A stretch of DNA of 64,000 nucleotides from an uncultured Planctomycetales bacterium. GTDB lineage: Bacteria > Planctomycetota > SBBH01. Positions 1 through 64,000 of this stretch are shown here, one piece after another; positions within the stretch are counted from its first letter, which is position 1, and each line of letters begins with the position of its first letter. The stretch is taken from assembly GCA_964455625.1 (NCBI GenBank), contig CAYVXZ010000005.1, positions 9,632 through 73,631 of the forward strand. The letters run 5' to 3'. The notes under the pieces were generated by a model that saw only the letters and a program-made list of their open reading frames with translations, had not been told where the DNA came from and searched no databases. A program made the translations under genes and the position numbers.

Positions 1-1629
<1,629 letters not shown>

Positions 1630-1687
1630 GTGCACCTCCTTGTCGTAATCACCGGACCAGTATACACCACGCCCAAAGCCTTTGTTT

Positions 1688-3184
1688 TCAAGACTTGGGT
1701 CTCCTGTCGAGGATCCGCTGCTCCTTCAGGCGGTCCTCCATCCCGAGGCGCTTCGTCAGTTCCGGGAGGGTCGTCACCTCGATCCGGTTCGGGGCCACCT
1801 CGCAGTGCGCCTGGAACCGCGCCTGCAGGTCCTGGACCCAGTCGGCCGATCGGCCGGGCGCCTCGCGGAGCGCCACCGCGAGGACCATCTCGTCCAGCTC
1901 GAACGGGTCATCGTTCGCCTTCTGGATGACGATCTGCCATTCCTCGATCCGCGTCTCTCCCATCAGGAAATCGGAGATCTGGTTGAAGTCGACGAGCGTC
2001 CCCCGGATCTTCGAGAAGTTGAATTCATTCACGTTGGAAACGCGCCGCAGGTCCGACGAGACCCTCGGCATCGTCCGCCCGCACCCGGGGCACGGCGCCC
2101 AGGTGATTCCCCCCTGTGCGAGGTCGCCGGTCCGGTAGCGGACGACGCACGAGCCCCGCCACCCCAGGGAGGTGTAGACGACCTCGCCGGTCTCGCCCTC
2201 CGGGACCGGCTCACCGGTCTTGGGGTCCACGATCTCGACGAGGCTCATGTCCGGATACAGGTGGAAGCCGGCCGCCGCCCCCCCGCCGGGGCACTCGGGC
2301 CAGGCGGTCCGCGCCTCCGTCATCCCGTAGACGGAGATCACCTTGGGGTCTTTCGCACCGCGCTCCGAAAGAAGCGCCCTGATCCGGTCGCGGATCGGCT
2401 GCGTCGCCTTGTCCCCCCCCAGCACCACGAGGCGGACGGTCGAGAGGTCCACCCCTTGCGCCACCGCCTCCCGGAGCAGGTGATAGACGTATCCGGGGAC
2501 TCCCGCGAGGAACGTCGGCTTCACGCGCCCGATCGCCGCAAGACACCCGGCCGTCCCCATCACCTTGCCGCCACCGGTGTGAAGGAGGAGGACCCCCGCC
2601 GCGATGCCGGCGTAGTAGACCTGCCAGAACCCCAAGTGTGGAGCGAACGGGAAGAGGTTCAGCCCCCGATCGGCGGCGGCGGTGAGGTCCGCCACCTGGA
2701 AGATCCGGTTCCCCGCCTCCTTGACGATCTCGAGGTCATAGAGCGTGTAGAAAAACGGCGTCGGCGCGGCGCTCCGCCCCGTCGTGAACGTCATGAACGC
2801 CGGACGGTACTCGTGTCCCAAGAACTTCTGGACCTCGTCCTTTCCCTGGAGGAGCTTCCGGAGTCCGATCCCGACCAGGCGATCGAGCGGCGCCGACCGC
2901 CGGATCGACGCCTCGTCGGGGGCGAGCACCAGCTGGACCGGCCGACCGGCGTCCTCCTTCGTCGCGATCACCTGGTCTTTCGTCGTGAAAGGGAGCCTGC
3001 GGAGGTCGTCGACCGTGCGGATCTTCCGGAGGTCGACCTTATGCTCGGCAAGAAGCTTCTTATAGAACGGCGAATATGCCCCGACCTCCTCCCGCAGCCA
3101 GCGGGAGAGGACCTCCCCCTGCCACCTTTCAGCCTCTTCTTTTGTCAGTCGGTCCCAGCGGTCGCAGAGGACGGGTCGGCGCAT
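1688..3184 (-). CDS. phenylacetate-CoA ligase family adenylate-forming enzyme (CapK / coenzyme F390 synthetase-like)
   Basis: 498-aa ORF with FTTGRSAAPTPFFYTLYDLEIVKEAGNRIF and VYGMTEA AMP-binding motifs typical of the PaaK/CapK family. Confidence 0.7.
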   Translation of the reverse strand: MRRPVLCDRWDRLTKEEAERWQGEVLSRWLREEVGAYSPFYKKLLAEHKVDLRKIRTVDDLRRLPFTTKDQVIATKEDAGRPVQLVLAPDEASIRRSAPLDRLVGIGLRKLLQGKDEVQKFLGHEYRPAFMTFTTGRSAAPTPFFYTLYDLEIVKEAGNRIFQVADLTAAADRGLNLFPFAPHLGFWQVYYAGIAAGVLLLHTGGGKVMGTAGCLAAIGRVKPTFLAGVPGYVYHLLREAVAQGVDLSTVRLVVLGGDKATQPIRDRIRALLSERGAKDPKVISVYGMTEARTAWPECPGGGAAAGFHLYPDMSLVEIVDPKTGEPVPEGETGEVVYTSLGWRGSCVVRYRTGDLAQGGITWAPCPGCGRTMPRVSSDLRRVSNVNEFNFSKIRGTLVDFNQISDFLMGETRIEEWQIVIQKANDDPFELDEMVLAVALREAPGRSADWVQDLQARFQAHCEVAPNRIEVTTLPELTKRLGMEDRLKEQRILDRRPKS

Positions 3185-3338
3185 GCGGAGGCATCCTAGC
3201 AGAAGCGTCTGGGGGGAGACAGAAGCCAGGAGTCAGAAGAACAACGAATCTGAAAAATCGGCTTCCTCAGCGCATCAGGGATCCCCGCATCTTTCCTGCT
3301 GTCCTCCTGGCTCCTGACTCCTGTATTCTGACTCCTCC

Positions 3339-4331
3339 ATGAAGGTTCTCTTCCTGATCCAGGGGTTCGAGGTCCCGTCGAGCCGCTACCGGGTCCTGCA
3401 GTACCTGCCGGCCCTGAAAGCGGCCGGGATCGACGCCACGATCACGCCGTTCCCGGACACCTTGGCCGAGGAGCAGCGGATCTACGGGGGGGCCGGAGAG
3501 TACGACGTCGTCTTCATCCACCGGAAGCGCCTCTCGAAATACTGGATCCGGACGCTCCGGAAGGCCGCGAAGAAGATCGTCTACGACTTCGATGATGCCG
3601 TGATGTTCCGCGACACGCTGTCCGTCGGCGACCAGGAGTCGGTCCGTCGGCGCCGGCGGTTCGAGCGGACCTGCCGGATGGCCGATCTCGTGATCGCGGG
3701 GAACGCCTATCTGGCCGATTTCGCGAAGCCGCACAACGCGAATACCGTCATCTTGCCGACCGTGATCGATCTCGCCCGGTACGCCCCCCGGCGCTGGGGC
3801 GCGCAACCCGGGAAAGTCACGCTTGGCTGGATCGGCGATACGGGAAGCCTCGCCTACCTCGAATCGCAGAAGCCGCTCTTCGAGGCGATCGGGAAGGCGG
3901 TCCCGAACCTGCAGTTCAAGGTGATCTCGAGCCGCTTCCCGAAGTACGAGAACCTTCCCGTGATTCCCGCCCGATGGAGCGCCGAGACCGAGGTCGCGGA
4001 GCTCCAGTCGCTCGACATCGGCGTGATGCCGGTCCCCGACGATCCGTGGTCCAAAGGAAAGTGCGGCTTAAAACTCCTCCAGTACATGGCGGCGGGGGTC
4101 CCGGCGATCTCGTCCCCTGTCGGGGCGAATCTCGAGATCCTGGAAAGCGGCGTCCACGGCTTCCACGCCGCAACGGAGGCCGAGTGGATCAACGCGGTCC
4201 GGAAACTTGCCGGCGACGTCAAACTCCGCGAAAAACTGGGAAAGGCTGCCTTCGAGCGGGTCCGGAAGGCCTACTCCCTTGAGGTCGCGGCGCCCCGGTT
4301 CGTGGCGCTCGTCTCGCGCCCATCGGAATAG
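3339..4331 (+). CDS. glycosyltransferase, GT4/Glycos_transf_1 family
   Basis: 330-aa ORF; C-terminal GLKLLQYMAAGVPAISSPVGANLEIL matches the group-1 glycosyltransferase nucleotide-sugar binding region. Confidence 0.7.
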   Translation: MKVLFLIQGFEVPSSRYRVLQYLPALKAAGIDATITPFPDTLAEEQRIYGGAGEYDVVFIHRKRLSKYWIRTLRKAAKKIVYDFDDAVMFRDTLSVGDQESVRRRRRFERTCRMADLVIAGNAYLADFAKPHNANTVILPTVIDLARYAPRRWGAQPGKVTLGWIGDTGSLAYLESQKPLFEAIGKAVPNLQFKVISSRFPKYENLPVIPARWSAETEVAELQSLDIGVMPVPDDPWSKGKCGLKLLQYMAAGVPAISSPVGANLEILESGVHGFHAATEAEWINAVRKLAGDVKLREKLGKAAFERVRKAYSLEVAAPRFVALVSRPSE

Positions 4332-4341
4332 CGGGGCCATC

Positions 4342-7300
4342 GTGCACTCCGGCCGCCATTCGGGGCAGGGTTTCGCCCTCATCCTCGCGAGCGGCCTCCT
4401 GATGCTGATCCTCTTGAGCGCCTCGTCGCTTCTCGCGGTCGCCAGACAGGCGCTCACCCGCTCCGGGCACGCGACGGACCGGACACAGGCGGCCTTGACC
4501 GCGGCGAGCGGCATGGCATACGCCAGTATCCGCCTTCAGCAGGACCCCTATCCGAAGTATCTCGACACGCCGACCACACGCCCCGACACCTGGCATGCCC
4601 GCGAGCCGTTCAATACCCCCCTGGACCGGATGCTCAACGTTTCGTACGCCAGGGGGGAGCCCTGGAAGGACACGATCATTCTCGCCTCGGACGGCCACGA
4701 CAACGACGGGGACGGACTGAAGGACGAACCGGGGGAGGGGAACGGCCTCTTCACTCCCGGCGAGCGATATCAGGACCTGGACGGCGACGGACGCTACACC
4801 TCCTGGAGCGGGAGGTTGCGCGCCGGCGCCAGGACATCCGGCAATCGCTTCTCCCTGTCGATCGGGTCCCAGGACGGGAAGATCCCCGTCAATGGGGGTT
4901 ACCTGGACGATCTGGATCGCCAGCCCTACCCTTTCATCTTCGGCGGGAGCTGGGGCGTCCCCGATCACCGGGACCCCGCGGCCAGCCCCTATCACAAGGG
5001 GCTGGTCCATGTTCTCAACAACCTGGGCGCCGTAACCCGACCGGGCGGTGCCGGCACGCGGCGCCGGGATTACCGGTCGGGAATCCCCCTTGGGAGCGGC
5101 CACACCTTCGAGTTTTCATGGCTCGGCGAGGATCTCATCGCGGGCCGGCCGCCGGGAGGATATCGCTCGCTCGCGCAGATCCGGCAAACGCTTGCAGGCC
5201 TCGGGTATGCCCCGGCAGAGTGCGACCTGTTCCTTCCTTTCCTGGATGTCGGCCCCTACACCGGACCGATCGAGAGCGGCCGCGTTTCATACCGGAGTTC
5301 CGCCCCTTGGCCTTTCCCCGGCGCGGAAGGGGGCAATCCGGACGACTTCCCCTTTTCCCCTCCGATCGTCCTGTCGACCGCCCCGCGGGAGGTCTTGGCC
5401 TCCCTTTGGCGGTACCTGGCGAGTTCGCAGGACCTGCCCCCCGTCGCCAGCTCGCCGGCGGTGCCCCTGCAGCGCGTCTACGGCGAACCGGCCGGCGACA
5501 TGGCCACGGCCTCGAGATCCGGCGGCACCCCGATCCGGTTCCGCGCGGACGACTATTACGCCTACCACTTCATGATCTTCCCGGACGAATCGGAACTCCT
5601 GGCCGATACGGCCGCCTCGCTCCGCACCGGAGGTTCCGTATCATGGCAGGAGCTTTACAGCGCCATCCTCCAGAAGATCCCGACCCTGTTCTCTGTCGAT
5701 TACAACAATCTTGGAGGGGCCTCTTCTCTCTGCCCGGTCTACCAGCGCGCCTGGTTGCATGCGAAGGCGGATCTCGCCTTCCGGGCCCTGGCCCTGGACG
5801 CCCCCCCGATGGCCGGCCATTTTCACGGCATCGCGACCTGGGCTGGCTGGGGGCTCGACCGCGACCCCTCGACCAGCCCAGTCGAACAAGGGTCCGGCGT
5901 CGGCCTCGACTGGATCTACCAGGGGCCGATCCCCGCCAGCGAGACGTCCCCGCTGCCAAGCCGACCCTACGATGACGAGTACTGGTCCCTCACCAGCAGG
6001 CGCATCAAGCCGCAGGGAATCACGACCGCGCCCCCCTTGAGATTCCAGATCGAGTGCGCCGGGTCCGCAGGGCGGTCCAGGTACCGTGCGAACGGAAGTT
6101 TTCGGGCGGCCGATCCCCTCTATTTCGCCAGCCAGGAGGATTTCGAGATCCTGCGGCAAAACGTCTTCCTGGACCGGATCGGCGGCATCTCGACAGTCCT
6201 GGACGATCCGCCTCCTCCGGACCGCCGCGTCCGGATGTCGGACGGTGGACGGATCTACCCGCACCTGATCTCCCTCCCGAGAACGAACAGGCGCTCCACG
6301 TTCGCTCCCGGATCGGCGCCGTTTTTTCCGGCGGAGGGATACTCGCGCCTCTACGGCGCATTGACCCTCGCGCCCCGGGAAATCGGCCGGCGCGGCGCCC
6401 AACTGTACTGGACCTTTCCGGAGGATTTCGACGGCGTGCAGGACGCCCCGGGCACGGACGATTGGCACGAAGCGGACCCTGCCTATTCCCATCCCCCCTC
6501 CGACCCCATGGAGATTTACGAGAACGCGACCGATTTCTGGCCGGAGTTCCACCAGTACCGGAATCCCTCCCACACGGACGGAATGTTAAGCACTCTCCAC
6601 CCCTTTCAATGTCCGGGAATGAACGCCCCTTCCGGCACTCCCCTTCTGGCCTTCTCGGCCGATTTCTGGATCAACCTGTCCTACCCCTATCATGACAATC
6701 GCGCTGTTTTCCTGGTCTACAACGCGCAAAGGATAAGCGAGGGACACTGGAATCAGCATTTCATCAAGCTTTACGTCTCACGAGGCGATCCGTCCCAACC
6801 CGGAAAGCGCCCGTATGACGCCACGTTCCGGTTGAGCGTGGACGCCAAGGATCTCATGGGAATCCCCCGCGCCACGGCATCGCCCGCCTGGTTGATCCGG
6901 TCCCCCGGTCCAGCGTCCCCGCATACGCCCGGAATCTTCCACGTCGCCGTGACGGTCGCGAAGGATCCCCTGCTGGATGAAATGACCTACCGTCTCTACG
7001 TCAACGGCAGCAAATTCGCGGCTGACGGGTCCGAGATGAAACACCCGCACCTGCACCTGATCGCCGTCAAGGACGGTGAAAGCATGACTCTTTCCTACGG
7101 CGACGAGCTTCGCCTCTTCGAGACGGCCCTTCCCTCCGGGGAACCGGGCAGCATCTATTCAGCAGGCCGGTTCGTCCCCAGCGGCGCCTACAAATCCCCG
7201 CTGTATGTCTTTCACGAACCGGCCTCCTTCGGAAAGAGCCAATGGCTGGGGCTCATCCCCCCCGGCTTCGTCGACGTCTCGGGACAGCCTGTCGATCCAT

Positions 7301-7554
7301 TCCGCATCCTCGTCGAGGCGTACGGCACCGCGCCGGGCGACCTCGCCCATCCGAACCTGATCTGGCAAAGGACACTCGGGCCGTCCGGCACGGTCGACGA
7401 TCTGCCCCCGAACCCCGTCAAGTCGTTTCGCTACACGATCGAAATCGACTGCAACGACGTCGTCGGCGTCCTGGATGACTCGCCGGTTTTCGAATCGATC
7501 TGGTTCACGCTGCGGCGCCGCGGGCGGGCGCCTGTCTGGTCGGAGTGGGAATAG
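4342..7554 (+). CDS. giant (~1070 aa) pseudopilin-like protein, paralog 1 (GspK/PilX-like N-terminus, DxDxDG loops, LamG-like C-terminus)
   Basis: Start taken as the in-frame GTG at 4342, which has a GGGG RBS-like run upstream and yields VHSGRHSGQGFALILASGLLMLILLSASSLLAV (prepilin/PilX_N-like hydrophobic helix). Shares NPS[FY]ARGEPW, DGDGRYTxWSGRLR, PVNGG, GRPxGGYRS and 'LSTAPREVLASLW' (LNxAP, HhH/SAM-like) motifs with the proteins at 36890 and 40254. The C-terminus FHVAVTVAK...YRLYVNGSKF resembles a LamG/ConA-like domain. Confidence 0.6.
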   Translation: MHSGRHSGQGFALILASGLLMLILLSASSLLAVARQALTRSGHATDRTQAALTAASGMAYASIRLQQDPYPKYLDTPTTRPDTWHAREPFNTPLDRMLNVSYARGEPWKDTIILASDGHDNDGDGLKDEPGEGNGLFTPGERYQDLDGDGRYTSWSGRLRAGARTSGNRFSLSIGSQDGKIPVNGGYLDDLDRQPYPFIFGGSWGVPDHRDPAASPYHKGLVHVLNNLGAVTRPGGAGTRRRDYRSGIPLGSGHTFEFSWLGEDLIAGRPPGGYRSLAQIRQTLAGLGYAPAECDLFLPFLDVGPYTGPIESGRVSYRSSAPWPFPGAEGGNPDDFPFSPPIVLSTAPREVLASLWRYLASSQDLPPVASSPAVPLQRVYGEPAGDMATASRSGGTPIRFRADDYYAYHFMIFPDESELLADTAASLRTGGSVSWQELYSAILQKIPTLFSVDYNNLGGASSLCPVYQRAWLHAKADLAFRALALDAPPMAGHFHGIATWAGWGLDRDPSTSPVEQGSGVGLDWIYQGPIPASETSPLPSRPYDDEYWSLTSRRIKPQGITTAPPLRFQIECAGSAGRSRYRANGSFRAADPLYFASQEDFEILRQNVFLDRIGGISTVLDDPPPPDRRVRMSDGGRIYPHLISLPRTNRRSTFAPGSAPFFPAEGYSRLYGALTLAPREIGRRGAQLYWTFPEDFDGVQDAPGTDDWHEADPAYSHPPSDPMEIYENATDFWPEFHQYRNPSHTDGMLSTLHPFQCPGMNAPSGTPLLAFSADFWINLSYPYHDNRAVFLVYNAQRISEGHWNQHFIKLYVSRGDPSQPGKRPYDATFRLSVDAKDLMGIPRATASPAWLIRSPGPASPHTPGIFHVAVTVAKDPLLDEMTYRLYVNGSKFAADGSEMKHPHLHLIAVKDGESMTLSYGDELRLFETALPSGEPGSIYSAGRFVPSGAYKSPLYVFHEPASFGKSQWLGLIPPGFVDVSGQPVDPFRILVEAYGTAPGDLAHPNLIWQRTLGPSGTVDDLPPNPVKSFRYTIEIDCNDVVGVLDDSPVFESIWFTLRRRGRAPVWSEWE

Positions 7555-7564
7555 CGCTTTCAGG

Positions 7565-8212
7565 TCACGCTCCGCGAAGGCGTTTTACGGCCTCGGCGGG
7601 GTCCCTCGCGCGGAAGACCGCGGTGCCGGCCACGATGACATTGGCCCCGGCCTCGATCGCCTGACCGACGTTATCGACCGTGATCCCCCCGTCGATCTCG
7701 ACATCGAACCCGGGGCGCGCCCACTGGCGCACCTGGCGGACCTTCGCGAGAACCTCCGGGATGAATTTCTGGCCCGCGAACCCCGGAAAGACGCTCATGA
7801 CGAGGACAAGATCCGCGACGTCGAGCCAGGGCCTCACCCGTTCGGCGGGCGTGTCGGGATTGATCGTGAGGCCGGCCTTCGCCCCCAGGGCATGGATGCG
7901 GTCGATCAGGGGGCGCGTCTTCGCCCCCGAGACCGCCTCGACGTGGAACGAGACCGACTGCGCCCCCGCCTTCACGAACGGCTCCGCGTACGCCTCCGGG
8001 TCCGTCACCATCAGGTGCGCGTCGAAATAGAGCTTCGAGACGGGGCGAAGTGCCGCGACGACGCTCGGGCCGATCGTCAGGTTCGGGACGAAGTGGCCGT
8101 CCATCACGTCAAGATGGAGCCACTCGGCCCCGGCCCGCTCGACGACGCCGATCTCCTCCTTCAGCTTCGCGAAATCGGCGGAAAGAAGCGACGGCGCGAC
8201 GGTGACGGCCAT
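7565..8212 (-). CDS. rpe: ribulose-phosphate 3-epimerase
   Basis: MAVTVAPSLLSADFAKLKEEI...HLDVMDGHFVPNLTIGP...DGGI is a strong Rpe match; start ATG at 8212-8210. Confidence 0.9.
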   Translation of the reverse strand: MAVTVAPSLLSADFAKLKEEIGVVERAGAEWLHLDVMDGHFVPNLTIGPSVVAALRPVSKLYFDAHLMVTDPEAYAEPFVKAGAQSVSFHVEAVSGAKTRPLIDRIHALGAKAGLTINPDTPAERVRPWLDVADLVLVMSVFPGFAGQKFIPEVLAKVRQVRQWARPGFDVEIDGGITVDNVGQAIEAGANVIVAGTAVFRARDPAEAVKRLRGA

Positions 8213-8213
8213 G

Positions 8214-9415
8214 TCAGGCGGAGGCCCCCAGATTTCCCGAGAGGGCATCCAGACCCGGCAGGGTCCCCTGCGCCATGTACTCGAGCGACGCCCCGCCGCC
8301 GGTGGAGACATGCGCCATCCGCGCGGCAAGCCCCATCTCCTCGACCGCGGAGGCGCTGTCCCCGCCCCCCACCACGACCTTCGTCCGCGGGCCCGCCCCT
8401 GCCAGGATCTCCGCGAGCTTCCGCGTTCCGCTGGCGAACGCCGGGACCTCGAAGACGCCGACCGGTCCGTTCCAGAGGACGGAACGGGCCTTCGCGATCT
8501 CGGCCGCATACGCCGCGACGGTCTTCGGCCCCACGTCCACCCCCATCCGGTCGGCCGAGATCCCCGGCCCTTCGGTGACGGTCGCCGCATCCGGCTTGAA
8601 CTCGGTCACGGTGACGTGATCGAGCGGAAGCACCACCATCGCGCCGCGTGCCTGCGCGCGCGCGAGGATCTTCCCCGCGGTCGCCACCATGTCGTGTTCG
8701 AAGCGGGACTTCCCGATCGGGATCTTCCGCGCGGCAAGGAAGGTATAGGCCATCGCGCCGCCGATCAGGACCGCATCCACCCGGTCGACCAAAGACTCCA
8801 GGATCTCGATCTTGTCCGACACCTTCGCCCCGCCCAGGATCGCGGCGAACGGCCGCTCGGGGTCCTTGACGAGCTTTCCCAGGTGCGTGACCTCGGCCGC
8901 CACGAGAAGCCCCGCCGCCGACGGCAGGAAGCGCGTCACGGCGGCGATCGAGGCATGCTCCCGATGGCTCGCCCCGAAGGCGTCGTTCACATAGCAGTCG
9001 GCGAGCGCGGCGAGCCCCTTCGCGAAGGCGGTCTCGTTCTCTTCTTCCTCCATGTGGAATCGGAGGTTCTCGAGCAGGATGACGCCCCCCGGCTTCAAGC
9101 TCCGGGCCGCCGCCTCGGCCGCGGGGCCGACGCAGTCGGGGACGAGCGGAACGGGCTGTTTCAGGATCTCGGAGAGCCGCTTCGCGACGATCGCCAGGCT
9201 GTACTTGGGGTCGTTCCCTTTCCCTCCCTTGGGGGGACGCCCGAAATGGCTCGCGAGGACGCACGACCCCCCGCGCGCCAGGATCTCCCGGATCGTCGGG
9301 ACCGTCCGCACGATCCGGCTGTCGCTCGTGATCTTCCCGTCCACCACCGGCACGTTGAAATCGCACCGGACGAGGACGCGCTTTCCGCGGACGTCGAGGT
9401 CGCGCAGGAGCTTCA

Positions 9416-9416
<1 letters not shown>
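8214..9416 (-). CDS. pgk: phosphoglycerate kinase
   Basis: MKLLRDLDVRGKRVLVRCDFNVPV...ILLENLRFH...GGGAS are classic Pgk motifs. Start ATG at 9416-9414 overlaps the gap stop (ATGA). Confidence 0.9.
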
Positions 9417-13076
<3,660 letters not shown>

Positions 13077-13080
<4 letters not shown>

Positions 13081-15521
13081 TGGACAGGCTCCGCGTCCGG
13101 CGCGACCAGGCGCCGGAAGAACCGGATGTTCTGCATCACGACCCCTTCCTCCCCCTCGAAATTCTTGGACGTCAGGAAGTGCGAGTCGCCGATCACGACC
13201 AGGCGCCCGGAGCCGACCTTCTGCTCCGCGACGACCGGATATCCCGCGATCATCGCCAGGGTCTGTCCGCCGCGCACCGGCCAGGCCTCCCAGAAATGGG
13301 GCCTTTGCGCCGCCTCCAGCGCTTCCCCGGTCACCGTCGCGTAGTCGCGCCCCAGGGGAACGTCGCCGATCCCCATCCCGAAGCGCGCCAGGAACGGCTC
13401 GGCCGCGGCCCGCTCCTCCCAGCCGACCGCAAGGATGTAGGTCCCCCCCTTGTGGAGGAACGACTGGACCGACTGCGCCTCGCGCTCGCCGTACGGGCGT
13501 GTCGGCGCGACGGAGACGATCACGTCCGCCTCGGCCACCTGCGCCGGGTCGAAATCATCCATCCCGACCGTGAAGTACCCCTCGCGCATCAGGTTCAGGG
13601 AGACGCCCATGATCCCGTCGGGCCGCCACCCTTCCATCGCGTGAAAGCCGAGCCGCGAGTCGTCGACCAGCGCCACCTTCCCGGAAAAGGGCGGGACCTT
13701 CCGGTCAGCGGCGGCGCCTCGGGCGAGATTTCCTGCCAGGAGAAGGACGGTCGCGGCGAGCGGGACGGCGGACGGCCTGCCTCGCGCCGCCAGAAGCGCC
13801 AGGACGCCGCACGCCGCCAGGAGCACCACACCCAGGCGGTCGCGCCAGTACGGCACCGCCGCGCGGCCGGAACCCGCCAGCCACCGGAAGACGCGCGTCA
13901 CGAACGGATGGGAATGGATCAGGATCCCGTTCACGAAGCCGGAGGTGTCCCCGGCGACGATCACGCGTCCCTTTCCCGCGTTCTCGGCGGCGACGAGCGG
14001 GAGGTCCCCCAGCGGCTCTCCCGGCTCGAAATCGAGCGTCCCCAGGTATCCCCGCTCGCTGTTGGCGAGAACCCCCGGGTCCGAATAACCGTACCGCCCG
14101 ATCACGATCGGCGCGGCCGGGTAGCGCACCTCGAGAGACGCCCCGACGACAGATCCGGCCTCGTTGGCGGCGTCGCCGAGGGAGGCGGTCGTCGCGTGGG
14201 GAAAGTACTGGTAGGAATGGAGCCAGCCGCCGACGAAGAAATCGGCCGAGTCGAACGCGATCCGCGTGCGCGCGCCGACCGCCTCCAGGGGCTCGTTCAC
14301 CAGCACCTTGCCGTGCTTCCAGCAGGTGTGGTCCCCCAGGACCAGGAGGCCTCCCCCCGCATGGACGAATTCCCGGATCGCCGCGAGCGCCGGGGCCTCA
14401 AACAGCTCGTCCTGGTTGATGATCACGAGAATGTCGGCACCGGCGAGCCGGTCCGGCGTGATCTCGGGAGCGAGCGCCCCCTCCCATCCGATCGCCGCGA
14501 CCAGCTTCGGAAGGTTCCCGAACATCCCGGAGCTGTAGCTCCCGTAGTTCCCGTGCTCGGGGACCATCCAGTTCAGGAACCCCTTCTCGTAGAAGACGAC
14601 GCGGCACCGCTCGGCCTTCGGCGGGACCGGCCGGTTCGCCAGTGCCCAGACGCCCAGGAGCCCGGCCGCAAGGGAAGCCAGGAGCAGTTTCTTCCGGCCC
14701 CCCGGCTCGCTGTCCGGATCCCGGGCGCCCGCGCGGGAGAAGCGCCAGGCAAAGAACGCGGCGACCGCCCCGACCAGGGGCGGGAAAAGGACAGGCAGGC
14801 GGACCGGCCAGAGCGCGGCGAAAAAGCGCGCGGCCCCTTCGCCCCACGCGGCCCGCCCGGCCGGCGCGGGAAGGAGCGCCGGGCAGTCGGCCCAGAAGGC
14901 GAGCCATGCGAGGAAGGCCGCCGCGACCGCGGCAAGCCCCCCCGCCAGCGCCGGCCGGCTCCGGGAAGCCGAGCGCCACCAGGCGCCGAGAACGACCGCG
15001 AGGGCGAGAACCGCCACGTGGATCCCGCTGAACGAGGGGCCCAGGTCCGGGCGCGTGAGCCACAGGGAAAGTCCCTGCACCTCGTACCAGGTGAGGAGGC
15101 TCGTCCCGGCGGCGTACTCGAAGAGGCCGAAGAGAAGGCTCGCCGCCGCGAGACCCGACATGGGACTCTCCGTCCGCCCCCGCGCCGACGCGGCGGCGGA
15201 AAGCCCGGTAAAGGAAAGCGCGATCCCGAAAAAGCGGACCGCCGGATGCGCGGGAAGGAAGGCGAGGCCGGCAAGCGCCAGGACCCATCCGGCGAGCGCC
15301 CGGACGCGGCCGCCGGACCGGACCGGGGCGGCCCCGAGACCGTCCAGGACGGCCGAGAGGAGGATCCCCAGCGCCGCGGCCGCCGCGTTGAACGGATGCG
15401 CGAACAGGCCGCACGCCTCGGCCGCGAACGACATTCCGAGAAACGCGGCCAGGACGGTCCAGAACGCCACGGAGCTAACGAGGGGTCTGCGGGGTGGTCT
15501 CTTCGGCCGGGGCCGGAGCAT
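13077..15521 (-). CDS. polytopic membrane protein with GldG/DUF4350-like domains, paralog B (start uncertain; possibly about 15433)
   Basis: 814-aa ORF; ADILVIINQDELFEAPALAAIREFVHAGGGLLVLGDHTCW is parallel to paralog A. Overlaps the upstream paralog by GTGA. The N-terminus overlaps the TPR gene end, so the true start is probably the internal Met (MSFAAEAC). Confidence 0.5.
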
Positions 15522-16497
15522 CGCCTGGCGCCTTCGGCGGCGCGAGGAGCTGTTCCCGGAATGCCCGGTAATGGTCGGCGTGTTCCGGCTTCAGGGCGAT
15601 GATCCGGTCGACGGTCGCCACCGCTTCCGGGATCCTCCCGGTCAGCTGGTAGCACCGCGCGAGGAGATCCAGGTAGGCGGACTCCTGGGGCGCTTCCCCC
15701 GAGGCCGCCTCCGCGAGCGCCAGCGCCTGCGGGATCTCGCGGTCATGCTCCACGTAGAAACGCGCCAGCGCGAACCGCGCGCCGACGGCGCCGGGCCCGC
15801 CCTGCCCGATCTGGCGCGTGTACCCGGAAATCGCCTGCTGGAACATCTTCTCGGCGGTCTCGGGCTGTCCCTGCGAGACGAAGATGTCCCCCAGGTGCTC
15901 GTAGACACAGGTGTAGTTCGGCTCCGTAGCGAGAACCTGTCCGTAGACGGCGATCGCCTCCTCGAAGCGCCCCGTCGCCTTCAGGATGTCGGCGATCCGG
16001 TGGTTGGCGAGGGTGCAGTTGTGATGCTCCTTCAGCGCCTCGCGGAACTCCGCCAGGGCCTCCTCGTGCCGTCCCGCGGCGGCCAGCTCGTTCCCCTTCT
16101 GGAAGCGCGGTCCGTTGTGGTCGTGGTACTGGCCATGGCCGCCGTGACCCCGGGCCAGCTGGGCCTGGAGCCCCGCGACGTCGAGCCCCGGCTGTGCCGC
16201 CGCCTCGGGGGGCGCCGCCCGCGGCGCGGCCCCATGCCCGGCCGGGACGCGCGCGTCATCCTCGCGGAACCGGTCGTACGCCTTGTCGAGGGTCGACTTG
16301 TAGAGCGGGCTCATGGGGGCGTCCTCGAAAAGCGCCGCGTCCGACATGAAGAGCCCCGCGGCAACAGCGAGGGCGAGTCCCCCTCCGACAAGCGTGCTGG
16401 CGGTCGTTCCCATGGCCGGAGAGCCTATCAGAGAGCACCCGAAACGCCAGCGCCAGCGCCGCAAAATATTCGATGAAGATTCCACGTCGGTCGGCAA
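15475..16497 (-). CDS. secreted TPR-repeat protein (alternative start at 16413, MGTTASTLVGG signal peptide)
   Basis: TPR-like repeats (AEFREALKEHHNCTLANHRIADILKATGRFEEAIAVYGQVL...); N-terminal hydrophobic signal. Confidence 0.55.
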   Translation of the reverse strand: MPTDVESSSNILRRWRWRFGCSLIGSPAMGTTASTLVGGGLALAVAAGLFMSDAALFEDAPMSPLYKSTLDKAYDRFREDDARVPAGHGAAPRAAPPEAAAQPGLDVAGLQAQLARGHGGHGQYHDHNGPRFQKGNELAAAGRHEEALAEFREALKEHHNCTLANHRIADILKATGRFEEAIAVYGQVLATEPNYTCVYEHLGDIFVSQGQPETAEKMFQQAISGYTRQIGQGGPGAVGARFALARFYVEHDREIPQALALAEAASGEAPQESAYLDLLARCYQLTGRIPEAVATVDRIIALKPEHADHYRAFREQLLAPPKAPGDAPAPAEETTPQTPR

Positions 16498-16642
16498 GTC
16501 CGGTTTGTATCAGGTGACATGGCCGTACGGTCAGCAAAACCCGGACCAGGCTCCTTTCCGGCGAGAGTCCGGCACGCGGGTCGCGCGACGACGCCCGTCT
16601 GACGTCTAGATGCGTCTTATCCGGCCCTTTCCCGACGTCATC

Positions 16643-17920
16643 CTATCGCGCCGCGTTCCGCACGGTCTCGGAGGGATCCGATCCCCCGATCCGCGCGAGC
16701 TCTTCGGCCGCCTCGCGCGTTCCCAGGGAGCGAAGCGCGTAGACCGTCTGAAGGCGCCCGGAGTCGGGTTGCGCGCCGAAATTCCCCATGAGCGCGCGCA
16801 CCGCCCCCCCGCGGTCGACGCGCGAGACGGCCTGCGCCGCACCCAGGCGCACCTGGAACGGCAGGCGGTCGTCCCGGGCCGTCTGCTCGAAGACGTCCAG
16901 GTTCCGGCGCAGGCGGTCCGCCTGGAAGCTCGCCCACGCCTCCGGCGGCATCTCCCCCGGCCGGCCGGCGCGCAGCTCCGCGAGCATCTGGTCCTGGGCG
17001 CGCCCGTCGCCGGCGCGCGCCAGGGCCGCCAGGTACGCCTCCTGGACGCCCGGCGGGGCGGATCGCGCCGCCTCCCACAGGCGTTCCCGGTTTTCCGGGC
17101 TCTCCTGGCAGCTCCAGACAAGCCCCCCCGAGATCGCCATGCGGTCCTCCGGCGAGGAACCCGGCGAGAGAAGAATCGCCATGTCCGCCAGGGTGTCGCC
17201 GCGGCGCGCCAGCCCCGCCAGGATCGCCTGCCGGGCGATCCGGTCCGGCGCGTCCTCGAGGCGCGCGAGCAGGAATTCCCGGGCCTCGCCCCCCTCGACG
17301 CCCGACAGGATCCCGATCAGGTGGTAGCGGACCCCGCTCTCCTGCTCCTCCGACGCGCTCCAGAGCGTCCCGAGGGCATCCGGGCCGCCGATCCGGGCGA
17401 TCATGTGCGCGATCCCCAGGCCGTCGCCGGGCGATTCCGCCAGGGTTTCCCGCAGGCGCGTCCCGAGCTCCGGCAGGAGCGCCTCGACGACCCCCGGAAC
17501 GGGGTTCTTCCGGAACTCCTCGATCAGGGCGAAGGCCGCCCCGTACCCCTTTCCTCCCTGCGCGAGGGCGCCCAGGAGCATGTCGGCGAAGGAACGCGCC
17601 TCGCCGGACGCCAGGGCGGACCGCCCCTTCGCGACCAGGGAAGGATCGGCCCCTTCCGCCGTCGGACGCGCGGGAAGCCCGCCTCCGGCATCGGGCAGGT
17701 CGGCCGGGGCCGCGAGACGCCGGAGGATCTGGACCTCCTTGCGCAGGCGATCGGCCTCCGACTCGGATTTCTTCAGGGACGTCTCCAGGCGTACGATGTC
17801 GCCGCGGGCGGAAGAGCGCTCCCGGTCCGCGGCGGCGCCGCTCCCGAAGATGTACCCGACACAGCCGGCGACGCCGGCCGCCCCCAGGACCCCGGCGAAC
17901 AGGAGGAACCGGGCCGTCAC
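16643..17920 (-). CDS. membrane-anchored coiled-coil / HEAT-like repeat protein (hypothetical)
   Basis: 425 aa; N-terminal TM segment; coiled-coil (LETSLKKSESEADRLRKEVQILRR); repeated helical ARM/HEAT-like units. Confidence 0.45.
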   Translation of the reverse strand: MTARFLLFAGVLGAAGVAGCVGYIFGSGAAADRERSSARGDIVRLETSLKKSESEADRLRKEVQILRRLAAPADLPDAGGGLPARPTAEGADPSLVAKGRSALASGEARSFADMLLGALAQGGKGYGAAFALIEEFRKNPVPGVVEALLPELGTRLRETLAESPGDGLGIAHMIARIGGPDALGTLWSASEEQESGVRYHLIGILSGVEGGEAREFLLARLEDAPDRIARQAILAGLARRGDTLADMAILLSPGSSPEDRMAISGGLVWSCQESPENRERLWEAARSAPPGVQEAYLAALARAGDGRAQDQMLAELRAGRPGEMPPEAWASFQADRLRRNLDVFEQTARDDRLPFQVRLGAAQAVSRVDRGGAVRALMGNFGAQPDSGRLQTVYALRSLGTREAAEELARIGGSDPSETVRNAAR

Positions 17921-17921
17921 G

Positions 17922-18311
17922 CTATTCGGGCCCCGCGGGGGCCTGCGCCGGAAGCGCCAGCCATGGCTGGGGCAGGAGCTCGCCGTCGTGGACCGGGATC
18001 TCCGGAAAGACGCGCGCGACGGGGATCTCCGGAAAGCGCGGCAGCGTCTCCTTCGTGAAGACCGACCGGAACGCGATCGCGCAGGCGAGGAAGACGGCGC
18101 CGATCGCGGCGAGCGAGAGAAGGTTCTCCTGCAGGCGCGCGCGCCTCTCCCGCAGGGTCACCTGCTCGGCGTGCATCTCCACGAGGTGGCGCCCCGGCGT
18201 GATCGGCTTTCCGCAGGCGGCGCAGAAGACGATCCCGGCGAGGTTCGCGTGTCCGCAGCCGCCGCACTTCACCGGGCCGCTCCTTCCAGCGACTCCGCCT
18301 GCCGGCGGCAT
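17922..18311 (-). CDS. zinc-ribbon domain membrane protein (hypothetical)
   Basis: VKCGGCGHANLAGIVFCAACGKPI is a CxxC...CxxC zinc ribbon, followed by one TM helix. Confidence 0.5.
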   Translation of the reverse strand: MPPAGGVAGRSGPVKCGGCGHANLAGIVFCAACGKPITPGRHLVEMHAEQVTLRERRARLQENLLSLAAIGAVFLACAIAFRSVFTKETLPRFPEIPVARVFPEIPVHDGELLPQPWLALPAQAPAGPE

Positions 18312-19606
18312 TCGTCGGCCTTGGCCGGCAGGTCCATCCGGCCGTAGAGGACGGCGAGATTGCGCCAGACTATGGGGCTTCCCGCGTCCCGTCCGGCCGC
18401 CTCTTCCAGGCGGCGCACGGCGATGTCGGGGTTCTCACCGCCCAGGACGTCGAGCACGATCCGGTTGTTCCCCGCCGCCGCCGCGGCCTGCGGGGGAATC
18501 CGGTCGGGAGGAATGCCCGCGTAGACGGCGCGCCAGTCGGCGAGCGCCTTCCCGCCCGGCGCGGGGACGACGCGCGACGCGCCCGCCGAAAGCGCCAGGC
18601 GGTTCATCGCCGCCACCGGATCCTTCCCGCCCGAGAGCACGTTCCAGCGTTCCGCGGCGGCGAACATCCCGTCGGCGCGGGCGCGGGCCGGGCCGTCGGC
18701 GGACCCCTTCATGTCGCGCACAAGGACCACCCCTGCCAGGTTCGCCAGGCGCGCCGCGGCGGACGGATCGATCCCGGGAACCCCCTCCACCTTCCGGACC
18801 AGCGCCTCCGCGGCCGCCACGTCCTTCTCCGCGAGGGTTCCGGCCGCGAGCGACACCAGGAGCCGCAGGCGCTCGCGACGCAGTTCCACCGACAGGATCA
18901 GGCCCGGCAGGCGGTCGGTCGATCCCGCCGCGGGCGGCTCGGCCCGGCCCGCCACCCAGCGGGCCTGGTCCATGTGTCGCGCCGCGTCGGCCAGGCTTCC
19001 CCGGCGCTCGGCGATCGTGGCCAGCCCCAGCAGGGACTCCACGGTCGCACGCCAGCCGGCCGGCTCGGTCTCCTTCCCCGCCAGGACCTTCCTCAAGTGG
19101 CCTTCCGTCCGGTCGAGGTCCCCCTTGCGCGCCGCGCAGGCGGCGAGGTTCACGAGCGGCTCGGGGGCCCCCGGGCAGCGGGCCGCCAGCCGCTCGATCG
19201 CGGCCGCGAGATCCGCGTCGACCCGGCCCCGCCCGATCGCCGCCGCGTGCAGGGCGGCCTCCGCGCGCGCCGGATGCCCCGGCGCGGACGCCACCGGGTC
19301 CCCGACGCGCTCCCGGACCGCCAGCGCCAGGAAGCCGGCGTCCTCGTACCCCGGCAGGATGCGGGCCGCCTCTTCCCCCGCCGACGCGGCCTCGAGGAAG
19401 CGCCCCTCGCGCCAGGCGGCGAGCCCCCTCCGGAAGGCGCGGCCGGCCGTGAACTCGTCCCATCCGGACGCGGCGACCGCAAGGCCGAGCGCGAAGAGGA
19501 GCAGCGTCCCGCCCGCCATGGCCATCGTCGGGCGGTCGAAGAGGTCCAGGAACGAGACGCGCGCCCTGCTCATCTCAAAAGAAGAGAATCGCCCCGTCCA
19601 CGGCAT
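18269..19606 (-). CDS. membrane-anchored TPR-like helical repeat protein (hypothetical)
   Basis: 445 aa; N-terminal TM (GGTLLLFALGLAVAASG); helical repeats. In an apparent operon with the zinc-ribbon and HEAT-like genes. Confidence 0.4.
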   Translation of the reverse strand: MPWTGRFSSFEMSRARVSFLDLFDRPTMAMAGGTLLLFALGLAVAASGWDEFTAGRAFRRGLAAWREGRFLEAASAGEEAARILPGYEDAGFLALAVRERVGDPVASAPGHPARAEAALHAAAIGRGRVDADLAAAIERLAARCPGAPEPLVNLAACAARKGDLDRTEGHLRKVLAGKETEPAGWRATVESLLGLATIAERRGSLADAARHMDQARWVAGRAEPPAAGSTDRLPGLILSVELRRERLRLLVSLAAGTLAEKDVAAAEALVRKVEGVPGIDPSAAARLANLAGVVLVRDMKGSADGPARARADGMFAAAERWNVLSGGKDPVAAMNRLALSAGASRVVPAPGGKALADWRAVYAGIPPDRIPPQAAAAAGNNRIVLDVLGGENPDIAVRRLEEAAGRDAGSPIVWRNLAVLYGRMDLPAKADECRRQAESLEGAAR

Positions 19607-20084
19607 CGACCGGCACCATCCCGAAGGAACGCCCGTCGAGGGGCTTCCCGCCCTCGAGGGCGACCGCGCCGTTGTCGGCGAGGAGCAGGAGATGCCCCCG
19701 CGGGACGCGCAGCGCCGGGAAGGACTCCGAGGCGACGGGCGCGAAGCCGTCCCAGCGGACGCGCTCCCCGTCGACCGTGAGCTCGCCGCCCGCGAGGGAG
19801 ACGGTCTGCCCCTCCGCCGCGACGACGCGCGCCGCGAGGAACGTCTTCCCGCCGCGGGGCGCCGCGACCCCCGGCGGCGCGACGAACCGGACGATCTGGC
19901 CGCTCTTCCATCCCCCGCGCCTGTCGAGCAGGTAGTACTGGCCGGGCTTCAGGGTCGGGTTCATCGCCATGAAATCTTCCGGGATCCGGTCCGGCATCGA
20001 GAAGGAGGCGCCCGCCCACAGGCAGAAGGCGACAACCCCCGTCACGGCGGCGGCGCGCAGGATTCCGGCGATCCGGGCGAACAC
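19575..20084 (-). CDS. S26 (signal peptidase I)-like protein, divergent
   Basis: N-terminal TM; AMNPTLKPGQYYLL aligns with SPase I box B (SMxPTL) but the Ser position is Ala; LLLADNGAV resembles box D GDNR; FGMVPVDAVDGAI resembles box E. Confidence 0.4.
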   Translation of the reverse strand: MFARIAGILRAAAVTGVVAFCLWAGASFSMPDRIPEDFMAMNPTLKPGQYYLLDRRGGWKSGQIVRFVAPPGVAAPRGGKTFLAARVVAAEGQTVSLAGGELTVDGERVRWDGFAPVASESFPALRVPRGHLLLLADNGAVALEGGKPLDGRSFGMVPVDAVDGAILFF

Positions 20085-20245
20085 GCGGCCATGATAACGT
20101 GCAGGCCGCCTTTCCGCGAAAAAAGTGGACTCGGGCTGGCCGCTTCCTACACTGGCCGCGTCCCTTCGACCGGCTCATGGCGGAACCCGGATGCATCGAG
20201 GGACGGACCTCAAGGGAGAAAGGGCATCGCCGGACTGACCGATCC

Positions 20246-21514
20246 ATGCGAAAAATCCTGCTTTACTCCGTGCTTCTCGTGCTCGGTTTGGCCGGATCGC
20301 AATGGCTGCCCCACGCCATGGGGTCCGCTTTTCCGGCCGCGGCACTCGCGGTCCGGATCCTCACCATGCTGGGCCTGTCATTCATCATGATCCGCGTCGG
20401 CTACGAGTTCGACATCGACAAGTCCAGTCTCAAGCAATACGGCTGGGATTATTTCGTCGCGTTCACCGCCGCCAGCTTTCCGTGGATTTTCGTGTCGCTG
20501 TACTTCGTGTTCGTCCTGCTTCCACCCGACGCCTGGGGCCGCCTGGATTCCTGGAAGGAGACCCTTCTGGCTGGCCGCTTCGCGGCGCCGACGTCGGCAG
20601 GCGTGCTCTTCACGATGCTCGCCGCGGGAGGGCTGGGCGCGACCTGGCTCTTCCGGAAGGCCCGCGTCCTGGCGATTTTCGACGATCTCGACACCGTACT
20701 TCTCATGATCCCCCTCAAGATGCTCATGGTGGGACTGGCGTGGCAGCTCGGGGTGGTGGTCCTGATCATGTTCGCGATGCTGGCGTGGGGATACGCCTTT
20801 CTCCACAAGGTCCGCATTCCCGTGACATGGCCGTGGGTGCTGGCATACGCCGGAGGCATCACGGGATTCAGCGAGCTGGTCTATTGGGGCTCCAGGCAGA
20901 TCGACGCTTCCGTGCCCGTGCACGTCGAGGTCCTGCTTCCCGCGTTCATGCTGGGGTGTGTCATGGCCTACCCCCGAGGCAGGACGGATGGGCCCCATGA
21001 CCACGACATGGAGGGCCACCACCCCGAAATCGAAACGCCCGACGAGCGCCGCGTCACGGCGCTCGTGGCCGGCGCCTTCATGCTGCTGGTCGGGCTTTCC
21101 ATGCCGGCCGTCCTCGGCTTCGGCGAGGGCAACGGCCATGAACCCGCCGCCGAGTTCGTGCAATCCCTGGGCCATGTCACCTCGTCTCAGCCGCCCCTCG
21201 GATGGGGCGCGCTGGCTTTCCACACCCTTGTCGTCACCGTGATTTCCAATCTGGGAAAGATGTTCCCGGCCCTGTGCTACCGGAAGGAGGCCCGGTGGCG
21301 TGAACGGCTGGCCCTCGCGATCGGCATGTGGCCCCGGGGCGAGGTGGGCGCGGGCGTACTTGTGATTTCCCTGAGCTATGGCATCGGGGGACCGATCGTG
21401 ACGGTCGCCATGTTCAGCCTCGCCCTCAATCTGGTCCTGACGGGAGTGTACATCTACGGCGTCAAACGGCTGACGCGGTCCGTGCCCGGCTATGGGCCGG
21501 CCGCGTCCTGCTAG
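20246..21514 (+). CDS. cation:proton antiporter family membrane protein
   Basis: Start at MRKILLYSVLLVLG; about 12 TM helices; overall CPA/Na+-H+ exchanger-like topology. Confidence 0.5.
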   Translation: MRKILLYSVLLVLGLAGSQWLPHAMGSAFPAAALAVRILTMLGLSFIMIRVGYEFDIDKSSLKQYGWDYFVAFTAASFPWIFVSLYFVFVLLPPDAWGRLDSWKETLLAGRFAAPTSAGVLFTMLAAGGLGATWLFRKARVLAIFDDLDTVLLMIPLKMLMVGLAWQLGVVVLIMFAMLAWGYAFLHKVRIPVTWPWVLAYAGGITGFSELVYWGSRQIDASVPVHVEVLLPAFMLGCVMAYPRGRTDGPHDHDMEGHHPEIETPDERRVTALVAGAFMLLVGLSMPAVLGFGEGNGHEPAAEFVQSLGHVTSSQPPLGWGALAFHTLVVTVISNLGKMFPALCYRKEARWRERLALAIGMWPRGEVGAGVLVISLSYGIGGPIVTVAMFSLALNLVLTGVYIYGVKRLTRSVPGYGPAASC

Positions 21515-21520
21515 ACGCAC

Positions 21521-22219
21521 ATGCAGAGAACACCCCCAATCCCCAAGCGGGTCCGCCGGAAACATCTCTTCAAGGCGGCGACCTTCGACCTCTTCGAGCA
21601 GATCCTCGACTTCGGCCCGGGGCGGCGGAACGTCGCCTGGTACATGATCACGCACCCGGGGGCGGCGTCGGTCCTGCCGGTCCTCGACGACGGCCGGATC
21701 GTGATCCTCCGCCAGTACCGCCCCGCGATCCGCCGGTGGATGTGGGAGGTCCCGTGCGGGACGCTGGGAAAGGGGGAAGATCCCCTGGCGTGCGCCGCGC
21801 GGGAGCTGGCCGAGGAGGCCGGGTATGCGGGACGCCTCACGCCGCTGGCGAACTTCTTCAGCGCCCCCGGCTTCTGCGACGAGCGGATGTCCTGCTACGT
21901 CGCCCGCCGCCTGCGGCCGGCCCCGGTGAACCGCGACCTCGACGAGCGGATCGTCGTCCACCGGATGCGCCCGGAACGGGTCCTGCGGCTCCTCGCGGCC
22001 GGCAAGATCGAGGACGCGAAGACGCTTATCTGCCTTCTGTCGTATTTCCTGGAGAACCCGGCTGCGGCGAGCCGGGGCCCCGGCGGCCGTGCGGCCGGCG
22101 GTCGCGCCTTTCCCGCTGCTCCTGGTGCCGGTGCGCCTGCGGGTCGTACGGGCGCGCGAGGCGCGCCCAGGCGTCGGCGGGGGCGGGGTCGGCCCCGGCG
22201 GCGGCGAGCCGGATCCTGA
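21521..22219 (+). CDS. NUDIX hydrolase (ADP-ribose pyrophosphatase-like); 3' end probably over-extended
   Basis: Nudix box GTLGKGEDPLACAARELAEEAGY. The ORF continues about 150 nt past the expected domain end and overlaps convergent pcnB. Confidence 0.7.
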   Translation: MQRTPPIPKRVRRKHLFKAATFDLFEQILDFGPGRRNVAWYMITHPGAASVLPVLDDGRIVILRQYRPAIRRWMWEVPCGTLGKGEDPLACAARELAEEAGYAGRLTPLANFFSAPGFCDERMSCYVARRLRPAPVNRDLDERIVVHRMRPERVLRLLAAGKIEDAKTLICLLSYFLENPAAASRGPGGRAAGGRAFPAAPGAGAPAGRTGARGAPRRRRGRGRPRRRRAGS

Positions 22220-23543
22220 AGTAGGCGACCGCGAGCGAGAAGTACGGCCGCTCGATGAAGCGCGGCGGGCGTCCCTTCGCCGGGGGCGGCCGCTCGATCC
22301 GGCGCTGGGTGGCGAGGATGTGGAGCGCCGTCGCCCGGTCGAACCGCGGGAACGGCAGCTTCCCCCCCACGGCGTCGATGGCATCCTTGGCGGCCTCGGC
22401 CCAGTTGGCGGCATGCCCGCCTCGCGCGGCGGCCATCACCTCCTCGACGTGCGGCGAGACGAGCGTCGTGAAGGCGAGCGCCCGGCCGCCCGGCAGCTTC
22501 GCCATCCCCGACGCGTCGAGATGCCCGAGGCGCGACAGGATCTCCGCGCGCTTCGCGTCGTCCCGCATCGCGGGGACGAGCGCCGGATAGAGCTCGCCGA
22601 AAAGGTCCAGGTCCCAGAGGAGCGTGGTCGCCGCGGCGCACGCCCCCTGCTCGAGGATCCGGAAGCACTCCTCCACCACGCGCGAGGGAGGGCTCTTGCG
22701 GATCTCCTCCTTGTGCGCCCGGATCGCGGCCAGGTCGCCGTCCGCGATCGAGAACCCCAGGCGCGCCGCCAGCTTCACCGCCCGGATCATCCGGACCGGG
22801 TCCTCGCGGTAGCGCACCGACGGGTCGCCGATCGAGCGGACGACGCGCGCGGCGAGGTCCGGCAGCCCCCCCACGTGGTCGATCACGGAGAAATCGGCGA
22901 TGTTGTAGAAGAGCGCGTTCACGGTGAAGTCGCGCCGGAAGGCGTCCTCGCGCGGCGTGCCGTACAGGTTGTCGTCGCGGATCAGGAGGTCCTTTTCGCC
23001 CTCCGCCGTTCCCGCCACCGCCCCCCCGTTCGGGGCGGCCTCCGGAGACTCGTCGGGCCCCGGACCGGCCGGCGGGGCCGGGGGCGCCGCGTCGAGAAGC
23101 TTCCGGAAGGTCGACACCTCGACCACCTTCTTCGGCCCGAACGGCACCTGCACGAGGCGGAAGCGCTTGCCGATGATGCGGCTCCGGCGGATCAGCTTCC
23201 TCACCTGCTCGGGGGTGGCCGAGGTCCCGATGTCGTAGTCCTTGGGGGTGCGCCCCGCGAGGAGGTCCCGCACGCTCCCTCCCACGAGGTACGCCAGGTG
23301 CCCGGCGTTGTGCAGCTGGTAGAGGACCCAGAGCGCGTCCCGGTCGATGAGCTTCCGCGAGATCCCGTGCTCGGCCCGCGGCAGGATGCGCGGGACAGGT
23401 TCCGGATCGGGGGACTGGACGGAGTCGACGGAGGCCAAGCCCTGCCTTGTACAGGACCCGCGACCCCCTTGCAATCCCCGGAACGGGCCGGTAGACTTTT
23501 CCGCTCTTATGGCCGTCGTCATCCGTCTCCAGCGCGTGGGCAA
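22026..23543 (-). CDS. pcnB: poly(A) polymerase I (PcnB) / tRNA nucleotidyltransferase family; start codon uncertain
   Basis: ILPRAEHGISRKLIDRDALWVLYQLHNAGHLAYLVGGSVRDLLAGRTPKDYDIGTSATPEQVRKLIRRSRIIGKRFRLVQV closely parallels the E. coli PcnB N-terminus. The most upstream in-frame ATG at 23543 overlaps the rpsP start. Confidence 0.8.
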   Translation of the reverse strand: MPTRWRRMTTAIRAEKSTGPFRGLQGGRGSCTRQGLASVDSVQSPDPEPVPRILPRAEHGISRKLIDRDALWVLYQLHNAGHLAYLVGGSVRDLLAGRTPKDYDIGTSATPEQVRKLIRRSRIIGKRFRLVQVPFGPKKVVEVSTFRKLLDAAPPAPPAGPGPDESPEAAPNGGAVAGTAEGEKDLLIRDDNLYGTPREDAFRRDFTVNALFYNIADFSVIDHVGGLPDLAARVVRSIGDPSVRYREDPVRMIRAVKLAARLGFSIADGDLAAIRAHKEEIRKSPPSRVVEECFRILEQGACAAATTLLWDLDLFGELYPALVPAMRDDAKRAEILSRLGHLDASGMAKLPGGRALAFTTLVSPHVEEVMAAARGGHAANWAEAAKDAIDAVGGKLPFPRFDRATALHILATQRRIERPPPAKGRPPRFIERPYFSLAVAYFRIRLAAAGADPAPADAWARLARPYDPQAHRHQEQRERRDRRPHGRRGPGSPQPGSPGNTTEGR

Positions 23544-23907
23544 GAAGAACCAGCCCAGCTATCGCCTTGCGGTGGTCGACCGCCGCTTCAAGCGGGACGG
23601 CCGGTTCATCGAGATCGTCGGCAACTACGCCCCCCTCAAGAAGGAGAACACCCTCGTCATCCGGCACGACCGGATCCAGTACTGGGTCTCCCAGGGGGCG
23701 CAGGTGAGCGACCGGATCCGGTCGTTCCTCGCGAGCCATCCGGCCCCGGCCGCCGTCGCCGGAGCCGCCGCCGCGGCCCCCGCCCCGAAAGCGGACAAGG
23801 CCGGGAAGCCCGCTCCCGCCCCCAAGGCGGAAAAGCCCACGGCGGCCCCCAAGGCCGAGAAGCCCAAGGCCGCCGCGAAACCCGCCTCCAAGAAGCCCGC
23901 GAAGTAG
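23509..23907 (+). CDS. rpsP: 30S ribosomal protein S16 with Ala/Lys/Pro-rich C-terminal tail
   Basis: [43 protein letters not shown]; tail [41 protein letters not shown]. Confidence 0.9.
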
Positions 23908-23932
23908 CTCCGGGGCCGCCCGGCTCCTTCCC

Positions 23933-24628
23933 ATGCGCGTCGATATCCTGACCCTCTTTCCCGAGATGTTCGGGGGCGTCCTCGGCGCGAGCATCCTGAA
24001 GATCGCCCGCGAGAAGGGGATTCTCGACGCACGGGTCGTCAACTTCCGCGACCACACGCTGGACAAGCACAAGAAGGTGGACGACCGCCCCTACGGCGGC
24101 GGCCCGGGGATGGTCCTCGCGGCGCAGCCGGTCGTCGACGCGGTCGAGGCGGTGAAAAAAAGCGGCCCGGCCGGCGCCGCCCCCCGCGTGGTCCTGATGA
24201 CGCCCCAGGGGCGCCCCTTCACCCAGAAGGTCGCCGCGGAACTGGCGGCGGCGCCCTGGCTCGCGATCGTCTGCGGCCACTACGAGGGGTTCGACGAGCG
24301 GATCCGCGCGATTCTGGCCCCGGATGAAATCTCGGTCGGCGACTACGTCCTCACCGGCGGCGAGCTTCCCGCGATGACGGTCCTGGACGCCGTGACGCGG
24401 CTCCTGCCGGGGGTCCTCGGGGACCCGGAGTCGGCGGCGACCGAATCGTTCTCGGACGCGTCGGGGGGACTCCTCGAGGCCCCGCAGTACACGCGCCCCG
24501 AGGAGTTCCGCGGCCACAAGGTCCCCGACGTCCTCCTATCGGGAAACCATGCCGAGATCGCCAGGTGGCGCCGGGCCGAGGCGGAAAGGCGCACGCGCGC
24601 GCGCCGCCCGGACCTGCTGAAGGACTAG
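23933..24628 (+). CDS. trmD: tRNA (guanine37-N1)-methyltransferase
   Basis: [13 protein letters not shown]...YGGGPGMVL...[12 protein letters not shown]...[10 protein letters not shown]. Confidence 0.92.
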
Positions 24629-24652
24629 CCTCCCCACGCCGAAATACAGGGG

Positions 24653-24988
24653 GTGCGGACGGTCCTCCTCCTGGTCGCCAGCAACGTCTTCATGACCTTT
24701 GCCTGGTACGGGCACCTGAAGCACAAGCAGGCGCCGCTGTGGCTGGCGATCCTGGCGAGCTGGCTGATCGCGCTCCCCGAGTACGCCCTGCAGGTCCCCG
24801 CCAACCGCTGGGGGCACGGGACGTGGTCCGCCACCCAGCTCAAGATCCTCCAGGAGGTGATCACGCTCGCGGTCTTCACCGTCTTCGCCTTCCTCTACCT
24901 GGGGGAGCGCCCTGCCTGGAACCACCTCGTGGCGTTCGCCCTGGTCATCGGCGCGGTCGCCTTCGCCTTCTGGAAGCCGTCGGTCTGA
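24653..24988 (+). CDS. DMT-superfamily small membrane protein (DUF486-like)
   Basis: 111 aa, 4 TM; SNVFMTFAWYGHLKH...LPEYALQVPANRWG. Confidence 0.55.
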   Translation: MRTVLLLVASNVFMTFAWYGHLKHKQAPLWLAILASWLIALPEYALQVPANRWGHGTWSATQLKILQEVITLAVFTVFAFLYLGERPAWNHLVAFALVIGAVAFAFWKPSV

Positions 24989-25008
24989 ACGGCTGCTAGA
25001 CTGGCGGA

Positions 25009-25281
25009 ATGCTCTACATGGTCGTCGAGCGTTTCAGGAACGCGGACGCGGGGCCGGTCTACCGGCGTTTCCGCGAGCGGGGCCGGATGGCCCCCGAGGG
25101 GCTCTCCTACGTCGCGAGCTGGGTGGACCGCGACCTGAAGCTCTGTTACCAGCTCATGGAAACGGAAGACCCGAAGCTCCTCGACGCCTGGATGACGAAC
25201 TGGAGCGACCTCGTCGACTTCGAGGTGCATCCGGTGATGACATCGAAAGAGGCCGCGGACCGGATCGCGCCGCGGCTCTAG
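25009..25281 (+). CDS. DUF3303 family protein
   Basis: MLYMVVERFRNADAGPVYRRFRERGRMAPEGLSYVASWVDRDLKLCYQLMETEDPKLLDAWMTNWSDLVDFEVHPV matches DUF3303. Confidence 0.7.
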   Translation: MLYMVVERFRNADAGPVYRRFRERGRMAPEGLSYVASWVDRDLKLCYQLMETEDPKLLDAWMTNWSDLVDFEVHPVMTSKEAADRIAPRL

Positions 25282-25285
25282 GAAC

Positions 25286-25852
25286 ATGGCCACCGTCGTC
25301 GTCGTGGACTACGATCCCGCCTGGCCGGCCCTGTTCGAGCGGATCCGGGCGCGCGTCTGGCCGGCGGTGGCGGACCTCGCCGTCGCGATCGAGCACGTCG
25401 GAAGCACCTCGGTGCCGGGACTCGCCGCCAAGCCGCGGATCGACATGGATATCGTCGTCCCCGCGCGCGAGGACGTCCCGAAGGCGATCGCGCGTCTCGC
25501 GCCCCTGGGATACGTCCACATCGGGGACCTCGGCATCCCGGACCGGGAGGCGTTCCGCGCGTCCGGGGAGCTTCCGCCCCATAACCTGTACGCCTGCCAC
25601 GAGGGGGCGCTCCCCCTCCGGAACCACCGCGCCCTGCGCGATCACCTGCGCGCGCACCCGGCAGACGCCCGGCGCTACGCCGCCCTGAAGAAGGATCTCG
25701 CCGCCCGGTTCCCGGACGACATCGACGGCTACATCGAGGGAAAGTCGGCGTTCATCCGGGAGATCCTGCGCCAAAAAGGACTGACGCCCGACGACCTGAA
25801 AAGCGTCGAGGCCGCCAACCGGAAACCGCCGGAGCGGTCCGACCGCACATGA
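25286..25852 (+). CDS. GrpB family protein (UPF0157, nucleotidyltransferase-like)
   Basis: VVVDYDPAWPALF...IEHVGSTSVPGLAAKPRIDMDIVV. Confidence 0.75.
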   Translation: MATVVVVDYDPAWPALFERIRARVWPAVADLAVAIEHVGSTSVPGLAAKPRIDMDIVVPAREDVPKAIARLAPLGYVHIGDLGIPDREAFRASGELPPHNLYACHEGALPLRNHRALRDHLRAHPADARRYAALKKDLAARFPDDIDGYIEGKSAFIREILRQKGLTPDDLKSVEAANRKPPERSDRT

Positions 25853-26121
25853 CCGATTCCCCGCGTACTTTCCCGCGTCTCGGCCTCGCCGCCACCGCTG
25901 CGGCCGGGATCGCCCTCTGCCTCCATGTCGGGGTCGGTTGGCTGGACGCCGGGCGCCCGCAACTCCGGCCGACCGGGCATCTGTCACTGGTTGCCGCCGC
26001 CGCCTGGATCTCCGCGACGGTGCCCGCCCTCCTCTTCGCGCTCCTCGAACGGAGGAACCGGGCCTGGTCCCTCGGTGTGCTGGGGGTCTGCCTGGCCGGT
26101 CACCTTCTCATTCTTCGTTGA
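25849..26121 (+). CDS. small hypothetical membrane protein
   Basis: 90 aa with two or three hydrophobic segments; start overlaps the GrpB stop (ATGA coupling). Confidence 0.35.
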   Translation: MTDSPRTFPRLGLAATAAAGIALCLHVGVGWLDAGRPQLRPTGHLSLVAAAAWISATVPALLFALLERRNRAWSLGVLGVCLAGHLLILR

Positions 26122-26140
26122 CGCTCCAACCGCCAGGTTT

Positions 26141-26665
26141 TCATGGCGGCTCCTTGAAGCCGATTCGTCTCGTTGCGACGGCCGGCGGCTCCATCAACTG
26201 CCGGATCGCTCCCAAAATCGCCTGGATCGCGCCGTCGTGGATCGACACCTTGCGCTCGAGTTCATCGAGCTTCCGGGCCAGCTCCTTGTGGACGGCCAGC
26301 GCCTCCCTCAAACGGATAAAGGCACGCACGATGAGAACGCTCGTCCGGACCGCCACGGAACTGTTGAGGACGCTCGCCAGCATCAGCGCCCCATGCTCGG
26401 TGAAGGCGCGGGGACGGCTGGGCGAGAATTTCAACCCCATGAGGTGGTCGCAATTTGCGACCACCTCGTCTTTCTCCGTCTGCGTCAGCTTGAACATGAA
26501 GTCCGGCGGGAAGCGGTCGAGATTCCGTTTCACCTGCTCATTCAAACGCTTCGTCGAAACGCCATACAGCCTGGCCAGATCGGCATCCAGCATCACGCGG
26601 TGCCCTCGGACAACGAAGATCCGCCGCTCGATCCGGTTCAATGCCCCCATCAGAGCAGGATACAC
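26141..26665 (-). CDS. ORF6N-domain protein (KilA-N/antirepressor-like, mobile-element associated)
   Basis: IFVVRGHRVMLDADLARLYGVSTKRLNEQVKRNLDRFPPDFMFKLT matches the ORF6N domain. Confidence 0.7.
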   Translation of the reverse strand: MYPALMGALNRIERRIFVVRGHRVMLDADLARLYGVSTKRLNEQVKRNLDRFPPDFMFKLTQTEKDEVVANCDHLMGLKFSPSRPRAFTEHGALMLASVLNSSVAVRTSVLIVRAFIRLREALAVHKELARKLDELERKVSIHDGAIQAILGAIRQLMEPPAVATRRIGFKEPP

Positions 26666-26685
26666 CCGCCGAGGAATAATGCAAA

Positions 26686-27264
26686 CTATTGTTTGCCATC
26701 AAGCGGCCGGGAGCGGGTCGCCGGGGAGACGGCGGCTATCGGGCGCCTTTTCCCCCCAGGCCCCCGCCGCCAACGGCCAAAACAGCCTGTCCGGGTTTCG
26801 TCCGTTTCGCCTCTCATGCCGGCGGCGCCGACGCACTGCCTTGCGCCCCTGTCGGCGGTTCGCCTGTCAGACATTCGCTTAGGGTGGGTTAATCGATTCC
26901 GTATTTTCAGGCTTGTCTGAAGGCTTTTCCATTCAGGCCCCGAAACATTGAGTTTCCAGCGGAGATTGAAGGCCTTGCTTACCAATGAAAAGGAGAATCG
27001 GACATTACTTAAAAAGCGGATTTTGGCTGGCCGATCAATTACCTCTCCTTTGTCATTGAGTTCCCAATCTAATTCATTGGCAAAGGAGACTTCCTCTTGG
27101 GAGAGCCTGTTTCTGCCATGAGATTCAATCGCGAACTGTTTCAAGCCAAAGACAACAGCTTCCATTAGCGAAAAAACACTCCTTGTTACCATTCGTCGTT
27201 TCGATTGAGAGATTCGATTTGGATTGAAAGAAGCGTCTGGGAAAAGGCACTCGTTTATGTCCAT
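26686..27264 (-). CDS. hypothetical protein in low-GC segment (possible degraded/fused gene; weak HEPN-like Rx4H motif)
   Basis: The N-terminal ~125 aa are encoded in a roughly 40% GC segment and end at ...LKIRNRLTHPKRM. The remaining C-terminal ~65 aa read through high-GC DNA with Arg/Gly-rich composition, which looks like read-through after a junction. Confidence 0.3.
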   Translation of the reverse strand: MDINECLFPDASFNPNRISQSKRRMVTRSVFSLMEAVVFGLKQFAIESHGRNRLSQEEVSFANELDWELNDKGEVIDRPAKIRFLSNVRFSFSLVSKAFNLRWKLNVSGPEWKSLQTSLKIRNRLTHPKRMSDRRTADRGARQCVGAAGMRGETDETRTGCFGRWRRGPGGKRRPIAAVSPATRSRPLDGKQ

Positions 27265-28091
27265 TGATAGTTCATGGTGGACATCCGCATTTCGAACGAC
27301 GATTTAAAAGAAATCCTCCGTTCTTACTTATGGTTTTATCGGCAGTACGTTTTACTTCTTCAATCCATAGTAGGCACGACTCACCGAAAACTTTTAAAAG
27401 CTCATCCAAAATCAAAATTTAGACTAGCTCTCCCCTCTAGAACGGAAATCCAAAATCTTTCAAAAATCCCGATTGAATCATTCTCGTGCTTCTTTCCGCC
27501 TCAACGTCACTCAAAAAGCTTAAGCTCCTGAATAGCATCCAAACTATTGAAACCAATTAGTTGTGGCGGGGGCCGATCGACAAAGCTGGCCGAAGGCCAG
27601 CGATTCCACCAGGGTGGGTGGGCCCGACCCCCTATTACTCACCAGGACCTGATCTGAACGGGGCCGCCGATGGGGGCCACAAGTGGGCGGGGTGAGAGGG
27701 GCCCCTCCGGCCGGCCGAGGCGCGGCTGGCCGTTTTTGGCGGCAGGGGGCCGGTAGAGAAAAGCCGGCCCGATAGGGCCGGCACTCCCTACGGGGGTGGG
27801 TGGGGAAATAGGTCTTATTTTTTTAGGTGGAGCGGGACGCTCGCGCTCCCGGCGGCCCGCGGCGGGAACCTGGACGCGGGGCTGAACCGGCAAGGCGAGG
27901 CGCGGTCTGGCGTGAACGGGGAAGACTGCCGCTGGCTTCGCCTCGCCGCCGCCGGTTCGCAGTGAGGCGGGGGTTGGCCAGTCTCCTCCCCGCCGAACGT
28001 CCCGCGAACAGGTGAACCGCCGGTAGGGCCGCAGGCGGACTGAAAATGTGTTTTTGTTCGGGGCCAATTATGCGGAGCGCACGCGTCAGCG

Positions 28092-28283
28092 CGCGCCCCG
28101 CGGCGGGAGCGTTTTCGGGGGCCTGATGGCGCCGGGCCGGTCAGGAGGTGCAAGGCCCGGCGGCATCGGAGCGACGAGGCGGCACGGATGCCGCCGAGGA
28201 GCGTCCCCCGACAAACGCGACCGCCGGAAGGGCAAGCGAGCGAGCGTCCCCGGCGCACGCGACCGGCGGTAGGGGCCGCAGAA
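28092..28283 (+). repeat. intergenic structured repeat element, copy 1 (family of 4)
   Basis: Conserved core GGGGGCCTGATGGnGCCGGGCCGGTCAGGAGGTGCAAGGCCCGGCGnCATCGGAGCGACGAGGCGGCACGGATGCCGCCGAGGAGCGTCCCCCGACAAAnGCGACCGCCGGAAGGGCAAGCGAGCG is shared with copies at 49904, 58266 and (partial) 62170. Confidence 0.8.
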
Positions 28284-28385
28284 TACCACCCCCACCCCAA
28301 CCCTCCCCCATCAAGGGGGAGGGAGTCATCACGTGACCCGTACCCCCCCCACCCTGTCCCTCCCCCGCGACGGAGGGGGAAACTG

Positions 28386-31130
28386 TTACAGCTGGTAAGC
28401 GGCGGGATCTGGCTTAAAGGGTCTTGCCAGCCACAGCGGGCGGCGGAGGTTGCCGGGGTGGACGGGCCGGGCCATCTTCATCCAACGCTGGTAGACGGCG
28501 AAGGACTTGTTGGTGTCCACGAAGACGTCGCCGTACTGGTCGGCGGGGCCCGGGAGGGTGACGGTCACCTTCTGGTGCCAGCAGTGCTGGCCGCTCAAGG
28601 GATCGGGCTGGACGGGAAAGATCAGATTCTGGTGGACGCCGGACTCGCTCCACCAGATCCGCTCGGAGTCGGGGTCGTCGCTCTTGAACGGCTTGACCCC
28701 CTCGAGCTTCCTCATCTTCCACTGTCCCGGCGCGACCTGGTCGAAGTTGACGACGGCGGTGGACCACCTCTCCCCCGCATGCCCGGGCAGGCGCCAGCGG
28801 CCCAGGTGATGCGAGCAGGCGACGATACCGGGGCGGATCGACTCGGTGACCCACGCCTTGTCGATGAAGAAGCCGATCTCGGTGGCGATCTTGAGGAGCT
28901 GGCCCGTCTCGACGCCGACGCGCTTCGCGTCCTCGGGGTGGATCCAGAGGGGGTTGGCGTGACTGATCTCGTTCAGCCACTTCGAGTTGCCGGAGCGCGT
29001 GTGGATCAGCGTCGGGAGCCGGAAGGTCGGGAGAAGCACCATCTCTCCCTTTTGGACGTCGATGTTCGACCAGTGGACCTGGCTCCGGATGTAGTTCGGG
29101 AGCATCTGGTCCTCCCACCCCCACTCCTTGAGGGTGGGCGAGTAGAACTCGAGTTTTTTCGACGGGGTCGGAAAGCCGGTGCGGGTCTTCCCCTCCACCT
29201 CGACGCCGGGGACGCCCGGTTTCACGGGGGTCTCGTGCGGACGATAGACATTTTCCTCCACCAGAAATGAGCCGTACTTCCGCATGTAGGCGAGCGGCGT
29301 CAGCCCTTCCTTCCTTGCGGCCTCCGGCAGGCCGGGGACGGAGTTCTCGAAGATCCACCGGTACTGTTCCTCGATCCGCATCTTCTGGCCCGGCTTGTAC
29401 GGCGACTCGAAGTACTTCCGGATCCCCAGGGTGCCGTCCGGGTCGATTCGCCAGGAGAGCTCGATCCAGAATTCGTCTTCTTCCCACACCTGCCCGATCC
29501 CGGCGGCCTCGTGCGCCTGCCAGGTGAGGTCGAACACCTTCCCCTGCTTTTCGAGGGCGACGCGCTGGACGGGCTGACGGAACCCGATCCAGCGGGCGGC
29601 GTGCGTCTCCTGGCTCATGAGGTCGTGCCGCTCGGAGCCCAGGCCCATCGGGAGGACGTAGTCGGCGAACTGCGCCGTCTCGCTCCAGACCGGCGTGAGG
29701 CAGGCGTGGCACTCGATCCCGGATTCGTCGGTGAGCATCTCGATCCAGCTGGCGCCGTCGGGGTTCGTCCAGACGGGGTTGTAGACGCGCGTGAAATACA
29801 TCGAGAGTTTTCCGCGTTTTTCCTTCAGGAAGTGCGGGAGCAAAAAGCTCATCTCGAAGAAGGCCAGGGGGAACTCCCGCGGCATCAGGAGCTCGCTCCA
29901 GACCTTCGGGGCCGGGGGCATGCTGTGCGGCATCGGGATCGACTTGTTGGTGTAGCTCGGGGCGGTGCCCCCCGGCGTGCTGACCGCCCCCATCAGGACC
30001 ACGATCAGCTCGAGAGCCCGCGCCACCTGCCAGCCGCCCAGATTCCCCGCGGCGGCGTTCCGCCAGATGTGGGTGGCGAGGGCCGAGCCGGCGCGGCCGA
30101 TCTCGTGCGCCACCTCGATGATCGTCGCGGCGGGGACGCGGGTTTCCTTCTCGGCGAATTCGGGGGTGTATTCGGCGTAGATCTCTTTCAGGGCCGCTTC
30201 GAACGCCTCGAACGTCTGCGGGCCGTTCGGCCGCTCGGCCTTCAGGTACTCGGGCCAGTTGACCCAGTTCTTCACGAACTCGCGGTTGTAGAGCCCTTCG
30301 CGCACCAGGATGTTCGCGATGGCGAGAAGCAGGGCCGCCTCGCTCCCCGGCCAGGTGGAGAGCCAGTAGTCGGCCATCGAGGCGGTGTTCGAGAGGCGCG
30401 TGTCGATGACGCAGAGCTTCGCCCCCTTCTCCTTCCCCTCCATGATCCGCTGGGCGTGGGGGTTGAAGTAGTGACCGGTCTCCAGGTGCGACGAGAGCAG
30501 GAGCATGAAACGCGCGTTCGCGTGGTCCGGCGACGGCCGGTCGTACCCGTGCCAGAAGGCGTACCCGGCGCGCGCCGAAGAGGAACAGACGTTCGTGTGG
30601 CTGTTGTGCCCGTCGATCCCCCAGGCGTGCAGGACCCTCTGCAGGTAGACGAGCTCCATCCCGGGGCGCCCCAGGTGGTACATGACCTCTTCGGGCTTCT
30701 TCGCGACGAGCGACTTCCGGATCCGTCCGGCGATGTCGTCCAGGACCGCGTCCCAGGTGACACGCTCCCATTTTCCGCTCCCGCGCGGGCCGACCCGCTT
30801 CAGGGGGTACGGGATCCGCTCCGGGTCCTGGATCTGGTTCAGCGTGGCGGGCCCCTTGGCGCAGGTGCGGCCGCGGCTCCCGGGGTGCGTCGGGTTCCCC
30901 TCGAACTTCTGGACCTGCAGGGTCTTTTTATCGACGTAAGAAAGGAGCCCGCAGGCGGACTCGCAGTTGAAGCAAATCGTCGGGATCAGCCAGTAGTTCC
31001 GCTCGACCTTCTTCGGCCAGGACTTGCCGTCGAGCTCCGTCCAGTCGTCCCACCGCGACGCGGGCGGAAACGACGCCAGCCCCCCGGGCGGGAGGTCGAG
31101 ATCCTTGGCGGCGGGGTTCAGGGGCTCCAT
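28386..31130 (-). CDS. molybdopterin (Mo-bisPGD) oxidoreductase catalytic subunit, Psr/Phs/Ttr-like; no recognisable Tat signal
   Basis: 914 aa; N-terminal CFNCESACGLL...GRTCAKGPA (CxxCxxxC...C-KG FeS/Mo-bisPGD motif); typical MopB size. Its start ATG abuts the stop of the upstream FeS-NrfD gene. Confidence 0.75.
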   Translation of the reverse strand: MEPLNPAAKDLDLPPGGLASFPPASRWDDWTELDGKSWPKKVERNYWLIPTICFNCESACGLLSYVDKKTLQVQKFEGNPTHPGSRGRTCAKGPATLNQIQDPERIPYPLKRVGPRGSGKWERVTWDAVLDDIAGRIRKSLVAKKPEEVMYHLGRPGMELVYLQRVLHAWGIDGHNSHTNVCSSSARAGYAFWHGYDRPSPDHANARFMLLLSSHLETGHYFNPHAQRIMEGKEKGAKLCVIDTRLSNTASMADYWLSTWPGSEAALLLAIANILVREGLYNREFVKNWVNWPEYLKAERPNGPQTFEAFEAALKEIYAEYTPEFAEKETRVPAATIIEVAHEIGRAGSALATHIWRNAAAGNLGGWQVARALELIVVLMGAVSTPGGTAPSYTNKSIPMPHSMPPAPKVWSELLMPREFPLAFFEMSFLLPHFLKEKRGKLSMYFTRVYNPVWTNPDGASWIEMLTDESGIECHACLTPVWSETAQFADYVLPMGLGSERHDLMSQETHAARWIGFRQPVQRVALEKQGKVFDLTWQAHEAAGIGQVWEEDEFWIELSWRIDPDGTLGIRKYFESPYKPGQKMRIEEQYRWIFENSVPGLPEAARKEGLTPLAYMRKYGSFLVEENVYRPHETPVKPGVPGVEVEGKTRTGFPTPSKKLEFYSPTLKEWGWEDQMLPNYIRSQVHWSNIDVQKGEMVLLPTFRLPTLIHTRSGNSKWLNEISHANPLWIHPEDAKRVGVETGQLLKIATEIGFFIDKAWVTESIRPGIVACSHHLGRWRLPGHAGERWSTAVVNFDQVAPGQWKMRKLEGVKPFKSDDPDSERIWWSESGVHQNLIFPVQPDPLSGQHCWHQKVTVTLPGPADQYGDVFVDTNKSFAVYQRWMKMARPVHPGNLRRPLWLARPFKPDPAAYQL

Positions 31131-32738
31131 CTAGCTAAGCGGGACCGATTGCCCCGCGCGGACCCACGCCTCTTCATAGAGATAAAGGCCGACGAGCGCC
31201 GAGACCGCCGCCGCCGCCGCGCCGAACGCCCCTCCCACCAGCGACAGGAGGACGAGGGGAACCGTGACCCCGAGGCCGACCCCTCCCCCCCAGAAGAGCC
31301 CCGAGAGGTGTCCGCTCCGCAGGGTCTCCGCCGCGCGCGCGGCATCCTGGCTCGGGTGCCTTCCCAGGACCTCGACCGCGAGGATCCCCCCCTGGACGAC
31401 GAGCGACCCCGAGAGAAGGAGCGAGAAGTAGCGGAGCGCCTCCGGCGAGAACCCGGAGGCGCACATGACCAGGAGGAGCGCGGCGCTGCCGGCAAGGACG
31501 GCCGACGCCAGCAGCTGCCAGAAGAGAAGCGGGCTCTGCCAGAAGTCGCGCCCCTCCGCCTGGCCGAACAGGAAGGCGCTGTAGACCGCCGCCGCGACCG
31601 AGAAGACGACCGCCGGCCAGGCAAGAAGGGCGAACCACTCGGGACGACCCAGAAAAGCGGCGGCGAGCCAGGCGGTCGCCACCCCCCCGAACCCCATCAG
31701 GATCCAGGCCCCCCAGACAAGCCACGAGCGCCAGTTCGGCTTCAGGAGGATGTAATGGAAACGGTCGGGGCGCTTGAGATCCGCGACGAGGAGAATCGTC
31801 GTCAGGGCCAGAAAGACGAGGGCCAGAAGCGGCGCCTGGATCCCGAGGAGCCGCCCAGGCTCCCAGCCGAAGGCGGCGACGCACGCCGCGGCGATTCCCA
31901 TCACCCCCGCCGCGACCGACTTGGTCCAGAGGTAGGCGGAGACCTTCCATCCCCAGGGGTTCTCCAGGTGCGGGACGTCGTAGACGGTCCGCGCCATCGT
32001 CTGGAGGTCGCGGGCGAGGTTCTCGTCCGGCGCGGCCGGTTTCGGGAAGACCGACATCCCGGTCTCGGCAAAGAGGTACGAATCCCCCCGCTCCAGCGCC
32101 TGCGGGGTGAGCGACGCCTGATCCGCACCGGTGTAAAAGACCTTGGGGCGGGTCCCCTGCTCGGGCTTACGGACCTGGGTCTGCTCGGTCCCGACGCGTC
32201 TGGCGATGTTGCTGGCCGGGTTATCCAGGTCCCCCGCCACGATCGCCTGCTCCGGGCAGACGACGACGCAGGCGGGCTCCAGCCCCACCTCCACGCGGTG
32301 CGCGCAGTAGTTGCACTTGGCGGCGGTCTGCGTGTTCGGATCGATGTAGAGGGCGTCGTACGGGCAGGCCTGCATGCACGACTTGCACCCGATGCACCGC
32401 TCCGGGTCGAAGTCCACGATCCCGTCCTTCCGGCGGAAGAGCGACGTCGTCGGGCAGATCGTCGTGCAGGGGGAATCGTCGCAGTGGTTGCACCGGAGGA
32501 CCGAGAAATACCGGCGGGTGTCGGGAAACACCCCCTTCTCGATGTACTTGACCCAGGTGCGGAACGCCCCCAGGGGGACGCCGTTCTCTTCCTTGCAGGC
32601 GACCGTGCAGGCGTGGCATCCGATGCACTTCGTGTGGTCGATCAGGAAGCCGTAGCGCACCGGCGGAAGGATAGCGGCGCGGAAGGGCCCTCCGAAGGAA
32701 AAAGCGGGGGCCCCCGCTTCCGGAGGCCCCCGCCGCAT
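31131..32738 (-). CDS. fused 4Fe-4S ferredoxin (NrfC/PsrB-like) + NrfD/PsrC-like integral membrane subunit
   Basis: N-terminal half has four Cys clusters (CIGCHACTVAC, CNHCDDSPCTTICP, CIGCKSCMQACP, CNYCAHRVEVGLEPACVVVCP). The C-terminal half has about 8 TM helices, NrfD-like. Confidence 0.75.
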   Translation of the reverse strand: MRRGPPEAGAPAFSFGGPFRAAILPPVRYGFLIDHTKCIGCHACTVACKEENGVPLGAFRTWVKYIEKGVFPDTRRYFSVLRCNHCDDSPCTTICPTTSLFRRKDGIVDFDPERCIGCKSCMQACPYDALYIDPNTQTAAKCNYCAHRVEVGLEPACVVVCPEQAIVAGDLDNPASNIARRVGTEQTQVRKPEQGTRPKVFYTGADQASLTPQALERGDSYLFAETGMSVFPKPAAPDENLARDLQTMARTVYDVPHLENPWGWKVSAYLWTKSVAAGVMGIAAACVAAFGWEPGRLLGIQAPLLALVFLALTTILLVADLKRPDRFHYILLKPNWRSWLVWGAWILMGFGGVATAWLAAAFLGRPEWFALLAWPAVVFSVAAAVYSAFLFGQAEGRDFWQSPLLFWQLLASAVLAGSAALLLVMCASGFSPEALRYFSLLLSGSLVVQGGILAVEVLGRHPSQDAARAAETLRSGHLSGLFWGGGVGLGVTVPLVLLSLVGGAFGAAAAAVSALVGLYLYEEAWVRAGQSVPLS

Positions 32739-32747
32739 GCGCCCGCC

Positions 32748-33365
32748 CTACTTGTTCTTCCGGTGCTTGATCTTCTCGCGCGCCTTCTCGCCGGCGCGGT
32801 CGTCCTTGTGCTCCTTGTGGAACTTCCTCTCGCGGTCGAGCTGCTCCTTCCCCTCGCGGCGCGTCAGGGAGCCGTCGCCGTCGGTGTCGGCCCGGTCGAA
32901 CCGCTTCCCCCCGAAAAGCCGCTCCTCGAGCGGCGTCGCCTCCGCCTTCGCCTCGGTGCGTGTCAGGCCTCCGTTCCCGTCGGCGTCCGCCCGGTCGAAC
33001 CGCTCCTCGCGGTAGCCGTCCTCGTCGGTGTACCCCTTCTTCCAGCGCTCCACCCCCTCGCGGCGGGCGTCGCCGGCCCGATGCCGGTGCTTCCGGCACA
33101 TCTCGTGGAAGCGGTGCCGCTTGATGCGACCGTTCTCGTCGGAAAACCGCTTCCACCAGGCGCGATCCGCCTCGGAGCCATCCGTCAGGCCCGCGGCGGC
33201 CGCCTCGTCAAAGGTGAGCTCTCCGTCGCGGTCGGCGTCCGTCTGGACGAACGTCTCCTCGTCCCTTGCTTCGAGCGATTCCACCTCCTCGGAACGCACC
33301 ACACTGCCGGCCAGAAAAGCCCCCGCTGCCAGCATCCATCTCCCCATCTTCCATCCGTTGCTCAT
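32748..33365 (-). CDS. secreted EF-hand calcium-binding protein, paralog A
   Basis: Start ATG at 33365 (MSNGWKMGRWMLAAGAFLAGSVV signal peptide; AAAGGA RBS). Three canonical EF loops: DADRDGELTFDE, DADGNGGLTRTE, DTDGDGSLTRRE. The track start at 33434 is a TTG lying inside the promoter. Confidence 0.8.
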   Translation of the reverse strand: MSNGWKMGRWMLAAGAFLAGSVVRSEEVESLEARDEETFVQTDADRDGELTFDEAAAAGLTDGSEADRAWWKRFSDENGRIKRHRFHEMCRKHRHRAGDARREGVERWKKGYTDEDGYREERFDRADADGNGGLTRTEAKAEATPLEERLFGGKRFDRADTDGDGSLTRREGKEQLDRERKFHKEHKDDRAGEKAREKIKHRKNK

Positions 33366-33418
33366 GACCCGTCCTTTCTGGCATGTATGCCCTTGTTTCC
33401 CCACGACGGGAATATCAA

Positions 33419-33434
33419 GCATATTCCGTGCCAA
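33419..33434 (-). promoter_or_regulatory. sigma-54 (-24/-12) promoter upstream of EF-hand gene A
   Basis: Minus strand reads TTGGCACGGAATATGC, i.e. TGGCACG-N4-ATGC against consensus TGGCACG-N4-TTGCW; about 54 nt upstream of the start codon. Confidence 0.6.
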
Positions 33435-33651
33435 TGGTCATGCCGGGTCAGAAAGCCAGGGGCGATCCGGAGAGCGCTCTGAAATCCGACAGGTGCCGGG
33501 AATACCCGCACCAAAGAGGGTAGAGGGTGTCGAGACCGCGCCGGGGACGTCAGCCAGCGGGAGTGTTCCCACGGAGGCCCAGGTCGAAGCACGAAAGATG
33601 AAGCAGCGTGGAGCAGAATCCCCTCCTCAAATTCACCATTCTCCGATTGTT

Positions 33652-34386
33652 CTATTTACCCGGCTCGCGGAGAGCCCCTATGCCATTCGCCGCGATCTCG
33701 CGGACGTTCCAGTCGGGATCCTCCAAGACAGCCTGAAGCCGATCCACCAGGAAGACCCGGAATGTCGGGTCATGTCCCTGCCGCGCGATGCTGATGAGCA
33801 CCGCCACGGCAGCCGAGCGGAGTTCCGGATCGGAATCTTCCAGGACCGGCACCAGCCGCTTCCCTTCCTCGATACGGTTCAGGATTCCGAATCCCCGGAT
33901 GGCATCCTTCCGGAATCCCGTACACGGATCGTCCAGAAACATCCCGAGCACCTCGCCGCCGGGCTCCGGCCAGCGCCCCCGCGCGGCACGGGCGAAGGCC
34001 TGAAGCGATCCGGGCCCCAACCCGGCGAACAACGCGTCCACCACTCGCGTCCATCCCGAGTCCTCCGGAGCAAGCGCAAGCGACCGGAGGCGCAGGGACG
34101 CCATGCGCATGTGGTGCCGCAAGCGGTCGCACAGGTTCCGGACCTCCGGATCCGGATCGTCCCCGGGAAGGAGCCGCGCGATCTCCGGATGGCGATTGCC
34201 CCAGTCGCACAGGCGATCGAAGGCCGTCTGGCGCGTTTGCCAGGAATCAGCCGACAACGCTCCCACTTGGGCCTTCACCGCATCGTCATGCGGAGGGGCC
34301 GGCTCGGCGATGGCGGTGAATCCCGCGAGAAAGGCTGCCGGGACGGAAAGCCGGCGGCGGCACCCGGGCCCCACTATCAGGCGCAT
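33652..34386 (-). CDS. secreted HEAT-repeat protein
   Basis: 244 aa; signal peptide; PEIARLLPGDDPDPEVRNLCDRLR, LEDSDPELRSAAVAVL, LEDPDWNVREIAANGIG are HEAT/PBS-type repeats. Confidence 0.6.
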   Translation of the reverse strand: MRLIVGPGCRRRLSVPAAFLAGFTAIAEPAPPHDDAVKAQVGALSADSWQTRQTAFDRLCDWGNRHPEIARLLPGDDPDPEVRNLCDRLRHHMRMASLRLRSLALAPEDSGWTRVVDALFAGLGPGSLQAFARAARGRWPEPGGEVLGMFLDDPCTGFRKDAIRGFGILNRIEEGKRLVPVLEDSDPELRSAAVAVLISIARQGHDPTFRVFLVDRLQAVLEDPDWNVREIAANGIGALREPGK

Positions 34387-34461
34387 ATCCCTGTTTCACG
34401 CAAACGCGGTTCCCGCCGGCACTGGCCCGGACCACAGGGAAGCCTGAAAGGAATTTCGATA

Positions 34462-36774
34462 ATGAATTATTTATGTATTATTATTGATTCATTCATTAGA
34501 ATCCCGGCCAGAGTGCCCCGCCATCCGGCCGTCACGACGTTCCTGACATCGGAATCGGATCTCCTCACCATTCTGGAGGGGAGCCCGGAACCGCTCGACC
34601 CGGTTCTGCAAGCGACGCTCGCCATCCGCCGGGCGCTCGCCGGGCTTGTCCCCGCCGAGCGGGCGAACGCGTTGGCCGCCGGGCTGGCCGAGCCGGACCA
34701 GGATCCGGAGTTGCGCCTCATCCTGCTCGCCACTTGGGCAACCCTCTCCGGCACCCGCGAGCGTCACGATGAGATGCGAGCCATCCTGCGACAGGCCCAG
34801 GGGCTCGTCGGCCGGGAAACGCCTCCCGAGCTGCGCGTCATGGTCATGCTCTGCGAGGGGTACTATCTTTCCCTGCGCGGAGACCGGCGGCGGCGCGAAA
34901 CGCTCCTCAAGCAGGCGCTGGGAACCCTGACCCGGGCCTCTCCGTGGTATCCGCGCGTCGCCTGGGAATGGGCGGTGGTCTTGGCCCAGCAAGGACGCGC
35001 GAACGAGGCGGAACCCGAGATACGGTTTCTTGATGCCAAGGAAAGCGAGTCCTTCCCGCAGGGGCGACTCGCCCTCGTGAGGTTGTTCGACGCGGTCGAG
35101 TCCGGGCGATGGCGCCAGGCCCGGGTGATGATCGAGCGAATCGACCGCGACCGCCGCACCCTCCGCCCCTGGCAGGCGCTCCTGCGGATCGCCGAACAGT
35201 ACCGGGCGCTGGCGGGCCTGGCGGATCCGAGAGGAGGCGCCCCTACCGAACCGTTCGCGCGCGAGGAGGAGGATCTTCTGCTCGTGACGCGCCATCTCCT
35301 TGCCGGACGGGCGCAGCTCGCCTTGCGCGCGGCCCTGGAGCGCCATGCGCGCTTTCCGCTCCGGTCGATGGAGGCCGGCTTCACCGGCTGGGACATGATC
35401 CGGGCGGAGCTCGCCTGCGGAAACGGGGAATCGGCCCGCCGGCTGGTTGCCGCGCGCCGAAAGCGCGGAAGCCCCCACTGGCTGGACGGGTTCTTCCTGG
35501 CCCGCGCCGAGCGCCTGGCGGGAAAGTCACGGGGGGTGGCCCGGTTGCGCGAAGCCCGCCGGGAGGCCGCCCGCCTCGGCGCCGACGGACGGTTCGAACT
35601 CGAGCTTCGACTCGCCACCGAGATCCCCCCCGGAGATCCGTTCCTTGCTGGCGTGCACCTTCAGGAAAGGAGCGTTCGTCCTGTCGGGACATCCGCTGTC
35701 GATGTCTGCGACTCCGTCATGGATCCGTTGGTCGGGACCGATCCGGAAATCGTTCGCGTCCGGGAGGTGGTCCGCCGGCTCGCTCCGCTGAAGGTGACAG
35801 TCCTGGTGACCGGCGAAACCGGAACCGGAAAGGAGCTTGTCGCGCGCGCCCTGCACGAGGCGGGGCCACGGCGGGCAAGACCTTTTGTCGCTGTCAACTG
35901 CGGTGCGATCGCGGAGGCGCTCCTCGAGTCTGAGCTTTTCGGCCACGAGAGAGGGGCGTTCACGGGAGCCGAACGGGCTCATCGAGGACTTTTCACCGCG
36001 GCGACCGGCGGGACCCTGTTCCTGGACGAAATCGGCGAGGTCTCCCCGCGCCTGCAGGCCGCGCTCCTGCGGGTCCTCGAGAATGGCGAGGTGCGTCCCG
36101 TCGGGTCGGCCGGCGCAGAGCGGATCGACTGCCGCGTCGTCGCGGCGACGAATGCCGACCTCGACCGGCTCGTCGACAGGGGCCTCTTCCGGAAGGACCT
36201 CCTCTATCGTCTGCGGCGTCTGGAGATCGCGCTCCCTCCGTTGCGGGACCGCCCGGCGGACATCCTGCCGCTGGCGCTTCACTTCCTGAACCAGGACCGC
36301 CCCACCGGACGGACCGCGACGATGACGCCGGATCTCGCCGATTGCCTGCGCGCCCATCTCTGGCCGGGAAATGTCCGGGAGCTCAAGAACCGGATCGAGC
36401 GGATGCTGCTCCTGGCCGGCGAGAAGGCGGTCTATACCCGCGAGGACTTCGACCTCGCGCCGCTCTCGCCGCGGGAGCCTGCGCCGGCCGCCAGTGCCGG
36501 CACGCCCGCGGACCCGCGCGACCCGTTGCAGGTTTTCACCGAGGGGCGGTCGACCCTGCGGCGCCGGGAACGACTGAAGGCTCTCTTCCATGAGCACCGG
36601 ATGCTCACCCGGGCAGAGGCGGTCCGCATCCTGGACGTGGCCCCCGGGACCGTCACAACGGACCTCAAGGCGCTGGCCGCGGAAGGGGTGATCGAGAAGG
36701 TGATGCCCCGCCGCGCGCCGCGGACCCATTTTTTCCGGCTTCGCACAAGGCCGTCCGACAGGATTATGAAATGA
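34462..36774 (+). CDS. sigma-54-dependent transcriptional activator (enhancer-binding protein) with ~430-aa non-canonical helical N-terminal domain
   Basis: [57 protein letters not shown]...[25 protein letters not shown]...[27 protein letters not shown] (AAA+ sigma-54 interaction domain with GAFTGA) plus a C-terminal HTH. The first 15 codons are very AT-rich, so the true start may be the downstream GTG near 34509. Confidence 0.85.
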
Positions 36775-36889
36775 ATCAAGAATGAACCGTTTTCAGGAAT
36801 AACGGAAACCGGTCGCACGCGACCTGCTCTAACCCCTTCCAGGTCAATCCCCAAAAACATCCGCCGCGCGCACCCCGATTGCATGCAGA

Positions 36890-39800
36890 ATGGCCATGCC
36901 CGCACATACGCTTCCCCGGACCGGTGGCATCGCCCTCATTCTGACCGCCGGCATCATGACCCTGCTCGGCCTCATGGCGGCCCTTTTCACGGGAGGCCTC
37001 CGGCTGACCTCCGAGACAGGCCACCGCCGGACGGATCAAACCCGCTCCGGGCTTGTGAGCGAAAGCGGCCTGTCGTACGCCCGATCGCGTCTCCTCGCCC
37101 GGACTGCCCCAGCGCCCGGCGCGCTTTGTCGCGGAGATGACTGGACGGCGCGTGGCGACGAGATTCCTTCCCTGTCGCCCGGACAGCTCTCGAATCCCTC
37201 CTATGCACGCGGGGAGCCGTGGCCGGATGACGGAGACGGCATCCACAGACCAGGCGAGGAGCGATCAGGCCCTGGCTGGATCGACCTAGATCGGGACGGC
37301 CGCCTCTCCGCCTGGAGCGGCCGCCTCCGGCTGGAAGCCACCCCGTTCGGCGCCCGCTTCGCCCTCCGGATCCGTTCGGACGCAGGGCTCGTTCCGGTCA
37401 ACGCGGGCGAGCTGGGAAATCCCGACGCCGATCACGACTGCGACGGGATCCCGAACCGGCTCGATCCGGAATACCATGCCTGGCTTGCGGTCAATCCGGC
37501 TCCATGGGCCGATCCGGGCGCCGGTATGAACGTTTCCCTCGTGAACCTTCTCGACAGCCTCGGCGCCCTCCTGGACATCTCGGACGCCGCGCCAGAGCCG
37601 TATACACCGGCCCTCGGAAACCGGCCTCCCACGCCGCGCCACGGCGAGATCCTCCTTTCTCGCCTTGGCCGCCGGATCGTCGCGGCGCGCCCACGCGGCG
37701 GCTACACATCGGTGGAGGAACTTCTCCCCGTCCTCGGAGCGGAAGACTACGCCAAGTCCGCCCCTTTCCTGACGGTCGCGGGAGACCGAGCTCCCCGCAA
37801 TGCCGATGTCGTCGCAGGCCACGCCGATACGGTCACCCGGGCAATGCTGGTCCGCGCCGATCAGCCGCTCATCGACCTGAACAGCGCGCCCGAGACAGTG
37901 ATCCATGCAGCCCTCCGGATCGCTGCCGCCGGGGGCCTCTATCACAACGATCCGTCCCATTACAACTGGGCAGAGGATGCCGAGTTCCAGGCGATCGTCA
38001 CCGAATCTTCCTACGTGCGGATCCTGGAAGGCGAGGCAGCCGGAATCGCCGCACTCATCGGGCAGGAGCGCCGCACCGCCCCGATCCGGAGCTGGAAGCG
38101 CCTGCTGGAGATGCTTGCGGCCTTCTCCGACGTCGCCGACGACCCCTTCACGGCCGTCGACGACCGGACCGGCCAGGCGCGAGAAACGCGCCAGCGCCTG
38201 ATCGAAGATCTCGTTCTCGCCTCTTTCAGCGCGGAAATGTTCGTCCCCGACCCGTTCTCGCGGAGCCGGGATACGCTTGAGGTCGAACGCGAAGGGATCC
38301 CGACGGGCGAGGATCTTTTGCGCGCGCGCCAAGTGCCGTCGGCGGCGCTCCTGGCGCAACAGACCGCCCCCTACAACGTCTCGGGACTGATCCCGCCGCC
38401 GGGTACCGCCGCGCAGCTCCACATGCCGGTGAACTATTTCGAACCGCCGCCGCCGGAGCCGGGCCGTCCGACGCCGGCCCACCTGAAGACCCGGCCGAAC
38501 GCCATTTTCGGCCTGGCGGGCGGGCCATGCCGGTACGACATCGAGTCGGAAGGACGTTCCGGGCCGGATCACCGGCAGACCCGGCGTTCGGCGCGGGCTT
38601 CCTGCGGCCTGCCGCTTGCGGCCTGGCGGGCGACCGGGCAGGAGGATTTCGAGATGCAGCGTCCAGCTCCGGGCTCCCCGCGCTTTTTCGAGAGGGGAGA
38701 CCTCCTCTGCGAAGGCTCCATCCCCCCCGTCAGAAACGGTATCCAAAGCCATCCCCGCTTCCCGATTTCCAGCTACACGCCCGAAGCGCTCCTGGCCGAT
38801 TTTCCGGACATGACCGACGATCAGCAGGAAAGGCTCCACGAAGCGCATGCCTGCCCCGTCCTGTGGGGAGACCTGCGGTTCGCGGCCCGTCAAGCGCCGG
38901 TCTCCGAGCTCCTCGAAACGACCCCTCCGTGCGTCTTCGCCCTGCCGTTCAACGAGGATTCCGTCCCGGGTCCCGACAATCTTTACTCACCCGACGACTG
39001 GAAGGACAACTTCGGGGATCCGACCCGCCGCCCGGAGGGGTCCCCCATGGTGCGATGTTACAGCGGCGAAGGCCGCGGGATGGCGATCGGCGGATGGGCC
39101 CGCTTCGGGCCGTGCGGCCTGCGCCTCTTCCCCCTGGCAATGGTGGGCGAAGAAACGGGCGAACCGGAGGACGGCGATTTCTTGTCGTTCCGGTGGGACG
39201 ACGGCTCGGCCCCCTGTCCGCTGACGCGCGGTGACTACCACGACTCGGACGGGTCGACAAACGTCGTCTCGGGGGGCGGGGAGATCCGGAACGCCACGAT
39301 CACATTCTCCTTTCCGGCGCGGGGCGGCGAGACGCCGGTCGCCCAGTACGGGGATACCGAGTTTACCGTCCAGTTCGAATCGCAGCCGGTTGGCGGCGCG
39401 AGCGGCGCTGGCGTCGACGGGGATGAAGGCGGCAAAGGGGGAATGGGCGGGGGAGGAAGCGGAGGCGAGGAAGAGGAAGAAGAGGAGGAAGAGATCGACC
39501 AGGAGGATATCTATTTTTCCTACCTGAAGATCCGCGTCCTGCCGGGGGACATCCTCATGCTCTCGATGCAGGACGGGAGCTCGGCCCCGGCCATGCCGCC
39601 TCCCGTGCCGTTCGCGTCGGGCCGGCGGTGGCGCCACGCGGCGGTAACGATCGACGGCGGGACGGACCCCGACGACGGCATCGCCCATGCGAGCGCCTGG
39701 ATCGACGGCGTCCTCGCGACGACCGCTCCCTTCACGCTGGATACCGGTCGCTTCCCCGCCGACAAGAAGCCGACGAGCGGCGCCCTGCGCCTCAAGATCG

Positions 39801-40267
39801 TCCAGGGTCCCCTCGACGACCTGAAGTTCTTCAACGCCACGATGAGCGCGCAGCAGATCCAGGACGAGGCGACGCGGGCGTTCCTGCGCCACGAGACGTC
39901 CGGGTCGTACCTCTCGGGCCTTCTGACCTTCGACCAAGGCCGCTTTCCCGGAGGCGCGGCGCTCACGGGCGCTTCCTGGAGCGCCTTCGCACCGGCCGCC
40001 TGCCGGGGCCCGACTGCCCCCATGACATTTACCGTGTACGCTTACGGAAATGATCCGACCGCCCCTCCCCTCGGCGAGGCGAACTTCGACTGGGACGGAA
40101 GCCCGGAGGCGCTCCAGCAAGCGGACTTCCGCCTCCCTCCCTGCCGGCATTTCCGGTGGCAGGTCGTCATGCGGTCAGCAAGCCCCGCCGACACGCCGAT
40201 CCTGGAGGAGTTCCGCGTCCACTACGCGCGGCCGGGAGCGTCCTGGACGACCTATGCCGCGGACTGA
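36890..40267 (+). CDS. giant (1125 aa) pseudopilin-like protein, paralog 2
   Basis: MAMPAHTLPRTGGIALILTAGIMTLLGLMAALF (prepilin/PilX_N-like); NPSYARGEPW, DLDRDGRLSAWSGRLR, PVNAGELGNPDADHDCDG, RPRGGYTSVEELL, IDLNSAPETVIHAAL (HhH/SAM-like as in GspK/ComEA); acidic Gly/Glu low-complexity linker; C-terminal WRHAAVTIDGG...AWIDGVL is LamG-like. Confidence 0.65.
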   Translation: MAMPAHTLPRTGGIALILTAGIMTLLGLMAALFTGGLRLTSETGHRRTDQTRSGLVSESGLSYARSRLLARTAPAPGALCRGDDWTARGDEIPSLSPGQLSNPSYARGEPWPDDGDGIHRPGEERSGPGWIDLDRDGRLSAWSGRLRLEATPFGARFALRIRSDAGLVPVNAGELGNPDADHDCDGIPNRLDPEYHAWLAVNPAPWADPGAGMNVSLVNLLDSLGALLDISDAAPEPYTPALGNRPPTPRHGEILLSRLGRRIVAARPRGGYTSVEELLPVLGAEDYAKSAPFLTVAGDRAPRNADVVAGHADTVTRAMLVRADQPLIDLNSAPETVIHAALRIAAAGGLYHNDPSHYNWAEDAEFQAIVTESSYVRILEGEAAGIAALIGQERRTAPIRSWKRLLEMLAAFSDVADDPFTAVDDRTGQARETRQRLIEDLVLASFSAEMFVPDPFSRSRDTLEVEREGIPTGEDLLRARQVPSAALLAQQTAPYNVSGLIPPPGTAAQLHMPVNYFEPPPPEPGRPTPAHLKTRPNAIFGLAGGPCRYDIESEGRSGPDHRQTRRSARASCGLPLAAWRATGQEDFEMQRPAPGSPRFFERGDLLCEGSIPPVRNGIQSHPRFPISSYTPEALLADFPDMTDDQQERLHEAHACPVLWGDLRFAARQAPVSELLETTPPCVFALPFNEDSVPGPDNLYSPDDWKDNFGDPTRRPEGSPMVRCYSGEGRGMAIGGWARFGPCGLRLFPLAMVGEETGEPEDGDFLSFRWDDGSAPCPLTRGDYHDSDGSTNVVSGGGEIRNATITFSFPARGGETPVAQYGDTEFTVQFESQPVGGASGAGVDGDEGGKGGMGGGGSGGEEEEEEEEEIDQEDIYFSYLKIRVLPGDILMLSMQDGSSAPAMPPPVPFASGRRWRHAAVTIDGGTDPDDGIAHASAWIDGVLATTAPFTLDTGRFPADKKPTSGALRLKIVQGPLDDLKFFNATMSAQQIQDEATRAFLRHETSGSYLSGLLTFDQGRFPGGAALTGASWSAFAPAACRGPTAPMTFTVYAYGNDPTAPPLGEANFDWDGSPEALQQADFRLPPCRHFRWQVVMRSASPADTPILEEFRVHYARPGASWTTYAAD

Positions 40268-43200
40268 CCGCGCCCGGACCGGCGTCGTCCTCGCACTGAC
40301 GAGCGGCCTGCTTACGGCTTTGGCGTTCGCTGTCCTCATTTTCACGCAGATCGTGCGGATCTCCGCTACTGTCCTGTCGGCCGCCTCCGGACGCGCGGAC
40401 GGGGAGCTGGCAGCCGAAAGCGGAATGCATTGGGCGGCGGGGCATCTCGCCGAAAAACCCGCCCGTTTCGACATCCCGCGAACAGCGGTCGCCCGTCCCG
40501 ACGACTGGCAGTACCGGGACGGCGCCGAGTATCGCTGGACTCCAGATGGACCTGATCCCCTCCCGGAGGACCTGCAGGAAAGCTTCAACCCCTCCTTCGC
40601 CCGCGGCGAGCCCTGGCATGACGCGGACGGAGACGGGCGTTACTCCGCGGACGAAATCTGGACGGACCTCGACGGCAATGGACGCTACACCGCCTGGAGC
40701 GGCCGCCTGCGGGGTCCGAGACCCCCCTTGGGGCATTCCTTCTCGATCCGGATCGACCCGGGCCCCTCTTCGCGCGTCAATGTCAACGGAGGGGATGTCG
40801 GGAAGCCATGGTCCGCGACCGCTCCGTGGAGGTTCAAAGGACTCCCCGCTGACTCCGGAAACGATCAGCTGGCATGCCACCTGAACCTGTTGGGAGCCTC
40901 TCTCGGGATCAGGGACTACACGATCGCGAACGTGGACAATGCTGCGATCAAGCCGGTGCTCGTCTCGGACCTGGGTGCGGAAATCCTGTCACGCCGACCG
41001 GTCGGCGGGTTCCGGTCACGGAACGACCTGGCGCGCGCCCTGATCGACGGCGGGGCGCTGACGCGCGACCAGTGGAGTCGCCTGTCGCCTCATCTGGCCC
41101 TGCACGAGACCCGGAACACCGCCGGACGGACCTGGCTCGACCTGAACGGCGCCCCGCGCGCCGTCCTGGCCTCGTTCTGGATGCACCGGAGAGGTGGGGC
41201 GACCTCCCCCTGCCTTTCCTATTCGGGTGCGGATCTCCTGATCGGCGGGACGCCGGTCTTGGACCCCTGGACACAGACCAACTGGGGTGCATCGGCCTTC
41301 GTCTTTCCGGAGGAGGCCACGACCATGGCAGACGAGATACACCTCGCCAAGCGTATGTTCGGGATGCTGGAAAGCTATCTCGAGGTCTTCCGGACGCTGT
41401 GGGAATCCCTCCAGGGTCCCGACGGGCATCTTTGTCCGGATGACCCCACGACATCAATCCCGGAGCCGGCGCTCTACGCCACCGAAAAGGCGCGGATCCT
41501 CATGGCCGCCTCCTTCCCGGACGCCGTGACGCAGAACGGATCGAGCGGCGGATCGCAGATCGGTCGCTTGATGGGGGTCCTGTCCTCGGTGGGAAGCTGG
41601 GAGTGGGACCCGGACGACATCCAGGGAAACGATGTCCTGGCCGTCAACCTCAAGACAATCCCTGAAGGAACCCGCATCATCCCTCTGGACGGCGACGGCT
41701 ACCACGAAGCCAGCCCCTATTCCGGCCTGACGGGATTCGCCGCCGTCTGGCCCGACCGGGCGCTCTGGCTGGGGCCGATCCGGGATTTCGAGGTCTCCTG
41801 CCTCGCGCACTCGATTGGCGGGACCCTGGCCGTTCGTTCGGCCGACGTCCGGATCCTCACAGGGATACATCTGAACAGCCAGGAAGATTTCGAGAACCTC
41901 GGCACGATCCGGACCGGGAGCGACCCGAATGCAGGCATCCGCCGCTTCCTGACGGATGGCGTCGAGACGGCGGGGCTTTCCCGCTACGACAGGGTCCAGT
42001 CGCTCCCCGACTTCTCGAAACGCTCGCATTGGCGGGCTGGCATGACGGGGTTCGACATGAAAGTGGGAGCCCTTACGCTTGCCGAGGCGGTACCCGATTT
42101 CCCCGCTTCCCCCGCCCCGACCGCCCAGGCGGTGATGGCCCCCCACGCGGACGGGAACGAGACCCTGGCGGGCAACTGGCTCGACACGACCTACATGGGA
42201 GGACAGGACCATGTCCGTCTCAAGGGGACCTACCCGTTCGCCGACGACGGTCCGGACGCCCTCTTCGCGCACGGGGATCCGTTCGAGATCCAGCCTTCCC
42301 AGATGGCGACCGGCACCAAACCGCTCGACAAATGCGACCCCTGCTGGACCGGCAACATACGGACCTACTTCCTCTCCCTGGACGCCTCGGACGGCATCCC
42401 GGCGCCGCTGCGAAGCGGCCCTCCTCCCTGTCCGGCCTCCAGTCCCCACTCCGACCTCGCCCGGATGTGGCAGTCGGGCGGAATCGAGGCATGGGTGGAT
42501 TTCACCGGCGGGACCGTCTGGGAAGCGAGCGCCGACTTCGACTTCGGGCCCGGCCTTCTCCTTCCGCAGTCGCTGACGCTCTCCCGCGGAGAGACCCAGT
42601 ACTTTCTCGAATGGCGGTACGAGATCCCCGTTGTCTGGGAGGACCTGAACGGATCCCGGGTGGTCGATCCGGGCGACACCTACTGGATCGCTTCCAGCAA
42701 CACCGGCGACAACCGCATCGCCTGGGATATCCCGACCCGCGGCGTCCCGTGGGTCCGTCCGCTTCCGGACCACCTGGTCGTCGAATGGCAGACGCTCCGC
42801 TACGTCCCGAACCGGGGGAACCTGGATGCGCTGGAGATCCGGACGCGTCTCCGGATCGTCCTGAACGGCTCCGTTGTCCACGACGCGGTGCACACGTTCA
42901 ACCAGGACTTGCAGGGAACAGCCCCCTTCGTGCCTATCCTGTCGAGGCGGATCGCGGCCGACGGCCGCTTTGACTCCCAGCTCGCGATCAAGTGCTACGC
43001 CGATCAAGTAGCACTCTATAACGGCTTCGGCGCCGGGGACTTCCGGACAGCAAATCCACGTCCCTGCCGGGACCGATTCGAGCGGCAAGGATGGTACGAA
43101 TCGCCGCTCCACGTCCTTCCGCAAACGATGCGCCCGCTCTGGGCTGCCTGGACCGGCGTTGCCTCCGAGCAGATGCGCGTGTCGGCCCCGCAAGCGATGC

Positions 43201-43460
43201 GGTGCCGGCTGTCCCTCTACGCAGACGCGACGGGAAAATCCGGGCGGACCGATGAGCTCGCGGGGCGCGGCGGCGAGCGGCTCGACGGCCTTCCGGCGCG
43301 CTCGTTCCGGTTCAGGGTCGACTGGGACATCCCGGACGACGACGCACTCCGGGACGCACCGAGCGGTCAGGGAGGAACCGGTGCCTTCGTCAACCCGCCC
43401 GTCTTCGAGGACCTGTGGATCGCCTTGGCCGGACGGCCTCAATGGAACTTCTGGAAGTAA
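40254..43460 (+). CDS. giant (~1068 aa) pseudopilin-like protein, paralog 3 (translationally coupled to paralog 2)
   Basis: Start ATG at 40254 overlaps the paralog-2 stop by 14 nt. MPRTDRARTGVVLALTSGLLTALAFAVLIF; NPSFARGEPW, DADGDGRYSADEIWTDLDGNGRYTAWSGRLRG, VNVNGGDVG, LSRRPVGGFRSRNDLARAL, WLDLNGAPRAVLASFW; C-terminal LRIVLNGSVVHDAV. Confidence 0.65.
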   Translation: MPRTDRARTGVVLALTSGLLTALAFAVLIFTQIVRISATVLSAASGRADGELAAESGMHWAAGHLAEKPARFDIPRTAVARPDDWQYRDGAEYRWTPDGPDPLPEDLQESFNPSFARGEPWHDADGDGRYSADEIWTDLDGNGRYTAWSGRLRGPRPPLGHSFSIRIDPGPSSRVNVNGGDVGKPWSATAPWRFKGLPADSGNDQLACHLNLLGASLGIRDYTIANVDNAAIKPVLVSDLGAEILSRRPVGGFRSRNDLARALIDGGALTRDQWSRLSPHLALHETRNTAGRTWLDLNGAPRAVLASFWMHRRGGATSPCLSYSGADLLIGGTPVLDPWTQTNWGASAFVFPEEATTMADEIHLAKRMFGMLESYLEVFRTLWESLQGPDGHLCPDDPTTSIPEPALYATEKARILMAASFPDAVTQNGSSGGSQIGRLMGVLSSVGSWEWDPDDIQGNDVLAVNLKTIPEGTRIIPLDGDGYHEASPYSGLTGFAAVWPDRALWLGPIRDFEVSCLAHSIGGTLAVRSADVRILTGIHLNSQEDFENLGTIRTGSDPNAGIRRFLTDGVETAGLSRYDRVQSLPDFSKRSHWRAGMTGFDMKVGALTLAEAVPDFPASPAPTAQAVMAPHADGNETLAGNWLDTTYMGGQDHVRLKGTYPFADDGPDALFAHGDPFEIQPSQMATGTKPLDKCDPCWTGNIRTYFLSLDASDGIPAPLRSGPPPCPASSPHSDLARMWQSGGIEAWVDFTGGTVWEASADFDFGPGLLLPQSLTLSRGETQYFLEWRYEIPVVWEDLNGSRVVDPGDTYWIASSNTGDNRIAWDIPTRGVPWVRPLPDHLVVEWQTLRYVPNRGNLDALEIRTRLRIVLNGSVVHDAVHTFNQDLQGTAPFVPILSRRIAADGRFDSQLAIKCYADQVALYNGFGAGDFRTANPRPCRDRFERQGWYESPLHVLPQTMRPLWAAWTGVASEQMRVSAPQAMRCRLSLYADATGKSGRTDELAGRGGERLDGLPARSFRFRVDWDIPDDDALRDAPSGQGGTGAFVNPPVFEDLWIALAGRPQWNFWK

Positions 43461-43476
43461 ATCCGGCTCAACAAAA

Positions 43477-43513
43477 GCCGGCGGGGACGCCGCTGAACGG
43501 AGCCCCCGCCGGC
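43477..43513 (-). terminator. GC-rich hairpin between convergent genes; intrinsic terminator for the EF-hand B transcript
   Basis: Perfect 10-bp inverted repeat GCCGGCGGGG...CCCCGCCGGC with a 17-nt loop. On the minus strand it is followed by CUUUUGUUG. No U-tract on the plus strand. Confidence 0.5.
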
Positions 43514-43527
43514 CGTCGCTTCGGGTC

Positions 43528-44112
43528 CTACTTGTTCTTCCGGTGCTTGATCTTCTCGCGCGCCTTCTCGCCGGCGCGGTCGTCCTTGTGCTCCTTGTGG
43601 AACTTCCTCTCGCGGTCGAGCTGCTCCTTCCCCTCGCGGCGCGTCAGGGAGCCGTCGCCGTCGGTGTCGGCCCGGTCGAACCGCTTCCCCCCGAAAAGCC
43701 GCTCCTCGAGCGGCGTCGCCTCCGCCTTCGCCTCGGCGCGGGTCAGGCCGCCGCTCCCGTCGGCGTCGGCCCGCTCGAACCGCTCGCTGTTGCGCTCCGG
43801 GTCCCCGTACGCCTTCTTCCAGCGATCGGTCCCCTGGCGGTGCCTGCGGCACATCTCGTGGAAGAGATGGCGCTTCAGGCGCCCGTTCCCGTCGGAGACC
43901 CGCTTCCACCAGGCCCGGTCGGCCTCGCAGCCGTCGGTGAGGCCGGCCGCGGCCGCCTCCTCGAACGTGATCTCCCCGTCCTTGTCGGCATCGGTCCGGG
44001 CGAACGTCTCCTCGTCCCCGGCGTCGATCGACTCCACCTCTTCGGCCCGGACGCCCCCTCCGGCGAGGCATCCCGCGACCAGGATCCATCCCATCATCTT
44101 CCCGCTTTCCAT
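43528..44112 (-). CDS. EF-hand calcium-binding lipoprotein, paralog B
   Basis: Start ATG at 44112 (MESGKMMGWILVAGC, lipobox-like; AAAGGAAA RBS). Three EF loops: DADKDGEITFEE, DADGSGGLTRAE, DTDGDGSLTRRE. The 3' 213 nt are identical to paralog A. Confidence 0.8.
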   Translation of the reverse strand: MESGKMMGWILVAGCLAGGGVRAEEVESIDAGDEETFARTDADKDGEITFEEAAAAGLTDGCEADRAWWKRVSDGNGRLKRHLFHEMCRRHRQGTDRWKKAYGDPERNSERFERADADGSGGLTRAEAKAEATPLEERLFGGKRFDRADTDGDGSLTRREGKEQLDRERKFHKEHKDDRAGEKAREKIKHRKNK

Positions 44113-44166
44113 GCACGTTTCCTTTCTGGCACGCATGCCGTTATCCCTCACCGGATGAATAGTCAG

Positions 44167-44183
44167 GCATTTCCCGTGCCAAC
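44167..44183 (-). promoter_or_regulatory. sigma-54 (-24/-12) promoter upstream of EF-hand gene B
   Basis: Minus strand reads TTGGCACGGGAAATGC (TGGCACG-N4-ATGC), the same architecture as the promoter of paralog A. Confidence 0.6.
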
Positions 44184-44273
44184 GATCATGCCTGGCAGGG
44201 AAACACGAAACGGTCCTGATACTGTCCTGGAATCCTACGATTGCCGGAAAATACCCCGGCTGGCCGGGGGGCG

Positions 44274-45002
44274 TCAGCCGGCGCGGGCCAGGACCTCGCG
44301 CGAGGGGCCGTCGTCCACGATCCGGCCGTCCACGAGACGGATCACCCGGTCGGTGCGGGCCGCCATGTGGGGGTCGTGCGTGACGACGACGATCGTCTGG
44401 CGCTTCTCCCGCGCGAGACGCTCGAAGATCTCGAAGACGCGGTCGGAGTTCTTCGTGTCGAGGTTTCCGGTCGGCTCGTCCCCCAGGACCACGAGCGGGT
44501 CGTTGGCGAGGCTCCGGGCGATCGCGACCCGCTGCTGCTCGCCGCCGGACAGCCTCTCCGGGATCCGGTCGAGCTTGTCCGCGAGGCCGAAATCCGCCAG
44601 GAGCGCCGTCGCGCGGGCGCGCGCCACGGCCGCGGGGACCCCCGCCTTCGCCATCGGCATCATCACGTTCTCGAGCGCGGTGAACTCGTGCAGGAGGTAG
44701 TGGAACTGGAAGATGAACCCGAGCTTGCGGTTCCGGAGCTCCGACAGCCCCTCCGATGAAAGACCCGAGATCCCGGTCCCGTCTACGAGCACCTCTCCCG
44801 ACGTCGGGCGGTCGAGCGCCCCCAGGAGGTACATCAGGGTCGACTTCCCGCTACCCGAGGGGCCGATGATCGCGCAGAACTCGCCGCGGCGGATCGTCAG
44901 GTCGATCCCGTGGAGGATCTCGTTCGCGGCCTCCCCGGTCCCCAGGGTGCGCTTGAGCGCGCGCGTCGCCAGGGCCGGCGCTTCCGCCTCCGGCGGCGTC
45001 AC
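44274..45002 (-). CDS. ABC transporter ATP-binding protein (LolD/MacB-type)
   Basis: GTG start at 45002; EILHGIDLTIRRGEFCAIIGPSGSGKSTL...LSGGEQQRVAIARSLANDPLVVLGDEPTGNLD. Confidence 0.85.
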   Translation of the reverse strand: MTPPEAEAPALATRALKRTLGTGEAANEILHGIDLTIRRGEFCAIIGPSGSGKSTLMYLLGALDRPTSGEVLVDGTGISGLSSEGLSELRNRKLGFIFQFHYLLHEFTALENVMMPMAKAGVPAAVARARATALLADFGLADKLDRIPERLSGGEQQRVAIARSLANDPLVVLGDEPTGNLDTKNSDRVFEIFERLAREKRQTIVVVTHDPHMAARTDRVIRLVDGRIVDDGPSREVLARAG

Positions 45003-46258
45003 GCGTGCCCCCGCAGGATCTCGACCGGGTCGAGCCGTCCCGCGCGCCAGGCCGGGACCAGCGCCGCCAGCGCCGTGCAGACGAGCGCCACGGCCGAGGC
45101 CTGCACGTACAGCTTGGGGGAGTTGTGCATCAGGAGGTGCTCCGTCTCGATGAGGCCCCGCTGGGGAAGCGGGATCGACGCCAGGAACTCCGTCAGGTGG
45201 TACCCCAGCGTGCAGCCGGCGACGACCCCCAGGAGGCCGATCCCGACCCCCTCCATGAAGAAGGTGAGCGAGATGTCCCGCGCGGTGAACCCCATGCTCT
45301 TCAGCATCGCGATCTCGGGGAACTTCTCGAGGACCAGCATGATGAGGACGTTCAGGATCCCGAAGGCGGCCACCGTCATGATCCCGATCGTGATGACCCA
45401 CGTGATCGCCGCCTGCACGACGAAGATCGACAGGAAATCGGCGTTCGCCTCCTGCCAGCTCTCGGTCTTGTAGCCGATCACCGACTCGATCCGGGCGGCG
45501 GTGAGGTCGGCGCGCTGGTAGTCCGCCGTCCGGACGACGATGCGGTTGACGTCGCGTCCCGTCCCCAGGAGCTGCTGGGCGAGCGAGAGGAGGGCGTAGG
45601 CCCGCACGTCGTCGACGGTGACAAGCCCCGTGCGCAGGATCCCGACCACCTTGAGAGGACGGATCTGCCCGGTCCCGAGCACCGCCGTGACGGTGTCGCC
45701 GTGCCCCACCCCGAGCTTCGTGGCCAGGCCATGCCCCAGGATCACCGCGCCGCCCGCCGAGTAGAGGTCGGTCGAGCGGCCGACGGAGAGGTCCGGGTCG
45801 ATCGCCATCACCCGTTCCTGCGATTCCGGAGTGATCCCCACCACGGAGGCCGGCACCTCGCGCCCGCCGTAGGCCAGGACCGCGCTCCCGACGACGTTCG
45901 GGGCGGCGGCGACGACGTCGTCCATCCCCCGCAGGGCCGTCAGGATCTCGAGCGGCTTCTTGATCCGGGGGGTGCGCTCGCGGGGGCGCTCGGAGACGGC
46001 CGTCGCCGTCCCGCCGGCGGCGCGCCCCGCCCAGGCGGCGAAACTCGTCGAGCCGGTCCTCGGCTCGTCATAGATCGTGATGTGGGGGCTCGACTCGATC
46101 GCGTCGGCGACGAACTTCACCTGGAAACCGTCCATCATGCCGCCCAGGGCCACCATGAAGGCGACCCCCAGCGCCACCCCGCCCACCGAGATCGCCGTCC
46201 GGAAAGGATTGTGGGAAAGGTGCCGGACCGCGATGGAAAGGAGGGAAATTCCCCTCAC
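44999..46258 (-). CDS. ABC transporter permease (FtsX/MacB/LolCE-like)
   Basis: GTG start at 46258 (VRGISLLSIAVRHLSHNPFRTAISVGGVALGVAFMV). Large periplasmic loop then three C-terminal TM helices. GTGA overlaps at both ends. Confidence 0.8.
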   Translation of the reverse strand: MRGISLLSIAVRHLSHNPFRTAISVGGVALGVAFMVALGGMMDGFQVKFVADAIESSPHITIYDEPRTGSTSFAAWAGRAAGGTATAVSERPRERTPRIKKPLEILTALRGMDDVVAAAPNVVGSAVLAYGGREVPASVVGITPESQERVMAIDPDLSVGRSTDLYSAGGAVILGHGLATKLGVGHGDTVTAVLGTGQIRPLKVVGILRTGLVTVDDVRAYALLSLAQQLLGTGRDVNRIVVRTADYQRADLTAARIESVIGYKTESWQEANADFLSIFVVQAAITWVITIGIMTVAAFGILNVLIMLVLEKFPEIAMLKSMGFTARDISLTFFMEGVGIGLLGVVAGCTLGYHLTEFLASIPLPQRGLIETEHLLMHNSPKLYVQASAVALVCTALAALVPAWRAGRLDPVEILRGHA

Positions 46259-47487
46259 CGGGCCGCCTCTCCCGCCCGGACGCGCTGGCCGTCCGAAAGC
46301 TCCCCGACGTCGCGGGCGACGACGACCTCTCCCTCCGAAACCCCCGAGAGGACCTCGCACGTCTCGAAATTCGCCAGGCCCGTCGTGACGGCCCGCTCCG
46401 CGAGACGCGCGCCGTCCGTGACGAACACCGTCCCGCGCGGCGTGACGGCCCCGCGCGGGATCACGAGGGCGTCGTCCTTGCGGTCGACGACGATCCCCAG
46501 CTCCACGCTCATCCCCGAGAACGCCTCCTGGGTCTCCCCGACGCGCGTCCGCCCGCGAAGCCCCCCGGGACTGTCCGCGTCAGGCGCGAAGACGGCCGCG
46601 TCGAAGCGGACCCGCACGAGGTAGGTCTTCGTGTCGCGCGCGGCGTCCGGCAGGATCTCCTCGACCGTCCCGAAGGCCGGCTCGACGCCGCCCGCGAGGC
46701 GCGCGAGGACGGCCTGACCCGTCCGGACCCGCGCGATGTCGTCCTCGTCGACGTCCGCCTCGATCAGGAGATCCCGCAGGTCTCCCACCTTCACGAGCTC
46801 CCGCTCGACCCCGGCGTACTCCCCCGGCTCGGCGTCGAGGCTCATCACCACCCCGTCGATGGGCGAGGCGATCCGGTCGTCCTCCTCCTGGGCGGCGATC
46901 GTCGCCAGCTCCGCCGCGAAGCGGCGCTTCTGGCTCGCGAGCTGCTCCTGCTCGCGGCGGTACTGCTCCTCCAGCGTCCGGCGGCTCTCGGCCGCCGCGC
47001 GCGCCTTGCTCTCCAGCTCGTCCAGCTCCTGGCGCGTGGAAGCGCCCGCCTCGAAGACGGCGCGCCGGCGCGCGAGCTCCCGCTCGGCCCAACCGGCCTG
47101 CGCCGCCGCCTCGCCGATCCGCGCCTCGAACGCCTGGCGGAACGGGCTCCCCTCGGCCAGGTCGCGCTCGGCCTGCGCGAGATCCGCCCGGATCCGGTCG
47201 CGGCGGCTCTCGCGCGGGGTGTCGCGCAGGACGAGCAGGGTCTCTCCCGCGCGCACCTCCTGGCGCTCGCGGACCGCCACGGAATCGATCACGCCGGCGC
47301 GCGGGGCCCGCAGGGTCCGCCAGCGCCGCGGCTCCACGCGCCCCGTGGCGAACACCGTCACGACCGCGGGACCCCTCTTCACGGCGGCGGTCTCCACGCG
47401 CGGCGGGTTGACGAGGGAACGGACGACGGGGACCGCGATCGCCAGGAGCAGCAGCGCGGCCGCCGCGGCCAGGAGCGCCTTCTTCAC
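46255..47487 (-). CDS. efflux RND/MacA-type periplasmic adaptor (HlyD-like membrane fusion protein)
   Basis: Signal anchor MKKALLAAAAALLLLAIAV; long coiled-coil (LAQAERDLAEG...ELDELESKARAAAESRRTLEEQYRREQEQL); beta-barrel/lipoyl segments. Confidence 0.8.
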   Translation of the reverse strand: MKKALLAAAAALLLLAIAVPVVRSLVNPPRVETAAVKRGPAVVTVFATGRVEPRRWRTLRAPRAGVIDSVAVRERQEVRAGETLLVLRDTPRESRRDRIRADLAQAERDLAEGSPFRQAFEARIGEAAAQAGWAERELARRRAVFEAGASTRQELDELESKARAAAESRRTLEEQYRREQEQLASQKRRFAAELATIAAQEEDDRIASPIDGVVMSLDAEPGEYAGVERELVKVGDLRDLLIEADVDEDDIARVRTGQAVLARLAGGVEPAFGTVEEILPDAARDTKTYLVRVRFDAAVFAPDADSPGGLRGRTRVGETQEAFSGMSVELGIVVDRKDDALVIPRGAVTPRGTVFVTDGARLAERAVTTGLANFETCEVLSGVSEGEVVVARDVGELSDGQRVRAGEAAR

Positions 47488-47538
47488 GGCCAGTACTCTA
47501 TGCGCGCCGGCGCGGGACGTCCATCCGGCGGCGGCGGC

Positions 47539-48141
47539 TCAAAAAAGGGTCGAGATCGCCCCGGTTCCGCGCAGCAGCTCGACGAGCTCCCACAGGAAGA
47601 AGGCCCAGACGAACCACATGGCGTCCAGGATCGCCTTGCGGATCTTGTCGGGGGGGATCGAAAGCGACTCCGGCTCGTGGTACAGGCGGAAGTCGGGAAA
47701 CCAGCGCGGCGTGCGGGCGCGGTAGGCCGCGTAGGCGTCGCCGAACGCCGCCGCAAGCACCCGCTCCTCCCGCCTCACCGCGAACGGGTAGTAGGCCGCG
47801 AAGGCACCCCCCATCACGAGCGCCAGGCAGGGGTTCTCCACGGCCAGGCCGAAGCCGACGGCGCCGATGAAGCTGAACACGTACAGCGGATTGCGCGTGA
47901 CCGAGTAGGGCCCTTCCATGACAAGGACGTTGTTCTTCTTCCCCCCCACGAACGCCAGGCACCAGACGCGTCCGAATGCCGCGACGACCAGCATGGCGAA
48001 CCCCGCCAGTTCCGAGGCGCCGGCCATCCAGGGGGAAAGCGGGACGGGCGGCGCGGCGAGGAGCACGTAGGCCAGGAGGAGGAGGCCGAGCAAGCGGCTC
48101 AAGGAAACCCGCCGGCTGGTCGAGAAGGACGTGTCGCTCAT
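47539..48141 (-). CDS. isoprenylcysteine carboxyl methyltransferase (ICMT/PEMT)-family membrane methyltransferase
   Basis: VLVMEGPYSVTRNPLYVFSFIGAVGFGL...AFGDAYAAYRARTPRW. Confidence 0.7.
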   Translation of the reverse strand: MSDTSFSTSRRVSLSRLLGLLLLAYVLLAAPPVPLSPWMAGASELAGFAMLVVAAFGRVWCLAFVGGKKNNVLVMEGPYSVTRNPLYVFSFIGAVGFGLAVENPCLALVMGGAFAAYYPFAVRREERVLAAAFGDAYAAYRARTPRWFPDFRLYHEPESLSIPPDKIRKAILDAMWFVWAFFLWELVELLRGTGAISTLF

Positions 48142-48251
48142 GCGCGCGCGGAGCCCTCCGGCATCCGCGCAAGGATATCCTGAAACGGCCCGCCGCCACG
48201 CCGCTTTGTTTGCTGTTGGGGGATCGTTCCCCGCCCCTTATCCTGCCCCGG

Positions 48252-49649
48252 ATGCCGGGCCCGACATCCGACGCGAAAAGGCCCTCCCTCGCGGGCCTCC
48301 CCTCCGTCGACGCCATCCTGCACGTCCCGCCCGTCGCGACGCTCGTCCTCTCGGCGCCGCGGCTCCTCGTGGTCGATGCCGTCCGGACCGCGATCGCGCG
48401 GGCGCGCGCGGCCGCCCTGAAGGGGATCGCGCCCGACCCGGCGGCGATCGCCCGGGACGCCGCCCGGATCCACGCCGAGGAGCGGCGCCGGGGGCTCGTC
48501 CGGGTCATCAACGCCACGGGTGTGATCCTGCACACGGGGCTGGGACGCGCGCCGCTTTCCATCCGGGCGCGCCAGGCCCTCGAGGCGCTCTCCGGTTACG
48601 GAAGCCTGGAACTCGACCTCGCCACCAACGAACGCGGCCAGCGCGACGCCCACGTGGCGCGCCTCCTCGCGCGCCTCACCGGCGCGCAGGACGGGTGCGT
48701 GGTGAACAACAACGCCGCCGCGACCCTGATCGCGCTCTCGTCGCTCGCGGCCGGGAAAGAGGTGATCGTCGCGCGCGGCCAGCTCGTCGAGATCGGCGGG
48801 TCGTTCCGCCTCCCCGAGGTGATGGAGAAGTCCGGCGCGCGCCTGCGCGAGGTCGGGGCCACCAACAAGGTGCGCCTCTCCGACTACGCCAGGGCGATCA
48901 ACAAGGGGACCGGCCTGATCATGCGCGTCCACACCTCCAACTACAAGGTGATGGGATTCACCGAGGAGGTCCCGATCGAGGACCTGGTGAAGCTGGGCCG
49001 CCGGCACAGGATCCCGGTGATGGACGACATCGGAAGCGGCGCCCTCGTCGATTTCTCCCGCTGGGGGCTCCCCGAAGAGCCGACCGCCCGGCGCAGCATC
49101 AAGGCCGGGGCGGACATCGTCTGTTTCAGCGGCGACAAGCTGTTGGGCGGCCCCCAGGCGGGGATCCTGATCGGAAAAAAGCCCGCCGTCGCGGCGATCC
49201 GGAAGAACCCCTTCTACCGGGCGGTGCGGGTGGGGAAATCGACCCTCGCCCCCCTGCAGGCGACCTTGGAAAGCTATCTCTCGGGAGAGGACCAGGCGAT
49301 CCTGCAGATCCCCACTCTCTGGATGATCCGCCAGACGGAGGCCTCCCTCAAGGACCGGGCCGAGACCCTGGCCCGGCGGATCGCCGACGCGGCCCCCGCC
49401 CTCGCCGTCTCGGCCGAGAGGACGGATTCCCAGCTCGGCTCCGGCTCCATGCCGACGCACGACCTCCCCAGCTGGGCGGTGGCGATCACCACCCCGAAGG
49501 CGGCCGGGCTTGCCCGTCGCCTGCGCGAGGGGACGCATCCGGTCCTCGCGCGCATCCAGAAGGGGAAGATCCTCCTCGACCTCCGGACCGTGGACCTCTC
49601 CGAGGAAAAGGAGATCGTCGCGGCCTGCGAGAGCCTGCTCAAGGACTAG
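48252..49649 (+). CDS. selA: L-seryl-tRNA(Sec) selenium transferase
   Basis: MPGPTSDAKRPSLAGLPSVDAILH...VINATGVILHTGLGRAPL...FSGDKLLGGPQAGILIG; start set at the internal Met (48252) by homology. Confidence 0.85.
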   Translation: MPGPTSDAKRPSLAGLPSVDAILHVPPVATLVLSAPRLLVVDAVRTAIARARAAALKGIAPDPAAIARDAARIHAEERRRGLVRVINATGVILHTGLGRAPLSIRARQALEALSGYGSLELDLATNERGQRDAHVARLLARLTGAQDGCVVNNNAAATLIALSSLAAGKEVIVARGQLVEIGGSFRLPEVMEKSGARLREVGATNKVRLSDYARAINKGTGLIMRVHTSNYKVMGFTEEVPIEDLVKLGRRHRIPVMDDIGSGALVDFSRWGLPEEPTARRSIKAGADIVCFSGDKLLGGPQAGILIGKKPAVAAIRKNPFYRAVRVGKSTLAPLQATLESYLSGEDQAILQIPTLWMIRQTEASLKDRAETLARRIADAAPALAVSAERTDSQLGSGSMPTHDLPSWAVAITTPKAAGLARRLREGTHPVLARIQKGKILLDLRTVDLSEEKEIVAACESLLKD

Positions 49650-49903
49650 AAGACCCTCCGGATGGCGCCGTTGCTCCGCTCATGCGGCCCCTGATGCCGG
49701 AAGCGGGTCGCCGGGGACGTTCCTCGCGGCGTCCTGCCGCTCGTCACTCGGGTTGCGCCGCCGCCCGCGAGGCGCGGGGACGGCTACGGGCCTCCGCATC
49801 CTTGCTCCGGAGCGCGCTCCACACGCCCCGGACGACCGCTCCCGACCGGGGCCGCGCGCGTTCGCATGCGTCCGGCTCTGGATGAACCGAACGAACGCGA
49901 CGG

Positions 49904-50072
49904 CGTGCGCCCCGCGGCGGGAGCCTTTTCGGGGGCCTGATGTCGTCGGGTCGTTCAGGACGTGCTAGACCCGACGATATCGGAGCGACGAGGCGGCACG
50001 GATGCCGCCGAGGAAGCGTCCCCCGACAAAGGCGAACCGCCGGAAGGGGCGCCGAAGCCGAGCAAAGGCACC
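49904..50072 (+). repeat. intergenic structured repeat element, copy 2
   Basis: Same core as 28092..28283. The hairpin arms carry compensatory substitutions (GTCGGGTC...GACCCGAC versus GCCGGGCC...GGCCCGGC). Confidence 0.8.
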
Positions 50073-50393
50073 ATTGAGACTTTAGAGCCACCGAAAATAA
50101 CTGGGCTCTGGCGCGGCGCGCGAGATTGCGGCCGATGGCAAGACGCGGCGAGGAGGCAACCCTGGCGGAACGGGTTTCCGACGAGCCGCAACGCCGCCAC
50201 GCGGCCGCAAGATCCTGCGCCCCTCCGGGTTGCGGCGGGGCTGGGCCGTCTCCGGTGTCGCTCCTCCTCATCGTATTTCCCCTCAATACGTTTCGTCGTC
50301 GCTCCTGGGATCCGGCCCAGCCGCGCTCGCAACGCGCCGAGATCCAGTTTTTTCCGGTGGCTCTTAGGCTAAAAAGCCGAAAAACAGGGTTGG

Positions 50394-51740
50394 ATGGGTG
50401 TCTCGCAACTGTTCCTGCCGGAAATCCTCGACGCCTTGAGCGCGCACGACCCGGAGAGCCTGCGCGCCATCTTCGAGTCCCTGCACCCTTCCGACATCGC
50501 CGAGATCCTGGCGAAGCTCGACCCCGAGCGGATCGCCGAGATCGTGAAGGTCCTGGACGCCAAGCACGGGATCGCCGTCTTCGAGCAGCTCCCGCTGGCC
50601 CAGCAGTCCCAGGTCCTCCGGATCGTGGGCCGCAAGGAGATGATCCGGCTCCTCGAGGACCTCTCCTCCGACGACCGGGTGGACGTGATCCGGCACCTGC
50701 CGCCGGAGACGGTCGACGAGATCCTGCCCCTGATGGCGCAGGCGGAACGCGACGACGTCCGGAAGCTCCTCCAGTACCAGGAGGGGACCGCCGGATCGGT
50801 CATGACCACGGAGTACGCCTCGCTCCCCCCCGCGATCACCGTGGGCGAGGCGATCCAGACGATCCGCCATGTCGCCCCCGAGCGCGAGACGATCTACGTC
50901 ATCTACGTCGTCGACCCGGACCGAAAGCTCCTCGGGACGCTGTCGCTCCGCGATCTCGTCATCGCGAAGCCGGAAGTGAGGATCGAGGACCTGATGAACC
51001 CCAACCCCGTCTTCATGCGCGTCACCGACGACCGCGAGGACGTGGCGCGCGCCCTGGGGAAGTACGACCTCATCGCGATCCCGATCGTGGACGACGACCA
51101 CCGCCTCGTCGGGATCGTGACGCACGACGACGTGATCGACATCCAGCGCCAGGAGCAGACCGAGGACGTCCACCGGATGGGCGCGGTCGGGCGCCTCGAC
51201 GTCCCCTACCTGAAGGCGAACTTCTGGAACGTGGCCGCCAAGCGCGGCAGCTGGCTCGCGATCCTGTTTGTCGGGGGGACGCTCACGAGCCTCGCCATCC
51301 ACCGGTTCGACGCGACCCTGACGGCCTACGCCCACCTGGCGTGGTTCCTGCCGCTCATCATCGCCTCCGGCGGGAATTCGGGCAGCCAGTCGGCCACCCT
51401 GATCATCCGGGCGCTCGCAGTGGGCGATGTGACGCCGCAGGACTGGATGCGGATCCTCAAGCGCGAGCTCGTGACGAGCCTCCTCCTGGGATGCGCGCTC
51501 GCGGTCCTGGGGATGGCGTTCACGCGGTTCTGGAACCTCGACGGGATGTCGAGCGCGGTCGTGAGCCTCTCCCTCTTTCTCGTCGTCCTCTACGGGACGG
51601 TGGTCGGGGGGCTGCTTCCGATCGGGATCCAGAAGATGGGACTCGACCCCGCGATCACGTCGTCCCCGTTCATCTCCTGCCTCGTGGACGTGTCGGGGAT
51701 CGTCATCTACCTGACGGTCGCGACGCTGGTCCTGCGCTGA
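50394..51740 (+). CDS. mgtE: magnesium transporter MgtE
   Basis: N-terminal MgtE_N domain, two CBS motifs and a C-terminal TM domain (GGNSGSQSATLIIRALAVG). Confidence 0.9.
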   Translation: MGVSQLFLPEILDALSAHDPESLRAIFESLHPSDIAEILAKLDPERIAEIVKVLDAKHGIAVFEQLPLAQQSQVLRIVGRKEMIRLLEDLSSDDRVDVIRHLPPETVDEILPLMAQAERDDVRKLLQYQEGTAGSVMTTEYASLPPAITVGEAIQTIRHVAPERETIYVIYVVDPDRKLLGTLSLRDLVIAKPEVRIEDLMNPNPVFMRVTDDREDVARALGKYDLIAIPIVDDDHRLVGIVTHDDVIDIQRQEQTEDVHRMGAVGRLDVPYLKANFWNVAAKRGSWLAILFVGGTLTSLAIHRFDATLTAYAHLAWFLPLIIASGGNSGSQSATLIIRALAVGDVTPQDWMRILKRELVTSLLLGCALAVLGMAFTRFWNLDGMSSAVVSLSLFLVVLYGTVVGGLLPIGIQKMGLDPAITSSPFISCLVDVSGIVIYLTVATLVLR

Positions 51741-52619
51741 TCAGTCCTCGGGGTCCCCTTCCGGCTCGAGGTGGATCGTGACGTCGTGGAGCCCCGGGAA
51801 GGCGCCGCGCAGGCTCGCCTCGACCCGGTGCGACAGCGCGTGCGCCTCGCTCACCGGCATGGCGGGATCCACGAGCAGGTGAAGGTCGAGGAAGACCTCG
51901 TCAGCGATCCCGCGCGTCCGGATCCGGTGGCACGCCTTCACCTCGGGGAACGACCGGACCGTCCGCTCGATCTGGACGCGGTCGATCACCCGCTCGTCCG
52001 AGATCAGCGAGGCGTTCCGGGCCACGATGCGGTATCCCTGGAAGGCGATCACGACCGCCACGAGAAGCGCCGCGGCGAGGTCCACCTCGTGGATCCCGAC
52101 CGCCGCCGCCCCCAGCGACGCCAGCACCGTCATGGAGACCCAGACGTCGCTCGCCGTGTGCGCGGCGTCGCTCGCCAGGAGCGCGCTCCCGTAGCGCTCG
52201 CCCGCCGCGCGCTCGTAGCGCGTCACGAGGATGTTCACCGCGATGGTGACGATCATGACGGCGAACGGAAGGACCCCGGTCTCGATCGCCGTCTCCCCCC
52301 GCAGGCGGCTCCAGGCCTCCGTCACCACGTTCCAGGCCGCCCAGAAGAGCGACATCGCGATCCCGAGCGCCACCACCAGCTCGAATTTCCGGTGGCCGTA
52401 CGGATGCTCCTCGTCGGGCGGCTTCATCGCCATCCGCATCCCCACGAGGCCGGCGACGTTCGCGAGGCTGTCCGACAGCGAGTGGAAGGCATCCGCCTCC
52501 AGGCTCAAGCTCCCGTAATGGACGCCGCAGGCGTACTTGGCGGCCGCCACGACGGCGTTGGCGACCAGGGTCCACCAGAGGACCCGCGTGACGCCTGCGT
52601 AGCGCGCGTCGCGGTCCAC
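51741..52619 (-). CDS. cation diffusion facilitator (CDF) family transporter
   Basis: GTG start at about 52619; HSLSDSLANVAGLVG...HPYGHRKFE...SDAAHTASDVW are CDF signatures. The track fuses it into a spurious 1000-aa ORF. Confidence 0.8.
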   Translation of the reverse strand: MDRDARYAGVTRVLWWTLVANAVVAAAKYACGVHYGSLSLEADAFHSLSDSLANVAGLVGMRMAMKPPDEEHPYGHRKFELVVALGIAMSLFWAAWNVVTEAWSRLRGETAIETGVLPFAVMIVTIAVNILVTRYERAAGERYGSALLASDAAHTASDVWVSMTVLASLGAAAVGIHEVDLAAALLVAVVIAFQGYRIVARNASLISDERVIDRVQIERTVRSFPEVKACHRIRTRGIADEVFLDLHLLVDPAMPVSEAHALSHRVEASLRGAFPGLHDVTIHLEPEGDPED

Positions 52620-52627
52620 GAGAGAAC

Positions 52628-53929
52628 CTAGAATTCGGTGGCGCTTGCGAAGTTGAATTCCGAAAGGCGCGCCGGCGGGATCGACGAGAGGGTCTCCCCC
52701 TCGATGCCGGAGGTGACGGCGGGGGAACCCAGCGCCTCGATGCGGGAAAGGATCGAGAGGACGCTCTCGTTGAAGCGGAAATTCTTGACGGCATGGGCGA
52801 TCCGGCCGTCCTCGACCCAGTAGAGCCCGTCGCGCGTCATGCCGGTGAGCATCAGGCTCATCGGCTCGACGTAGCGGATGTACCAGAAGCGCGTGACGAG
52901 AAGCCCCCGCTTCATGCCGCGCGCGAGGTCCTCCGGCGTCCCGGTCCCCCCGGCCATCACCAGGTTCACGGGGCTCCCGACCGGGCGCAGGCCGTTCTTC
53001 TTCGCCCACCAGCGCGAGGTGAGGAGGGTCTTGAGGACGCCGCCTTCGATCCAGGGGACGGTCTCGGCGGGAAGCCCCCCGTCCGTGAAGGGGCGCCCCG
53101 GGCATCCCGGATGGTTGGGGACCGTCCGGACGGTCACGTTCGTCCCGACGATCCGCTCGCCGAGCTTCCCGGAGGCGAAACTGCGCCCCTCGGCCGCGGC
53201 CTTGGCGTCCATCATCCAGAACATGAACGCCAGGAGGTCCGCCAGCCCCGGCGCGGCAATGACCGCCGGATAGGTGCCAGGGGCCAGGCTCCGCGGGTTG
53301 CGGGCGGCCAGGGCCTTCTCGACCGCGCGATCCGCCGCCCCGGCGATGTCGATCCCGTCCACATCGATCCCCACCGATTCGGCCCAGCCGGAGGAGTTGT
53401 CGGTAATCGCCGTGTTGGTGTAGTTCGCCATCGTCCCGCGATGCTCGGCCCGGAGCCCGCGCGAGTTGGCCATGAAGACCGCCTTCTCCCCGGTGTGGAA
53501 GCTGCCGGCCATGAGCACCCCGGCGGCGCGGGCCTTCTCGAAGGCGGGCAGGAGCCGCTCCGCCTTCTCGCGGGGCTCGATCGATGCCGTGCGCGGGACG
53601 AACGCCTCCACCTTCGGGTACTGCTGGGCCGGCAGCCCCGGCACGAACTCGAGGTCTGGCGGGGAGCTCCGGGCGATCTCGCAGGCGCGCGCGGCCGTCT
53701 CCCGGAGGCTCGGCGCGTCGAGCCGGTTCGTGGCGGCGCACCCGACCTTCTCGCCGAAGGCCGCCTTCACGCGCACCGTCGCGTCCCGGCGCACCAGGTT
53801 CTGCGTGATCGTGTTGTTGGAGAAGCGTGTCGCGGCGGAAGAGACCGTCTCGAGGACGACGGAAGCCTCGTCGGCCTTCGCGTGGCCCAGGGCCTCCTCC
53901 AGGATCCGGCGCGCCTCGGCGGATTCCAT
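52628..53929 (-). CDS. TldD/PmbA family metallopeptidase
   Basis: 433 aa; overall TldD/PmbA-like sequence (…GGVLKTLLTSRWWAKKNG…RFWYIRYVEPMSLMLTGMTRDGLYWVEDGRIAHAVKNFRFN). Confidence 0.75.
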   Translation of the reverse strand: MESAEARRILEEALGHAKADEASVVLETVSSAATRFSNNTITQNLVRRDATVRVKAAFGEKVGCAATNRLDAPSLRETAARACEIARSSPPDLEFVPGLPAQQYPKVEAFVPRTASIEPREKAERLLPAFEKARAAGVLMAGSFHTGEKAVFMANSRGLRAEHRGTMANYTNTAITDNSSGWAESVGIDVDGIDIAGAADRAVEKALAARNPRSLAPGTYPAVIAAPGLADLLAFMFWMMDAKAAAEGRSFASGKLGERIVGTNVTVRTVPNHPGCPGRPFTDGGLPAETVPWIEGGVLKTLLTSRWWAKKNGLRPVGSPVNLVMAGGTGTPEDLARGMKRGLLVTRFWYIRYVEPMSLMLTGMTRDGLYWVEDGRIAHAVKNFRFNESVLSILSRIEALGSPAVTSGIEGETLSSIPPARLSEFNFASATEF

Positions 53930-54002
53930 CGCGATACTCTACAGTCCCCGGACGGGAAACAAAACCCGTTCGCGGGGGGTGCCGAGCCGCTAGACTGTCC
54001 CG

Positions 54003-54731
54003 GTGAAAAAGACAAAAAAACCCGCGAAGACCGAAGCCCCCCGGATCATCCCCGCCCGGGCCGACCACAACCATCCGAGCGCCGCCGAGGAACCCTGGCG
54101 GATCTTCCGGATCATGGGGGAGTTCGTCGAGGGGTTCGAGACCCTCTCGAAGATCGGCCCTGCGGTCTCCCTTTTCGGCTCGGCCCGGGCCCGGCCGAAC
54201 GACCCCTACTACAGGCTGGCCGAGCAGGTGGCGGCGGGGATCGCGAAGCTCGGGTTCGCGGTCATCACCGGGGGCGGCCCCGGCATCATGGAGGCCGCCA
54301 ACAAGGGGGCCAAGCGCGCCGGCGGGAAATCCGTCGGCCTCAACATCGACCTCCCGTTCGAGCAGCACCCGAACCGCCACCTCACGACGCTCATCAACTT
54401 CCGCTACTTCTTCTGCCGCAAGGTCTGCTTCATCAAGTACACGAGCGCCGTCCTGATCTTCCCGGGCGGCCTGGGGACCCTGGACGAGTTCTTCGAGCTC
54501 GTCACCCTCATCCAGACGATGAAGATCAAGCGGATCCCGATCGTCCTGGTGGGGTCGCGCTACTGGCGCGGGATGCTCTCCTGGATCCGCAAGGAGATGC
54601 TCGGCTCCGGCTACATCTCGCCCGAGGACATGGACCTCTTCGTGCTGGCGGACAGGGCCCCCCAGATCGTCCGGCTCATCAAGAAGACGAAGATCCAGTA
54701 CAGCATCCTGGAGTATGCCGACCGGACCTAG
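54003..54731 (+). CDS. LOG family protein (TIGR00730 Rossmann-fold nucleotide-binding / cytokinin riboside 5'-monophosphate phosphoribohydrolase-like)
   Basis: AVITGGGPGIMEAANKGAKRAGGKSVGLNIDLPFEQ...IFPGGLGTLDEFFE. Confidence 0.85.
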   Translation: MKKTKKPAKTEAPRIIPARADHNHPSAAEEPWRIFRIMGEFVEGFETLSKIGPAVSLFGSARARPNDPYYRLAEQVAAGIAKLGFAVITGGGPGIMEAANKGAKRAGGKSVGLNIDLPFEQHPNRHLTTLINFRYFFCRKVCFIKYTSAVLIFPGGLGTLDEFFELVTLIQTMKIKRIPIVLVGSRYWRGMLSWIRKEMLGSGYISPEDMDLFVLADRAPQIVRLIKKTKIQYSILEYADRT

Positions 54732-55962
54732 ACGCGTTCTCATCTTCTCCGCGTCCGCCGGGGCGGGACACGTGCGGGCCGGACAGGCCCTGGAGGCCGC
54801 CTTCCGGCTGGCCGGCTATGCGGGCCCGGGCGGTTTCGAGGCGCGGCACGTCGACGCGCTGACCCTGGCCACGGGTGTCTTCCGCCACCTCTACTCGAAG
54901 GCGTACCTCGATTTCGTGGACACGGCCCCGGGAATGTTCGGCTACCTCTACGACCGCACCGACCGCCCTTCCAGGAGCGGGCGCTACCCCGCCGACCGGC
55001 TGCGCCTGGCGTTCGACAAGCTCAACACCCGCCGTTTCGTGGAGTACATCGCCGACTTCCGGCCCGACCTCATCGTGAACACCCACTTCCTGCCGGCCGA
55101 GATCATCTCGAACCTGAAGCTGGAGGGCGGGATCGCGGCCCGCCACGCGGTGGTGATCACCGACATCGAGTCGCACCGCTACTGGGTCTACCCGGGCGTC
55201 GACCGGTACTTCGTCGCCTCGGGCGAGGCGCAGGCGTACCTGCGCCGGATGGGGATCCCGCCCGACCGGATCACCGTGAGCGGCATCCCGATCGACCCTG
55301 CCTTCCGCCAGGCGAGAAGCCGCCGGGAATGCCGGGCCGAGCTGCATCTCGATCCGCACCTGCCGGTGGTCCTGGTGCTGGCGGGCGGGTTCGCCGTGGG
55401 CCCGGTCGACGAGATCGTGGAGGCGCTCCTCGACATCCCGCATCCGGCGCAGATCGTCGTCGTGGCCGGGCGGAACGACCGGATGCGCCGGAAGCTCGCC
55501 GCGCGCTTCGCCGTCCGGAAGCCCGCCGGCCCCTGGCGCACGCTCCGGGCGCGCCTGGGGCGGGAGCGCAAGCTCCCCGGGAACCACGAGAACCTGCGGC
55601 GCCTGCGCGTCATCGGATTTGTCGGGAACATCGACGTCTGGATGGGCGCGGCGGACCTCCTCGTCACGAAGCCCGGCGGCCTCACCACCGCGGAGGCGCT
55701 CGCGAAGGGGCTGCCGATGGTGCTCGTCAGCGCCATTCCGGGACAGGAGACCCGCAACAGCGACTACCTCCTCGAGAAGGGAGCGGCCGTGAAGGCGTCA
55801 AATCCCGTCATGCTCGCCTACAAGACGGCGCGCCTCCTCGAGAACCCCGCGGAGCTCGCCGCCCTGTCCCGCGCGGGGGCCCGCGTGGCGCGCCCCGCCG
55901 CCGGCGAGGAGATCGTCCGGGCGCTCGTCCGCGAGCCGGCCGCCCTGTCCACGGAGGCCTGA
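54715..55962 (+). CDS. GT28-family glycosyltransferase (MGDG synthase / diacylglycerol glycosyltransferase-like)
   Basis: MPTGPRRVLIFSASAGAGHVRAGQALEAAF...ADLLVTKPGGLTTAEALAKGLPMVL. Confidence 0.75.
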   Translation: MPTGPRRVLIFSASAGAGHVRAGQALEAAFRLAGYAGPGGFEARHVDALTLATGVFRHLYSKAYLDFVDTAPGMFGYLYDRTDRPSRSGRYPADRLRLAFDKLNTRRFVEYIADFRPDLIVNTHFLPAEIISNLKLEGGIAARHAVVITDIESHRYWVYPGVDRYFVASGEAQAYLRRMGIPPDRITVSGIPIDPAFRQARSRRECRAELHLDPHLPVVLVLAGGFAVGPVDEIVEALLDIPHPAQIVVVAGRNDRMRRKLAARFAVRKPAGPWRTLRARLGRERKLPGNHENLRRLRVIGFVGNIDVWMGAADLLVTKPGGLTTAEALAKGLPMVLVSAIPGQETRNSDYLLEKGAAVKASNPVMLAYKTARLLENPAELAALSRAGARVARPAAGEEIVRALVREPAALSTEA

Positions 55963-55965
55963 CCC

Positions 55966-56631
55966 ATGGAAATGCTGAAAGAGGCGATCGACGTCATGCT
56001 GCACCTCGACGCCCATCTCAACGAGTGGATCGGCGCGACGGGAAACTGGTTCTACGTCCTCATGTTCCTGGTCATCTTCTGCGAGACGGGGCTCGTCGTG
56101 ACCCCGTTCCTGCCGGGGGACTCCCTCCTCTTCGCCCTCGGGGCGCTCACCACCACGGAGAATGCCGCCTTGAGCCTGCCGGTCCTCCTCGTCTCGCTCA
56201 CCGCTGCCGGAATCATCGGCGACGCCGTGAACTATTCCTGCGGCCGCTGGATCGGCCCGAAGGTCTTCACGAGCGAGACCTCGCGCTTCCTGAAGCGGGA
56301 CCACCTCCTCAAGGCCCAGGCCTTTTTCGAGCGGCACGGCGGCAAGGCGATCATCTTCGCCCGCTTCGCGCCGATCGTCCGGACCTTCGTCCCGTTCGTC
56401 GCCGGGATCGGCCGGATGCACTACCCGCGCTTCGCCCTCTTCAACGTCGTCGGCGCCATCGCCTGGGTGGCGGGGTTCCTGCTCGCCGGCCACTACTTCG
56501 GGAACATCCCCGCCGTGAAGCGGAACTTCCACATCGTGATCTTCGGGATCATCGGCGTCTCGCTCCTCCCGATCGTGATCGAGTTCTTCCGCGCCCGGGC
56601 GGCCTCCAAGACCCCCGCCGCCGGCGCCTGA
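55966..56631 (+). CDS. DedA/VTT-domain membrane protein
   Basis: LMFLVIFCETGLVVTPFLPGDSLLFALG...ARFAPIVRTFVPFVAGIGRM. Confidence 0.85.
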   Translation: MEMLKEAIDVMLHLDAHLNEWIGATGNWFYVLMFLVIFCETGLVVTPFLPGDSLLFALGALTTTENAALSLPVLLVSLTAAGIIGDAVNYSCGRWIGPKVFTSETSRFLKRDHLLKAQAFFERHGGKAIIFARFAPIVRTFVPFVAGIGRMHYPRFALFNVVGAIAWVAGFLLAGHYFGNIPAVKRNFHIVIFGIIGVSLLPIVIEFFRARAASKTPAAGA

Positions 56632-56692
56632 TCACGAACCGGCCATCCGGCCTCCGACTCACCCCCTTGCACGCCCCCGGGTCGGTCCGTAA

Positions 56693-58156
<1,464 letters not shown>

Positions 58157-58265
58157 CCCCCTTCGAGAGCATTTTTACCATGGCCGGCCGGAGAGGCCCC
58201 TCTCACCCGCCCGCCTACGGCTCCTGTCGCCGGCCGCCCCCGCAAAGCGAGCGGCCCGGAGGCGG

Positions 58266-58405
58266 GAGCGGTTGCGGGGGCCTGATGGAGCCGGGCCGGT
58301 CAGGAGGTGCAAGGCCCGGCGACATCGGAGCGACCGAGCGGCATGGACGCCGCGAGGGAGCGTCCCCCGCCAAATGCGACCGCCGAAAGGGCAAAGCGAG
58401 CGCGC
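58266..58405 (+). repeat. intergenic structured repeat element, copy 3
   Basis: Same core as 28092..28283; lies immediately 3' of guaB. Confidence 0.8.
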
Positions 58406-58460
58406 GGTTCCTGCAGGGACGTCGTTTCCACAAAAACCGCACAATAATTCCAGAAACGCT

Positions 58461-59336
58461 CTAGCCTCGCCAGACGAGATACCGGTCCGCGGCCGCGAGC
58501 GCCGCGAAAAGGATGCTGACGGTCCCGTTCACCGTGAAGAAGGCGGCATCCACCCGCGAGAGGTCGTCCCCTGAAACGAGGGAATGCTCGTAGACGAGCA
58601 TCCCGCTGAAGAGGGCCCAGGCGGCCCAGTAGAGCGCCCCGACGTCGTCGACGAGACCGATCCCCCCCAGGGCCAGGGCCGCCACGACGTGAAAACAGCG
58701 CGCGACGTCGAGCGCCCGGTGGAGCCCTCGACCGGCCGGGATCGAGTGAAGCTTGTTCCAGCGGTCGAACACGGCGTCCTGGCAGGCGTAGATCACGTCG
58801 AACCCGGCGACCCAGAAGGTGACCGCGACCGCCAGGAGGAGCGGCACCCACGGAAAGGGATCCAGGATCGGCGAGACCGAAAGCCACCCTCCCACCGGCG
58901 CGCAGGCGAGGGCGAGCCCCAGCGCCAGGTGGCACATCGAGGTGAATCGTTTCGTGAGGGAATACCCCGTCACCAGGATGAACGCGACCGGCGAGAGCGC
59001 GAAGGTCGTCGCGTTGATGGCGGAAGCCGCCTGGAAGAACCCGACGGACATGACCAGGAAAAGTGTCCAGGCCCCGGCCACGGTGACCTCCCCCTTTACC
59101 AGGGGCCACTGCCGCGTGCGCTGGTTCTTCCGGTCGTACTTCAGGTCCGCCAGGCGGTTGAACGCCATCGCGGCGGTGCGCGCGGTCACCATCGCGGCGA
59201 GGACGAGCCATCCCTTCGTCCGTTCCAGCGGACGCCCCTCGTGCGCCCAGAGGAACCCCAGGAAGGCGAACGGCAGGGCGAAGACAGTGTGTTCGATCCG
59301 GACGAGGCGAGCCAGGGCCGGGAGGGAATTCGGCAT
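58461..59336 (-). CDS. UbiA-family aromatic prenyltransferase
   Basis: NRLADLKYDRKN (NxxxDxxxD) and a second Asp-rich motif DVIYACQDAVFD; about 8 TM helices. Confidence 0.75.
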   Translation of the reverse strand: MPNSLPALARLVRIEHTVFALPFAFLGFLWAHEGRPLERTKGWLVLAAMVTARTAAMAFNRLADLKYDRKNQRTRQWPLVKGEVTVAGAWTLFLVMSVGFFQAASAINATTFALSPVAFILVTGYSLTKRFTSMCHLALGLALACAPVGGWLSVSPILDPFPWVPLLLAVAVTFWVAGFDVIYACQDAVFDRWNKLHSIPAGRGLHRALDVARCFHVVAALALGGIGLVDDVGALYWAAWALFSGMLVYEHSLVSGDDLSRVDAAFFTVNGTVSILFAALAAADRYLVWRG

Positions 59337-59346
59337 CCGGTGGCGA

Positions 59347-60879
59347 CTACCGCTTTTTCTTCTTCCTGAACGGGTTCAGGTCCTCCAGCTGGTCCTTGAG
59401 CTGGTCTTTCACCTCGTCCTCGACCTTCTCCTTCCGCTTGTCGGTCTCGTCCCTGAACATGTTGGCGAGGGCCCGCTTCTGGACGCGGTCCATGAGCTTC
59501 CCCTGGTTCCAGTCGGGGGCGGTCGCGGTGCCGGTGATGACGTGCGGCTCGCCGACGTACTCCCGCCAGAGGTCCCTCAATTCCGGATCGCCGAACGACT
59601 CCTCCGTGACCGTGTAGCGGATCGCGAGGGTCGCCTTCTCGAGCTCCCCGGGGACCGACAGGACCGGCGCCGAGGCGGTCTCAACGGAAAGCCGGTTCTC
59701 GACCTTCGGGGCCGTCATCGTGAACTCCACGCCGAAGACCGCCTGGCGTGAAAGATCGTCCAGGCGCCCCTGGATCCTCGCGAACGTCTCCGGTTTCAGC
59801 AAACCCGAGACGGACCCCAGCGAGCCCTTGAGCCGCGCGAACCCCTGCTCGAAGGCCGAGAGCTGTCCCGCGCTGATTCCGGAAAGCGCGATCTTCCCGC
59901 TCCCCGCCGCCGAGAGCCACAGCGCGTCCGGGTCGTCGAACCCCGTCGCGGCGAGATCGGCCTTCCCGTCGAGCACCGCCGACGCGCCGGCCACAAGCCC
60001 CATCCCCATCGCGGCGAGGTAACGGTCGGAGAACGCCTGGTCCACGACGAACCGGTCGAACAGCAGTCTTGCCGTCTGCGCGTGGGCGGGGGTCGCGTCG
60101 AACCCGACGTCGAAGGAAAGGCTCCCCCCGGCCCGGTTCGCGCCGGTCCCCTTGAGGGAAAACTTCCCGGACGCGGCGGAGAGATCGAGGACCGTCCGGT
60201 CGAGCGCGACGCCCGGATGCTCGAGGGCGCCGATCCGGACCTGCCCCGCCCCGTCGATGGCGCGGAGAAGCGGAAGGGGCCCTTCCTCACGGGGAAGCGC
60301 GAAGCGCGAGATGTTGAAATCGAGCTCCAGCCCCCTGACGGCCGAGGTCCCCCCCGCCACGGCGTCCCGGCAGGTCGCGTTCACGCCGCGGCACCGGATC
60401 GTGTCGGCCGAAAGGACGAGGCTGGGCTCCGCCGCGAGGATCGTCCCCAGGCCGTGCGCCCCGCCGGCGGCCGGCGCCCCGGGCGCGGCCACCAGATCCT
60501 CCCAGTTCGCCCGCCCGTCGGCCGCCCGCTCGAGGTTCGCCTCGACGCCCGCGAAGGAGAGCTCCTCCACCGCGATGCGCCCCGCCAGAAGCGGCAGGAG
60601 CCTCACCTTCAGGCGGAACTCCTTCACGGCGAGGAACGGATCCCGTGAGAACCCCTCCCGGTTCCCGATTTCGAGTTTCTTCACGACGACGGAAGCCCCC
60701 ATCCAGGTGGAGAGGCCGACGTCCCCGACCGAGACCGGCCGCTTCACGGCGGACGCCAGCCGTCTCGTGACCTCCCCGCGGAGCCAGCCGTCCAGGAACA
60801 CCCCCGGCAGGACGAAGACAAGGAACGCCGCCGCCAGGATCGCGCCGACGACCAGGACCCGCTTCACGGGCTTCGACAT
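59347..60879 (-). CDS. AsmA family outer-membrane assembly protein
   Basis: N-terminal signal anchor followed by a long beta-rich AsmA-like region; highly charged C-terminal tail. Confidence 0.55.
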   Translation of the reverse strand: MSKPVKRVLVVGAILAAAFLVFVLPGVFLDGWLRGEVTRRLASAVKRPVSVGDVGLSTWMGASVVVKKLEIGNREGFSRDPFLAVKEFRLKVRLLPLLAGRIAVEELSFAGVEANLERAADGRANWEDLVAAPGAPAAGGAHGLGTILAAEPSLVLSADTIRCRGVNATCRDAVAGGTSAVRGLELDFNISRFALPREEGPLPLLRAIDGAGQVRIGALEHPGVALDRTVLDLSAASGKFSLKGTGANRAGGSLSFDVGFDATPAHAQTARLLFDRFVVDQAFSDRYLAAMGMGLVAGASAVLDGKADLAATGFDDPDALWLSAAGSGKIALSGISAGQLSAFEQGFARLKGSLGSVSGLLKPETFARIQGRLDDLSRQAVFGVEFTMTAPKVENRLSVETASAPVLSVPGELEKATLAIRYTVTEESFGDPELRDLWREYVGEPHVITGTATAPDWNQGKLMDRVQKRALANMFRDETDKRKEKVEDEVKDQLKDQLEDLNPFRKKKKR

Positions 60880-60915
60880 GGCCGAAGTATAGCACCCCTG
60901 CTAGAATCCCCGCCC

Positions 60916-62026
60916 GTGCCGACCGACCTTTCCCAACGCCTCGACCTGCTTTCCGCCCGTTTCGGCGGGATCCGGGGGTCTCTTTGACCTTCCCGCGAAG
61001 ACGAGACGCCTGACCGAACTCCAGGAAAGGACGAAGGATCCCGCCTTCTGGGGCCGTCCCGAGGAGGCGCGCGCCGTCATCAACGAGACGAAGCCGCTCG
61101 CCGCGGTGATCGAGCCGGCGGAAAGGCTCGACCGCCAGCTCGCCGACCTCGTCGCCGCGCGCGACCTCGCGCGGGAATCCGGCGACGCGTCGTTCGAGAC
61201 GGAGCTCGCCTCGGGGCTCGACGCCTTCGAGCGGGACCTCGCGCGGTTCGAGTCGCAGATCCTCCTCTCGGGCCCCCACGACGCCGCCAACGCCTACGTC
61301 TCGATCCAGGCCGGGGCCGGCGGCACGGACGCGTGCGACTGGGCCTCGATGCTCGCGCGCATGTACCAGCGCTGGGCCGAGACGAAGGGGTACGCGACCG
61401 TCTTCACGGACCTGACGCCCGGCGAGGAGGCGGGGCTCAAGAACTGCACCCTCTACGTCAAGGGGGACTGGGCGTTCGGGCGCCTGATCGCCGAGCAGGG
61501 GGTCCACCGTCTGGTGCGGATCTCCCCCTACAACTTCAGCGGCAAGCGCCAGACGTCGTTCGCCTCGATCGACGTCATCCCGGAGATCGACGACGAGATC
61601 ACGATCGACATCCAGGAAGAGGACCTCCGGATCGACACCTACCGCGCGGGCGGCAAGGGGGGCCAGCACGTGAACATGACCGAATCGGCCGTCCGGATCA
61701 CGCACCTCCCCACCAACGTCGTCGTCCAGTGCCAGAACGAGCGCTCGCAGCACGCCAACCGCAAGGTGGCGATGAAGATGCTCGCCTCCCGGCTGTACAA
61801 GCGCGAGGAGGAAAGGCGGGACGCCGAGCGCGTGAAGGAGTACGGCCAGAAGGGGGAGATCTCCTTCGGCAGCCAGATCCGTTCCTACGTCCTGCACCCC
61901 TACCAGATGGTCAAGGACCACCGGACCGACTGCGAGACATCACAGGTGGAAAAAGTCCTCGACGGCGAGGCGCTGGACCCGTTCATCGACGCCTACCTCA
62001 AGTGGCGGGTGACGCTGCGAAAATAA
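60916..62026 (+). CDS. prfB: peptide chain release factor 2 (programmed +1 frameshift at 60982-60988)
   Basis: Frame 0: GTG..VPTDLSQRLDLLSARFGGIRGSL then CTT TGA C at 60982-60988, preceded by the SD-like GGGGG. The +1 frame continues DLPAKTRRLTELQERTKDPAFWGRPEEA...GGQHVN... to a stop at 62026. Confidence 0.88.
60982..60988 (+). other. prfB: RF2 programmed +1 ribosomal frameshift site (CUU UGA C)
   Basis: Sequence CCGGGGGTCTCTTTGACC: an internal SD-like G-run 3 nt upstream of the CUU-UGA-C slippery/stop context, as in autoregulated prfB. Confidence 0.85.
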
Positions 62027-62169
62027 TCAGCCAGCGGCGACTCCTTGAGGGTGGGCGGCGGGGAGGCGGAGGCGGGTCCGAGTGTTTTTTTGTCTTCGGC
62101 ACGACGGCATCAACGTCATCGCCCCACGTCATGCGGCCCCGGCCGGTCGCGGTCGTCCGGGGCGTGTGG

Positions 62170-62300
62170 AGTAGGCCCGGAGCATGGATGCGGAGGGCCG
62201 TAGCCGTCCCCGCGCTTCGCGGGCGGCGGCGCAACTCGAGTGACGAGCGGCACGGATGCCGCGAGGAATGTCCCCGGCGACTGCGACCGGCGGTAGGGGA
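62170..62300 (+). repeat. intergenic structured repeat element, copy 4 (3' half conserved, 5' hairpin degenerate)
   Basis: GAGCGGCACGGATGCCGCGAGGAATGTCCCCGGCGACTGCGACCGGCGGTAGGGGA matches the 3' half of the family core. Confidence 0.65.
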
Positions 62301-62306
62301 CGCTTT

Positions 62307-62660
62307 TTACGAAAAGAAAATGGGTGGATATTTATCAGGGTAATTTCCTGTCTTCAAAAACTGTGACGCATATCCGTGAATCATCATTGCCCATGCACCC
62401 CAGCCAAAGCCTCGATATTTTGACGCTATAAGGCTTTCTCGCTCCACCTCCTCAAAAGCATAAATCTCTGGTGGAAGCGCTCTTCCTTTCGACCATACGG
62501 TTGTTGGCTTGAATTCGTAACGCCCAGCCTTTTTGCTAAAGACCAGCTTCCCCACCACTTGCCACTCAGATGACTTCGAAAAATCTGGGGACTCCACAAC
62601 GTATTCATTCCCCTCGATGTCCTGTCGCGTCCGCATCAATCTGATGTGTACTTGACTCAT
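62307..62660 (-). CDS. hypothetical protein, probable immunity protein for the upstream RHS toxin
   Basis: 117-aa ORF 2 nt downstream of the RHS gene stop, within the same low-GC cassette. Confidence 0.45.
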   Translation of the reverse strand: MSQVHIRLMRTRQDIEGNEYVVESPDFSKSSEWQVVGKLVFSKKAGRYEFKPTTVWSKGRALPPEIYAFEEVERESLIASKYRGFGWGAWAMMIHGYASQFLKTGNYPDKYPPIFFS

Positions 62661-62662
62661 GG

Positions 62663-64000
62663 CTATCGGCCTAGCGGGAACAACTCCGGATGAGCTCTCA
62701 TGATCTCCGGGTGAAATAGATCGAGGAAAGTTACCCCTCGCGATTGCAAAGCAGCTCTGTGACTACCCATAAGATCCCCTGTCGCTCCAAAACGAGCCGA
62801 CTCCTTAAGCTCATGAAAATAAAATTCAACGTCCTGTCTCGTCGTTGCCCCCAAACGCAGACGATCAAGCATAGCTCTTTCTCCGGCTTGCAATCTAAGT
62901 TGATCTGCACGTGAAAATTCCGGGAGTTGATTTTTCAGCACCTCATCCAAATGCGCCTCTATGCGAACCAACCCTTTTTCCGTGATGCGTAGCGTTCCTT
63001 TTTCGGTTCGCGGGAGCACTCGCACAGCCACAGATTTCTCTGAAACCTTTTCGAGGGTGAACGTCACTCCTCCCATTTCTCCGACTAGGACCTCTTTCGC
63101 GCCGGTCACTAAGCGCGGAAGATTTTCTGGAGTCGGCACAGCGAGCTTTGGCGCGATCTTCACGGCCTGCACGACCGCGTTCATTTTCAGGAAATTCAGG
63201 AAAGCGCCCGCCCCTTGCGCCGCCAGCGCCACGTGAGGACCCAACCCTCGTGTCGACGCCTGGACATCGAGGAGCGTCCCCCATCTCTGCCTGACAGAGA
63301 AATCCTCGGCTGCTGCCACCAGCTCTCCCGCCGGCCGGAAAGTGACCTTCTCCACGAAATTCCCGAACAGCGGAATGAAGTTGTAGAAGTGGACATAGGC
63401 GTGTTCCCACCGCTCCTCGGCCTCCAGGGAGTCAAACCTGTCTCCGCCAAACATCTTTCCCCATCGCGCCTCGCCGAAGGGATCCACATAGTCGGTCGGG
63501 TTGTTGCCGACGTAGGCGTAGGTGCTGCGCCCCGTCCCCAAATCCGAGTAGGCCGGATCCCGGTGATAGAAGACCGCTTCACTCGGGTCATAGACCCTGA
63601 TCCCGGCGACATCGAGCCCTGACTCCGGGTTCTTCTCGTATTGGGCGTAGTCGTAGCGGTCGGTGACGGGATTTGGGGGCCCGGGAGGGGACGCACCCAA
63701 CGGCACAGGCTCCCCCCAGGCGTTCAGGCGCAGGGATTTCGCCACGCTCCCGGCGTTATCGAGCACCTGGATCGGGGTCCCCAGCTGGTCCGTGTTGTAG
63801 AGGTGCCTGACGCCTCCAAGGGTCAATCTCACTCTCTTGTCGTCGATCCCCAGGCCGTTGACGTAAAAAAGCCCCGGCAAGAGGCTTCCGGGGCTCCCCG
63901 TGTAGTCCGTCATCACGTCCGAGCCGTCGTTGATAAACCAGGTGTTGGCGCCAGAGGCAGGCAGACGCGCCAGGCGGTCCCCCTCTGGCGTCAGCAGGTA
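62663..64000 (-). CDS. RHS repeat-associated core domain protein with variable C-terminal toxin domain (C-terminal part; gene continues beyond window end)
   Basis: RYDYAQYEKNPESGLDVAGIRVYDPSEAVFYHRDPAYSDLGTGRSTYAYVGNNPTDYVDPFGE is the RHS repeat-associated core (TIGR03696-type) ending in DPxGE, followed by a ~265-aa unassigned C-terminal domain encoded in lower-GC DNA. The reading frame stays open upstream to position 64000. Confidence 0.8.
   Translation of the reverse strand, partial: YLLTPEGDRLARLPASGANTWFINDGSDVMTDYTGSPGSLLPGLFYVNGLGIDDKRVRLTLGGVRHLYNTDQLGTPIQVLDNAGSVAKSLRLNAWGEPVPLGASPPGPPNPVTDRYDYAQYEKNPESGLDVAGIRVYDPSEAVFYHRDPAYSDLGTGRSTYAYVGNNPTDYVDPFGEARWGKMFGGDRFDSLEAEERWEHAYVHFYNFIPLFGNFVEKVTFRPAGELVAAAEDFSVRQRWGTLLDVQASTRGLGPHVALAAQGAGAFLNFLKMNAVVQAVKIAPKLAVPTPENLPRLVTGAKEVLVGEMGGVTFTLEKVSEKSVAVRVLPRTEKGTLRITEKGLVRIEAHLDEVLKNQLPEFSRADQLRLQAGERAMLDRLRLGATTRQDVEFYFHELKESARFGATGDLMGSHRAALQSRGVTFLDLFHPEIMRAHPELFPLGR

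Follow-up and report, generated by a model that had tools for sequence, protein, structure and literature searches.

A candidate giant GspK-type minor pseudopilin with a lectin-like module from an uncultured Planctomycetales bacterium

Gene A, encoded on the plus strand (4342–7554) of a 64,000-nt stretch of DNA from an uncultured Planctomycetales bacterium (hereafter the window), raises two questions: to what kind of protein family does its 1070-aa product belong, and does its place behind a glycosyltransferase gene tie it to surface polysaccharide? The full ORF around it spans 4207–7554 and ends in a TAG stop. Translated from the GTG at 4342, the product agrees in length with an NCBI-sourced member of its cluster (P0039, 1070 aa, 99.9% identity), and this start brings the conserved leader-Gly-hydrophobic N-terminus into register with the rest of the family.

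Two further genes in the window are related to gene A: paralog D (36890–40267, plus strand, 1125 aa), which has weak matches to Laminin_G_3 and T2SSK, and paralog E (40254–43460, plus strand, 1068 aa from ATG 40254), whose first 14 nt are shared with the end of D. The sequence-only reading of this DNA had taken gene A to be the third paralog of this tandem pair, and BLASTP bears this out: A matches D with an E-value of 3.5e-27 (34% identity over 323 aa) and E with an E-value of 4.8e-24 (25% over 711 aa), and an additional C-terminal segment of 140 aa is aligned between A and E. When composition correction is switched off, the scores are 115 and 113 bits, as against a maximum of 35.4 bits in 400 comparisons with shuffled sequences. 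In gene A the named family motifs are NVSYARGEPW (aa 99), DGDGRYTSWSGRLR (aa 147), PVNGG (aa 182), GRPPGGYRS (aa 268) and LSTAPREVLASLW (aa 344), the first having been listed earlier as NPSYARGEPW, which is the version of D. In a three-way alignment of A, D and E, all of them fall in the same columns, and QEDFE and a C-terminal SFR(Y/W/F)...PVFE are further common blocks. Since the motifs are positionally conserved and the scores lie far above those of shuffled sequences, a high-GC composition artefact is excluded as their source.

The broader suspicion that the similarity is compositional, or that the ORF is no real gene, draws on the base composition of the window, which is 63–75% GC across most of its length, with long spurious ORFs frequent on both strands. 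We give this suspicion practically no weight and regard it as refuted. The codon positions of gene A show a GC pattern typical for coding sequence (GC3 = 0.80), the E-values to its paralogs are composition-corrected, the shuffled controls stay far below the real scores, full-length homologs exist in many assemblies at identities down to 25–30%, and the AF2 model of the protein is confident (pLDDT 80.7, pTM 0.85).

It had also been suggested that the family is expanding. Each paralog has its own ortholog in other assemblies, namely P0002 at locus L007 for A (64% identity), P0111 for D (61%) and P0105 for E (66%). Thus, A, D and E are old paralogs whose split is ancient, not the product of a recent expansion. 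At E<1e-30, a profile search collects 207 clusters, and almost all of them have lengths of 950–1200 aa. Neither Pfam nor NCBIfam has a model for the family, every match in A, D, E and a set of 26 members staying below its cut-off, and no retrieved family sequence carries a source-supplied name.

N-terminal statistics, a GspK match and the AF2 model together mark out a class III-like signal followed by a long helix (4342–4542, plus strand). In gene A, the leader VHSGRHSGQG (aa 1–10) precedes FALILASGLLMLILL with a G|F junction, the predicted helix covers aa 7–67, and the roughly 20 hydrophobic residues of alpha1N are FALILASGLLMLILLSASSLLAV. Across the family, the leader is short and mostly basic or hydrophilic, G10 is invariant or nearly so in the alignments, and a conserved hydrophobic start, (I/V/F)(A/V)L(V/I)L, follows the Gly. 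This signature is present in 123 of 160 family sequences, with a median leader of 9 aa, Gly at −1 and Arg as the commonest residue at −2 and −3; the Leu at +3 is fixed by the search pattern. At +5, 83 of the 123 have Leu, followed by Val, Phe, Met and others, and none has Glu. The NCBIfam GspK model (NF037980) matches aa 9–96 of A through model positions 2–88 of 307 (E 3.4e-5; 23.6 bits against a 130-bit cut-off), and it matches the N-terminus in four of the 26 members. In addition, an N-terminal profile of the family aligns from residue 2–3 of all five E. coli pseudopilins (GspG–K), with GspK scoring best at 12.7 bits, and gives no alignment to the transmembrane helices of GspF, GspL and GspM (at most 1.4 bits). 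An hhalign comparison with E. coli GspK aligns only the hydrophobic start of 21 residues, and N_methyl of Pfam, or IPR012902, has no match in A, D, E or the 26 members at E-values up to 0.1–1. The N-terminus of the family reads as a GspK-type class III signal. The pilins known to lack Glu5 are of the GspK/PilX type and sit at the tip; its absence here points to the K-type and is compatible with membership of the pilin/pseudopilin superfamily.

The NVSYARGEPW block and two DxDxDG-type loops, DGHDNDGDGLKDEPGEGNG and DLDGDGRYTSWSGRLR (4636–4821, plus strand), are conserved in register in the paralogs and the family, and these acidic loops probably bind Ca2+. Farther on lies a helix-hairpin-helix-like (HhH) motif, EDLIAGRPPGGYRSLAQIRQTLAGLG (aa 263–288; 5128–5205, plus strand), with matches to T2SSK, HHH_3 and RuvA_C. 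T2SSK (PF03934) scores 17.5 bits on gene A (E 0.0055; cut-off 24.2 bits) and is the recurrent top Pfam match on this same motif, through one and the same part of the profile, in five of ten members, including A, D and E, always below threshold. The motif appears to resemble the alpha-domain of GspK. In the AF2 model, the elements follow one another as alpha1, a beta strand at 168–176, a helical region at about 197–501 and beta strands at 567–595, an order compatible with an HhH-type alpha-domain inserted in a pilin fold. Foldseek matches the model to the XcpGHIJK pseudopilus model with a probability of 0.94 over 431 columns (rank 34), the TM-score of this XcpX-type match being low, at 0.36 on the target. 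When the N-terminal 560 aa were modelled alone, the fold was poor and the structure search found nothing. Given the GspK-type signal, the sub-threshold GspK and T2SSK matches and the Foldseek match, the earlier label "pseudopilin-like" is a fair one.

The C-terminal half of gene A is beta-rich (6559–7551, plus strand; approximate boundaries, from Foldseek and secondary structure). It is predicted to hold a LamG/ConA-like jelly roll at about aa 740–935, with the signature HVAVTV...RLYVNGS...DELRLFETAL, and a terminal beta-sandwich at about aa 945–1070, both limits again approximate. Against the PDB, Foldseek relates the model to the LamG domain of PAPP-A, legume lectins, GH16 and CBM40 (E 2.5e-5 to 1e-2), and against BFVD to LamG-like jellyroll proteins (E 5.6e-12). 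Laminin_G_3 (PF13385) matches four of the 26 members below threshold, at best with 20.9 bits against 27.6, and has no match in gene A itself. Because the modelled fold of this half is a LamG/ConA-like jelly roll, a role in adhesion or binding, as first proposed from the sequence, is plausible. The family of gene A is an undescribed one of proteins of about 1,000 residues that combine a GspK-like N-terminus with a lectin-like jelly-roll domain.

These features are best explained if gene A is an ancient paralog in a group of giant GspK-type minor pseudopilins fused to a lectin-like module, a reading to which we assign a probability of roughly 0.58. The protein would insert in the cytoplasmic membrane through its N-terminal helix, undergo processing after Gly10 at the hands of a prepilin peptidase, and take up the capping or tip position in a type IV filament or pseudopilus, as GspK or PilX does. 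The missing Glu5 would be tolerable, because a tip subunit needs none. The LamG module would then be presented at the tip, where it may bind a glycan or protein ligand. Several observations count against this reading: all GspK matches lie below curated cut-offs, for NF037980 and T2SSK alike, the hhalign comparison to E. coli GspK is limited to 21 residues, the Xcp match has its low TM-score, there is no match of the N_methyl/IPR012902 type, and there is no filament machinery near the loci. Indeed, no gene for a prepilin peptidase, secretin, assembly ATPase or platform protein is found in the 64-kb window or adjoining the homologs, the sole exception being a T2SSE-type ATPase about 7 kb from P0004 in locus L011, and the canonical prepilin motif G-F-T-L-x-E is absent from every frame of the window and 13 related loci. 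Because neither pilus machinery nor a canonical pilin gene lies nearby, assembly into a filament is something that we infer.

What does lie nearby is a different set of genes. A secreted HEAT-repeat protein (33652–34386, minus strand, 244 aa, Pfam HEAT_2) is encoded beside the D/E cluster; it is shorter than its counterparts elsewhere (330–460 aa) and homologous to HEAT genes adjoining the giants in loci L002, L006, L007/8, L009/10 and L011. Such companions, which have N-terminal signal peptides and a common N-terminal motif, occur in seven of ten distinct loci in addition to the window, and the family genes themselves come as one to three tandem copies together with these partners. Directly upstream of D is a gene for a sigma-54 enhancer-binding protein (34522–36774, plus strand, 5′ end approximate; Pfam Sigma54_activat, E 1.4e-64), which is kept beside D-type genes in loci L013 (70% identity) and L006. 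ECF sigma factors with a FecR-type anti-sigma are further recurrent neighbours of family members. For a giant pseudopilin, the HEAT-repeat proteins would probably be periplasmic partners or chaperones, and the other paralogs would be expressed under dedicated regulators, either the sigma-54 enhancer-binding protein or an ECF sigma with its anti-sigma.

The same neighbours would also fit a signalling or envelope module, and one may argue that gene A encodes a bitopic, membrane-anchored envelope protein and no filament subunit. The N-terminal helix would then be an uncleaved signal anchor, the large ectodomain, comprising the Ca-binding loops, a helical domain and the LamG jelly roll, would act in the periplasm or at the cell surface with its HEAT partner, perhaps in sensing or as a scaffold, and the likeness to GspK would mean either that the family descends from a pseudopilin and has lost pilus assembly or that it has converged on one. 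The lack of type IV filament machinery and canonical pilin genes near all loci and the sub-threshold standing of every GspK match speak for such an anchor. However, the near-invariant Gly with its (I/V/F)(A/V)L(V/I)L start and short basic leader is far more specific than a generic anchor would be, the N-terminal profile scores the N-termini of pseudopilins above other transmembrane helices, GspK is indicated independently by alpha1 and by the HhH motif, and genes for pilins frequently lie apart from those for their machinery. We consider a plain membrane anchor possible but rather unlikely. A more speculative proposal, which we hold to be doubtful, is that the family, its HEAT partner and the regulators form an unrecognised envelope apparatus of an uncultured, probably planctomycete-related lineage, derived from the tip pseudopilin GspK and standing outside the classical T2SS and T4P. 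It might be a regulated giant tip adhesin replacing the GspI/J/K cap, or else a device anchored in the membrane that binds or senses on its own, each genome having several paralogs of differing specificity.

The preferred reading, a giant GspK-type pseudopilin, leaves the second question, that of the polysaccharide. Upstream of gene A lies a gene for a GT-B glycosyltransferase (Glycos_transf_1, GT1/GT4-type; 3339–4331, plus strand, 330 aa, with Pfam and NCBIfam matches), whose TAG stop (4329–4331) is separated from the GTG of gene A by 10 nt, rather than the 12 bp given before. Because the gap is so short, the two genes are probably co-transcribed in this genome. The neighbouring adenylate-forming ligase of the PaaK/FlxY/F390-synthetase type ("CapK-like"; 1688–3184) has matches to Pfam AMP-binding and the NCBIfam models for FlxY (5.9e-38), PaaK (1.4e-35) and F390 synthetase (4e-14). 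GC3 and the ORF assign it to the minus strand, divergent from the glycosyltransferase, and it therefore stands outside the transcription unit of gene A. On the other side, gene A is convergent with rpe, the gene for ribulose-phosphate 3-epimerase (7565–8590, minus strand; Ribul_P_3_epim, E 4e-72), as had been noted: the TGA of rpe (7565–7567) and the TAG of gene A (7552–7554) are 10 nt apart. Since the Pfam domain begins only at aa 131 of the rpe ORF, the true rpe start is probably internal, near 8200.

From this arrangement, a possible tie of gene A to surface polysaccharide had been proposed. Gene A would then be co-expressed with a GT4 glycosyltransferase and a CapK-like ligase, and its product would bind or export the polymer or would itself be glycosylated. 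Besides the probable co-transcription with the glycosyltransferase, the LamG/ConA-like module is in favour, as a typical carbohydrate-binding fold, and pilins are often glycosylated. Against this, the neighbourhood of gene A offers a single glycosyltransferase and a single opposite-strand ligase, flanked by PrkA and by rpe/pgk/gap, and contains no Wzx/Wzy/Wza/Wzc, ABC-capsule or sugar-nucleotide genes; it is not an exopolysaccharide locus. Co-occurrence elsewhere was checked as well: tblastn found no homolog of the glycosyltransferase, the ligase or PrkA in 154 kb around 13 homolog-carrying loci, and no GT4 or adenylating ligase is among the called neighbours of family homologs. Moreover, P0002, the closest ortholog of gene A, has a HEAT-like gene on its upstream side and a HEAT gene on the other. 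The HEAT-like gene immediately upstream of P0002 has its ortholog (41%) in the window at 16643–17920 (minus strand, Pfam HEAT_2; tblastn E 3e-72 and 4e-59), about 9 kb from gene A, where it probably marks the ancestral context of A. Because P0002 sits between HEAT-type genes and the window ortholog is some distance off, the adjacency of gene A to the glycosyltransferase looks like the outcome of a rearrangement in this genome alone. Apart from possible co-transcription, its place there is probably without functional significance, and a polysaccharide tie is very improbable. The case also calls for caution, as a glycosyltransferase gene 10 nt away in a single genome is no evidence for a polysaccharide link.

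How, then, does gene A compare with known systems? The nearest is GspK/XcpX, the tip minor pseudopilin of the T2SS (NF037980, PF03934), with which the family shares a short leader ending in Gly, a hydrophobic start of the (V/I/M)AL(I/L) type that lacks Glu5, a long alpha1 helix and what looks like a helical insertion with an HhH-like RPxGG(Y/F)xSxxxL motif. To this come the matches to the two GspK models, both below threshold, and the Foldseek match to the Xcp pseudopilus model. In contrast to GspK, which has about 320 aa, the family proteins reach about 1,000 aa, three times that size; their insertion is greatly enlarged, and GspK has no counterpart of their beta-rich C-terminal half of roughly 500 aa. 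They score far under the GspK family cut-offs, and their tandem genes are accompanied by HEAT-repeat partners and not by gspI/J/H or any other T2SS gene. Most known modular pilins are small, with annotated domains, and modular pilins are thought to explain many of the functions gained by simple filaments. Modular pilins with a PF13385 lectin module are a known, frequent architecture, and GspK itself is regarded as a modular pilin (PMC8179133). In Streptococcus sanguinis, PilC joins a pilin module to a ConA-like lectin (PF13385) and PilB joins one to vWA (PMC8179133). Like these, gene A would carry a bulky binding module on an N-terminal pilin-type module, probably displayed at the tip, and its extra module belongs to the same ConA/LamG superfamily as that of PilC. 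However, PilC and PilB carry the canonical class III signal (IPR012902), Glu5 included, and their genes lie in pil operons, whereas gene A is GspK-like, lacks Glu5, an N_methyl match and a nearby pilus operon, and encodes a far larger protein. Very large ligand-binding tip subunits or partners of type IV filaments are also known, namely Thermus ComZ, ETEC CofB and the PilY1/PilC adhesins (PMC8179133). Gene A resembles them in its very large size and in the ligand binding at a filament tip proposed for it, and PDB searches gave no sequence or fold match to any of them. The gene A protein lacks the beta-propeller of PilY1, which does not belong to the pilins.

In summary, the family would extend the modular-pilin idea to GspK-type tip subunits of about three times the normal size with a lectin-like module, of which several ancient paralogs are kept per genome and paired with HEAT-repeat proteins. 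It comprises hundreds of clusters for which there is no database model. If its members are indeed displayed on filaments, they would be candidates for adhesion or substrate capture in bacteria that are poorly known; otherwise, they would represent a pseudopilin scaffold re-used for another function of the cell envelope.

Gene A lies in an open reading frame at 4207-7554 (+), in which a GTG at 4342 gives a product of 1070 aa and brings the N-terminus into family register; P0039, an NCBI-sourced protein in A's 90% cluster, is also 1070 aa long and is 99.9% identical to A. The GC content of A by codon position (0.62/0.54/0.80) has the pattern of a coding frame. Family motifs occur at aa 99, 147, 182, 268 and 344, and those quoted in the sequence-only reading are present in A, except that A has NVSYARGEPW and the NPSYARGEPW version belongs to gene D (36890-40267, +). 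The proposal that A is a third paralog of the tandem pair formed by D and E (40254-43460, +) is borne out by BLASTP, in which A is 34% identical to D over 323 aa (E 3.5e-27) and 25% identical to E over 711 aa (E 4.8e-24), with a C-terminal segment aligning in addition. In a three-way alignment every motif falls in identical columns, and the conserved blocks extend over the full length of the three proteins, with QEDFE and the C-terminal SFRx...PVFE in addition to the motifs. A compositional artefact is excluded, since with composition correction switched off A scores 115 bits with D and 113 bits with E, against a maximum of 35.4 bits for shuffled A (400 comparisons), and the motifs are in register.

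The three genes belong to a large family. When 5.8 billion proteins were searched by word index, 38 relatives came up, all of about 900-1200 aa and without Pfam domains or source names, and a profile run exhaustively against 1.84 billion cluster representatives gave 207 matches at E<1e-30, 569 at E<1e-10 and 3061 at E<1e-3; nearly all of the top 150 are full-length (950-1200 aa). None of 26 family members matches any Pfam or NCBIfam model at its cut-off, sequence searches with A and the family profile gave nothing significant among PDB chains, and a second word-indexed search with the N-terminal alignment found known family members only, with no annotated bridge to GspK, the tip minor pseudopilin of type II secretion. 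The species-representative genome scan yielded a single locus, L003, from a Planctomycetales MAG. Literature searches for giant GspK-like pseudopilins of PVC bacteria brought up one relevant paper, on modular pilins, and no account of this family. For each of the three window genes there is a close ortholog of its own: P0002 for A (64%), P0111 for D (61%) and P0105 for E (66%). Between A and either D or E, identity is no more than 25-34%; thus, these are three ancient subfamilies, and the earlier notion of an expanding family gives way to one without recent expansion.

N-terminal statistics were taken from 123 of 160 family sequences. The leader is Arg-rich with a median of nine residues and Gly at -1, followed by I/V/F at +1, A/V at +2, a Leu at +3 that is set by the search pattern itself, and V/I at +4; at +5 stands Leu or a different apolar residue, in no case Glu, and about 20 apolar residues come next. 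Pseudopilins of the GspK class lack Glu5. Judged by its residues, the family N-terminus is of the GspK-class pseudopilin pattern. The NCBIfam GspK model aligns its positions 2-88 with aa 9-96 of A (E 3.4e-5; 23.6 bits against a 130-bit cut-off) and also matches three further family members. An HMM built locally from family N-termini gives alignments that start at residue 2-3 of all five E. coli pseudopilins, scoring best with GspK (12.7 bits; GspJ 10.6, GspG 6.2) and 1.4 bits or less with the transmembrane helices of GspF, GspL and GspM, while in hhalign against E. coli K-12 GspK the aligned region is the hydrophobic start alone. A tblastn search of plasmids for a varied set of GspK sequences yielded E. 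coli almost exclusively. A second GspK signal comes from the HhH motif RPxGG(Y/F)RSxxxL, which sits inside the predicted helical region of A: PF03934 (T2SSK) is the sole recurrent Pfam match on the excised segment, in five of ten members and always below the 24.2-bit cut-off (E 0.0055 for A, 0.0056 for D, 0.034 for E), and in four of the five, A, D and E among them, it falls in one part of the profile. The HhH models HHH_3 and RuvA_C also match this segment below cut-off.

The AlphaFold2 model of whole A is confident (pLDDT 80.7, pTM 0.85). It has a helix (aa 7-67) and a strand (168-176), which are followed by a largely helical region (about 197-501), three long strands (567-595) and a beta-rich C-terminal half. 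Between the helix and the first strand stand NVSYARGEPW and two acidic DxDxDG-type loops, which are probable Ca2+ sites. In a Foldseek search against the PDB the top matches are LamG/ConA-like domains (PAPP-A, legume lectins, GH16, CBM40; E 2.5e-5 to 1e-2), and a chain of the XcpGHIJK pseudopilus model appears at rank 34 (probability 0.94, 431 columns, TM 0.36 on the target). Among viral predicted structures, 'LamG-like jellyroll' proteins match best (E 5.6e-12), and Laminin_G_3, again sub-threshold, is the only other recurrent Pfam match in the family. When aa 1-560 were modelled alone the result was poor (pLDDT 64) and Foldseek returned no matches with it; on these models, the N-terminal half seems to require the remaining protein, or a deeper alignment.

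For comparison, 13 loci (10 distinct; 154 kb in total) were fetched around family members in other assemblies. In seven of the ten distinct loci (L001, L002, L006, L007/8, L009/10, L011 and L014) a HEAT_2-repeat protein of 330-460 aa with a Sec signal adjoins a giant, as we call members of the family, or lies one or two genes away. These HEAT partners form a distinct family with a common N-terminal motif (...L.S.D...RE.A...L..WG...P......LP...DPE....), and six of them match by tblastn the window gene at 33652-34386 (-), whose product is C-terminally shorter (244 aa). Tandem giants occur in L003, L004, L006, L007, L013 and L014. MacB-type tripartite ABC sets (ATPase, MacB_PCD/FtsX permease and HlyD adaptor) adjoin giants in the window, beside E (44274-47487, -), and in L003 (6172-9865, -). 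The transporter was rejected as a conserved partner because similarity is detectable in the ATPase domains only (43%), and its position beside giants is possibly coincidence.

The sequence-only reading raised a possible tie to surface polysaccharide, with A next to exopolysaccharide-type genes. Directly 5' of A is a GT-B glycosyltransferase of GT1/GT4 type (3339-4331, +), preceded by a PaaK/FlxY/F390-type adenylating ligase (1688-3184, -) and PrkA (2-1648, -); rpe, pgk and gap follow 3' of A on the minus strand. The glycosyltransferase is indeed immediately upstream, with a gap of 10 nt rather than 12, and A and rpe are convergent as described, their stops likewise 10 nt apart. The CapK/F390-type ligase is nearby, but it lies on the minus strand, divergent from the glycosyltransferase, and is therefore outside A's unit. 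The window otherwise holds nothing resembling a polysaccharide locus, and tblastn found no homolog of the glycosyltransferase, ligase or PrkA in the 154 kb of comparative loci. In L007 the gene order around the ortholog A' (64% identical to A) is HEAT - 92 aa - 412 aa - A' - HEAT - 118 aa - giant, and the window ortholog of the 412-aa HEAT-like gene (16643-17920, -) is about 9 kb from A; thus, from gene order, the junction between the glycosyltransferase and A looks like a rearrangement product of this lineage. An exopolysaccharide-tied specialisation of A is very improbable: all that speaks for it is the gap of 10 nt, seen in a single genome, and the general repute of LamG folds as carbohydrate binders.

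Several features of the window were recorded besides. The ligase/glycosyltransferase intergenic region contains a 39-nt imperfect inverted repeat (3201-3239/3311-3349; 77% complementary) with a perfect 11-nt core, AGGAGTCAGAA/TTCTGACTCCT, which may be the operator of a common regulator, and a tandem CTCCTGxxTxCTGA repeat immediately precedes the glycosyltransferase start. A search of 3100-7800 for sigma-70-like promoters and intrinsic terminators gave neither. The longest rpe frame (7565-8590, -) places about 130 aa before the Pfam domain and overlaps the longest pgk frame (8214-9599, -), which places about 64 aa before its own; the true starts are probably internal. Paralogous adjacent large genes at 10501-13080 (-) and 13077-15521 (-) carry GldG/ABC_transp_aux/DUF4350 domains and are followed by TPR genes (15475-16497 and 18269-19606). 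GC falls to about 0.58 at 26001-28000 and 62001-64000, against 0.66-0.75 elsewhere, and these stretches may be foreign or non-coding DNA; the ORF at 25925-26920 has no Pfam match. The window contains no rRNA or tRNA.

Regulatory genes recur beside the giants. The sigma-54 enhancer-binding protein (EBP) gene upstream of D (34522-36774, +) shares 70% identity with its counterpart at the equivalent position of L013, where the order is EBP-D'-E'-third giant, and a relative also lies beside the trio of giants in L006. ECF sigma/anti-sigma pairs, with anti-sigma factors of zf-HC2 or FecR type, are directly beside giants in L002 (2325-4224) and L014 (3176-4889), which suggests that expression of the giants depends on envelope signals in some lineages. 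A sigma-54 promoter search allowing up to two mismatches gave 36 matches against 38 expected by chance. The candidate TGGCGC-N5-TCGC, 25 nt 5' of A, was rejected, as it is not conserved upstream of A's orthologs. Two near-consensus putative sigma-54 promoters, TGGCACGGAATATGC at 33419-33433 (-) and TGGCACGGGAAATGC at 44167-44181 (-), precede paralogous EF-hand genes (32748-33437, -, and 43528-44151, -) that bracket the cluster of HEAT, EBP, D and E genes; the EBP may control both. Just 5' of D, GCGCACCCCGATTGC at 36868-36882 aligns with AAGCATGCCGTTTGC of L013 (about 4795-4810) as a conserved -24/-12-like element without the canonical GG, and it stops only about 8 nt before D's annotated ATG, so that either D's start or the promoter call is doubtful.

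A, D and E are most economically read as giant modular minor pseudopilins. In each, a GspK-type pilin module whose helical insertion is much enlarged would be joined to a LamG-type binding module; the protein would be processed by prepilin peptidase and incorporated at a filament tip, the LamG-type module would bind a ligand, and the HEAT partner may have a role alongside. A capping subunit would be consistent with the missing Glu5. Domain make-up, paralogy, family size and conserved partners are the established parts of this reading. The main rival, that the three are membrane-anchored envelope proteins no longer entering a filament, is in our view the less likely, at odds that still deserve respect: the 64-kb window shows no genes resembling type II secretion or type IV pilus machinery, other pilin genes are wholly absent nearby, with the canonical prepilin motif (G-F/M-T/S-L-x-E) found nowhere in the window or the 13 loci, whichever frame is read, and the context is rich in regulators and HEAT genes. 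As pseudopilins, A, D and E follow the modular design of PilB and PilC of S. sanguinis, for which the 'modular pilin' principle was described; pilin plus PF13385 ranks among the commonest modular architectures, and GspK itself is cited as a modular pilin (PMC8179133). Modular pilins and pseudopilins that carry a lectin module are already known as a kind of protein; the apparent novelty lies in this family as such, in its size and K-type module, in its organisation as multiple paralogs and in its HEAT partner. A, D and E offer a solid lead into an uncharacterised family of envelope proteins, for which assembly into a filament is proposed.

Follow-up and report, generated by a model that had tools for sequence, protein, structure and literature searches.

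The window, a stretch of 64,000 nucleotides from contig CAYVXZ010000005.1 of the uncultured Planctomycetales bacterium assembly GCA_964455625.1, carries genes for three giant paralogous proteins, referred to here as par1, par2 and par3. The par1 gene (4342..7554, forward strand) starts with a GTG at 4342, as in the NCBI gene call P0261, and encodes a GspK-like modular pilin-type protein of 1070 aa, in which a prepilin-like leader (MHSGRHSGQG, followed by FALIL) precedes a 58-residue N-terminal helix, an acidic loop insertion, an HhH alpha-domain and a C-terminal lectin/LamG-like beta-sandwich. The 1125-aa paralog par2 (36890..40267, forward strand) lies downstream of a sigma54-type activator gene and shares about 25-31% identity with par1, the value varying with the alignment. 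The first 14 nt of par3 (40254..43460, forward strand; 1068 aa) are shared with the end of par2, which makes the two a tandem pair, and a similar tandem pair of par-family genes is found at the related locus L002. The N-termini of the three paralogs read G/FALIL, G/IALIL and G/VVLAL, all lacking Glu5, and the IPR012902 N-methylation motif was not detected in the par family. The base composition of the window is 58-75% GC, and the par proteins contain 7-8% Asp and about 10% Gly.

Directly after a [YF]ARGEPW motif, the translations of all three paralogs contain the clustered Asp/Gly peptides quoted in the original prediction, which had also placed those of par1 accurately at 4690-4830. In par1 this anchor (YARGEPW, aa 102-108, 4645..4665, forward strand, as for all loops below) marks the N-terminal edge of the loop insertion, and its G, E and W are invariant in an alignment of 12 sequences (A2) and conserved at 90% or more each in one of 72 sequences (A6). 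Three sites follow. Site A, DNDGDGLKD(E) (aa 120-129, 4699..4728), is the extra loop of a "long form" and an exact match to Dx[DN]xDGxxD, the PilY1/integrin consensus. Site B, EGNGLFTPGE (aa 132-141, 4735..4764), is a degenerate remnant of a 12-residue EF-type loop, terminates in a near-invariant "PGE" glutamate, and reads D-A-D-G-D-G-x-F/Y-x-P-G-E in the aligned short-form members. Site C, DLDGDGRYTSWS (aa 145-156, 4774-4809), is fused to an SGRLR motif (aa 156-160, 4807-4821). Site B of par2, PDDGDGIHRPGE (37223-37258), retains D3, D5, G6 and E12 and is degenerate because position 1 is Pro, and its site C, DLDRDGRLSAWS (37283-37318), again runs into SGRLR, which ends at 37330. A further 12-residue loop private to par2, DHDCDGIPNRLD (37430-37465; D1, D3, D5, G6, N9, D12), lies in a second insertion and was absent from the loops originally listed; comparable extra loops occur at loci L004 (DHDLDGILNQDD) and L002 (DRNGNGLPDHAD). 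Site B of par3, DADGDGRYSADE (40620..40655), is a complete 12-residue EF-type loop (D1, D3, D5, G6, S9, E12) and is followed by site C, DLDGNGRYTAWS (40665-40700), and by SGRLR up to 40712. When the three paralogs are aligned with one another or with the wider family, the loops fall in homologous columns, and the segment that holds them is 25% acidic (D+E), compared with 12% for the whole protein, and 7% basic.

An exhaustive HMM search recovered 190 par-family representatives at E<=1e-30, nearly all of 950-1200 aa; the family thus comprises at least 190 clusters at 50% identity. The family becomes visible only by such a search, since the second, alignment-based round of word-indexed homologue searches gave the same 10 proteins as before. 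A profile scan of genome contigs added one distant locus, in a Planctomycetales MAG, and two metagenome scans gave no usable match. A further candidate locus, L007, was rejected because its match, a motif of 23 residues, fell in an unrelated ORF rich in GC. The family is unannotated, no member having a profile-database match above threshold; Pfam and NCBIfam returned just weak GspK, LamG and "acidic double-disulfide repeat" matches on its members, and a PDB sequence search with the full-length A2 profile gave only a spurious match at E 0.24.

Conservation of the loops is centred on site C. The original prediction had named a lack of conservation in orthologues as a possible refutation, but the loops are conserved: at this site, next to SGRLR, D.[DN].[DNS]G is preserved in 113/139 representatives (113/146 in another count), with the consensus D-x-D-G-D/N-G-R/K-F/Y-S/T/D-A-W-S in fixed register before SGRLR. 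Among 146 representatives, D1 is found in 86%, D3 in 79%, D/N5 in 88%, G6 in 85%, S/T/D9 in 87% and S/T12 in 98%, and both SGRLR arginines (positions 14 and 16) are present in all 146; Asp itself occupies position 9 in 23 of them (16%). The upstream loops are variable, being either EF-type with a Glu end, as in par3, or an added Dx[DN]xDGxxD, as in par1: the full 12-residue EF-type loop at site B occurs in 22/101 short-form representatives and the site A motif in 25/32 long-form ones. The loop segment is deleted in about 6/139 representatives, some 20 more carry degraded motifs, and in another alignment at least 10 members have no aligned loop segment. Its deletion in some representatives indicates that the loops are dispensable for the fold and not essential to the core function of the family.

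The full-length AF2 model, built from 72 sequences, has a pLDDT of 88.1 and a pTM of 0.92, whereas a model of the N-terminal 464 aa built from 12 sequences reached a pLDDT of only 51 and was discarded. In the full-length model, the 58-residue helix is followed by helical HhH elements and beta-strands; residues ~60-160 are predicted to form almost no helix or strand, with a pLDDT of 87-90 up to residue 150, of 87-89 across the loops and of 67 for 151-160, and DSSP assigns no helix longer than three residues within the stretch 60-188. The AF2 models carry no placed ions. Further along the chain, Foldseek matched lectin folds (3rsj_A, 6.6e-6; 7oa8, 1.7e-5; the PAPP-A LamG domain, 4.1e-5; legume lectins), and Laminin_G_3 matches par2 at E 4e-4, below the cutoff, and is seen in 2/12 members; a ConA/LamG-like domain is thus predicted by the model to stand C-terminal to the pilin module. 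The combination of a pilin with a PF13385 lectin is a common and widespread modular-pilin architecture (PMC8179133). Like PilC of S. sanguinis (7OA8; pilin plus PF13385), the par proteins would combine an N-terminal pilin module with one of ConA/LamG type, presumably exposed at the filament tip, but their pilin module is GspK-like and contains an alpha-domain and the acidic loop insertion.

The relation to GspK is clearest in the N-terminal helix. The NCBIfam GspK model (NF037980) matches the N-terminal 88 residues of par1 at E 3.3e-5 (23.6 bits against a 130-bit cutoff), and PF03934 (T2SSK) matches par2 only, at E 0.08; true GspKs carry both PF21687 and PF03934. When the family profile was aligned by hhalign with a 34-sequence GspK profile, three collinear matches were obtained (Q1-60 with K6-65, E 2.3e-5; Q159-221 with K90-135, E 0.14; Q269-347 with K182-229, E 7e-4), the alignment with a single GspK sequence being insignificant. 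Foldseek matched chain 9a1f_T of the XcpGHIJK model (probability 0.90, E 1.4e-2), which is probably XcpX, to judge from chain length only. Past the N-terminal helix, the homology is drawn from weak local profile matches and this one Foldseek match. The shared framework comprises a helix without Glu5, an "RFSLxIxSxDGKIPVNAG" strand matching GspK "...D..grFNLN", and HhH and "L(N/S)TAPxxVL" elements. Like GspK/XcpX (3CI0, 5VTM), the par family begins in prepilin fashion (Gly at -1, Glu5 lacking) and has a long alpha1, a beta-strand whose end is an N-x-N-type motif, and HhH elements within an alpha-domain; unlike GspK, it is three times larger, has an added lectin-like C-terminal half, and is encoded outside any gsp operon.

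The loops lie in a family-specific insertion of ~50-100 residues (typically ~75) between alpha1 and the first beta-strand, which is missing from GspK and occupies the position of the alpha-beta loop of type IV pilins; in the profile alignment, family residues 61-158 stand opposite only about 24 GspK residues (66-89). The 34 GspK homologues share a conserved acidic cluster in the alpha-domain (D150/D153/D155/E164/D165 in K-12), which we take to be the crystallographic Ca2+ site of GspK. Read by eye, the family consensus shows no counterpart to this cluster in the stretch Q222-268, so the sites of the two families would be analogous, not homologous. In the parallel that was originally drawn, the statement that GspK binds Ca2+ is correct (XcpX, three sites, Kd 26 uM; PMC6211770), but the par loops are not homologous to the GspK sites.

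A likeness to EF-hand-like and PilY1-type sites had also been proposed, and it is borne out for par1 site A, which is a PilY1 consensus match, and for par3 site B, an EF-type loop. It does not extend to site C, which, as far as its sequence indicates, shares only the DxDxDG core and would belong neither to the canonical EF loops nor to the PilY1 type. DxDxDG Ca2+ loops are found in EF-hands, integrin FG-GAP, thrombospondin type 3 and dockerin, and this calcium-binding loop class is reportedly the subject of work by Rigden and Galperin in 2004. The par loops resemble the class in their D1-x-D3-x-D5-G6 spacing, hydrophobic or aromatic position 8 and polar position 9, and, like thrombospondin type-3 repeats, follow one another in a stretch devoid of regular secondary structure, but they lack the flanking helices of EF-hands and the Cys pairs of thrombospondin repeats. 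Position 12 Glu is provided by par3 site B and replaced by Ser/Thr in site C. With neither Glu12 nor Asp9 in site C, an extra ligand would have to be supplied from elsewhere; that the near-invariant PGE glutamate supplies it to the putative site is only a guess. On whole par proteins, neither the Pfam EF-hand profile nor those of PilY1 and FG-GAP gave any match at E<=1, and isolated loop peptides scored 9-11 bits with EF-hand_5 (E 0.27-1.3; cutoff 25.9 bits) and no better than E 3.4 with FG-GAP. PS00018, used in the form that we take to be its EF-hand loop expression, has no match in the three paralogs; since the bona fide EF-hand neighbours escape it too, it does not discriminate. The consensus of the C-terminal EF-hand-like site of PilY1/PilC is Dx[DN]xDGxxD (PMC8833165), which occurs within the first 300 aa of 58/151 family representatives and in exact form in neither par2 nor par3. 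PilY1 (P. aeruginosa PilY1, M. xanthus PilY1.1) and the par family have in common a nine-residue acidic loop in a protein linked, presumably so for par, to the type IV filament tip, but the par family has no beta-propeller, its loop lies in a pilin-like module and not between propeller strands, and its site C has Ser/Thr in place of the essential Asp9.

The neighbourhood of the par2-par3 pair includes the EF-hand genes that the original prediction had taken to point to calcium. Immediately upstream of par2 lies a gene for a sigma54-interaction-domain activator with TPR and AAA+ regions (34489..36774, forward strand; Sigma54_activat 1.5e-64, Pfam). EF-hand gene 1 (32748..33434, reverse strand; EF-hand_6 2.9e-10, EF-hand_1 3.6e-9, Pfam) encodes a protein with a signal-peptide-like N-terminus and three EF loops, upstream of and on the same strand as Fe-S/NrfD and molybdopterin-oxidoreductase-like genes (the name for 28386-31130 being taken from the translation only). 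EF-hand gene 2 (43528..44151, reverse strand; EF-hand_1 3.9e-11, Pfam) has a VAGC lipobox-like signal and is convergent with par3, 67 nt past its stop. A repeat of 259 nt at 98% identity (32747-33005 and 43527-43785) shows that the two genes are recent duplicates, which thus count as one observation. Sigma54-like -24/-12 sequences precede both, TGGCACGGAATATGCT (33418-33433, reverse strand) and TGGCACGGGAAATGCC (44166-44181, reverse strand). The annotated neighbours otherwise include glycosyltransferase, Rpe, HEAT-repeat and ABC/MacB transport genes; no T2SS/T4P machinery genes adjoin any par copy in the window, and no gsp genes adjoin the family gene at L001, L002, L003 or L006. The EF-hand genes and the activator are best treated as context, as candidates only for membership in a par system.

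One could dismiss the loops as accidental, or as a by-product of composition in a high-GC proteome rich in Asp and Gly, for which the composition given above would speak, but the data refute such a view. Residue shuffles lead one to expect 0.05-0.12 copies of D.[DN].[DN]G per paralog, and each paralog has two; the EF-hand protein at 32748-33434 (reverse strand) has three, and the 36 other genes tested in the same scan, from which the second EF-hand gene (43528-44151) was left out, have none. These counts, set against the shuffle expectation, exclude a chance origin, and the loops keep a fixed register in more than 110 distant homologues. It is likewise very improbable that the loops are homologues of the known GspK/XcpX sites. 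GspK/XcpX does bind Ca2+ at two to three sites (PMC6211770), and the third XcpX site (D65, D78, E82, counted along 5vtm_X) appears to lie at the end of alpha1, near the start of the insertion, but the loops face only the ~24 GspK residues given above, D.[DN].[DN]G is found in 0/34 GspK homologues, and the acidic cluster of GspK belongs to the alpha-domain and is missing, by eye, from the matching stretch of the family. Less improbable, though still unlikely, is the reading that the loops are metal-free turns, Asx- or Gly-turn networks or charge contacts with SGRLR as a possible partner, whose likeness to Ca2+ sites is compositional convergence. The missing Glu12 and rare Asp9 of site C would fit such turns, as would the invariant arginine pair right after the loop, which could neutralise the carboxylates, the Pfam Ca-motif models that stay below significance and the confident modelling of the segment by AF2 without an ion. 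Against this stands the spacing, which is exactly 1-3-5-6 (D, D, D/N, G); combined with an aromatic residue at 8 and a hydroxyl or acid at 9, it makes up a known Ca2+ loop signature, which is kept at 50%-identity clustering. Moreover, the upstream loops independently match a complete EF-type consensus in par3 and a PilY1-type one in par1, and a segment so rich in acidic and poor in basic residues would be hard to fold without counter-ions.

If Ca2+ is bound, it might act as a regulatory switch that gates filament priming, retraction or adhesion, as proposed for PilY1, with the EF-hand proteins, the sigma54 activator and the giant proteins forming a calcium-responsive module. PilY1 offers a precedent for the control of pilus dynamics by Ca2+ (PMC4471445), the activator, par2 and par3 stand between the two EF-hand genes, which encode signal peptides and are each preceded by a sigma54-like sequence, and an FG-GAP (Ca2+-loop) protein adjoins the L001 homologue. 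We nevertheless regard such a switch as improbable. The EF-hand genes on which the original prediction leaned do exist, in two duplicated copies, but the related loci L001, L002, L003, L004 and L006 have no EF-hand neighbours, and par1 has none within the window, so that the link is specific to this window; being duplicates, the two genes amount to a single observation, and gene 1 is co-oriented with the oxidoreductase-like genes that it precedes. Sigma54-like matches are not enriched either, numbering 14 across the window against 12 expected by chance, and the promoter scan found no good site upstream of par2.

Binding of Ca2+ by the par loops is plausible, and we lean, if only slightly, towards the reading that each protein has two to three true divalent-cation sites, with Ca2+ as the probable ion, in an acidic insertion of a GspK-like minor-pilin module joined to a C-terminal lectin-like module. 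The calcium-dependent function that had been proposed for the giant proteins is an inference. After export and prepilin-type processing, the par protein would meet extracytoplasmic Ca2+, and the ions would cross-link the carboxylates of sites A/B and C, making an otherwise irregular excursion rigid. Ions stiffen segments in a similar manner in thrombospondin type-3 repeats, in the sites of GspG and GspK and in the PilY1 loop. The rigid segment would lie on that side of the head domain through which minor pilins touch their partners in the filament-tip complex, and the lectin-like module may then be shown at the tip as an adhesin; the role of Ca2+ would be structural or assembly-stabilising and not that of a signalling EF-hand. 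A bolder version, which we consider quite improbable, would make the insertion a Ca2+-gated latch of orphan tip adhesins, giant and GspK-like, that form a class as yet uncharacterised, with Ca2+ occupancy deciding docking with minor pilins and filament priming, and wired here to secreted EF-hand proteins and a sigma54 activator as an undescribed calcium-responsive adhesion module of uncultivated bacteria.

Ca2+ sites recur in type IV filament machines, GspG, GspK and PilY1 among them, as elements of control and stability, and the par loops would add one more, which probably evolved independently and belongs to the alpha-beta region of a GspK-like module. A Ca2+ motif alone would not surprise a specialist; its placement in a family-specific insertion is a new variation on a familiar theme. 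If Ca2+ is bound, GEPW...DxDGDGRFSAWSGRLR would serve as a simple recognition signature of the family, point mutants and EDTA sensitivity would offer a handle on the folding and docking of giant modular pilins, and the loops would represent another case of the repeated, possibly convergent, recruitment of DxDxDG loops, in a family that appears to fuse a tip pseudopilin with a lectin-type adhesin.

The three giant GspK-like paralogs lie on the forward strand of the window, whose GC content ranges from 58 to 75%: par1 at 4342-7554 (GTG start; its 1070-aa product is identical to an NCBI gene call), par2 at 36890-40267 and par3 at 40254-43460. Aligned end to end, they share ~25-31% mutual identity, depending on the alignment. 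The acidic Asp/Gly loops of the original prediction are all found in their translations, each immediately past the conserved [YF]ARGEPW motif: DNDGDGLKDE (4699-4728, +) and DLDGDGRYT (4774-4800, +, running on as ...SWSGRLR to 4821) in par1, DLDRDGRLS (from 37283, +) in par2, and DADGDGRYSADE (40620-40655, +) and DLDGNGRYT (from 40665, +) in par3. Each paralog has two matches to D.[DN].[DN]G, versus 0.05-0.12 expected from residue shuffles; the same scan detected three copies in an EF-hand protein of the window and none in the 36 other genes scanned. The loop motifs are real, a compositional artefact is ruled out, and the probability that they arose by chance is negligible. Tandem pairs of family genes are seen both in the window (par2/par3, 36890-43460, with a 14-nt overlap) and at the related locus L002 (1275-7514, encoding 1065-aa and 989-aa proteins), from which the family proteins may work as hetero-pairs.

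A word-indexed homologue search returned only 10 relatives, and an exhaustive profile search, in which 1.84 billion cluster representatives were screened, recovered 504 at E<=1e-10, of which 190 reach E<=1e-30, with nearly all of the top 150 matches being full-length (950-1200 aa). Site C, the loop nearest the invariant S-G-R-L-R anchor, was read as the 11 residues preceding it and follows the pattern D(86%)-x-D(79%)-G(79%)-D/N(88%)-G(85%)-R/K(73%)-F/Y/L-S/T/D(87%)-A-W, then S/T (98%). The loops are conserved in orthologs, D.[DN].[DNS]G being retained in the site C register by 113 of the 139 representatives that carry both anchors. In the short forms (n=101), the upstream loop closes with P-G-E, which is nearly invariant and located three residues ahead of site C, and a complete 12-residue EF-type loop (D1, D3, D5, G6, polar 9, E12) is present in 22 of them. 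The long forms (n=32), par1 among them, display an extra loop, site A, of the type D[ND]DxDGxxD(E) in 25 cases, and their intermediate site B is degraded. Six representatives have lost the loop segment entirely, so that GEPW nearly abuts SGRLR. The stable site C, its variable companions and these deletions suggest that the loops form a conserved but accessory, deletable module. The segment is also strongly acidic, with 25% Asp+Glu and 7% Lys+Arg, versus 12% Asp+Glu in the whole proteins. No loop segment could be aligned to the loop-region profile in P0022, P0090, P0074, P0085, P0152, P0052, P0077, P0045, P0034, P0064 and P0032, representatives which look like natural loop-less variants and possible comparators.

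The EF-hand-like or PilY1-type character originally ascribed to the loops applies to some of them only. The PilY1 consensus is Dx[DN]xDGxxD, and replacement of its Asp9 by Ala abolishes binding (PMC8833165). Site A of par1, DNDGDGLKD, fits this consensus exactly, and site B of par3 is a full 12-residue EF-type loop. The conserved site C, however, has the DxDxDG core only: unlike in EF-hands, its position 12 is Ser/Thr and never Glu, and unlike in PilY1, only 16% of representatives carry Asp at its position 9. In the AF2 model, no flanking EF helices surround the loops, and the Pfam models EF-hand_5 and FG-GAP gave E-values of 0.27-3.4 on the isolated loop peptides. By these motif comparisons, the loops belong to the broad DxDxDG class, outside the EF-hand and PilY1 families; the class reportedly includes EF-hands, integrin FG-GAP, TSP type 3 and dockerin.

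Almost nothing in the family proteins is recognised by Pfam and NCBIfam. The NCBIfam GspK equivalog aligns with the N-terminal ~88 residues at E 3.3e-5, far under its cutoff, and par2 gives weak Pfam matches to T2SSK (E 0.08) and Laminin_G_3 (E 4e-4). In the full-length par1 model that AF2 produced from 72 family sequences (pLDDT 88.1, pTM 0.92), a 58-residue N-terminal helix is followed by a ~100-residue stretch (residues ~60-160) nearly devoid of regular secondary structure; pLDDT stays at 87-90 as far as residue 150 and drops to 67 over 151-160. After ~160, beta-strands interleave with a helical region, and the last ~400 residues are all-beta. In its own C-terminal beta-rich region, par2 contains an insert of low complexity, rich in Gly and with poly-Glu, GGKGGMGGGGSGGEEEEEEEEEIDQED (aa 847-873, 39428-39508), that is absent from par1 and par3. 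The top Foldseek matches of the par1 model in the PDB are ConA/LamG-type lectin folds, including the BoNT receptor-binding domain (6.6e-6) and the S. sanguinis PilC modular pilin 7oa8 (1.7e-5), with further matches to PAPP-A LamG and to legume lectins. Another match, at probability 0.90, is 9a1f_T from the XcpGHIJK pseudopilus model, whose chain T is probably XcpX judging from its length. When the N-terminal 600 columns of the family were compared with a 34-sequence GspK alignment, collinear matches linked residues 1-60 to GspK 6-65 (E 2.3e-5) and 269-347 to 182-229 (E 7e-4), with a weak match between them (159-221 to 90-135, E 0.14). The profiles pair the family 'RFSLxIxSxDGKIPVNAG' with GspK '...D.q.cFNLNaL', and the family HhH plus 'L(S/N)TAPxEVL' with 'G.t...y..L.P.v..lP...INvNT'. 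The N-termini (...G|FALIL, ...G|IALIL, ...G|VVLAL) lack Glu at +5, as in GspK. Taken together, the profile, model, Foldseek and N-terminus results lead us to read the family as modular minor pilins of a GspK-like type onto which a lectin-like module has been grafted; a pilin joined to PF13385 is a common modular-pilin architecture (PMC8179133). Orthology to GspK itself was rejected, as the score is far below cutoff, the proteins are three times longer and the genes lie outside a gsp operon. The par1 gene is flanked by a glycosyltransferase gene and rpe, par2/par3 lie downstream of a sigma54 activator gene, and no gsp genes adjoin family genes at the related loci examined. Among the genes seen around family members, just one belongs to type IV filament machinery: a GAF-MshEN-T2SSE ATPase gene at L006 (19838-21994), separated by 6.6 kb from the family gene there.

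In the collinear alignment, the loop-bearing stretch (family residues 61-158) faces only ~24 GspK residues (66-89), which makes the loops an insertion of ~75 residues that follows alpha1 and precedes the first beta-strand, where type IV pilins have their alpha-beta-loop. GspK has a conserved acidic cluster, D150/D153/D155/E164/D165 (K-12 numbering; 34-sequence alignment), which we take to be its crystallographic Ca2+ site. Its pattern, '..aDyiDvDd.....GaED..Y', lies at the start of the alpha-domain. Inspection by eye showed no acidic cluster in the matching family consensus stretch, and D.[DN].[DN]G occurs in none of the 34 GspK sequences. GspK/XcpX binds Ca2+ with a Kd of 26 uM (ITC) at two 'canonical' sites common to ETEC GspK and at a third (D65, D78, E82) (PMC6211770). 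This third site appears to fall at the end of alpha1, close to the family insertion point (residues counted along the 5vtm_X sequence), and does not belong to the DxDxDG kind. The premise that GspK itself binds Ca2+ is thus true (PMC6211770), yet it does not transfer by homology, since the loops lie in an insertion and the cluster is absent. Descent of the loops from the known GspK sites is very improbable, and they would rather be independent, analogous putative Ca2+ sites.

The two EF-hand genes, 32748-33434(-) and 43528-44151(-), both pass Pfam EF-hand thresholds and encode proteins whose N-termini resemble signal peptides; one of these carries a lipobox-like VAGC motif. Their 3' halves are near-identical (32747-33005 vs 43527-43785, 259 nt, 98%) and their 5' halves diverged (33074-33314 vs 43827-44067, 79%), a pattern pointing to a recent duplication or to gene conversion between the two. 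The block that they enclose, ~10.7 kb long, holds a HEAT-repeat gene, the gene of an activator with a sigma54-interaction domain (34489-36774), par2 and par3, and sigma54-type -24/-12-like sequences are found just upstream of both EF-hand genes (TGGCACGGAATATGCT, 33418-33433(-); TGGCACGGGAAATGCC, 44166-44181(-)). This arrangement would suit a regulatory Ca2+ switch in which the neighbouring EF-hand proteins and sigma54 activator take part. Over the whole window, sigma54-like matches show no enrichment (14 vs 12 expected), and no site of good quality was found upstream of par2. The adjacency to par2/par3 is real but specific to the window: EF-hand neighbours were found neither at L001, L002, L003, L004 and L006 nor beside par1. 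As evidence for a functional link to the family it is weak, and the switch is improbable. A HEAT-repeat gene adjoins a family member, or lies one gene away, at three independent loci (window 33652-34386(-); L001 5413-6567; L006 8621-9793), and the giant GspK-like proteins may have a conserved partner in its product. At L001, a gene for a 430-aa FG-GAP repeat protein with seven DxDxDG-type loops (899-2191), a putative Ca2+-loop protein and not an EF-hand one, lies directly upstream of the homologue P0005.

Other repeats were also observed in the window. A ~140-nt GC-rich repeat in three copies (28095-28235, 49909-50049, 58254-58394; 74-88% identical) has an RNAalifold consensus of 61 pairs, 8 with compensatory changes, without an Rfam or tRNA match; possible identities are a structured ncRNA and a REP/MITE-like element. 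A 76-nt inverted repeat (49735-49810 / 62177-62252, 95% complementary, arms 12.4 kb apart) likewise is not a tRNA and matches nothing in Rfam.

The family carries conserved DxDxDG-type loops within an acidic, confidently modelled insertion without secondary structure, and this insertion belongs to a GspK-like pilin module fused to a lectin-like module. We propose that in the exported protein the loops would bind two to three Ca2+ ions, neutralising and rigidifying the insertion, in a structural or assembly role like that of Ca2+ in GspG, GspK, PilY1 or TSP type-3 repeats. The insertion would flank the head domain, in the region where minor pilins of the tip meet their partners, and the lectin-like half would be displayed as an adhesin. 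Alternatively, the loops could be metal-free turn structures whose charge is neutralised by the invariant SGRLR arginines, a reading that we regard as unlikely. The proposal of structural Ca2+ loops at the flank of a tip-located, lectin-like adhesin is, as a whole, somewhat favoured. The loops themselves have been confirmed, and the interpretation originally attached to them is supported in part. Ca2+-type loops in filament-tip proteins are a known theme, here hosted by an uncharacterised and sizeable family. This family of giant GspK-like modular pilins is a more interesting object than its loops.

Follow-up and report, generated by a model that had tools for sequence, protein, structure and literature searches.

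The question raised by this locus is what kind of element lies behind the GC-rich hairpins that recur between the genes of this planctomycete DNA, whether their structure is selected as RNA or as DNA, and to which known system they are related. The stretch analysed, referred to here as the window, is 64,000 nucleotides long. The original prediction had described four copies of a structured repeat, all on the + strand and each just 3' of a + strand gene; it had left open whether they are sRNAs, 3'-UTR modules or REP/MITE-like elements, and had missed their closest known relative, the TwoAYGGAY motif. Searches with nhmmer, self-BLAST and a covariance model find related sequence at all four places, but the window contains six full copies, which fall into three subtypes, and in addition a solo 3' end. 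The four are part of a larger family of non-coding repeats of about 150-190 bases, intergenic and dispersed in a Planctomycetota genome. The members are listed below, in part with their scores on R1, a covariance model built from the three A copies only.

27851-28037, + strand: copy C0, subtype C; nhmmer E 1.4e-29; R1 26.3 bits, E 0.0023; fold -125 kcal/mol, z -5.1
28092-28249, + strand: copy A1 (copy 1 of the original prediction), subtype A; R1 170 bits; fold MFE -99 to -101 kcal/mol, z -5 to -7.7
28237-28283, + strand: solo 3' end, B/C-like, GUCCCCGGCGCACGCGACCGGCGGUAGGGGCCGCAG; nhmmer 3'-end profile E 5.7e-6
49672-49858, - strand: copy B2, subtype B; nhmmer E 5e-61
49906-50067, + strand: copy A2 (copy 2), subtype A, in the selA-mgtE spacer; R1 158 bits
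58251-58409, + strand: copy A3 (copy 3), subtype A; R1 149.5 bits
62133-62303, + strand: copy B1 (copy 4), subtype B; R1 29.9 bits, E 4.7e-4, full length; fold MFE -109.5 kcal/mol, z -4.1
26843-26876, - strand: possible decayed 3'-end remnant, weak; blastn fragments; nhmmer 3'-end profile E 0.066, not significant alone

A second B-like 3'-end match lies at 26706-26727.

The A copies are 74-88% identical across 141 nt (nhmmer E 1e-41 to 1e-45), and the hairpin strings originally quoted for copies 1-3 are exact. B1 and the A copies have in common only the 3' 65-80 nt, so that copy 4 does belong to the family but as a different subtype, which lacks the quoted 5' hairpin. Besides the A copies, R1 detects C0 and B1. 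B2 and 62133-62252 are inverted repeats (I1/I2) of 92-95%, and the claim that all copies lie on the + strand fails with this minus-strand copy. The solo 3' end matches positions 137-179 of B1 at 84% in blastn, and no 5' end partnering it was found. Direct repeats do occur on either side of copy 1, at 28019-28037 and 28263-28283; they are not target-site duplications, but the 3' termini of C0 and of the solo end.

The gene assignments selA, mgtE, guaB, ubiA and prfB are upheld, and placement 3' of + strand genes stands for selA, guaB and prfB. A2, A3 and B1 lie in sense downstream of these three genes, respectively, with A3 between the convergent genes guaB (+) and ubiA (-) and B1 located 107 nt past the prfB stop. 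The placement does not extend to the other copies. B2 begins 23 nt past the selA stop, antisense to selA and directly upstream of A2, and the small open reading frame to which A1 had been assigned (27827-28015) has no Pfam match and overlaps C0, so A1 is not 3' of a demonstrable gene. A protein-coding reading of the elements is ruled out, since single-base indels separate the A copies in the alignment and leave no shared reading frame, and there is no Pfam match.

It is highly improbable that the copies are pieces of a larger transposon, attC sites of integrons or the product of chance GC-rich similarity. Self-BLAST of the window gives no similarity reaching past the ~190-nt units and no longer element having the same ends, which argues against transposon fragments. 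The position of the copies 3' of genes is what brings attC sites into consideration, but the neighbours selA, guaB and prfB are housekeeping genes rather than cassettes, and direct reading of the ends reveals no GTTRRRY core sites. The nhmmer E-values over the family copies, 1e-29 to 1e-61, exclude chance similarity.

The copies have a GC content of 70-77%, and their sense strands fold at -92 to -123 kcal/mol (z -2.3 to -7.7). In the folding models each copy is a composite closing stem, P1, around a three-way junction. In all six copies P1 has 21-28 Watson-Crick pairs (~25 bp) and encloses a multi-helix junction. Its ends are GCGGCCCC...GGGGCCGC, and the helices CGGCGG/CCGCCG and CGGGGG/CCCCCG are conserved. 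The middle helix is GCGUUU/AAACGC in the A copies, ACCUG/CAGGU in C0 and UCGCGGUCG/CGACUGCGA in B1; it differs across subtypes yet pairs in each, which indicates that pairing is kept rather than sequence. In the A copies the 5' strand of P1 is followed by hairpin 1, one A nucleotide, hairpin 2, GU and the 3' strand of P1, as laid out in A1:

28095-28122, + strand: 5' strand of P1
28123-28169, + strand: hairpin 1, with the loop GGAGG at 28144-28148
28170, + strand: linker A
28171-28202, + strand: hairpin 2, with the loop ACGGAU at 28184-28189
28203-28233, + strand: 3' strand of P1

Hairpin 1 of the A copies has a lower stem CCUGAUG/CAUCGG, followed by GCCGGGCC/GGCCCGGC and the tip CA-GGAGG-UG. 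Hairpin 2, GCGACGAGGCGGC-ACGGAU-GCCGCCGAGGAGC, contains two tandem G.A/A.G steps by direct reading, and its AYGGAY hexaloop, closed by a C-G pair, gives CANGGANG, a CsrA/RsmE site. Each A copy has one AYGGAY loop (ACGGAU or AUGGAC) and one GGAGG or GGACG loop closed by CA/UG. The two tandem G.A pairs of hairpin 2 are found in A1, A2, A3 and B1; in A3, whose hairpin 2 loop is AUGGAC, the second tandem has moved by one pair and the shift is compensated. B1 has two AYGGAY loops, AUGGAU (within 62183-62190) on the first hairpin and ACGGAU (within 62251-62258) on the last; between these two hairpins lies an additional, GC-rich one. P1 of B1 includes a perfect helix of 14 bp and is directly followed by UUUUU. 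The loops of B2 are AAGGAU and a shortened AGGAC. C0 keeps the P1 ends, the junction and, in hairpin 2, a single tandem G.A, and has neither AYGGAY nor other GGA loops.

The covariation reported for the hairpin of copy 2 is real (alignment columns 41-69 and 46-64, CG to UA), and a GC-to-CG change in P1 of the same copy accompanies these compensatory changes in hairpin 1. It is not limited to one pair. When five copies are aligned to the A-copy model, the paired share of pairing cells is 94.2% (80.2% in shuffles), and both partners have changed in 23 of 52 pairs (7.2 in shuffles, 1-4 in slid controls). These figures, from a structure-fitted alignment of five related sequences, are supportive rather than a probability. 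None of 500 shuffles matched either observed value. Selection on secondary structure instead of drift thus holds, with stronger evidence than first stated.

The Rfam search that had been proposed returns nothing relevant in the window. The model of the TwoAYGGAY RNA motif (RF01731; Weinberg et al. 2010, PMC2864571) has no match on the window copies at its gathering score of 43 bits, and none at E<=10 on 27700-28400, 49600-62400 or B1 alone; L008 and L010, which served as positive controls, reach 74-76 bits. A CRISPR-DR10 match at 28350-28383 scores 21.9 bits, below the gathering score of 39, and is a hairpin of C/G runs rather than a CRISPR repeat.

The relationship to TwoAYGGAY emerges from a pattern taken from the element, GCGGCAYGGAYGCCGC..GTCCCC, which occurs at 20 loci in 596 Gb of genomes. 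Most of these loci are a multi-copy Lachnospiraceae element that scores 74-76 bits on RF01731, and the Lachnospiraceae elements and the A copies have a junction in common, in which GGGG is followed by hairpin 1, an A, hairpin 2 with its AYGGAY loop, and then GU and CCCC. R1 matches RF01731 members at 23-27 bits (E 0.005-0.03) and gives full-length matches of 36-40 bits to three elements from metagenomes (L023, L025, L027), although part of this cross-match arises by construction because the comparison loci were chosen with the hairpin-2 pattern. Outside the selecting pattern lie the shared junction, the placement of hairpin 1 and P1. On RF01731 the same three metagenome elements reach 37-43 bits (gathering score 43), and since they score on both models they bridge the window copies and RF01731. 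The window elements are thus likely a dispersed structured repeat belonging to the TwoAYGGAY class, of which they are best regarded as a new GC-rich, divergent planctomycete variant; by the Rfam model they are not members. Because this model misses the GC-rich Planctomycetota form, the motif probably extends further than databases indicate.

The best named GuaB homologues are from Planctomycetota MAGs. In the window 305 bp separate guaB from ubiA, where relatives (GuaB identity 87-90%) have 60 bp between the two genes or an overlap of them, and selA and mgtE lie 745 bp apart, against 209 bp (SelA 88%) and 119 bp (SelA 78%) in relatives; at 78-90% protein identity the elements can be scored as absent from these spacers, while exact empty sites are not definable. 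No family members were found in ~33 kb of the relatives' DNA. Since the spacers of relatives are without them, the elements are lineage-specific insertions, and intergenic sites occupied here and empty there show that the family has spread by insertion. By eye only, short stretches in the 209-bp selA-mgtE gap of the one relative resemble element 3' ends. Short-read assemblies from two independent runs stop at 49735, in B2, where the 95% repeat with B1 begins, and another stops at 58211, within a different repeat of 32 nt that lies 40 nt upstream of A3. Such breaks in or next to copies indicate that the elements are repeated in the genome. BLAST of plasmid and phage records gives no match, and a search of viral contigs gives one, which is unrelated.

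These features bring in the main rival explanation, which is rather unlikely: a selfish REPIN/MITE-like element acting at the DNA level, with the long P1 and the subterminal hairpins recognised, in single-stranded or cruciform form, by a trans-acting transposase, for example a RAYT-type Y1/HUH enzyme. The covariation would then reflect the need for hairpins in transposition, and any RNA structure would be a side effect. The lineage-specific occurrence of copies at gene junctions, their clustering and nesting, and the solo 3' end all agree with it. The flanks of the copies contain no consistent target-site duplications, as expected of Y1-type mobilisation; a repeat of GCAAAGCGAGCG around A3 was rejected as such a duplication, being element 3'-end sequence. 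In the Lachnospiraceae elements the two arms of one copy are 84-96% complementary, yet arms of different copies are only ~72% identical, which would fit hairpin-templated copying. More generally, arms that are near-perfectly complementary within a copy and divergent between copies might mean that hairpin-templated copying takes part in propagation. In one relative (L034) a Y1_Tnp gene lies beside selA, but similar sequences do not flank it, and this RAYT lead was rejected since its flanking sequences are unrelated. The window itself holds no Y1 transposase homologue or other candidate for a cognate transposase in its 64 kb. Moreover, only the pairing of P1 is conserved between subtypes, unlike the terminal repeats that a transposase binds.

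The strand on which the structure acts bears on the same choice. The sense fold is better than the antisense fold by 11.5-18.5 kcal/mol in all six copies, a gap that is partly due to the G-rich sense strand. With composition controlled by dinucleotide shuffling, the z values of the six copies are -7.7, -7.7, -5.3, -3.8, -2.3 and -4.9 in sense and -5.3, -6.3, -2.3, -4.0, -0.7 and -4.1 in antisense, so that sense is ahead in five of six, by modest margins. An initial count of 23 G.U against 1 A.C from MFE structures is biased by its method and was discarded as RNA evidence; the alignment-based recount in the P1 arms of the window copies is 7 against 3, which is not significant. In the outer arms of the Lachnospiraceae elements the count is G.U 9 against A.C 17, with no RNA-type bias, and arms without an excess of G.U over A.C favour a DNA-level element. 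The AYGGAY loops and the G.A tandems are the better strand markers, as they are meaningful on one strand only: the G.A/A.G tandems read U.C/C.U on the other strand. Their maintenance across phyla argues against selection at the DNA level, as does the orientation bias toward upstream genes, which among the Lachnospiraceae copies amounts to 9 of 11 co-oriented with the upstream open reading frame by crude ORF calls.

The best reading overall, which we hold to be somewhat probable, is a non-autonomous TwoAYGGAY-class repeat that probably presents protein-binding hairpins of CsrA type in 3' UTRs. A sense-oriented copy, read through from its upstream gene, would place a very stable three-way-junction module in the 3' UTR. 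There its two GGA loops, ~40-70 nt apart, would be expected to bind a dimer of the CsrA family or some other RNA-binding protein specific for loops, and the module would serve as a decoy, a regulatory site or a structure that protects the 3' end. Several observations count against a 3'-UTR CsrA module: B2 lies antisense to the gene that it follows, GGA loops are missing from C0, each A copy has just one true AYGGAY loop, and the strand asymmetry is weak.

The same position past stop codons would suit a generic 3'-UTR stabiliser or terminator of REP/BIME or ERIC kind, whose GC-rich stem blocks 3' exonucleases or stops transcription and whose loops have no partner, an explanation of low probability. 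Copies lie 23-107 nt past stop codons, two of them are between convergent genes, the stems are extremely stable and a UUUUU run directly follows P1 of B1. However, B1 is the only copy with a U-run, a terminator scan calls no canonical terminator at the copies, and a plain stem leaves the conservation of the AYGGAY loops, tandem G.A pairs and junction linkers over three phyla unexplained.

If the loops do have a partner, it is tentatively predicted to be CsrA, a possibility that falls well short of probable. In TwoAYGGAY one stem contains two tandem G.A pairs, and there are strong predicted matches to CsrA sites (PMC4333381); CsrA and FliW have been reported for Planctomycetes (PMC4682653). In the 64-kb window tblastn finds no csrA. 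A related explanation, that the copies are independent sRNA genes forming a multigene family of CsrB/RsmY-like sponges, each with its own promoter and terminator, is very unlikely. The GGA hairpin loops do fit the CsrA/RsmE consensus, RF01731 and CsrB are in one Rfam clan of Csr/Rsm RNAs (CL00106), and TwoAYGGAY is a candidate sRNA for Rfam and RMfam (PMC4333381). Yet no sigma-70-type promoter-like site is present in 26000-29000 or 49400-63000, the unit has two GGA loops only, the copies abut stop codons or other copies, and they are missing at orthologous sites in relatives.

A 3'-UTR module with CsrA-type hairpins also admits a more far-reaching form, considered unlikely, in which TwoAYGGAY-class elements are mobile protein-decoy modules: selfish, non-autonomous, high-affinity two-site CsrA-like platforms that spread into the 3' UTRs of at least three phyla, named as Bacillota, Gammaproteobacteria and Planctomycetota. 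If this were true, post-transcriptional control would be rewired wherever the elements land. TwoAYGGAY has been an orphan since 2010, its CsrA link being predicted, and its core architecture is now seen in a third host phylum, Planctomycetota. In this genome the family behaves as a mobile element: it has subtypes, copies are nested, one 3' end stands alone and the orthologous sites in relatives are empty. The subtypes also form a natural mutagenesis series in which P1, the junction and tandem G.A are kept while the GGA loops number two, one together with a degenerate one, or none, which makes them useful for testing loop binding. Repeats of this kind also break the short-read assemblies of this lineage.

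Among known systems, TwoAYGGAY is closest. Its P1 is often ~24 bp with few mismatches (Weinberg 2010 supplement), and like the window copies it encloses a three-way junction with linkers none/A/GU, has AYGGAY hairpin loops closed by C-G and tandem G.A in the second hairpin, and is multi-copy and intergenic. The differences are in the hosts (Planctomycetota for the window copies, Clostridia or Gammaproteobacteria for TwoAYGGAY), in GC content (70-77% against ~55%) and in details of the hairpins. The TwoAYGGAY consensus has two terminal AYGGAY loops, a number seen here in B1 but not in B2, C0 or the A copies. Hairpin 1 of the A copies is much longer and has a GGAGG or GGACG pentaloop in place of AYGGAY, the B copies have an additional middle hairpin and C0 is without GGA loops.

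The elements share with the Csr/Rsm sponge sRNAs (CsrB RF00018, RsmY/RsmZ) GGA in hairpin loops matching CANGGANG. General CsrA literature provides a site-spacing rule for the CsrA dimer, and the two sites of the element are predicted to be at a spacing that such a dimer can bridge. The sponges have about 4-22 sites per unit where the element has two and, unlike them, the element has no promoter of its own in view, is enclosed in a long P1 and is dispersed in multiple copies with insertion polymorphism.

REP/BIME, REPIN, ERIC and Correia-type repeats and MITEs resemble the elements in being short, non-coding, multi-copy and intergenic with long hairpins, often co-transcribed in 3' UTRs and missing from orthologous sites in relatives, as here. 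By the criteria used for MITEs, the element ends pair as inverted repeats and the middle part differs between subtypes. No target-site duplication, GTAG-type REP signature or cognate transposase was identified for the element, and its 3' ends, G(U/A)AGGG, are only loosely like the REP GTAG. In contrast to the palindromes of REP, ERIC and MITE repeats, the element has a conserved branched core with specific loop motifs, while the sequence of its P1 varies by subtype.

The cluster formed by the TwoAYGGAY-like repeat copies C0 and A1 adjoins an island of low GC content (~0.54 vs 0.68 for the window), which is probably a small mobile island, and GGGTGGGT motifs are found on this side of the cluster at ~26883, ~27613 and ~27795. 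The features of this neighbourhood are as follows:

26141-27560, low-GC island adjoining the C0/A1 cluster
26141-26665, minus, ORF6N-domain gene (Pfam E 5e-29), inside the island
26686-27264, minus, ORF without annotation, inside the island
27274-27531, plus, ORF without annotation, inside the island
28283-28385, two C-run/G-run hairpins between A1 and the end of a molybdopterin oxidoreductase gene

The two hairpins are CCCUCCCCC-AUCAA-GGGGGAGGG and UCCCUCCCCC-GCGAC-GGAGGGGGA, and they are the source of a weak match to the Rfam CRISPR repeat family CRISPR-DR10, which is spurious. A second low-GC region starts directly after the repeat copy B1:

62307-63916, minus, low-GC region

It contains a 417-aa ORF with a DPxGE-type end and an RHS motif below threshold (23.3 bits vs a cut-off of 27.9), followed by an ORF of 117 aa that matches no family. 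Together the two ORFs resemble an Rhs toxin tip and an immunity gene.

The ends of two genes neighbouring the repeats also deserve comment. The long ORF of prfB begins at 61106 without an N-terminus because the gene carries, at 60974-60988, a programmed +1 frameshift site of the classical type (GGGGGU..CUU UGA C). The C-terminus of GuaB (58140-58156) reads ..NYQVGS* in the window vs ..NYWAQ* in relatives (guaB regions L029 and L031), and the event that enlarged the guaB-ubiA spacer also swapped the final codons of guaB. In the relative GCA_005239795.1, this spacer (L029 4350-4411) holds a different perfect palindrome, GGATAGTGGTTAGTAGATAGTGGTTAGAA..., and a gene with Y1_Tnp and DnaA_C domains adjoins selA (L034 3397-4359).

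Two further repeats are present in the window. The short repeat GGCGGGGUGAGAGGGGCCCCUCCGGCCGGCC, unrelated to the TwoAYGGAY-like family, forms a 94% inverted pair at 27685-27716 and 58182-58212, the latter lying just upstream of the copy A3, where the Logan short-read contig L021 terminates. A direct duplication of ~700 nt (32747-33451 and 43527-44198), within or beside large genes, is 82% identical overall and 98% identical across the first 259 nt; one Logan contig starts inside its second copy, at 43707.

Elements with two GGA-loop hairpins inside a long perfect stem occur also in Ketobacter (L011) and Clostridia (L016 and L019). Since none of these three is detected by the Rfam TwoAYGGAY model RF01731, the long-stem, two-GGA-loop elements appear to form a wider class than Rfam covers. 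The TwoAYGGAY elements of Lachnospiraceae MAGs (L003-L015, L018, L020), with at least 11 copies within one MAG, are discrete units of 220-290 nt that reach far past the bounds of the Rfam model. In any one copy the two 60-nt outer arms show 84-96% complementarity to each other, but arms of different copies share only ~72% identity.

Follow-up and report, generated by a model that had tools for sequence, protein, structure and literature searches.

Two EF-hand genes, EF-A and EF-B, lie on the minus strand of the 64-kb stretch of DNA that was analysed here as a whole and is called the window (G+C content 68%). Their 3' ends are identical, and a block of four genes separates them. How did two genes that differ over most of their length come to share the same end, and what does the shared end mean for the genes that it brackets?

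Both proteins are recognized by Pfam (PF13405 with 39-42 bits at a cut-off of 25; PF00036 with 36-42 bits at a cut-off of 25.4). EF-A contains three canonical EF-hand loops, and its N-terminus resembles a signal peptide; the DxDxDG...E loops DADRDGELTFDE, DADGNGGLTRTE, and DTDGDGSLTRRE are present in the translation. The EF-hand proteins are hence predicted to bind calcium. The comparative evidence rests on four Logan contigs, of which those of the three closest EF-hand relatives (L001, L002, and L004) were informative. We call a sequence A-type if it resembles L001 and L002 and B-type if it resembles L004; this typing rests on three orthologs in a family for which only six sequences exist. 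The two genes and the two copies of the shared end are as follows:

32748..33365, minus strand: CDS of EF-A, 205 aa (P0001); Pfam EF-hand_6 with 39 bits and EF-hand_1 with 36 bits, above cut-off
43528..44112, minus strand: CDS of EF-B, 194 aa (P0004); Pfam EF-hand_1 with 42 bits; groups with the L004 ortholog at 100% bootstrap
32747..32956, minus strand: identical tract, copy A (probable recipient of a conversion); exact match to 43527-43736; B-type sequence
43527..43736, minus strand: identical tract, copy B (probable donor); exact match; EF-B is B-type over its whole length

Limits and reality of the identical tract

The shared end is an exact direct repeat of 210 bp in the 64-kb window (32747-32956 = 43527-43736) with an offset of 10,780 bp. 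Its edges are set by mismatches at positions 32746 and 32957, which places the limits at 32746/32747 and 32956/32957. Each copy comprises the final 209 nt of the CDS, including the TAG stop codon, and 1 nt past TAG. The original prediction had placed an identical tract at the 3' ends of two minus-strand EF-hand genes, about 10.8 kb apart as direct repeats around a block of genes, and the exact match as well as the offset bear this out. The length of 213 bp (32745-32957) given there was slightly too large, as that interval holds both mismatches.

Outside the tract, 83 of the 377 aligned CDS sites differ between EF-A and EF-B, which corresponds to 78% identity, lower than the roughly 85% that had been estimated for the 5' halves. 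Additional indels of 24, 3, and 3 nt occur in this part. Compared with 0 differences at 210 sites inside the tract, the difference is highly significant (Fisher's exact p = 4e-18). Upstream of the CDS, the identity drops to 61%. Overall, the two loci are alike over about 800 nt (32707-33507 vs. 43483-44256).

An identity of this kind may be suspected to stem from a collapse or mis-join of two diverged copies during assembly, since the window lies on an NCBI contig of 227,781 nt from an uncultured-type lineage and a 210-bp repeat needs read pairs to be resolved. We therefore consulted independent assemblies, namely the Logan contigs (k = 31) of three runs of the same organism (SRR8109491-93). 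These match the region, i.e., the block and both flanks, at 99.98-100% identity and break exactly 30 nt (k-1) within the tract at four of four junctions. At copy A, L009, L010, and L011 end at 32927, and L023 starts at 32776; at copy B, L009 starts at 43556, and L024 and L025 end at 43707. Breaks k-1 inside the tract at all four junctions mean that the tract is truly shared sequence, and an assembly artefact is hardly credible. Exact look-ups of the EF-A (P0001) and EF-B (P0004) proteins recovered no contig, in keeping with the break that the tract causes in both genes at k = 31.

Alternatively, an extreme constraint at the nucleotide level, such as an embedded RNA or an overlapping element, could hold the last 210 nt identical in the absence of recombination. 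Conservation across the family is indeed high in the centre of the gene, where a stretch of about 100 nt is nearly invariant. In the stretch that corresponds to the tract, however, L001 and L004 differ at 39 of the 210 sites, with an ortholog dS of 0.15-0.40, so constraint does not explain the identity. Moreover, the window contains no Rfam families, and the tree of the tract conflicts with that of the rest of the gene (see below). We regard this explanation as next to impossible.

A chimeric EF-A and the direction of transfer

For the comparison with the relatives, winA denotes the EF-A locus and winB the EF-B locus. In the middle segment of the gene, winA is 94% identical to L001, 90% to L002, and 80% to winB, and the identity of winB to L004 is 96%. 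Within the tract, the one sequence common to winA and winB matches L004 at 95.7%, L001 at 84%, and L002 at 80%. Neighbor-joining trees agree with these values. The 5' and middle parts, i.e., the 5' two thirds, group winA with L001 and L002 at 96% bootstrap and winB with L004 at 100%, and the tract groups winA, winB, and L004 at 100%.

The identities of the flanking genes give the species grouping ((window, L004), (L001, L002)). When winA is left out, the EF-hand tree equals the species tree, and hence winB, L004, L001, and L002 relate to each other as single-copy orthologs would. The odd one out is winA, which sits with the other clade. Outside the tract, each of the two EF-hand copies is closer to its orthologs in other species than to its partner in the window.

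The position of the switch was followed with diagnostic sites, at which L001 and L002 agree and L004 differs. In winA, 14 consecutive sites up to column 592 are A-type, the sites from column 638 to the stop codon are B-type, and those downstream of the stop codon are A-type again. In winB, the diagnostic sites are B-type throughout. As judged from these patterns, EF-A is a chimera with A-type 5' two thirds and a B-type 3' third. Since only winA is chimeric and winB is B-type throughout, the transfer was apparently non-reciprocal and went from B to A.

Synonymous divergence places the two copies in time. Outside the tract, the paralogs have a dS of 0.65, a dN of 0.20, and an omega of 0.3, which indicates that both copies are old and that both are under purifying selection. 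The ortholog values (dS of 0.29 for winB-L004 and 0.43 for winA-L001) are both below that of the paralogs. In the tract, there are zero differences in 69 codons. A recent segmental duplication should have left uniform near-identity, and this candidate fails on the 78% identity of the CDS outside the tract, the 61% upstream, and the dS of 0.65. The original prediction had left the choice between recent gene conversion and a recent duplication junction. Conversion agrees with the conflicting trees (96-100% bootstrap), and a recent duplication is contradicted by the dS of 0.65.

Very probably, therefore, the 3' end of EF-B was copied over the 3' end of EF-A in a recent, non-reciprocal, ectopic gene conversion. 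The starting state would have been two long-diverged EF-hand cassettes in direct repeat, 10,780 bp apart. The conversion likely began in the nearly invariant central stretch, which supplies perfect homology for strand exchange, and would have ended shortly after the stop codon, where the similarity of the two loci breaks off. The protein of the resulting chimeric EF-A would be A-type in its N-terminal two thirds and B-type in its third EF-hand loop and its basic tail. For tuf genes, conversion tracts were found experimentally to run until bounded by the gene (PMC5485169), and the 3' limit of the present tract at the end of likeness agrees with that finding.

Beyond the 3' end of the tract, the two loci share hardly any homology, apart from a terminator arm of 10 nt about 20 nt further on. 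Such poor homology is awkward for a classical two-ended conversion and fits a one-ended or crossover-associated event too. An identical pattern would also result from a duplicative insertion in which the resident 3' end was used again; the weighing of this alternative requires the genes between the two copies and their occurrence in the relatives.

The block between the copies and its occurrence in relatives

On the basis of codon-position G+C and Pfam, reading frames were assigned in the whole region. Along the minus strand, the gene order is HlyD-FtsX-ABC, EF-B, giant 2, giant 1, activator, HEAT, EF-A, Fer4-NrfD, and molybdopterin oxidoreductase. The four block genes and the flanking genes are:

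33652..34386, minus strand: block gene 1, HEAT-repeat protein, 244 aa; Pfam HEAT_2 and HEAT; GC3 of 0.78
34462..36774, plus strand: block gene 2, predicted sigma-54-dependent activator (bEBP), 770 aa; Pfam Sigma54_activat with 217 bits; GAFTGA motif
36890..40267, plus strand: block gene 3, giant protein 1, 1125 aa (gene call)
40254..43460, plus strand: block gene 4, giant protein 2, 1068 aa, convergent with EF-B (gene call)
44274..45002, minus strand: upstream flank, ABC-transporter ATPase (Pfam), last gene of the HlyD-FtsX-ABC set; collinear in L001, L002, and L004
about 31131..32660, minus strand: downstream flank, Fer4-NrfD fusion (Pfam and NCBIfam), with its true start after the terminator of EF-A
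28386-31130: molybdopterin oxidoreductase, next after Fer4-NrfD

Hence, the HEAT protein, the sigma-54 activator, and the two giant proteins that had been described as bracketed by the EF-hand genes are all present. Only the HEAT gene is on the minus strand; the activator and both giants are on the plus strand.

HEAT protein: A search of 5.8 billion proteins returned no homolog of this protein but itself.

Activator: The N-terminal domain comprises 415 aa and is unannotated. Searching with it gave a single relative with 32% identity in an unrelated context.

Giant proteins: Giant 2 is paralogous to giant 1 over the N-terminal 340 aa or so (BLASTP, 33% identity, E = 6e-25). The family of giant 1 has 181 representatives and gave only sub-threshold Pfam matches, to T2SSK and Laminin_G_3. 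NCBIfam held nothing for the giant proteins, and giant 1, the only giant that was searched against PDB sequences, had no match there. We thus note an unannotated protein family of about 1,100 aa with faint GspK and LamG signals.

The comparison with related genomes for which the original prediction had called gave both states of the locus and came out in favour of the prediction. On L001 and L004, a single EF-hand gene lies between the same ABC-transporter and Fer4-NrfD flanks without the block, and L002 carries the block; sites without it thus occur. The layout of L001 is FtsX-ABC-LysE-EF-(Fer4-NrfD), matching window positions 47134-44266 and 33399-31140. That of L004 is PEMT-HlyD-FtsX-ABC-PALP-EF-(NrfD start), matching 49153-44274 and 33511-32353. 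In L002, ABC-EF is followed by giant 2, giant 1, and the activator in opposite orientation, and the contig is collinear with window positions 44544-36012 at 78% identity. About 25 nt of the EF-NrfD spacer are kept in L002 between its terminator and giant 2. On the near side, which is the one assembled, it looks as if the L002 block was placed between a single EF-hand gene and NrfD. In a second genome scan, with the Fer4-NrfD alignment, the best match was 64% identical and belonged to a Planctomycetales MAG.

The block-less genomes have a different extra gene between ABC and the EF-hand cassette, LysE in L001 and PALP in L004, and neither has a homolog in the window. Together with the presence or absence of the block, these different extra genes mark the spot as a hotspot of gene flux. 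Both clades have the block, one in the window and the other in L002, and at about 78% identity the two versions differ to a similar degree as the core flanks. Accordingly, the block may be old and have been lost twice, which seems likelier than a recent arrival.

These data bear on the duplicative insertion, in which the tract would be the junction of a recently inserted foreign segment, consisting of the block and the A-type 5' two thirds of an EF-hand gene. One join would lie just after the stop codon of the resident EF-B, and the other would have formed by homologous recombination with the conserved EF-B core of a sister chromosome, duplicating the 3' 210 bp. The tract stopping exactly at the end of homology, 1 nt past the stop codon, fits this proposal, as do the grouping of the 5' part of winA with the other clade (L001/L002), the absence of the block from the closest relative L004, and the GC3 of the block genes (0.78-0.82), which is below that of the flanks (0.90-0.96). 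However, the block stands next to the ABC-EF flank in L002 too and has diverged there to the same extent as the core flanks, so it is old in this lineage group and not newly arrived. The lower GC3 recurs in L002 (block genes 0.87-0.92, flanks 0.93-0.98) and is thus a property of the genes, not a mark of recent arrival, and EF-A itself has a host-like GC3 of 0.90. In addition, the scheme requires two joins on different chromatids, of which one would be illegitimate and the other homologous. We judge it unlikely.

A Campbell-type integration can be considered as well. Here, a circle with an A-type EF-hand cassette and the block would have entered the resident B-type gene by a single crossover. 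This directly yields direct repeats around the block and, on the NrfD side, a chimera with an A-type 5' part and a B-type 3' part, as in EF-A. On the ABC side, it predicts the opposite chimera (B-type 5', A-type 3'), but EF-B is B-type throughout, and its 3' part matches L004 at 95.7%. The identity of the tract would still call for a later conversion, and we consider this route very unlikely. The assembly artefact, the nucleotide-level constraint, a recent whole-cassette duplication, and a simple Campbell-type integration were rejected on the evidence given for each.

Returning to gene conversion as the preferred reading, the event would have had a consequence for the block. A perfect repeat of 210 bp within about 800 bp of 78% similarity should be a substrate for RecA-type unequal crossing-over, through which the 10.8-kb unit would be lost or doubled. 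Its loss would leave a B-type EF-hand gene of full length directly beside the Fer4-NrfD flank, as in L004 except for PALP. A crossover in the tract as the origin of the L004 layout is consistent with the data but unproven. The recombination pathway and any past or future deletion are likewise read from the arrangement of the sequences and are put forward as likely rather than as observed events.

The EF-hand cassettes and their parallels in known systems

Each EF-hand gene appears to be a self-contained cassette that consists of a conserved dyad, a predicted sigma-54 promoter, the CDS, and a terminator. The original prediction had spoken of an EF-hand operon, which is at odds with two stand-alone genes that each have their own predicted sigma-54 promoter and terminator. 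The elements are:

33485..33500, minus strand: dyad CCCGGCACCTGTCGGA bordering cassette A on its 5' side; candidate site for activator binding
33419..33433, minus strand: predicted sigma-54 -24/-12 box TGGCACGGAATATGC, 53 nt upstream of the EF-A ATG; exact match
32703..32734, minus strand: predicted intrinsic terminator after EF-A, with a 14-bp stem and a T-run
44233..44248, minus strand: dyad TCCGGCAATCGTAGGA bordering cassette B on its 5' side
44167..44181, minus strand: predicted sigma-54 -24/-12 box TGGCACGGGAAATGC, 54 nt upstream of the EF-B ATG; exact match
43463..43492, minus strand: terminator-like hairpins after EF-B

Promoter: A sigma-54 promoter was called on GG and GC elements with -24/-12 spacing in a TGGCAC-N5-TTGC-like sequence at a suitable distance to the start codon. 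The pattern TGGCACG-N4-ATGC has only two exact matches in the 64-kb window, with 0.12 expected by chance. Its GG and GC elements are invariant in seven of seven family loci, including L005 and L006, which have a different genomic context. Transcription of the EF-hand cassettes may thus depend on sigma-54. A relaxed search ahead of the giant genes and the HEAT gene gave no convincing sigma-54 promoter, and the window genes that were scanned with Pfam did not include rpoN.

Dyad: A dyad of the type TCCGRCA-N2-TGYCGGA occurs with 0-3 mismatches at the same relative position in winA, winB, L001, L002, L004, L005, and L006, and may be bound by an activator. A bEBP is encoded between the two EF-hand copies (PF00158, 217 bits); the block-less relatives nonetheless keep the promoter and the dyad. 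Hence, the cognate activator may be encoded elsewhere.

Terminator: A hairpin downstream of the EF-hand gene is conserved in L001, L002, and L004.

Family: Among 5.8 billion proteins, the EF-hand family consists of the two window proteins and four close relatives with 63-77% identity. The EF-hand alignment found zero relatives in 185,579 GTDB species genomes and only two distant ones (29-35% identity) in a scan of JGI metagenomes. These searches show the family to be very rare. Among PDB sequences, the calmodulin C-lobe matches best (E = 0.005), and an AlphaFold2 model of EF-A from six sequences had a pLDDT of 55.5, too poor for a fold search.

The mechanism is known, ordinary bacterial recombination and not a new one, and its documentation is unusually clean. 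The locus provides a clean natural case of partial gene conversion between diverged bacterial paralogs, with an identifiable donor and recipient and base-exact limits. A short converted tract would here have created a perfect repeat that may later remove or amplify a 10-kb accessory block, and conversion would explain how gene type was uncoupled from gene position in a small EF-hand family. In practice, the repeat breaks short-read assemblies at predictable points and can mislead the orthology assignment of EF-hand genes. The rare secreted EF-hand family with its conserved sigma-54 promoter and dyad, and the giant-protein family, are probably the more interesting leads.

As a speculation, to which we give only a small chance, the EF-hand cassettes could serve as portable homology arms for the repeated gain, loss, and exchange of the activator/giant GspK-like block among related species. 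Block-less genomes of the L004 type would then be deletions by crossover in the converted 3' tract, and the activator would join both cassettes in a single calcium-responsive sigma-54 regulon that serves a novel apparatus for secretion or at the cell surface.

EfhP and CaBP: The EF-hand proteins resemble EfhP of Pseudomonas aeruginosa (PMC4053335, PMC9132961) and CaBP of Caulobacter (PMC13171946), which are likewise small proteins with an N-terminal export signal and canonical 12-residue EF-hand loops. Beyond the loops, a sequence relationship is undetectable, and the likeness is one of general design. Unlike EfhP and CaBP, the window family has three loops, a lysine-rich tail, and a sigma-54 promoter and is very rare.

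Integrative genomic islands: The presence or absence of the block among relatives, its slightly deviant codon composition, and the flanking direct repeats recall such islands. In contrast to them, the window has no tRNA genes, the four block genes contain no integrase, transposase, or relaxase domains according to Pfam, and the repeats are functional gene cassettes instead of att sites.

Direct-repeat deletion and amplification: As with rrn operons, IS copies, and paralogs, homologous segments in the same orientation bracket 10 kb of variable accessory genes. The difference is that no deletion or amplification variant was observed for the window organism, and the extra LysE or PALP gene of the block-less relatives is not predicted by a simple repeat-mediated deletion.

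tuf genes and rRNA operons: The closest parallels are tufA/tufB of Salmonella and the rRNA operons. These show non-reciprocal transfer between dispersed copies and concerted evolution (PMC5485169; see also PMC8022953, PMC6053082). The hallmarks are shared with the window: a sharp identity tract, conflict between the trees of tract and flank, and a limit at the end of homology. The EF-hand genes are accessory and not essential, unlike tuf and rrn. While the tuf and rrn copies are near-identical over their full length through frequent conversion, the EF-hand copies are 22% diverged and have been homogenised only in their 3' third, which speaks for one recent event and against sustained concerted evolution.

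Promoters of the EF-hand genes

Two sequence elements precede each of the window's two EF-hand genes:

33419-33433 and 44167-44181, sigma-54 -24/-12 boxes
33485-33500 and 44233-44248, dyads TCCGRCA-N2-TGYCGGA

The box is kept by all members of this rare EF-hand family, namely the window pair and the related genes on contigs L001, L002, L004, L005, and L006. The dyad is found at the same loci, 52-90 nt upstream of the box. As both elements are also present in members with an unrelated genomic context and in members without an adjoining activator gene, the family appears to be under sigma-54 control, and its activator is possibly encoded elsewhere.

Flanking genes and gene turnover

The following genes lie after EF-A, one of the two EF-hand paralogs, nearby, or next to the EF-hand cassette in relatives:

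28386-32738, minus strand, Fer4-NrfD fusion and PhsA/Psr/Ttr-like molybdopterin oxidoreductase, after EF-A
48252-49649, SelA gene, nearby
L001:2865-3503, LysE-family exporter gene
L004:4893-5810, PALP/cysteine-synthase-like gene

The longest Fer4-NrfD ORF (start 32738, the choice of the gene callers) overlaps the EF-A terminator. Because conservation with L001 begins only at residue 28, the real start probably lies near 32660, at the GTG codon for the V that opens the conserved VRYGFLIDH.

In each of L001 and L004, which lack the block between the window's EF-hand genes, an extra gene separates the ABC ATPase gene from the EF-hand cassette. These are different genes (LysE and PALP, respectively) and neither has a homolog inside the 64-kb window, which marks the intergenic position as a hotspot for gene turnover.

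Directly downstream of the molybdopterin oxidoreductase gene, a patch at 26000-28000 has a G+C content of 0.54-0.62 vs 0.68 window-wide and is probably a small foreign insert. It holds two ORFs:

26141-26665, minus strand, ORF6N-domain gene
26686-27264, low-GC ORF of 192 aa

Elsewhere, a cluster at 10501-15521 and 16643-19606 (both minus strand) encodes large DUF4350/ABC_transp_aux-like proteins of 859 and 814 aa, followed by genes for HEAT- and TPR-containing proteins.

Genes of the block

33652-34386, minus strand, HEAT-repeat gene, adjoining EF-A
34462-36774, plus strand, sigma-54 activator gene
36890-40267 and 40254-43460, plus strand, giant protein genes, a paralog pair with N-terminal similarity

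A search of 5.8 billion proteins with the HEAT-repeat protein returned only the self-match, and its gene has the lowest GC3 of the region (0.78). Hence, it may be young or fast-evolving. The N-terminal domain of the activator (415 aa) gave no match in a Pfam search; the one relative that could be detected (L012) shares 32% identity with it and occurs in an unrelated context.

The giant proteins are paralogs, with 33% identity along the first ~340 residues. Judged by eye, their N-terminus is pseudopilin-like in appearance. Their family, which is unannotated and comprises proteins of ~1,000-1,200 aa, numbers 181 representatives in a search of 1.84 billion proteins. Of eight members scanned, four share a sub-threshold match to T2SSK (GspK) near residues 255-320, and a sub-threshold Laminin_G_3 match near the C-terminus is likewise seen in 4/8.

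Follow-up and report, generated by a model that had tools for sequence, protein, structure and literature searches.

Two paralogous EF-hand genes in the DNA of an uncultured planctomycete are each preceded by a sequence that resembles a promoter for sigma-54 (RpoN), and a gene for a sigma-54 enhancer-binding protein (EBP) lies between them. This arrangement raises the question of whether the two elements are genuine sigma-54 promoters and whether the EBP encoded between the genes is the activator that serves them. The first-pass annotation had described sigma-54 control of such a cargo as unusual. This description stands insofar as we found no report in the literature of sigma-54 control of EF-hand proteins, but it is tempered by the fact that a predicted secreted envelope protein fits the control of the bacterial exterior that has been proposed as the role of sigma-54 (PMC3162934).

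The stretch of DNA analysed, referred to here as the window, measures 64 kb in its entirety. Its IMPDH is 63-67% identical to Planctomycetota proteins, with closer matches being metagenomic only, and the host appears to be a member of a poorly sampled planctomycete lineage. To our knowledge, almost no promoters have been mapped experimentally in Planctomycetota, and the unit described here, if correct, would be among the few well-supported sigma-54 regulatory units in that group. Elsewhere in the window, a gene for SelA (selenocysteine synthase, E=4.7e-136; 47976-49649, plus strand) lies a few kb from the ABC/EF-hand locus. Two stretches of lower GC content (26001-28000 and 62001-64000; 0.58 vs about 0.69) gave no tRNA or Rfam match and contain ORFs without a Pfam family; a foreign origin or a lack of coding function is possible for both. 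In what follows, we argue that the EF-hand promoters and an associated activator site very probably form a real and ordinary sigma-54 regulatory unit with an unusual cargo. Beyond the first-pass annotation, we describe a conserved dyad upstream of the promoters, terminators behind both genes, a Mo-enzyme operon downstream at locus 1 and the direct-repeat placement of the two copies around the EBP-giant module. The features concerned are collected in Table 1.

Table 1. Positions of the predicted regulatory elements and genes, numbered from the first letter of the window.
Feature	Position	Strand	Description
Predicted sigma-54 promoter, EF-hand gene 1	33419..33434	-	-24 TTGGCAC / -12 ATGC; exact TGGCAC-N5-ATGC
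Predicted sigma-54 promoter, EF-hand gene 2	44167..44182	-	-24 TTGGCAC / -12 ATGC
Candidate UAS, promoter 1	33481..33510	-	TGCGGG-TATTC-CCGGCA-CC-TGTCGG-ATTTC, three half-sites
Candidate UAS, promoter 2	44229..44259	-	1 mismatch to 19-nt pattern; partly overlaps terminator of upstream ABC-ATPase gene
Predicted 5' leader, EF-hand gene 1	33366..33407	-	conserved GGCAnnnnTGCC-AGAAAGGA; Shine-Dalgarno 33372-33379
Predicted 5' leader, EF-hand gene 2	44113..44155	-	Shine-Dalgarno 44120-44127
EF-hand gene 1 (205 aa)	32748..33365	-	signal-peptide-like N-terminus, three canonical EF-hand loops, basic C-terminal tail
EF-hand gene 2 (194 aa), paralog of gene 1	43528..44112	-	last ~215 nt 100% identical to gene 1
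Intrinsic terminator after EF-hand gene 1	32695..32734	-	14-bp GC-rich stem (32734..32703) + TTTTT; before FeS/NrfD gene
Intrinsic terminator after EF-hand gene 2	43472..43510	-	GGCGGGG...CCCCGCC, then GGCTTTTG
Fused 4Fe-4S / NrfD membrane subunit gene	31131..32660	-	start GTG 32660; possible read-through target of promoter 1
Molybdopterin oxidoreductase catalytic subunit (914 aa)	28386..31130	-	Psr/Phs/Ttr-like, no twin-arginine motif
Sigma-54 EBP (753 aa from GTG 34513)	34513..36774	+	helical-repeat N-domain, AAA+ module with GAFTGA, predicted C-terminal winged helix

The EF-hand Paralogs

The EF-hand identity that had been assigned to both paralogs is upheld by four Pfam models above gathering cut-off (EF-hand_1/5/6/7 at 31-42 bits, with cut-offs of 25-30). 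Near the N-terminus of the protein, residues ~8-22 are hydrophobic and precede VR(S/A)-EE, which suggests a Sec signal and leads us to predict export. The two loci align over about 1 kb, and identity is unevenly distributed along this alignment. The last ~215 nt of the genes (32748-32965 and 43528-43745, both on the minus strand) are 100% identical whereas the 5' halves are about 80% identical, a disparity that points to recent gene conversion between the 3' ends. Identity in the upstream DNA is about 65% overall and is concentrated in islands at the -24/-12 block, at the ribosome-binding site (RBS) block and at a block ~60 nt further upstream. Because both promoter sites lie in this paralogous DNA, they are best counted as one evolutionary event and not as independent evidence. 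The two copies are direct repeats around a ~10-kb module that contains a HEAT-repeat gene, the EBP gene and two giant genes. In the relative locus L004, the flanking genes (PEMT, HlyD, MacB, ABC, EF-hand and FeS) form a continuous series in which a PALP-domain gene separates ABC from EF-hand and such a module is lacking.

Predicted Sigma-54 Promoters of Both Genes

Read on the minus strand, the first site (33434..33419) is TTGGCACGGAATATGC, or TTGGCACG-GAAT-ATGC, and the second (44182..44167) is TTGGCACGGGAAATGC, or TTGGCACG-GGAA-ATGC, with a core identical to that of L004. The coordinates and motif letters given previously are correct when read on this strand, save that the end of the second site at 44183 adds one G, and the GG and GC dinucleotides reported at -24/-12 spacing are present in both sites as canonical TGGCAC-N5-xTGC. 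Indeed, TGGCACGGAATATGC and TGGCACGGGAAATGC both have GG at -24 and GC at -12 in the geometry of TGGCAC-N5-TTGC. The sigma-54 consensus of Barrios et al. (1999) reportedly reads YTGGCACGrNNNTTGCW; against this extended form, the first site has one mismatch and the second has two. The consensus of Barrios et al. is also the one employed in PMC3162934.

Within the 64 kb, TGGCAC-N5-WTGC matches twice, at the EF-hand promoters only, where shuffles lead to an expectation of 0.09, and none of 100 shuffled sequences contained two matches. The T of TGGCA lies 68 nt (gene 1) and 69 nt (gene 2) from the ATG on the strand of the gene, so that both elements fall, correctly oriented, in the 0-200 nt before the start codon. 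Matches to the sigma-54 motif that are well placed in this manner have been considered highly likely to be genuine (PMC3162934). A relaxed scan of the window (GG and GC fixed, at most 2 mismatches) is uninformative because it yielded 7 matches vs ~14 expected, and the exact matches alone stand out. Two further candidates were set aside: a sigma-54-like match at 21159-21174 (minus strand), which falls within coding sequence of the other strand and is attributed to chance, and TGGTCCGGGTTTTGCT at 16533-16548 (minus strand), an intergenic match with 2 mismatches before a TPR-repeat gene, which is probably also due to chance as the ATG that follows at 13 nt is not in the frame of that gene. Transcription from a sigma-54 promoter is expected to begin ~12 nt downstream of the GC, and the start site of EF-hand gene 1 is predicted to lie near 33408 and that of gene 2 near 44156.

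The matched leaders described in the first-pass annotation are likewise present, with AGAAAGGA at 33379..33372 followed 6 nt on by ATG 33365, and at 44127..44120 followed 7 nt on by ATG 44112.

Conservation of the Promoter Block in Relatives

Among 5.8 billion proteins, the EF-hand family includes, besides the pair in the window, four relatives that are 63-77% identical and a few more distant ones (32-34%). The family is therefore tiny, and the relatives that it does include stand in three kinds of gene neighbourhood. In L001 and L004 the order is ABC transporter, EF-hand and FeS/NrfD; in L002/L003 it is ABC, EF-hand, convergent giant genes and EBP ortholog, as in the second locus of the window; and in L005/L006 it is UDG, EF-hand and a convergent peptidase M42, with neighbours unrelated to those in the window. 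All six close homologs have an invariant TGGCA[CT]-N5-[AC]TGC in their upstream DNA, at a distance of 65-100 nt from the ATG; in each relative locus of 5-10 kb the motif has no other match, and it sits on the strand of the gene. When the sequences are anchored on TGGCA without gaps and conservation is taken as the fraction with the commonest base per column, the core reaches 0.91 vs 0.53-0.62 for the flanks; in the pairwise comparison of window gene 1 with L005 the corresponding values are 0.88 and 0.20. Within the block, GG and GC are fixed and the 5-nt spacer is variable. Moreover, promoter and dyad (see below) are both kept in L005/L006 despite completely different neighbouring genes. The claim that both paralogs have sigma-54 promoters is thus supported at the level of sequence, with the core kept in 4 further independent loci and the flanks randomised, and the four metagenomic relatives provide the independent support that the window pair does not.

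The footprint is confined to the clade with at least 63% identity because more distant homologs (32-35% identity; P0007 and P0009 among them) are without the sigma-54 motif. A metagenome scan for EF-hand homologs recovered two distant ones only, L010 and L011 (29-35% identity), also without the motif, and a genome collection searched with the EF-hand alignment yielded no relatives. The footprint accordingly rests on few lineages, with about five genomes possessing the family, in one lineage.

Other readings of the block must be weighed against this pattern. It could be a sigma-70-type promoter with TTGGCA as the -35 and TATTC(A/C/T) as the -10 element, its likeness to sigma-54 being coincidental, a reading that we consider very unlikely. 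TTGGCA does match TTGACA at 5/6 positions, and GACTATTC is kept 15 nt downstream of TTGGCA in the second window copy, L004 and L005. However, the sigma-70 spacing would then be 14-15 nt, no locus has a conserved -35/-10 pair (16-18 nt spacing, at least 8/12 matches), and the invariant TGC would sit in the sigma-70 spacer, where sequence is normally not conserved. L001 and L002 have, furthermore, lost the TATTC box while keeping TGGCA-N6-TGC. We rejected the sigma-70 reading on its wrong spacing and the lack of a conserved -35/-10 pair. It is most improbable, too, that the block is a repressor or activator operator or a structured RNA leader, with transcription arriving from further upstream, as by read-through from the HEAT-repeat or ABC genes. 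Such a reading could draw on the leader GTGCCA, which is the reverse complement of the TGGCAC box, and on the interval between the HEAT-repeat gene (stop 33652) and promoter 1, where no terminator was recognised. It is countered at promoter 2 by the strong terminator (44269..44254, then TATTTT) that separates it from the ABC gene, and the combination of fixed GG/GC with a variable 5-nt spacer is the pattern of sigma-54 and not that of a palindromic operator. The RNA version was rejected, as an Rfam search of the promoter/leader block gave no match and the only leader structure is an invariant 4-bp hairpin without covariation. The sigma-54 reading of the block is consequently the one that we carry forward, and it is from the features above that we infer sigma-54 dependence.

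Unit Boundaries and the Possible Reach of Promoter 1

The RBS block of the EF-hand leaders is invariant across loci, and a GC-rich hairpin is found 3' of every EF-hand homolog, with stem sequences that differ between loci yet pair; a T-tract follows the hairpin in all loci except L005. Because an intrinsic terminator follows every EF-hand gene, the unit appears to be mainly monocistronic. The order EF-hand to FeS/NrfD is nonetheless common to locus 1 of the window, L001 and L004. Conservation places the probable start of FeS/NrfD at GTG 32660 (MRYGFLIDH), and since this gene has no recognised promoter of its own in the 87-nt gap that precedes it, read-through from the sigma-54 promoter of locus 1 into the Mo-enzyme operon is possible.

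The molybdoenzyme genes (28386-32660, minus strand) have FeS and NrfD fused in one 509-aa protein, the B/C fusion coming first and then A; neither FeS/NrfD nor the molybdopterin oxidoreductase reached an NCBIfam equivalog cut-off. A 915-aa protein of L013 was compared with the Mo subunit and found to be unrelated. Between the terminator and the FeS/NrfD GTG lies CGCCGCTATCCTTCCGCCGGTGCG (32661-32700, minus strand), which is near-identical in the window, L001 and L004, non-coding and without a Shine-Dalgarno sequence; it could serve the Mo-enzyme genes as a promoter or as a signal for translation.

A Candidate Upstream Activator Sequence

All six upstream regions share a common block, TGyCGG-N5-CCGrCA-N2-TGyCGG-ATTTC, in which the start of the right half-site lies 58, 58, 58, 57, 48 and 82 nt upstream of TGGCA. 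The distance between dyad and promoter is thus essentially equal at four loci and off by one helical turn at one. Expressed as a 19-nt pattern, the dyad is found in the window at both EF-hand promoters (0 and 1 mismatch), with a further match of 2 mismatches in a coding region that is at chance level, and once each in L002, L004 and L005 at the equivalent place. This measure of specificity is partly circular in that the pattern was derived from the same sequences, and the weight of the dyad evidence would seem to lie in its presence in L005, amid unrelated surrounding DNA. Judged by its conservation and placement, the dyad looks like an enhancer, and we regard it as a candidate upstream activator sequence (UAS). 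By eye, no match to the IHF consensus WATCAANNNNTTR was seen between dyad and promoter or in the AT-rich boxes described below.

The Enhancer-Binding Protein

The EBP matches Pfam Sigma54_activat at E=1.6e-64, and its motifs are intact (Walker A GETGTGKE, Walker B LFLDEIGE, GAFTGA). The first-pass annotation had located it correctly between the paralogs, but its start at ATG 34462 is probably 51 nt too early and GTG 34513 is the more likely start, because orthologs begin M-(A)-R-H-P-A, aligning to GTG 34513, and because a sigma-70-like TCGATA-17-TATTAT lies before it at 34456-34484. In an AlphaFold model of the protein (30 family members, mean pLDDT 86), residues 1-367 form an all-helical repeat (TPR-like) domain and residues 411-635 an AAA+ core with a Foldseek TM of ~0.9 to FlrC, FleQ, NtrC1 and PspF. 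Residues 681-743 are modelled as alpha-beta-alpha-alpha-beta-beta, and the C-terminus is predicted on this basis to be a winged helix, with which weak sequence matches to HTH_DeoR/HTH_20 and AdcR (MarR family) agree. The EBP has no match to the Fis-type helix-turn-helix HTH_8, a C-terminal domain that is typical of EBPs though not universal, and it did not reach any NCBIfam equivalog cut-off. Proteins of this architecture are common in MAGs of the PVC group (named Verrucomicrobiota, Lentisphaerae and Planctomycetes). A genome collection searched with the EBP returned generic Rhodoferax EBPs only and no extra loci, and a more distant relative, L016, has an unrelated gene context.

There is no rpoN among the genes of the 64-kb window. 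The gene is present in the planctomycete Rhodopirellula baltica (RB6491; PMC2754498), and the presence of EBPs and that of sigma-54 match almost perfectly across genomes (PMC3162934). Given this co-occurrence and an intact EBP, the host presumably possesses rpoN.

Which Activator Serves the Promoters

The proposed link between the EBP and this locus is borne out in part, as the two are adjacent in the window and in L002, where the EBP ortholog has the same arrangement as in the window, but no EBP was found in the available flanks of L001, L004 and L005. The 64 kb contain no canonical sigma-54 sites other than the EF-hand promoters, whose distances to the EBP gene are 1.1 kb and 7.4 kb. On balance, it is slightly more likely than not that the neighbouring EBP is the cognate activator of the EF-hand promoters.

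It is, however, quite possible that the sigma-54 promoters are genuine and are activated by an EBP encoded elsewhere, with the adjacent EBP controlling itself and the two giant genes by way of ATGRATCAA boxes. Giant genes are the constant neighbours of the EBP, their synteny being kept in the window, L002 and L012, whereas sample ERR15087790 has its EF-hand gene (L005) and its EBP (L012) on separate contigs, and in L001 and L004 no EBP lies within 3-6 kb of the EF-hand gene. Moreover, the window contains exactly two copies of ATGRATCAA, one at each end of the EBP gene, where 0.33 would be expected, and L012 has the motif at the corresponding two positions. A conserved rGCAy-N5-TTGC precedes the first giant gene, exactly 13 nt before its ATG, and the GC-rich dyad is absent from the EBP-giant region. 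Against an activator encoded elsewhere stand the proximity of the only canonical promoters to the EBP gene and the position of the EF-hand copies, which enclose the EBP module in the window, with one copy beside it in L002. In addition, the element before the giant gene is without the GG that defines the -24 box, and the AT-rich boxes could belong to a different regulator, one of them overlapping a sigma-70-like -10.

The elements and genes around the EBP have several further features. The AT-rich ATGRATCAA boxes (ATGAATCAA) form an inverted pair in the window (34484-34492, minus strand; 36771-36779, plus strand), one overlapping the sigma-70-like -10 before the EBP start and the other the EBP stop codon; in L012 they occupy 2384-2392 (minus strand) and 4697-4705 (plus strand), in the same orientations. 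In a genome of 68% GC they form AT-rich islands, and positions 34456-34500 look like a Fur box. The element before the first giant gene, rGCAy-N5-TTGC[AG], is found at 36870-36898 (plus strand) of the window, ~4790-4823 of L012 and ~7749-7780 (minus strand) of L002, with the same 13-nt distance to the ATG in all three genomes and 0.02 expected in the window. It is sigma-54-like, yet its -24 element has CG or AG in place of GG; should it act as a promoter, the giant-gene mRNA would be leaderless. The giant ORFs (~1,130 aa each; 36890-40267 and ~40050-43460, plus strand), which always lie downstream of the EBP in these three genomes, have no Pfam or NCBIfam family and a weak Laminin_G_3 match only, and the first begins with a hydrophobic helix loosely reminiscent of a pseudopilin at its N-terminus. 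A 756-aa protein of L012 was compared with the HEAT-repeat protein and found to be unrelated.

Proposed Mode of Regulation

Our preferred explanation, which we hold as a whole with considerable confidence, comprises insulated EF-hand units with sigma-54 promoters, a dyad-bound activator that is most likely the adjacent EBP, and possible read-through. In this scheme, sigma-54 (RpoN) holoenzyme would bind the -24/-12 element TTGGCACGG-N3-ATGC and wait in a closed complex, which a hexameric AAA+ activator would remodel using ATP. The activator would be expected to sit on the three-half-site dyad, whose right half-site starts ~58 nt upstream of TGGCA, and would most likely be the adjacent 753-aa EBP with its helical-repeat sensor, GAFTGA AAA+ core and C-terminal winged helix. 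With transcription beginning ~42 nt ahead of the ATG, the leader would be short and would contain a strong Shine-Dalgarno AGAAAGGA; the mRNA would encode the ~200-aa exported EF-hand protein and end at the GC-rich intrinsic terminator. At locus 1, some polymerases may continue into the FeS/NrfD and molybdopterin oxidoreductase genes.

A more elaborate scheme can be envisaged, though we think it rather unlikely, in which a dyad-binding, PVC-wide class of EBP is dedicated to this unit, a leaky terminator feeds the Mo-enzyme operon, and the EF-hand repeats mediate gain and loss of the module. If the dedicated EBP and the leaky terminator were true, one signal would induce a periplasmic Ca-binding protein together with an anaerobic respiratory enzyme, and the EF-hand direct repeats, with their 100% identical 3' ends, would allow the EBP-giant module to be gained or lost through homologous recombination.

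Should our preferred explanation be correct, a predicted exported EF-hand protein would join the list of sigma-54 cargo. The locus also points to an uncharacterised EBP architecture, with a helical-repeat sensor and a winged-helix DNA-binding domain, that is common in PVC-group bacteria, and a promoter and enhancer within ~110 bp would constitute a compact and tractable test system.

Comparison with Known Systems

The mechanism itself is standard for sigma-54, and the EF-hand cargo and the architecture of the EBP are the less familiar parts. Canonical sigma-54 promoters with an upstream activator sequence include glnAp2/NtrC, nifH/NifA and pspA/PspF. Like canonical sigma-54 promoters, those predicted here have the same GG/GC spacing, 1-2 mismatches to the extended consensus, the correct orientation and a position 65-100 nt before the start codon, together with a dyad-symmetric block ~60-110 nt upstream and the gene for a GAFTGA AAA+ activator nearby. 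They differ in a -12 element that is ATGC or CTGC and not TTGC and in the lack of an AT-rich IHF-like site between dyad and promoter. The EBP shares with NtrC, NifA and PspF the Sigma54_activat domain, Walker A, Walker B, GAFTGA and the AAA+ fold. In contrast to these activators, it is without a receiver, GAF, PAS or V4R sensor domain and has instead a ~370-aa helical N-domain with no sequence match to a solved structure, and a predicted C-terminal winged helix replaces the Fis-type HTH_8. The cargo, a predicted exported EF-hand protein, and the host, of a poorly sampled Planctomycetota lineage, likewise set this unit apart from canonical sigma-54 systems. Secreted EF-hand proteins are known in bacteria, examples being EfhP of Pseudomonas and XopAW of Xanthomonas, and the window proteins resemble them in their multiple DxDxDG loops, small size and N-terminal hydrophobic, signal-like segment. 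The match to the NCBIfam model of XopAW is weak, however (30.8 bits, with a cut-off of 120), and the window family is distinguished by its basic C-terminal tail and its association with a Psr-like Mo-enzyme operon.
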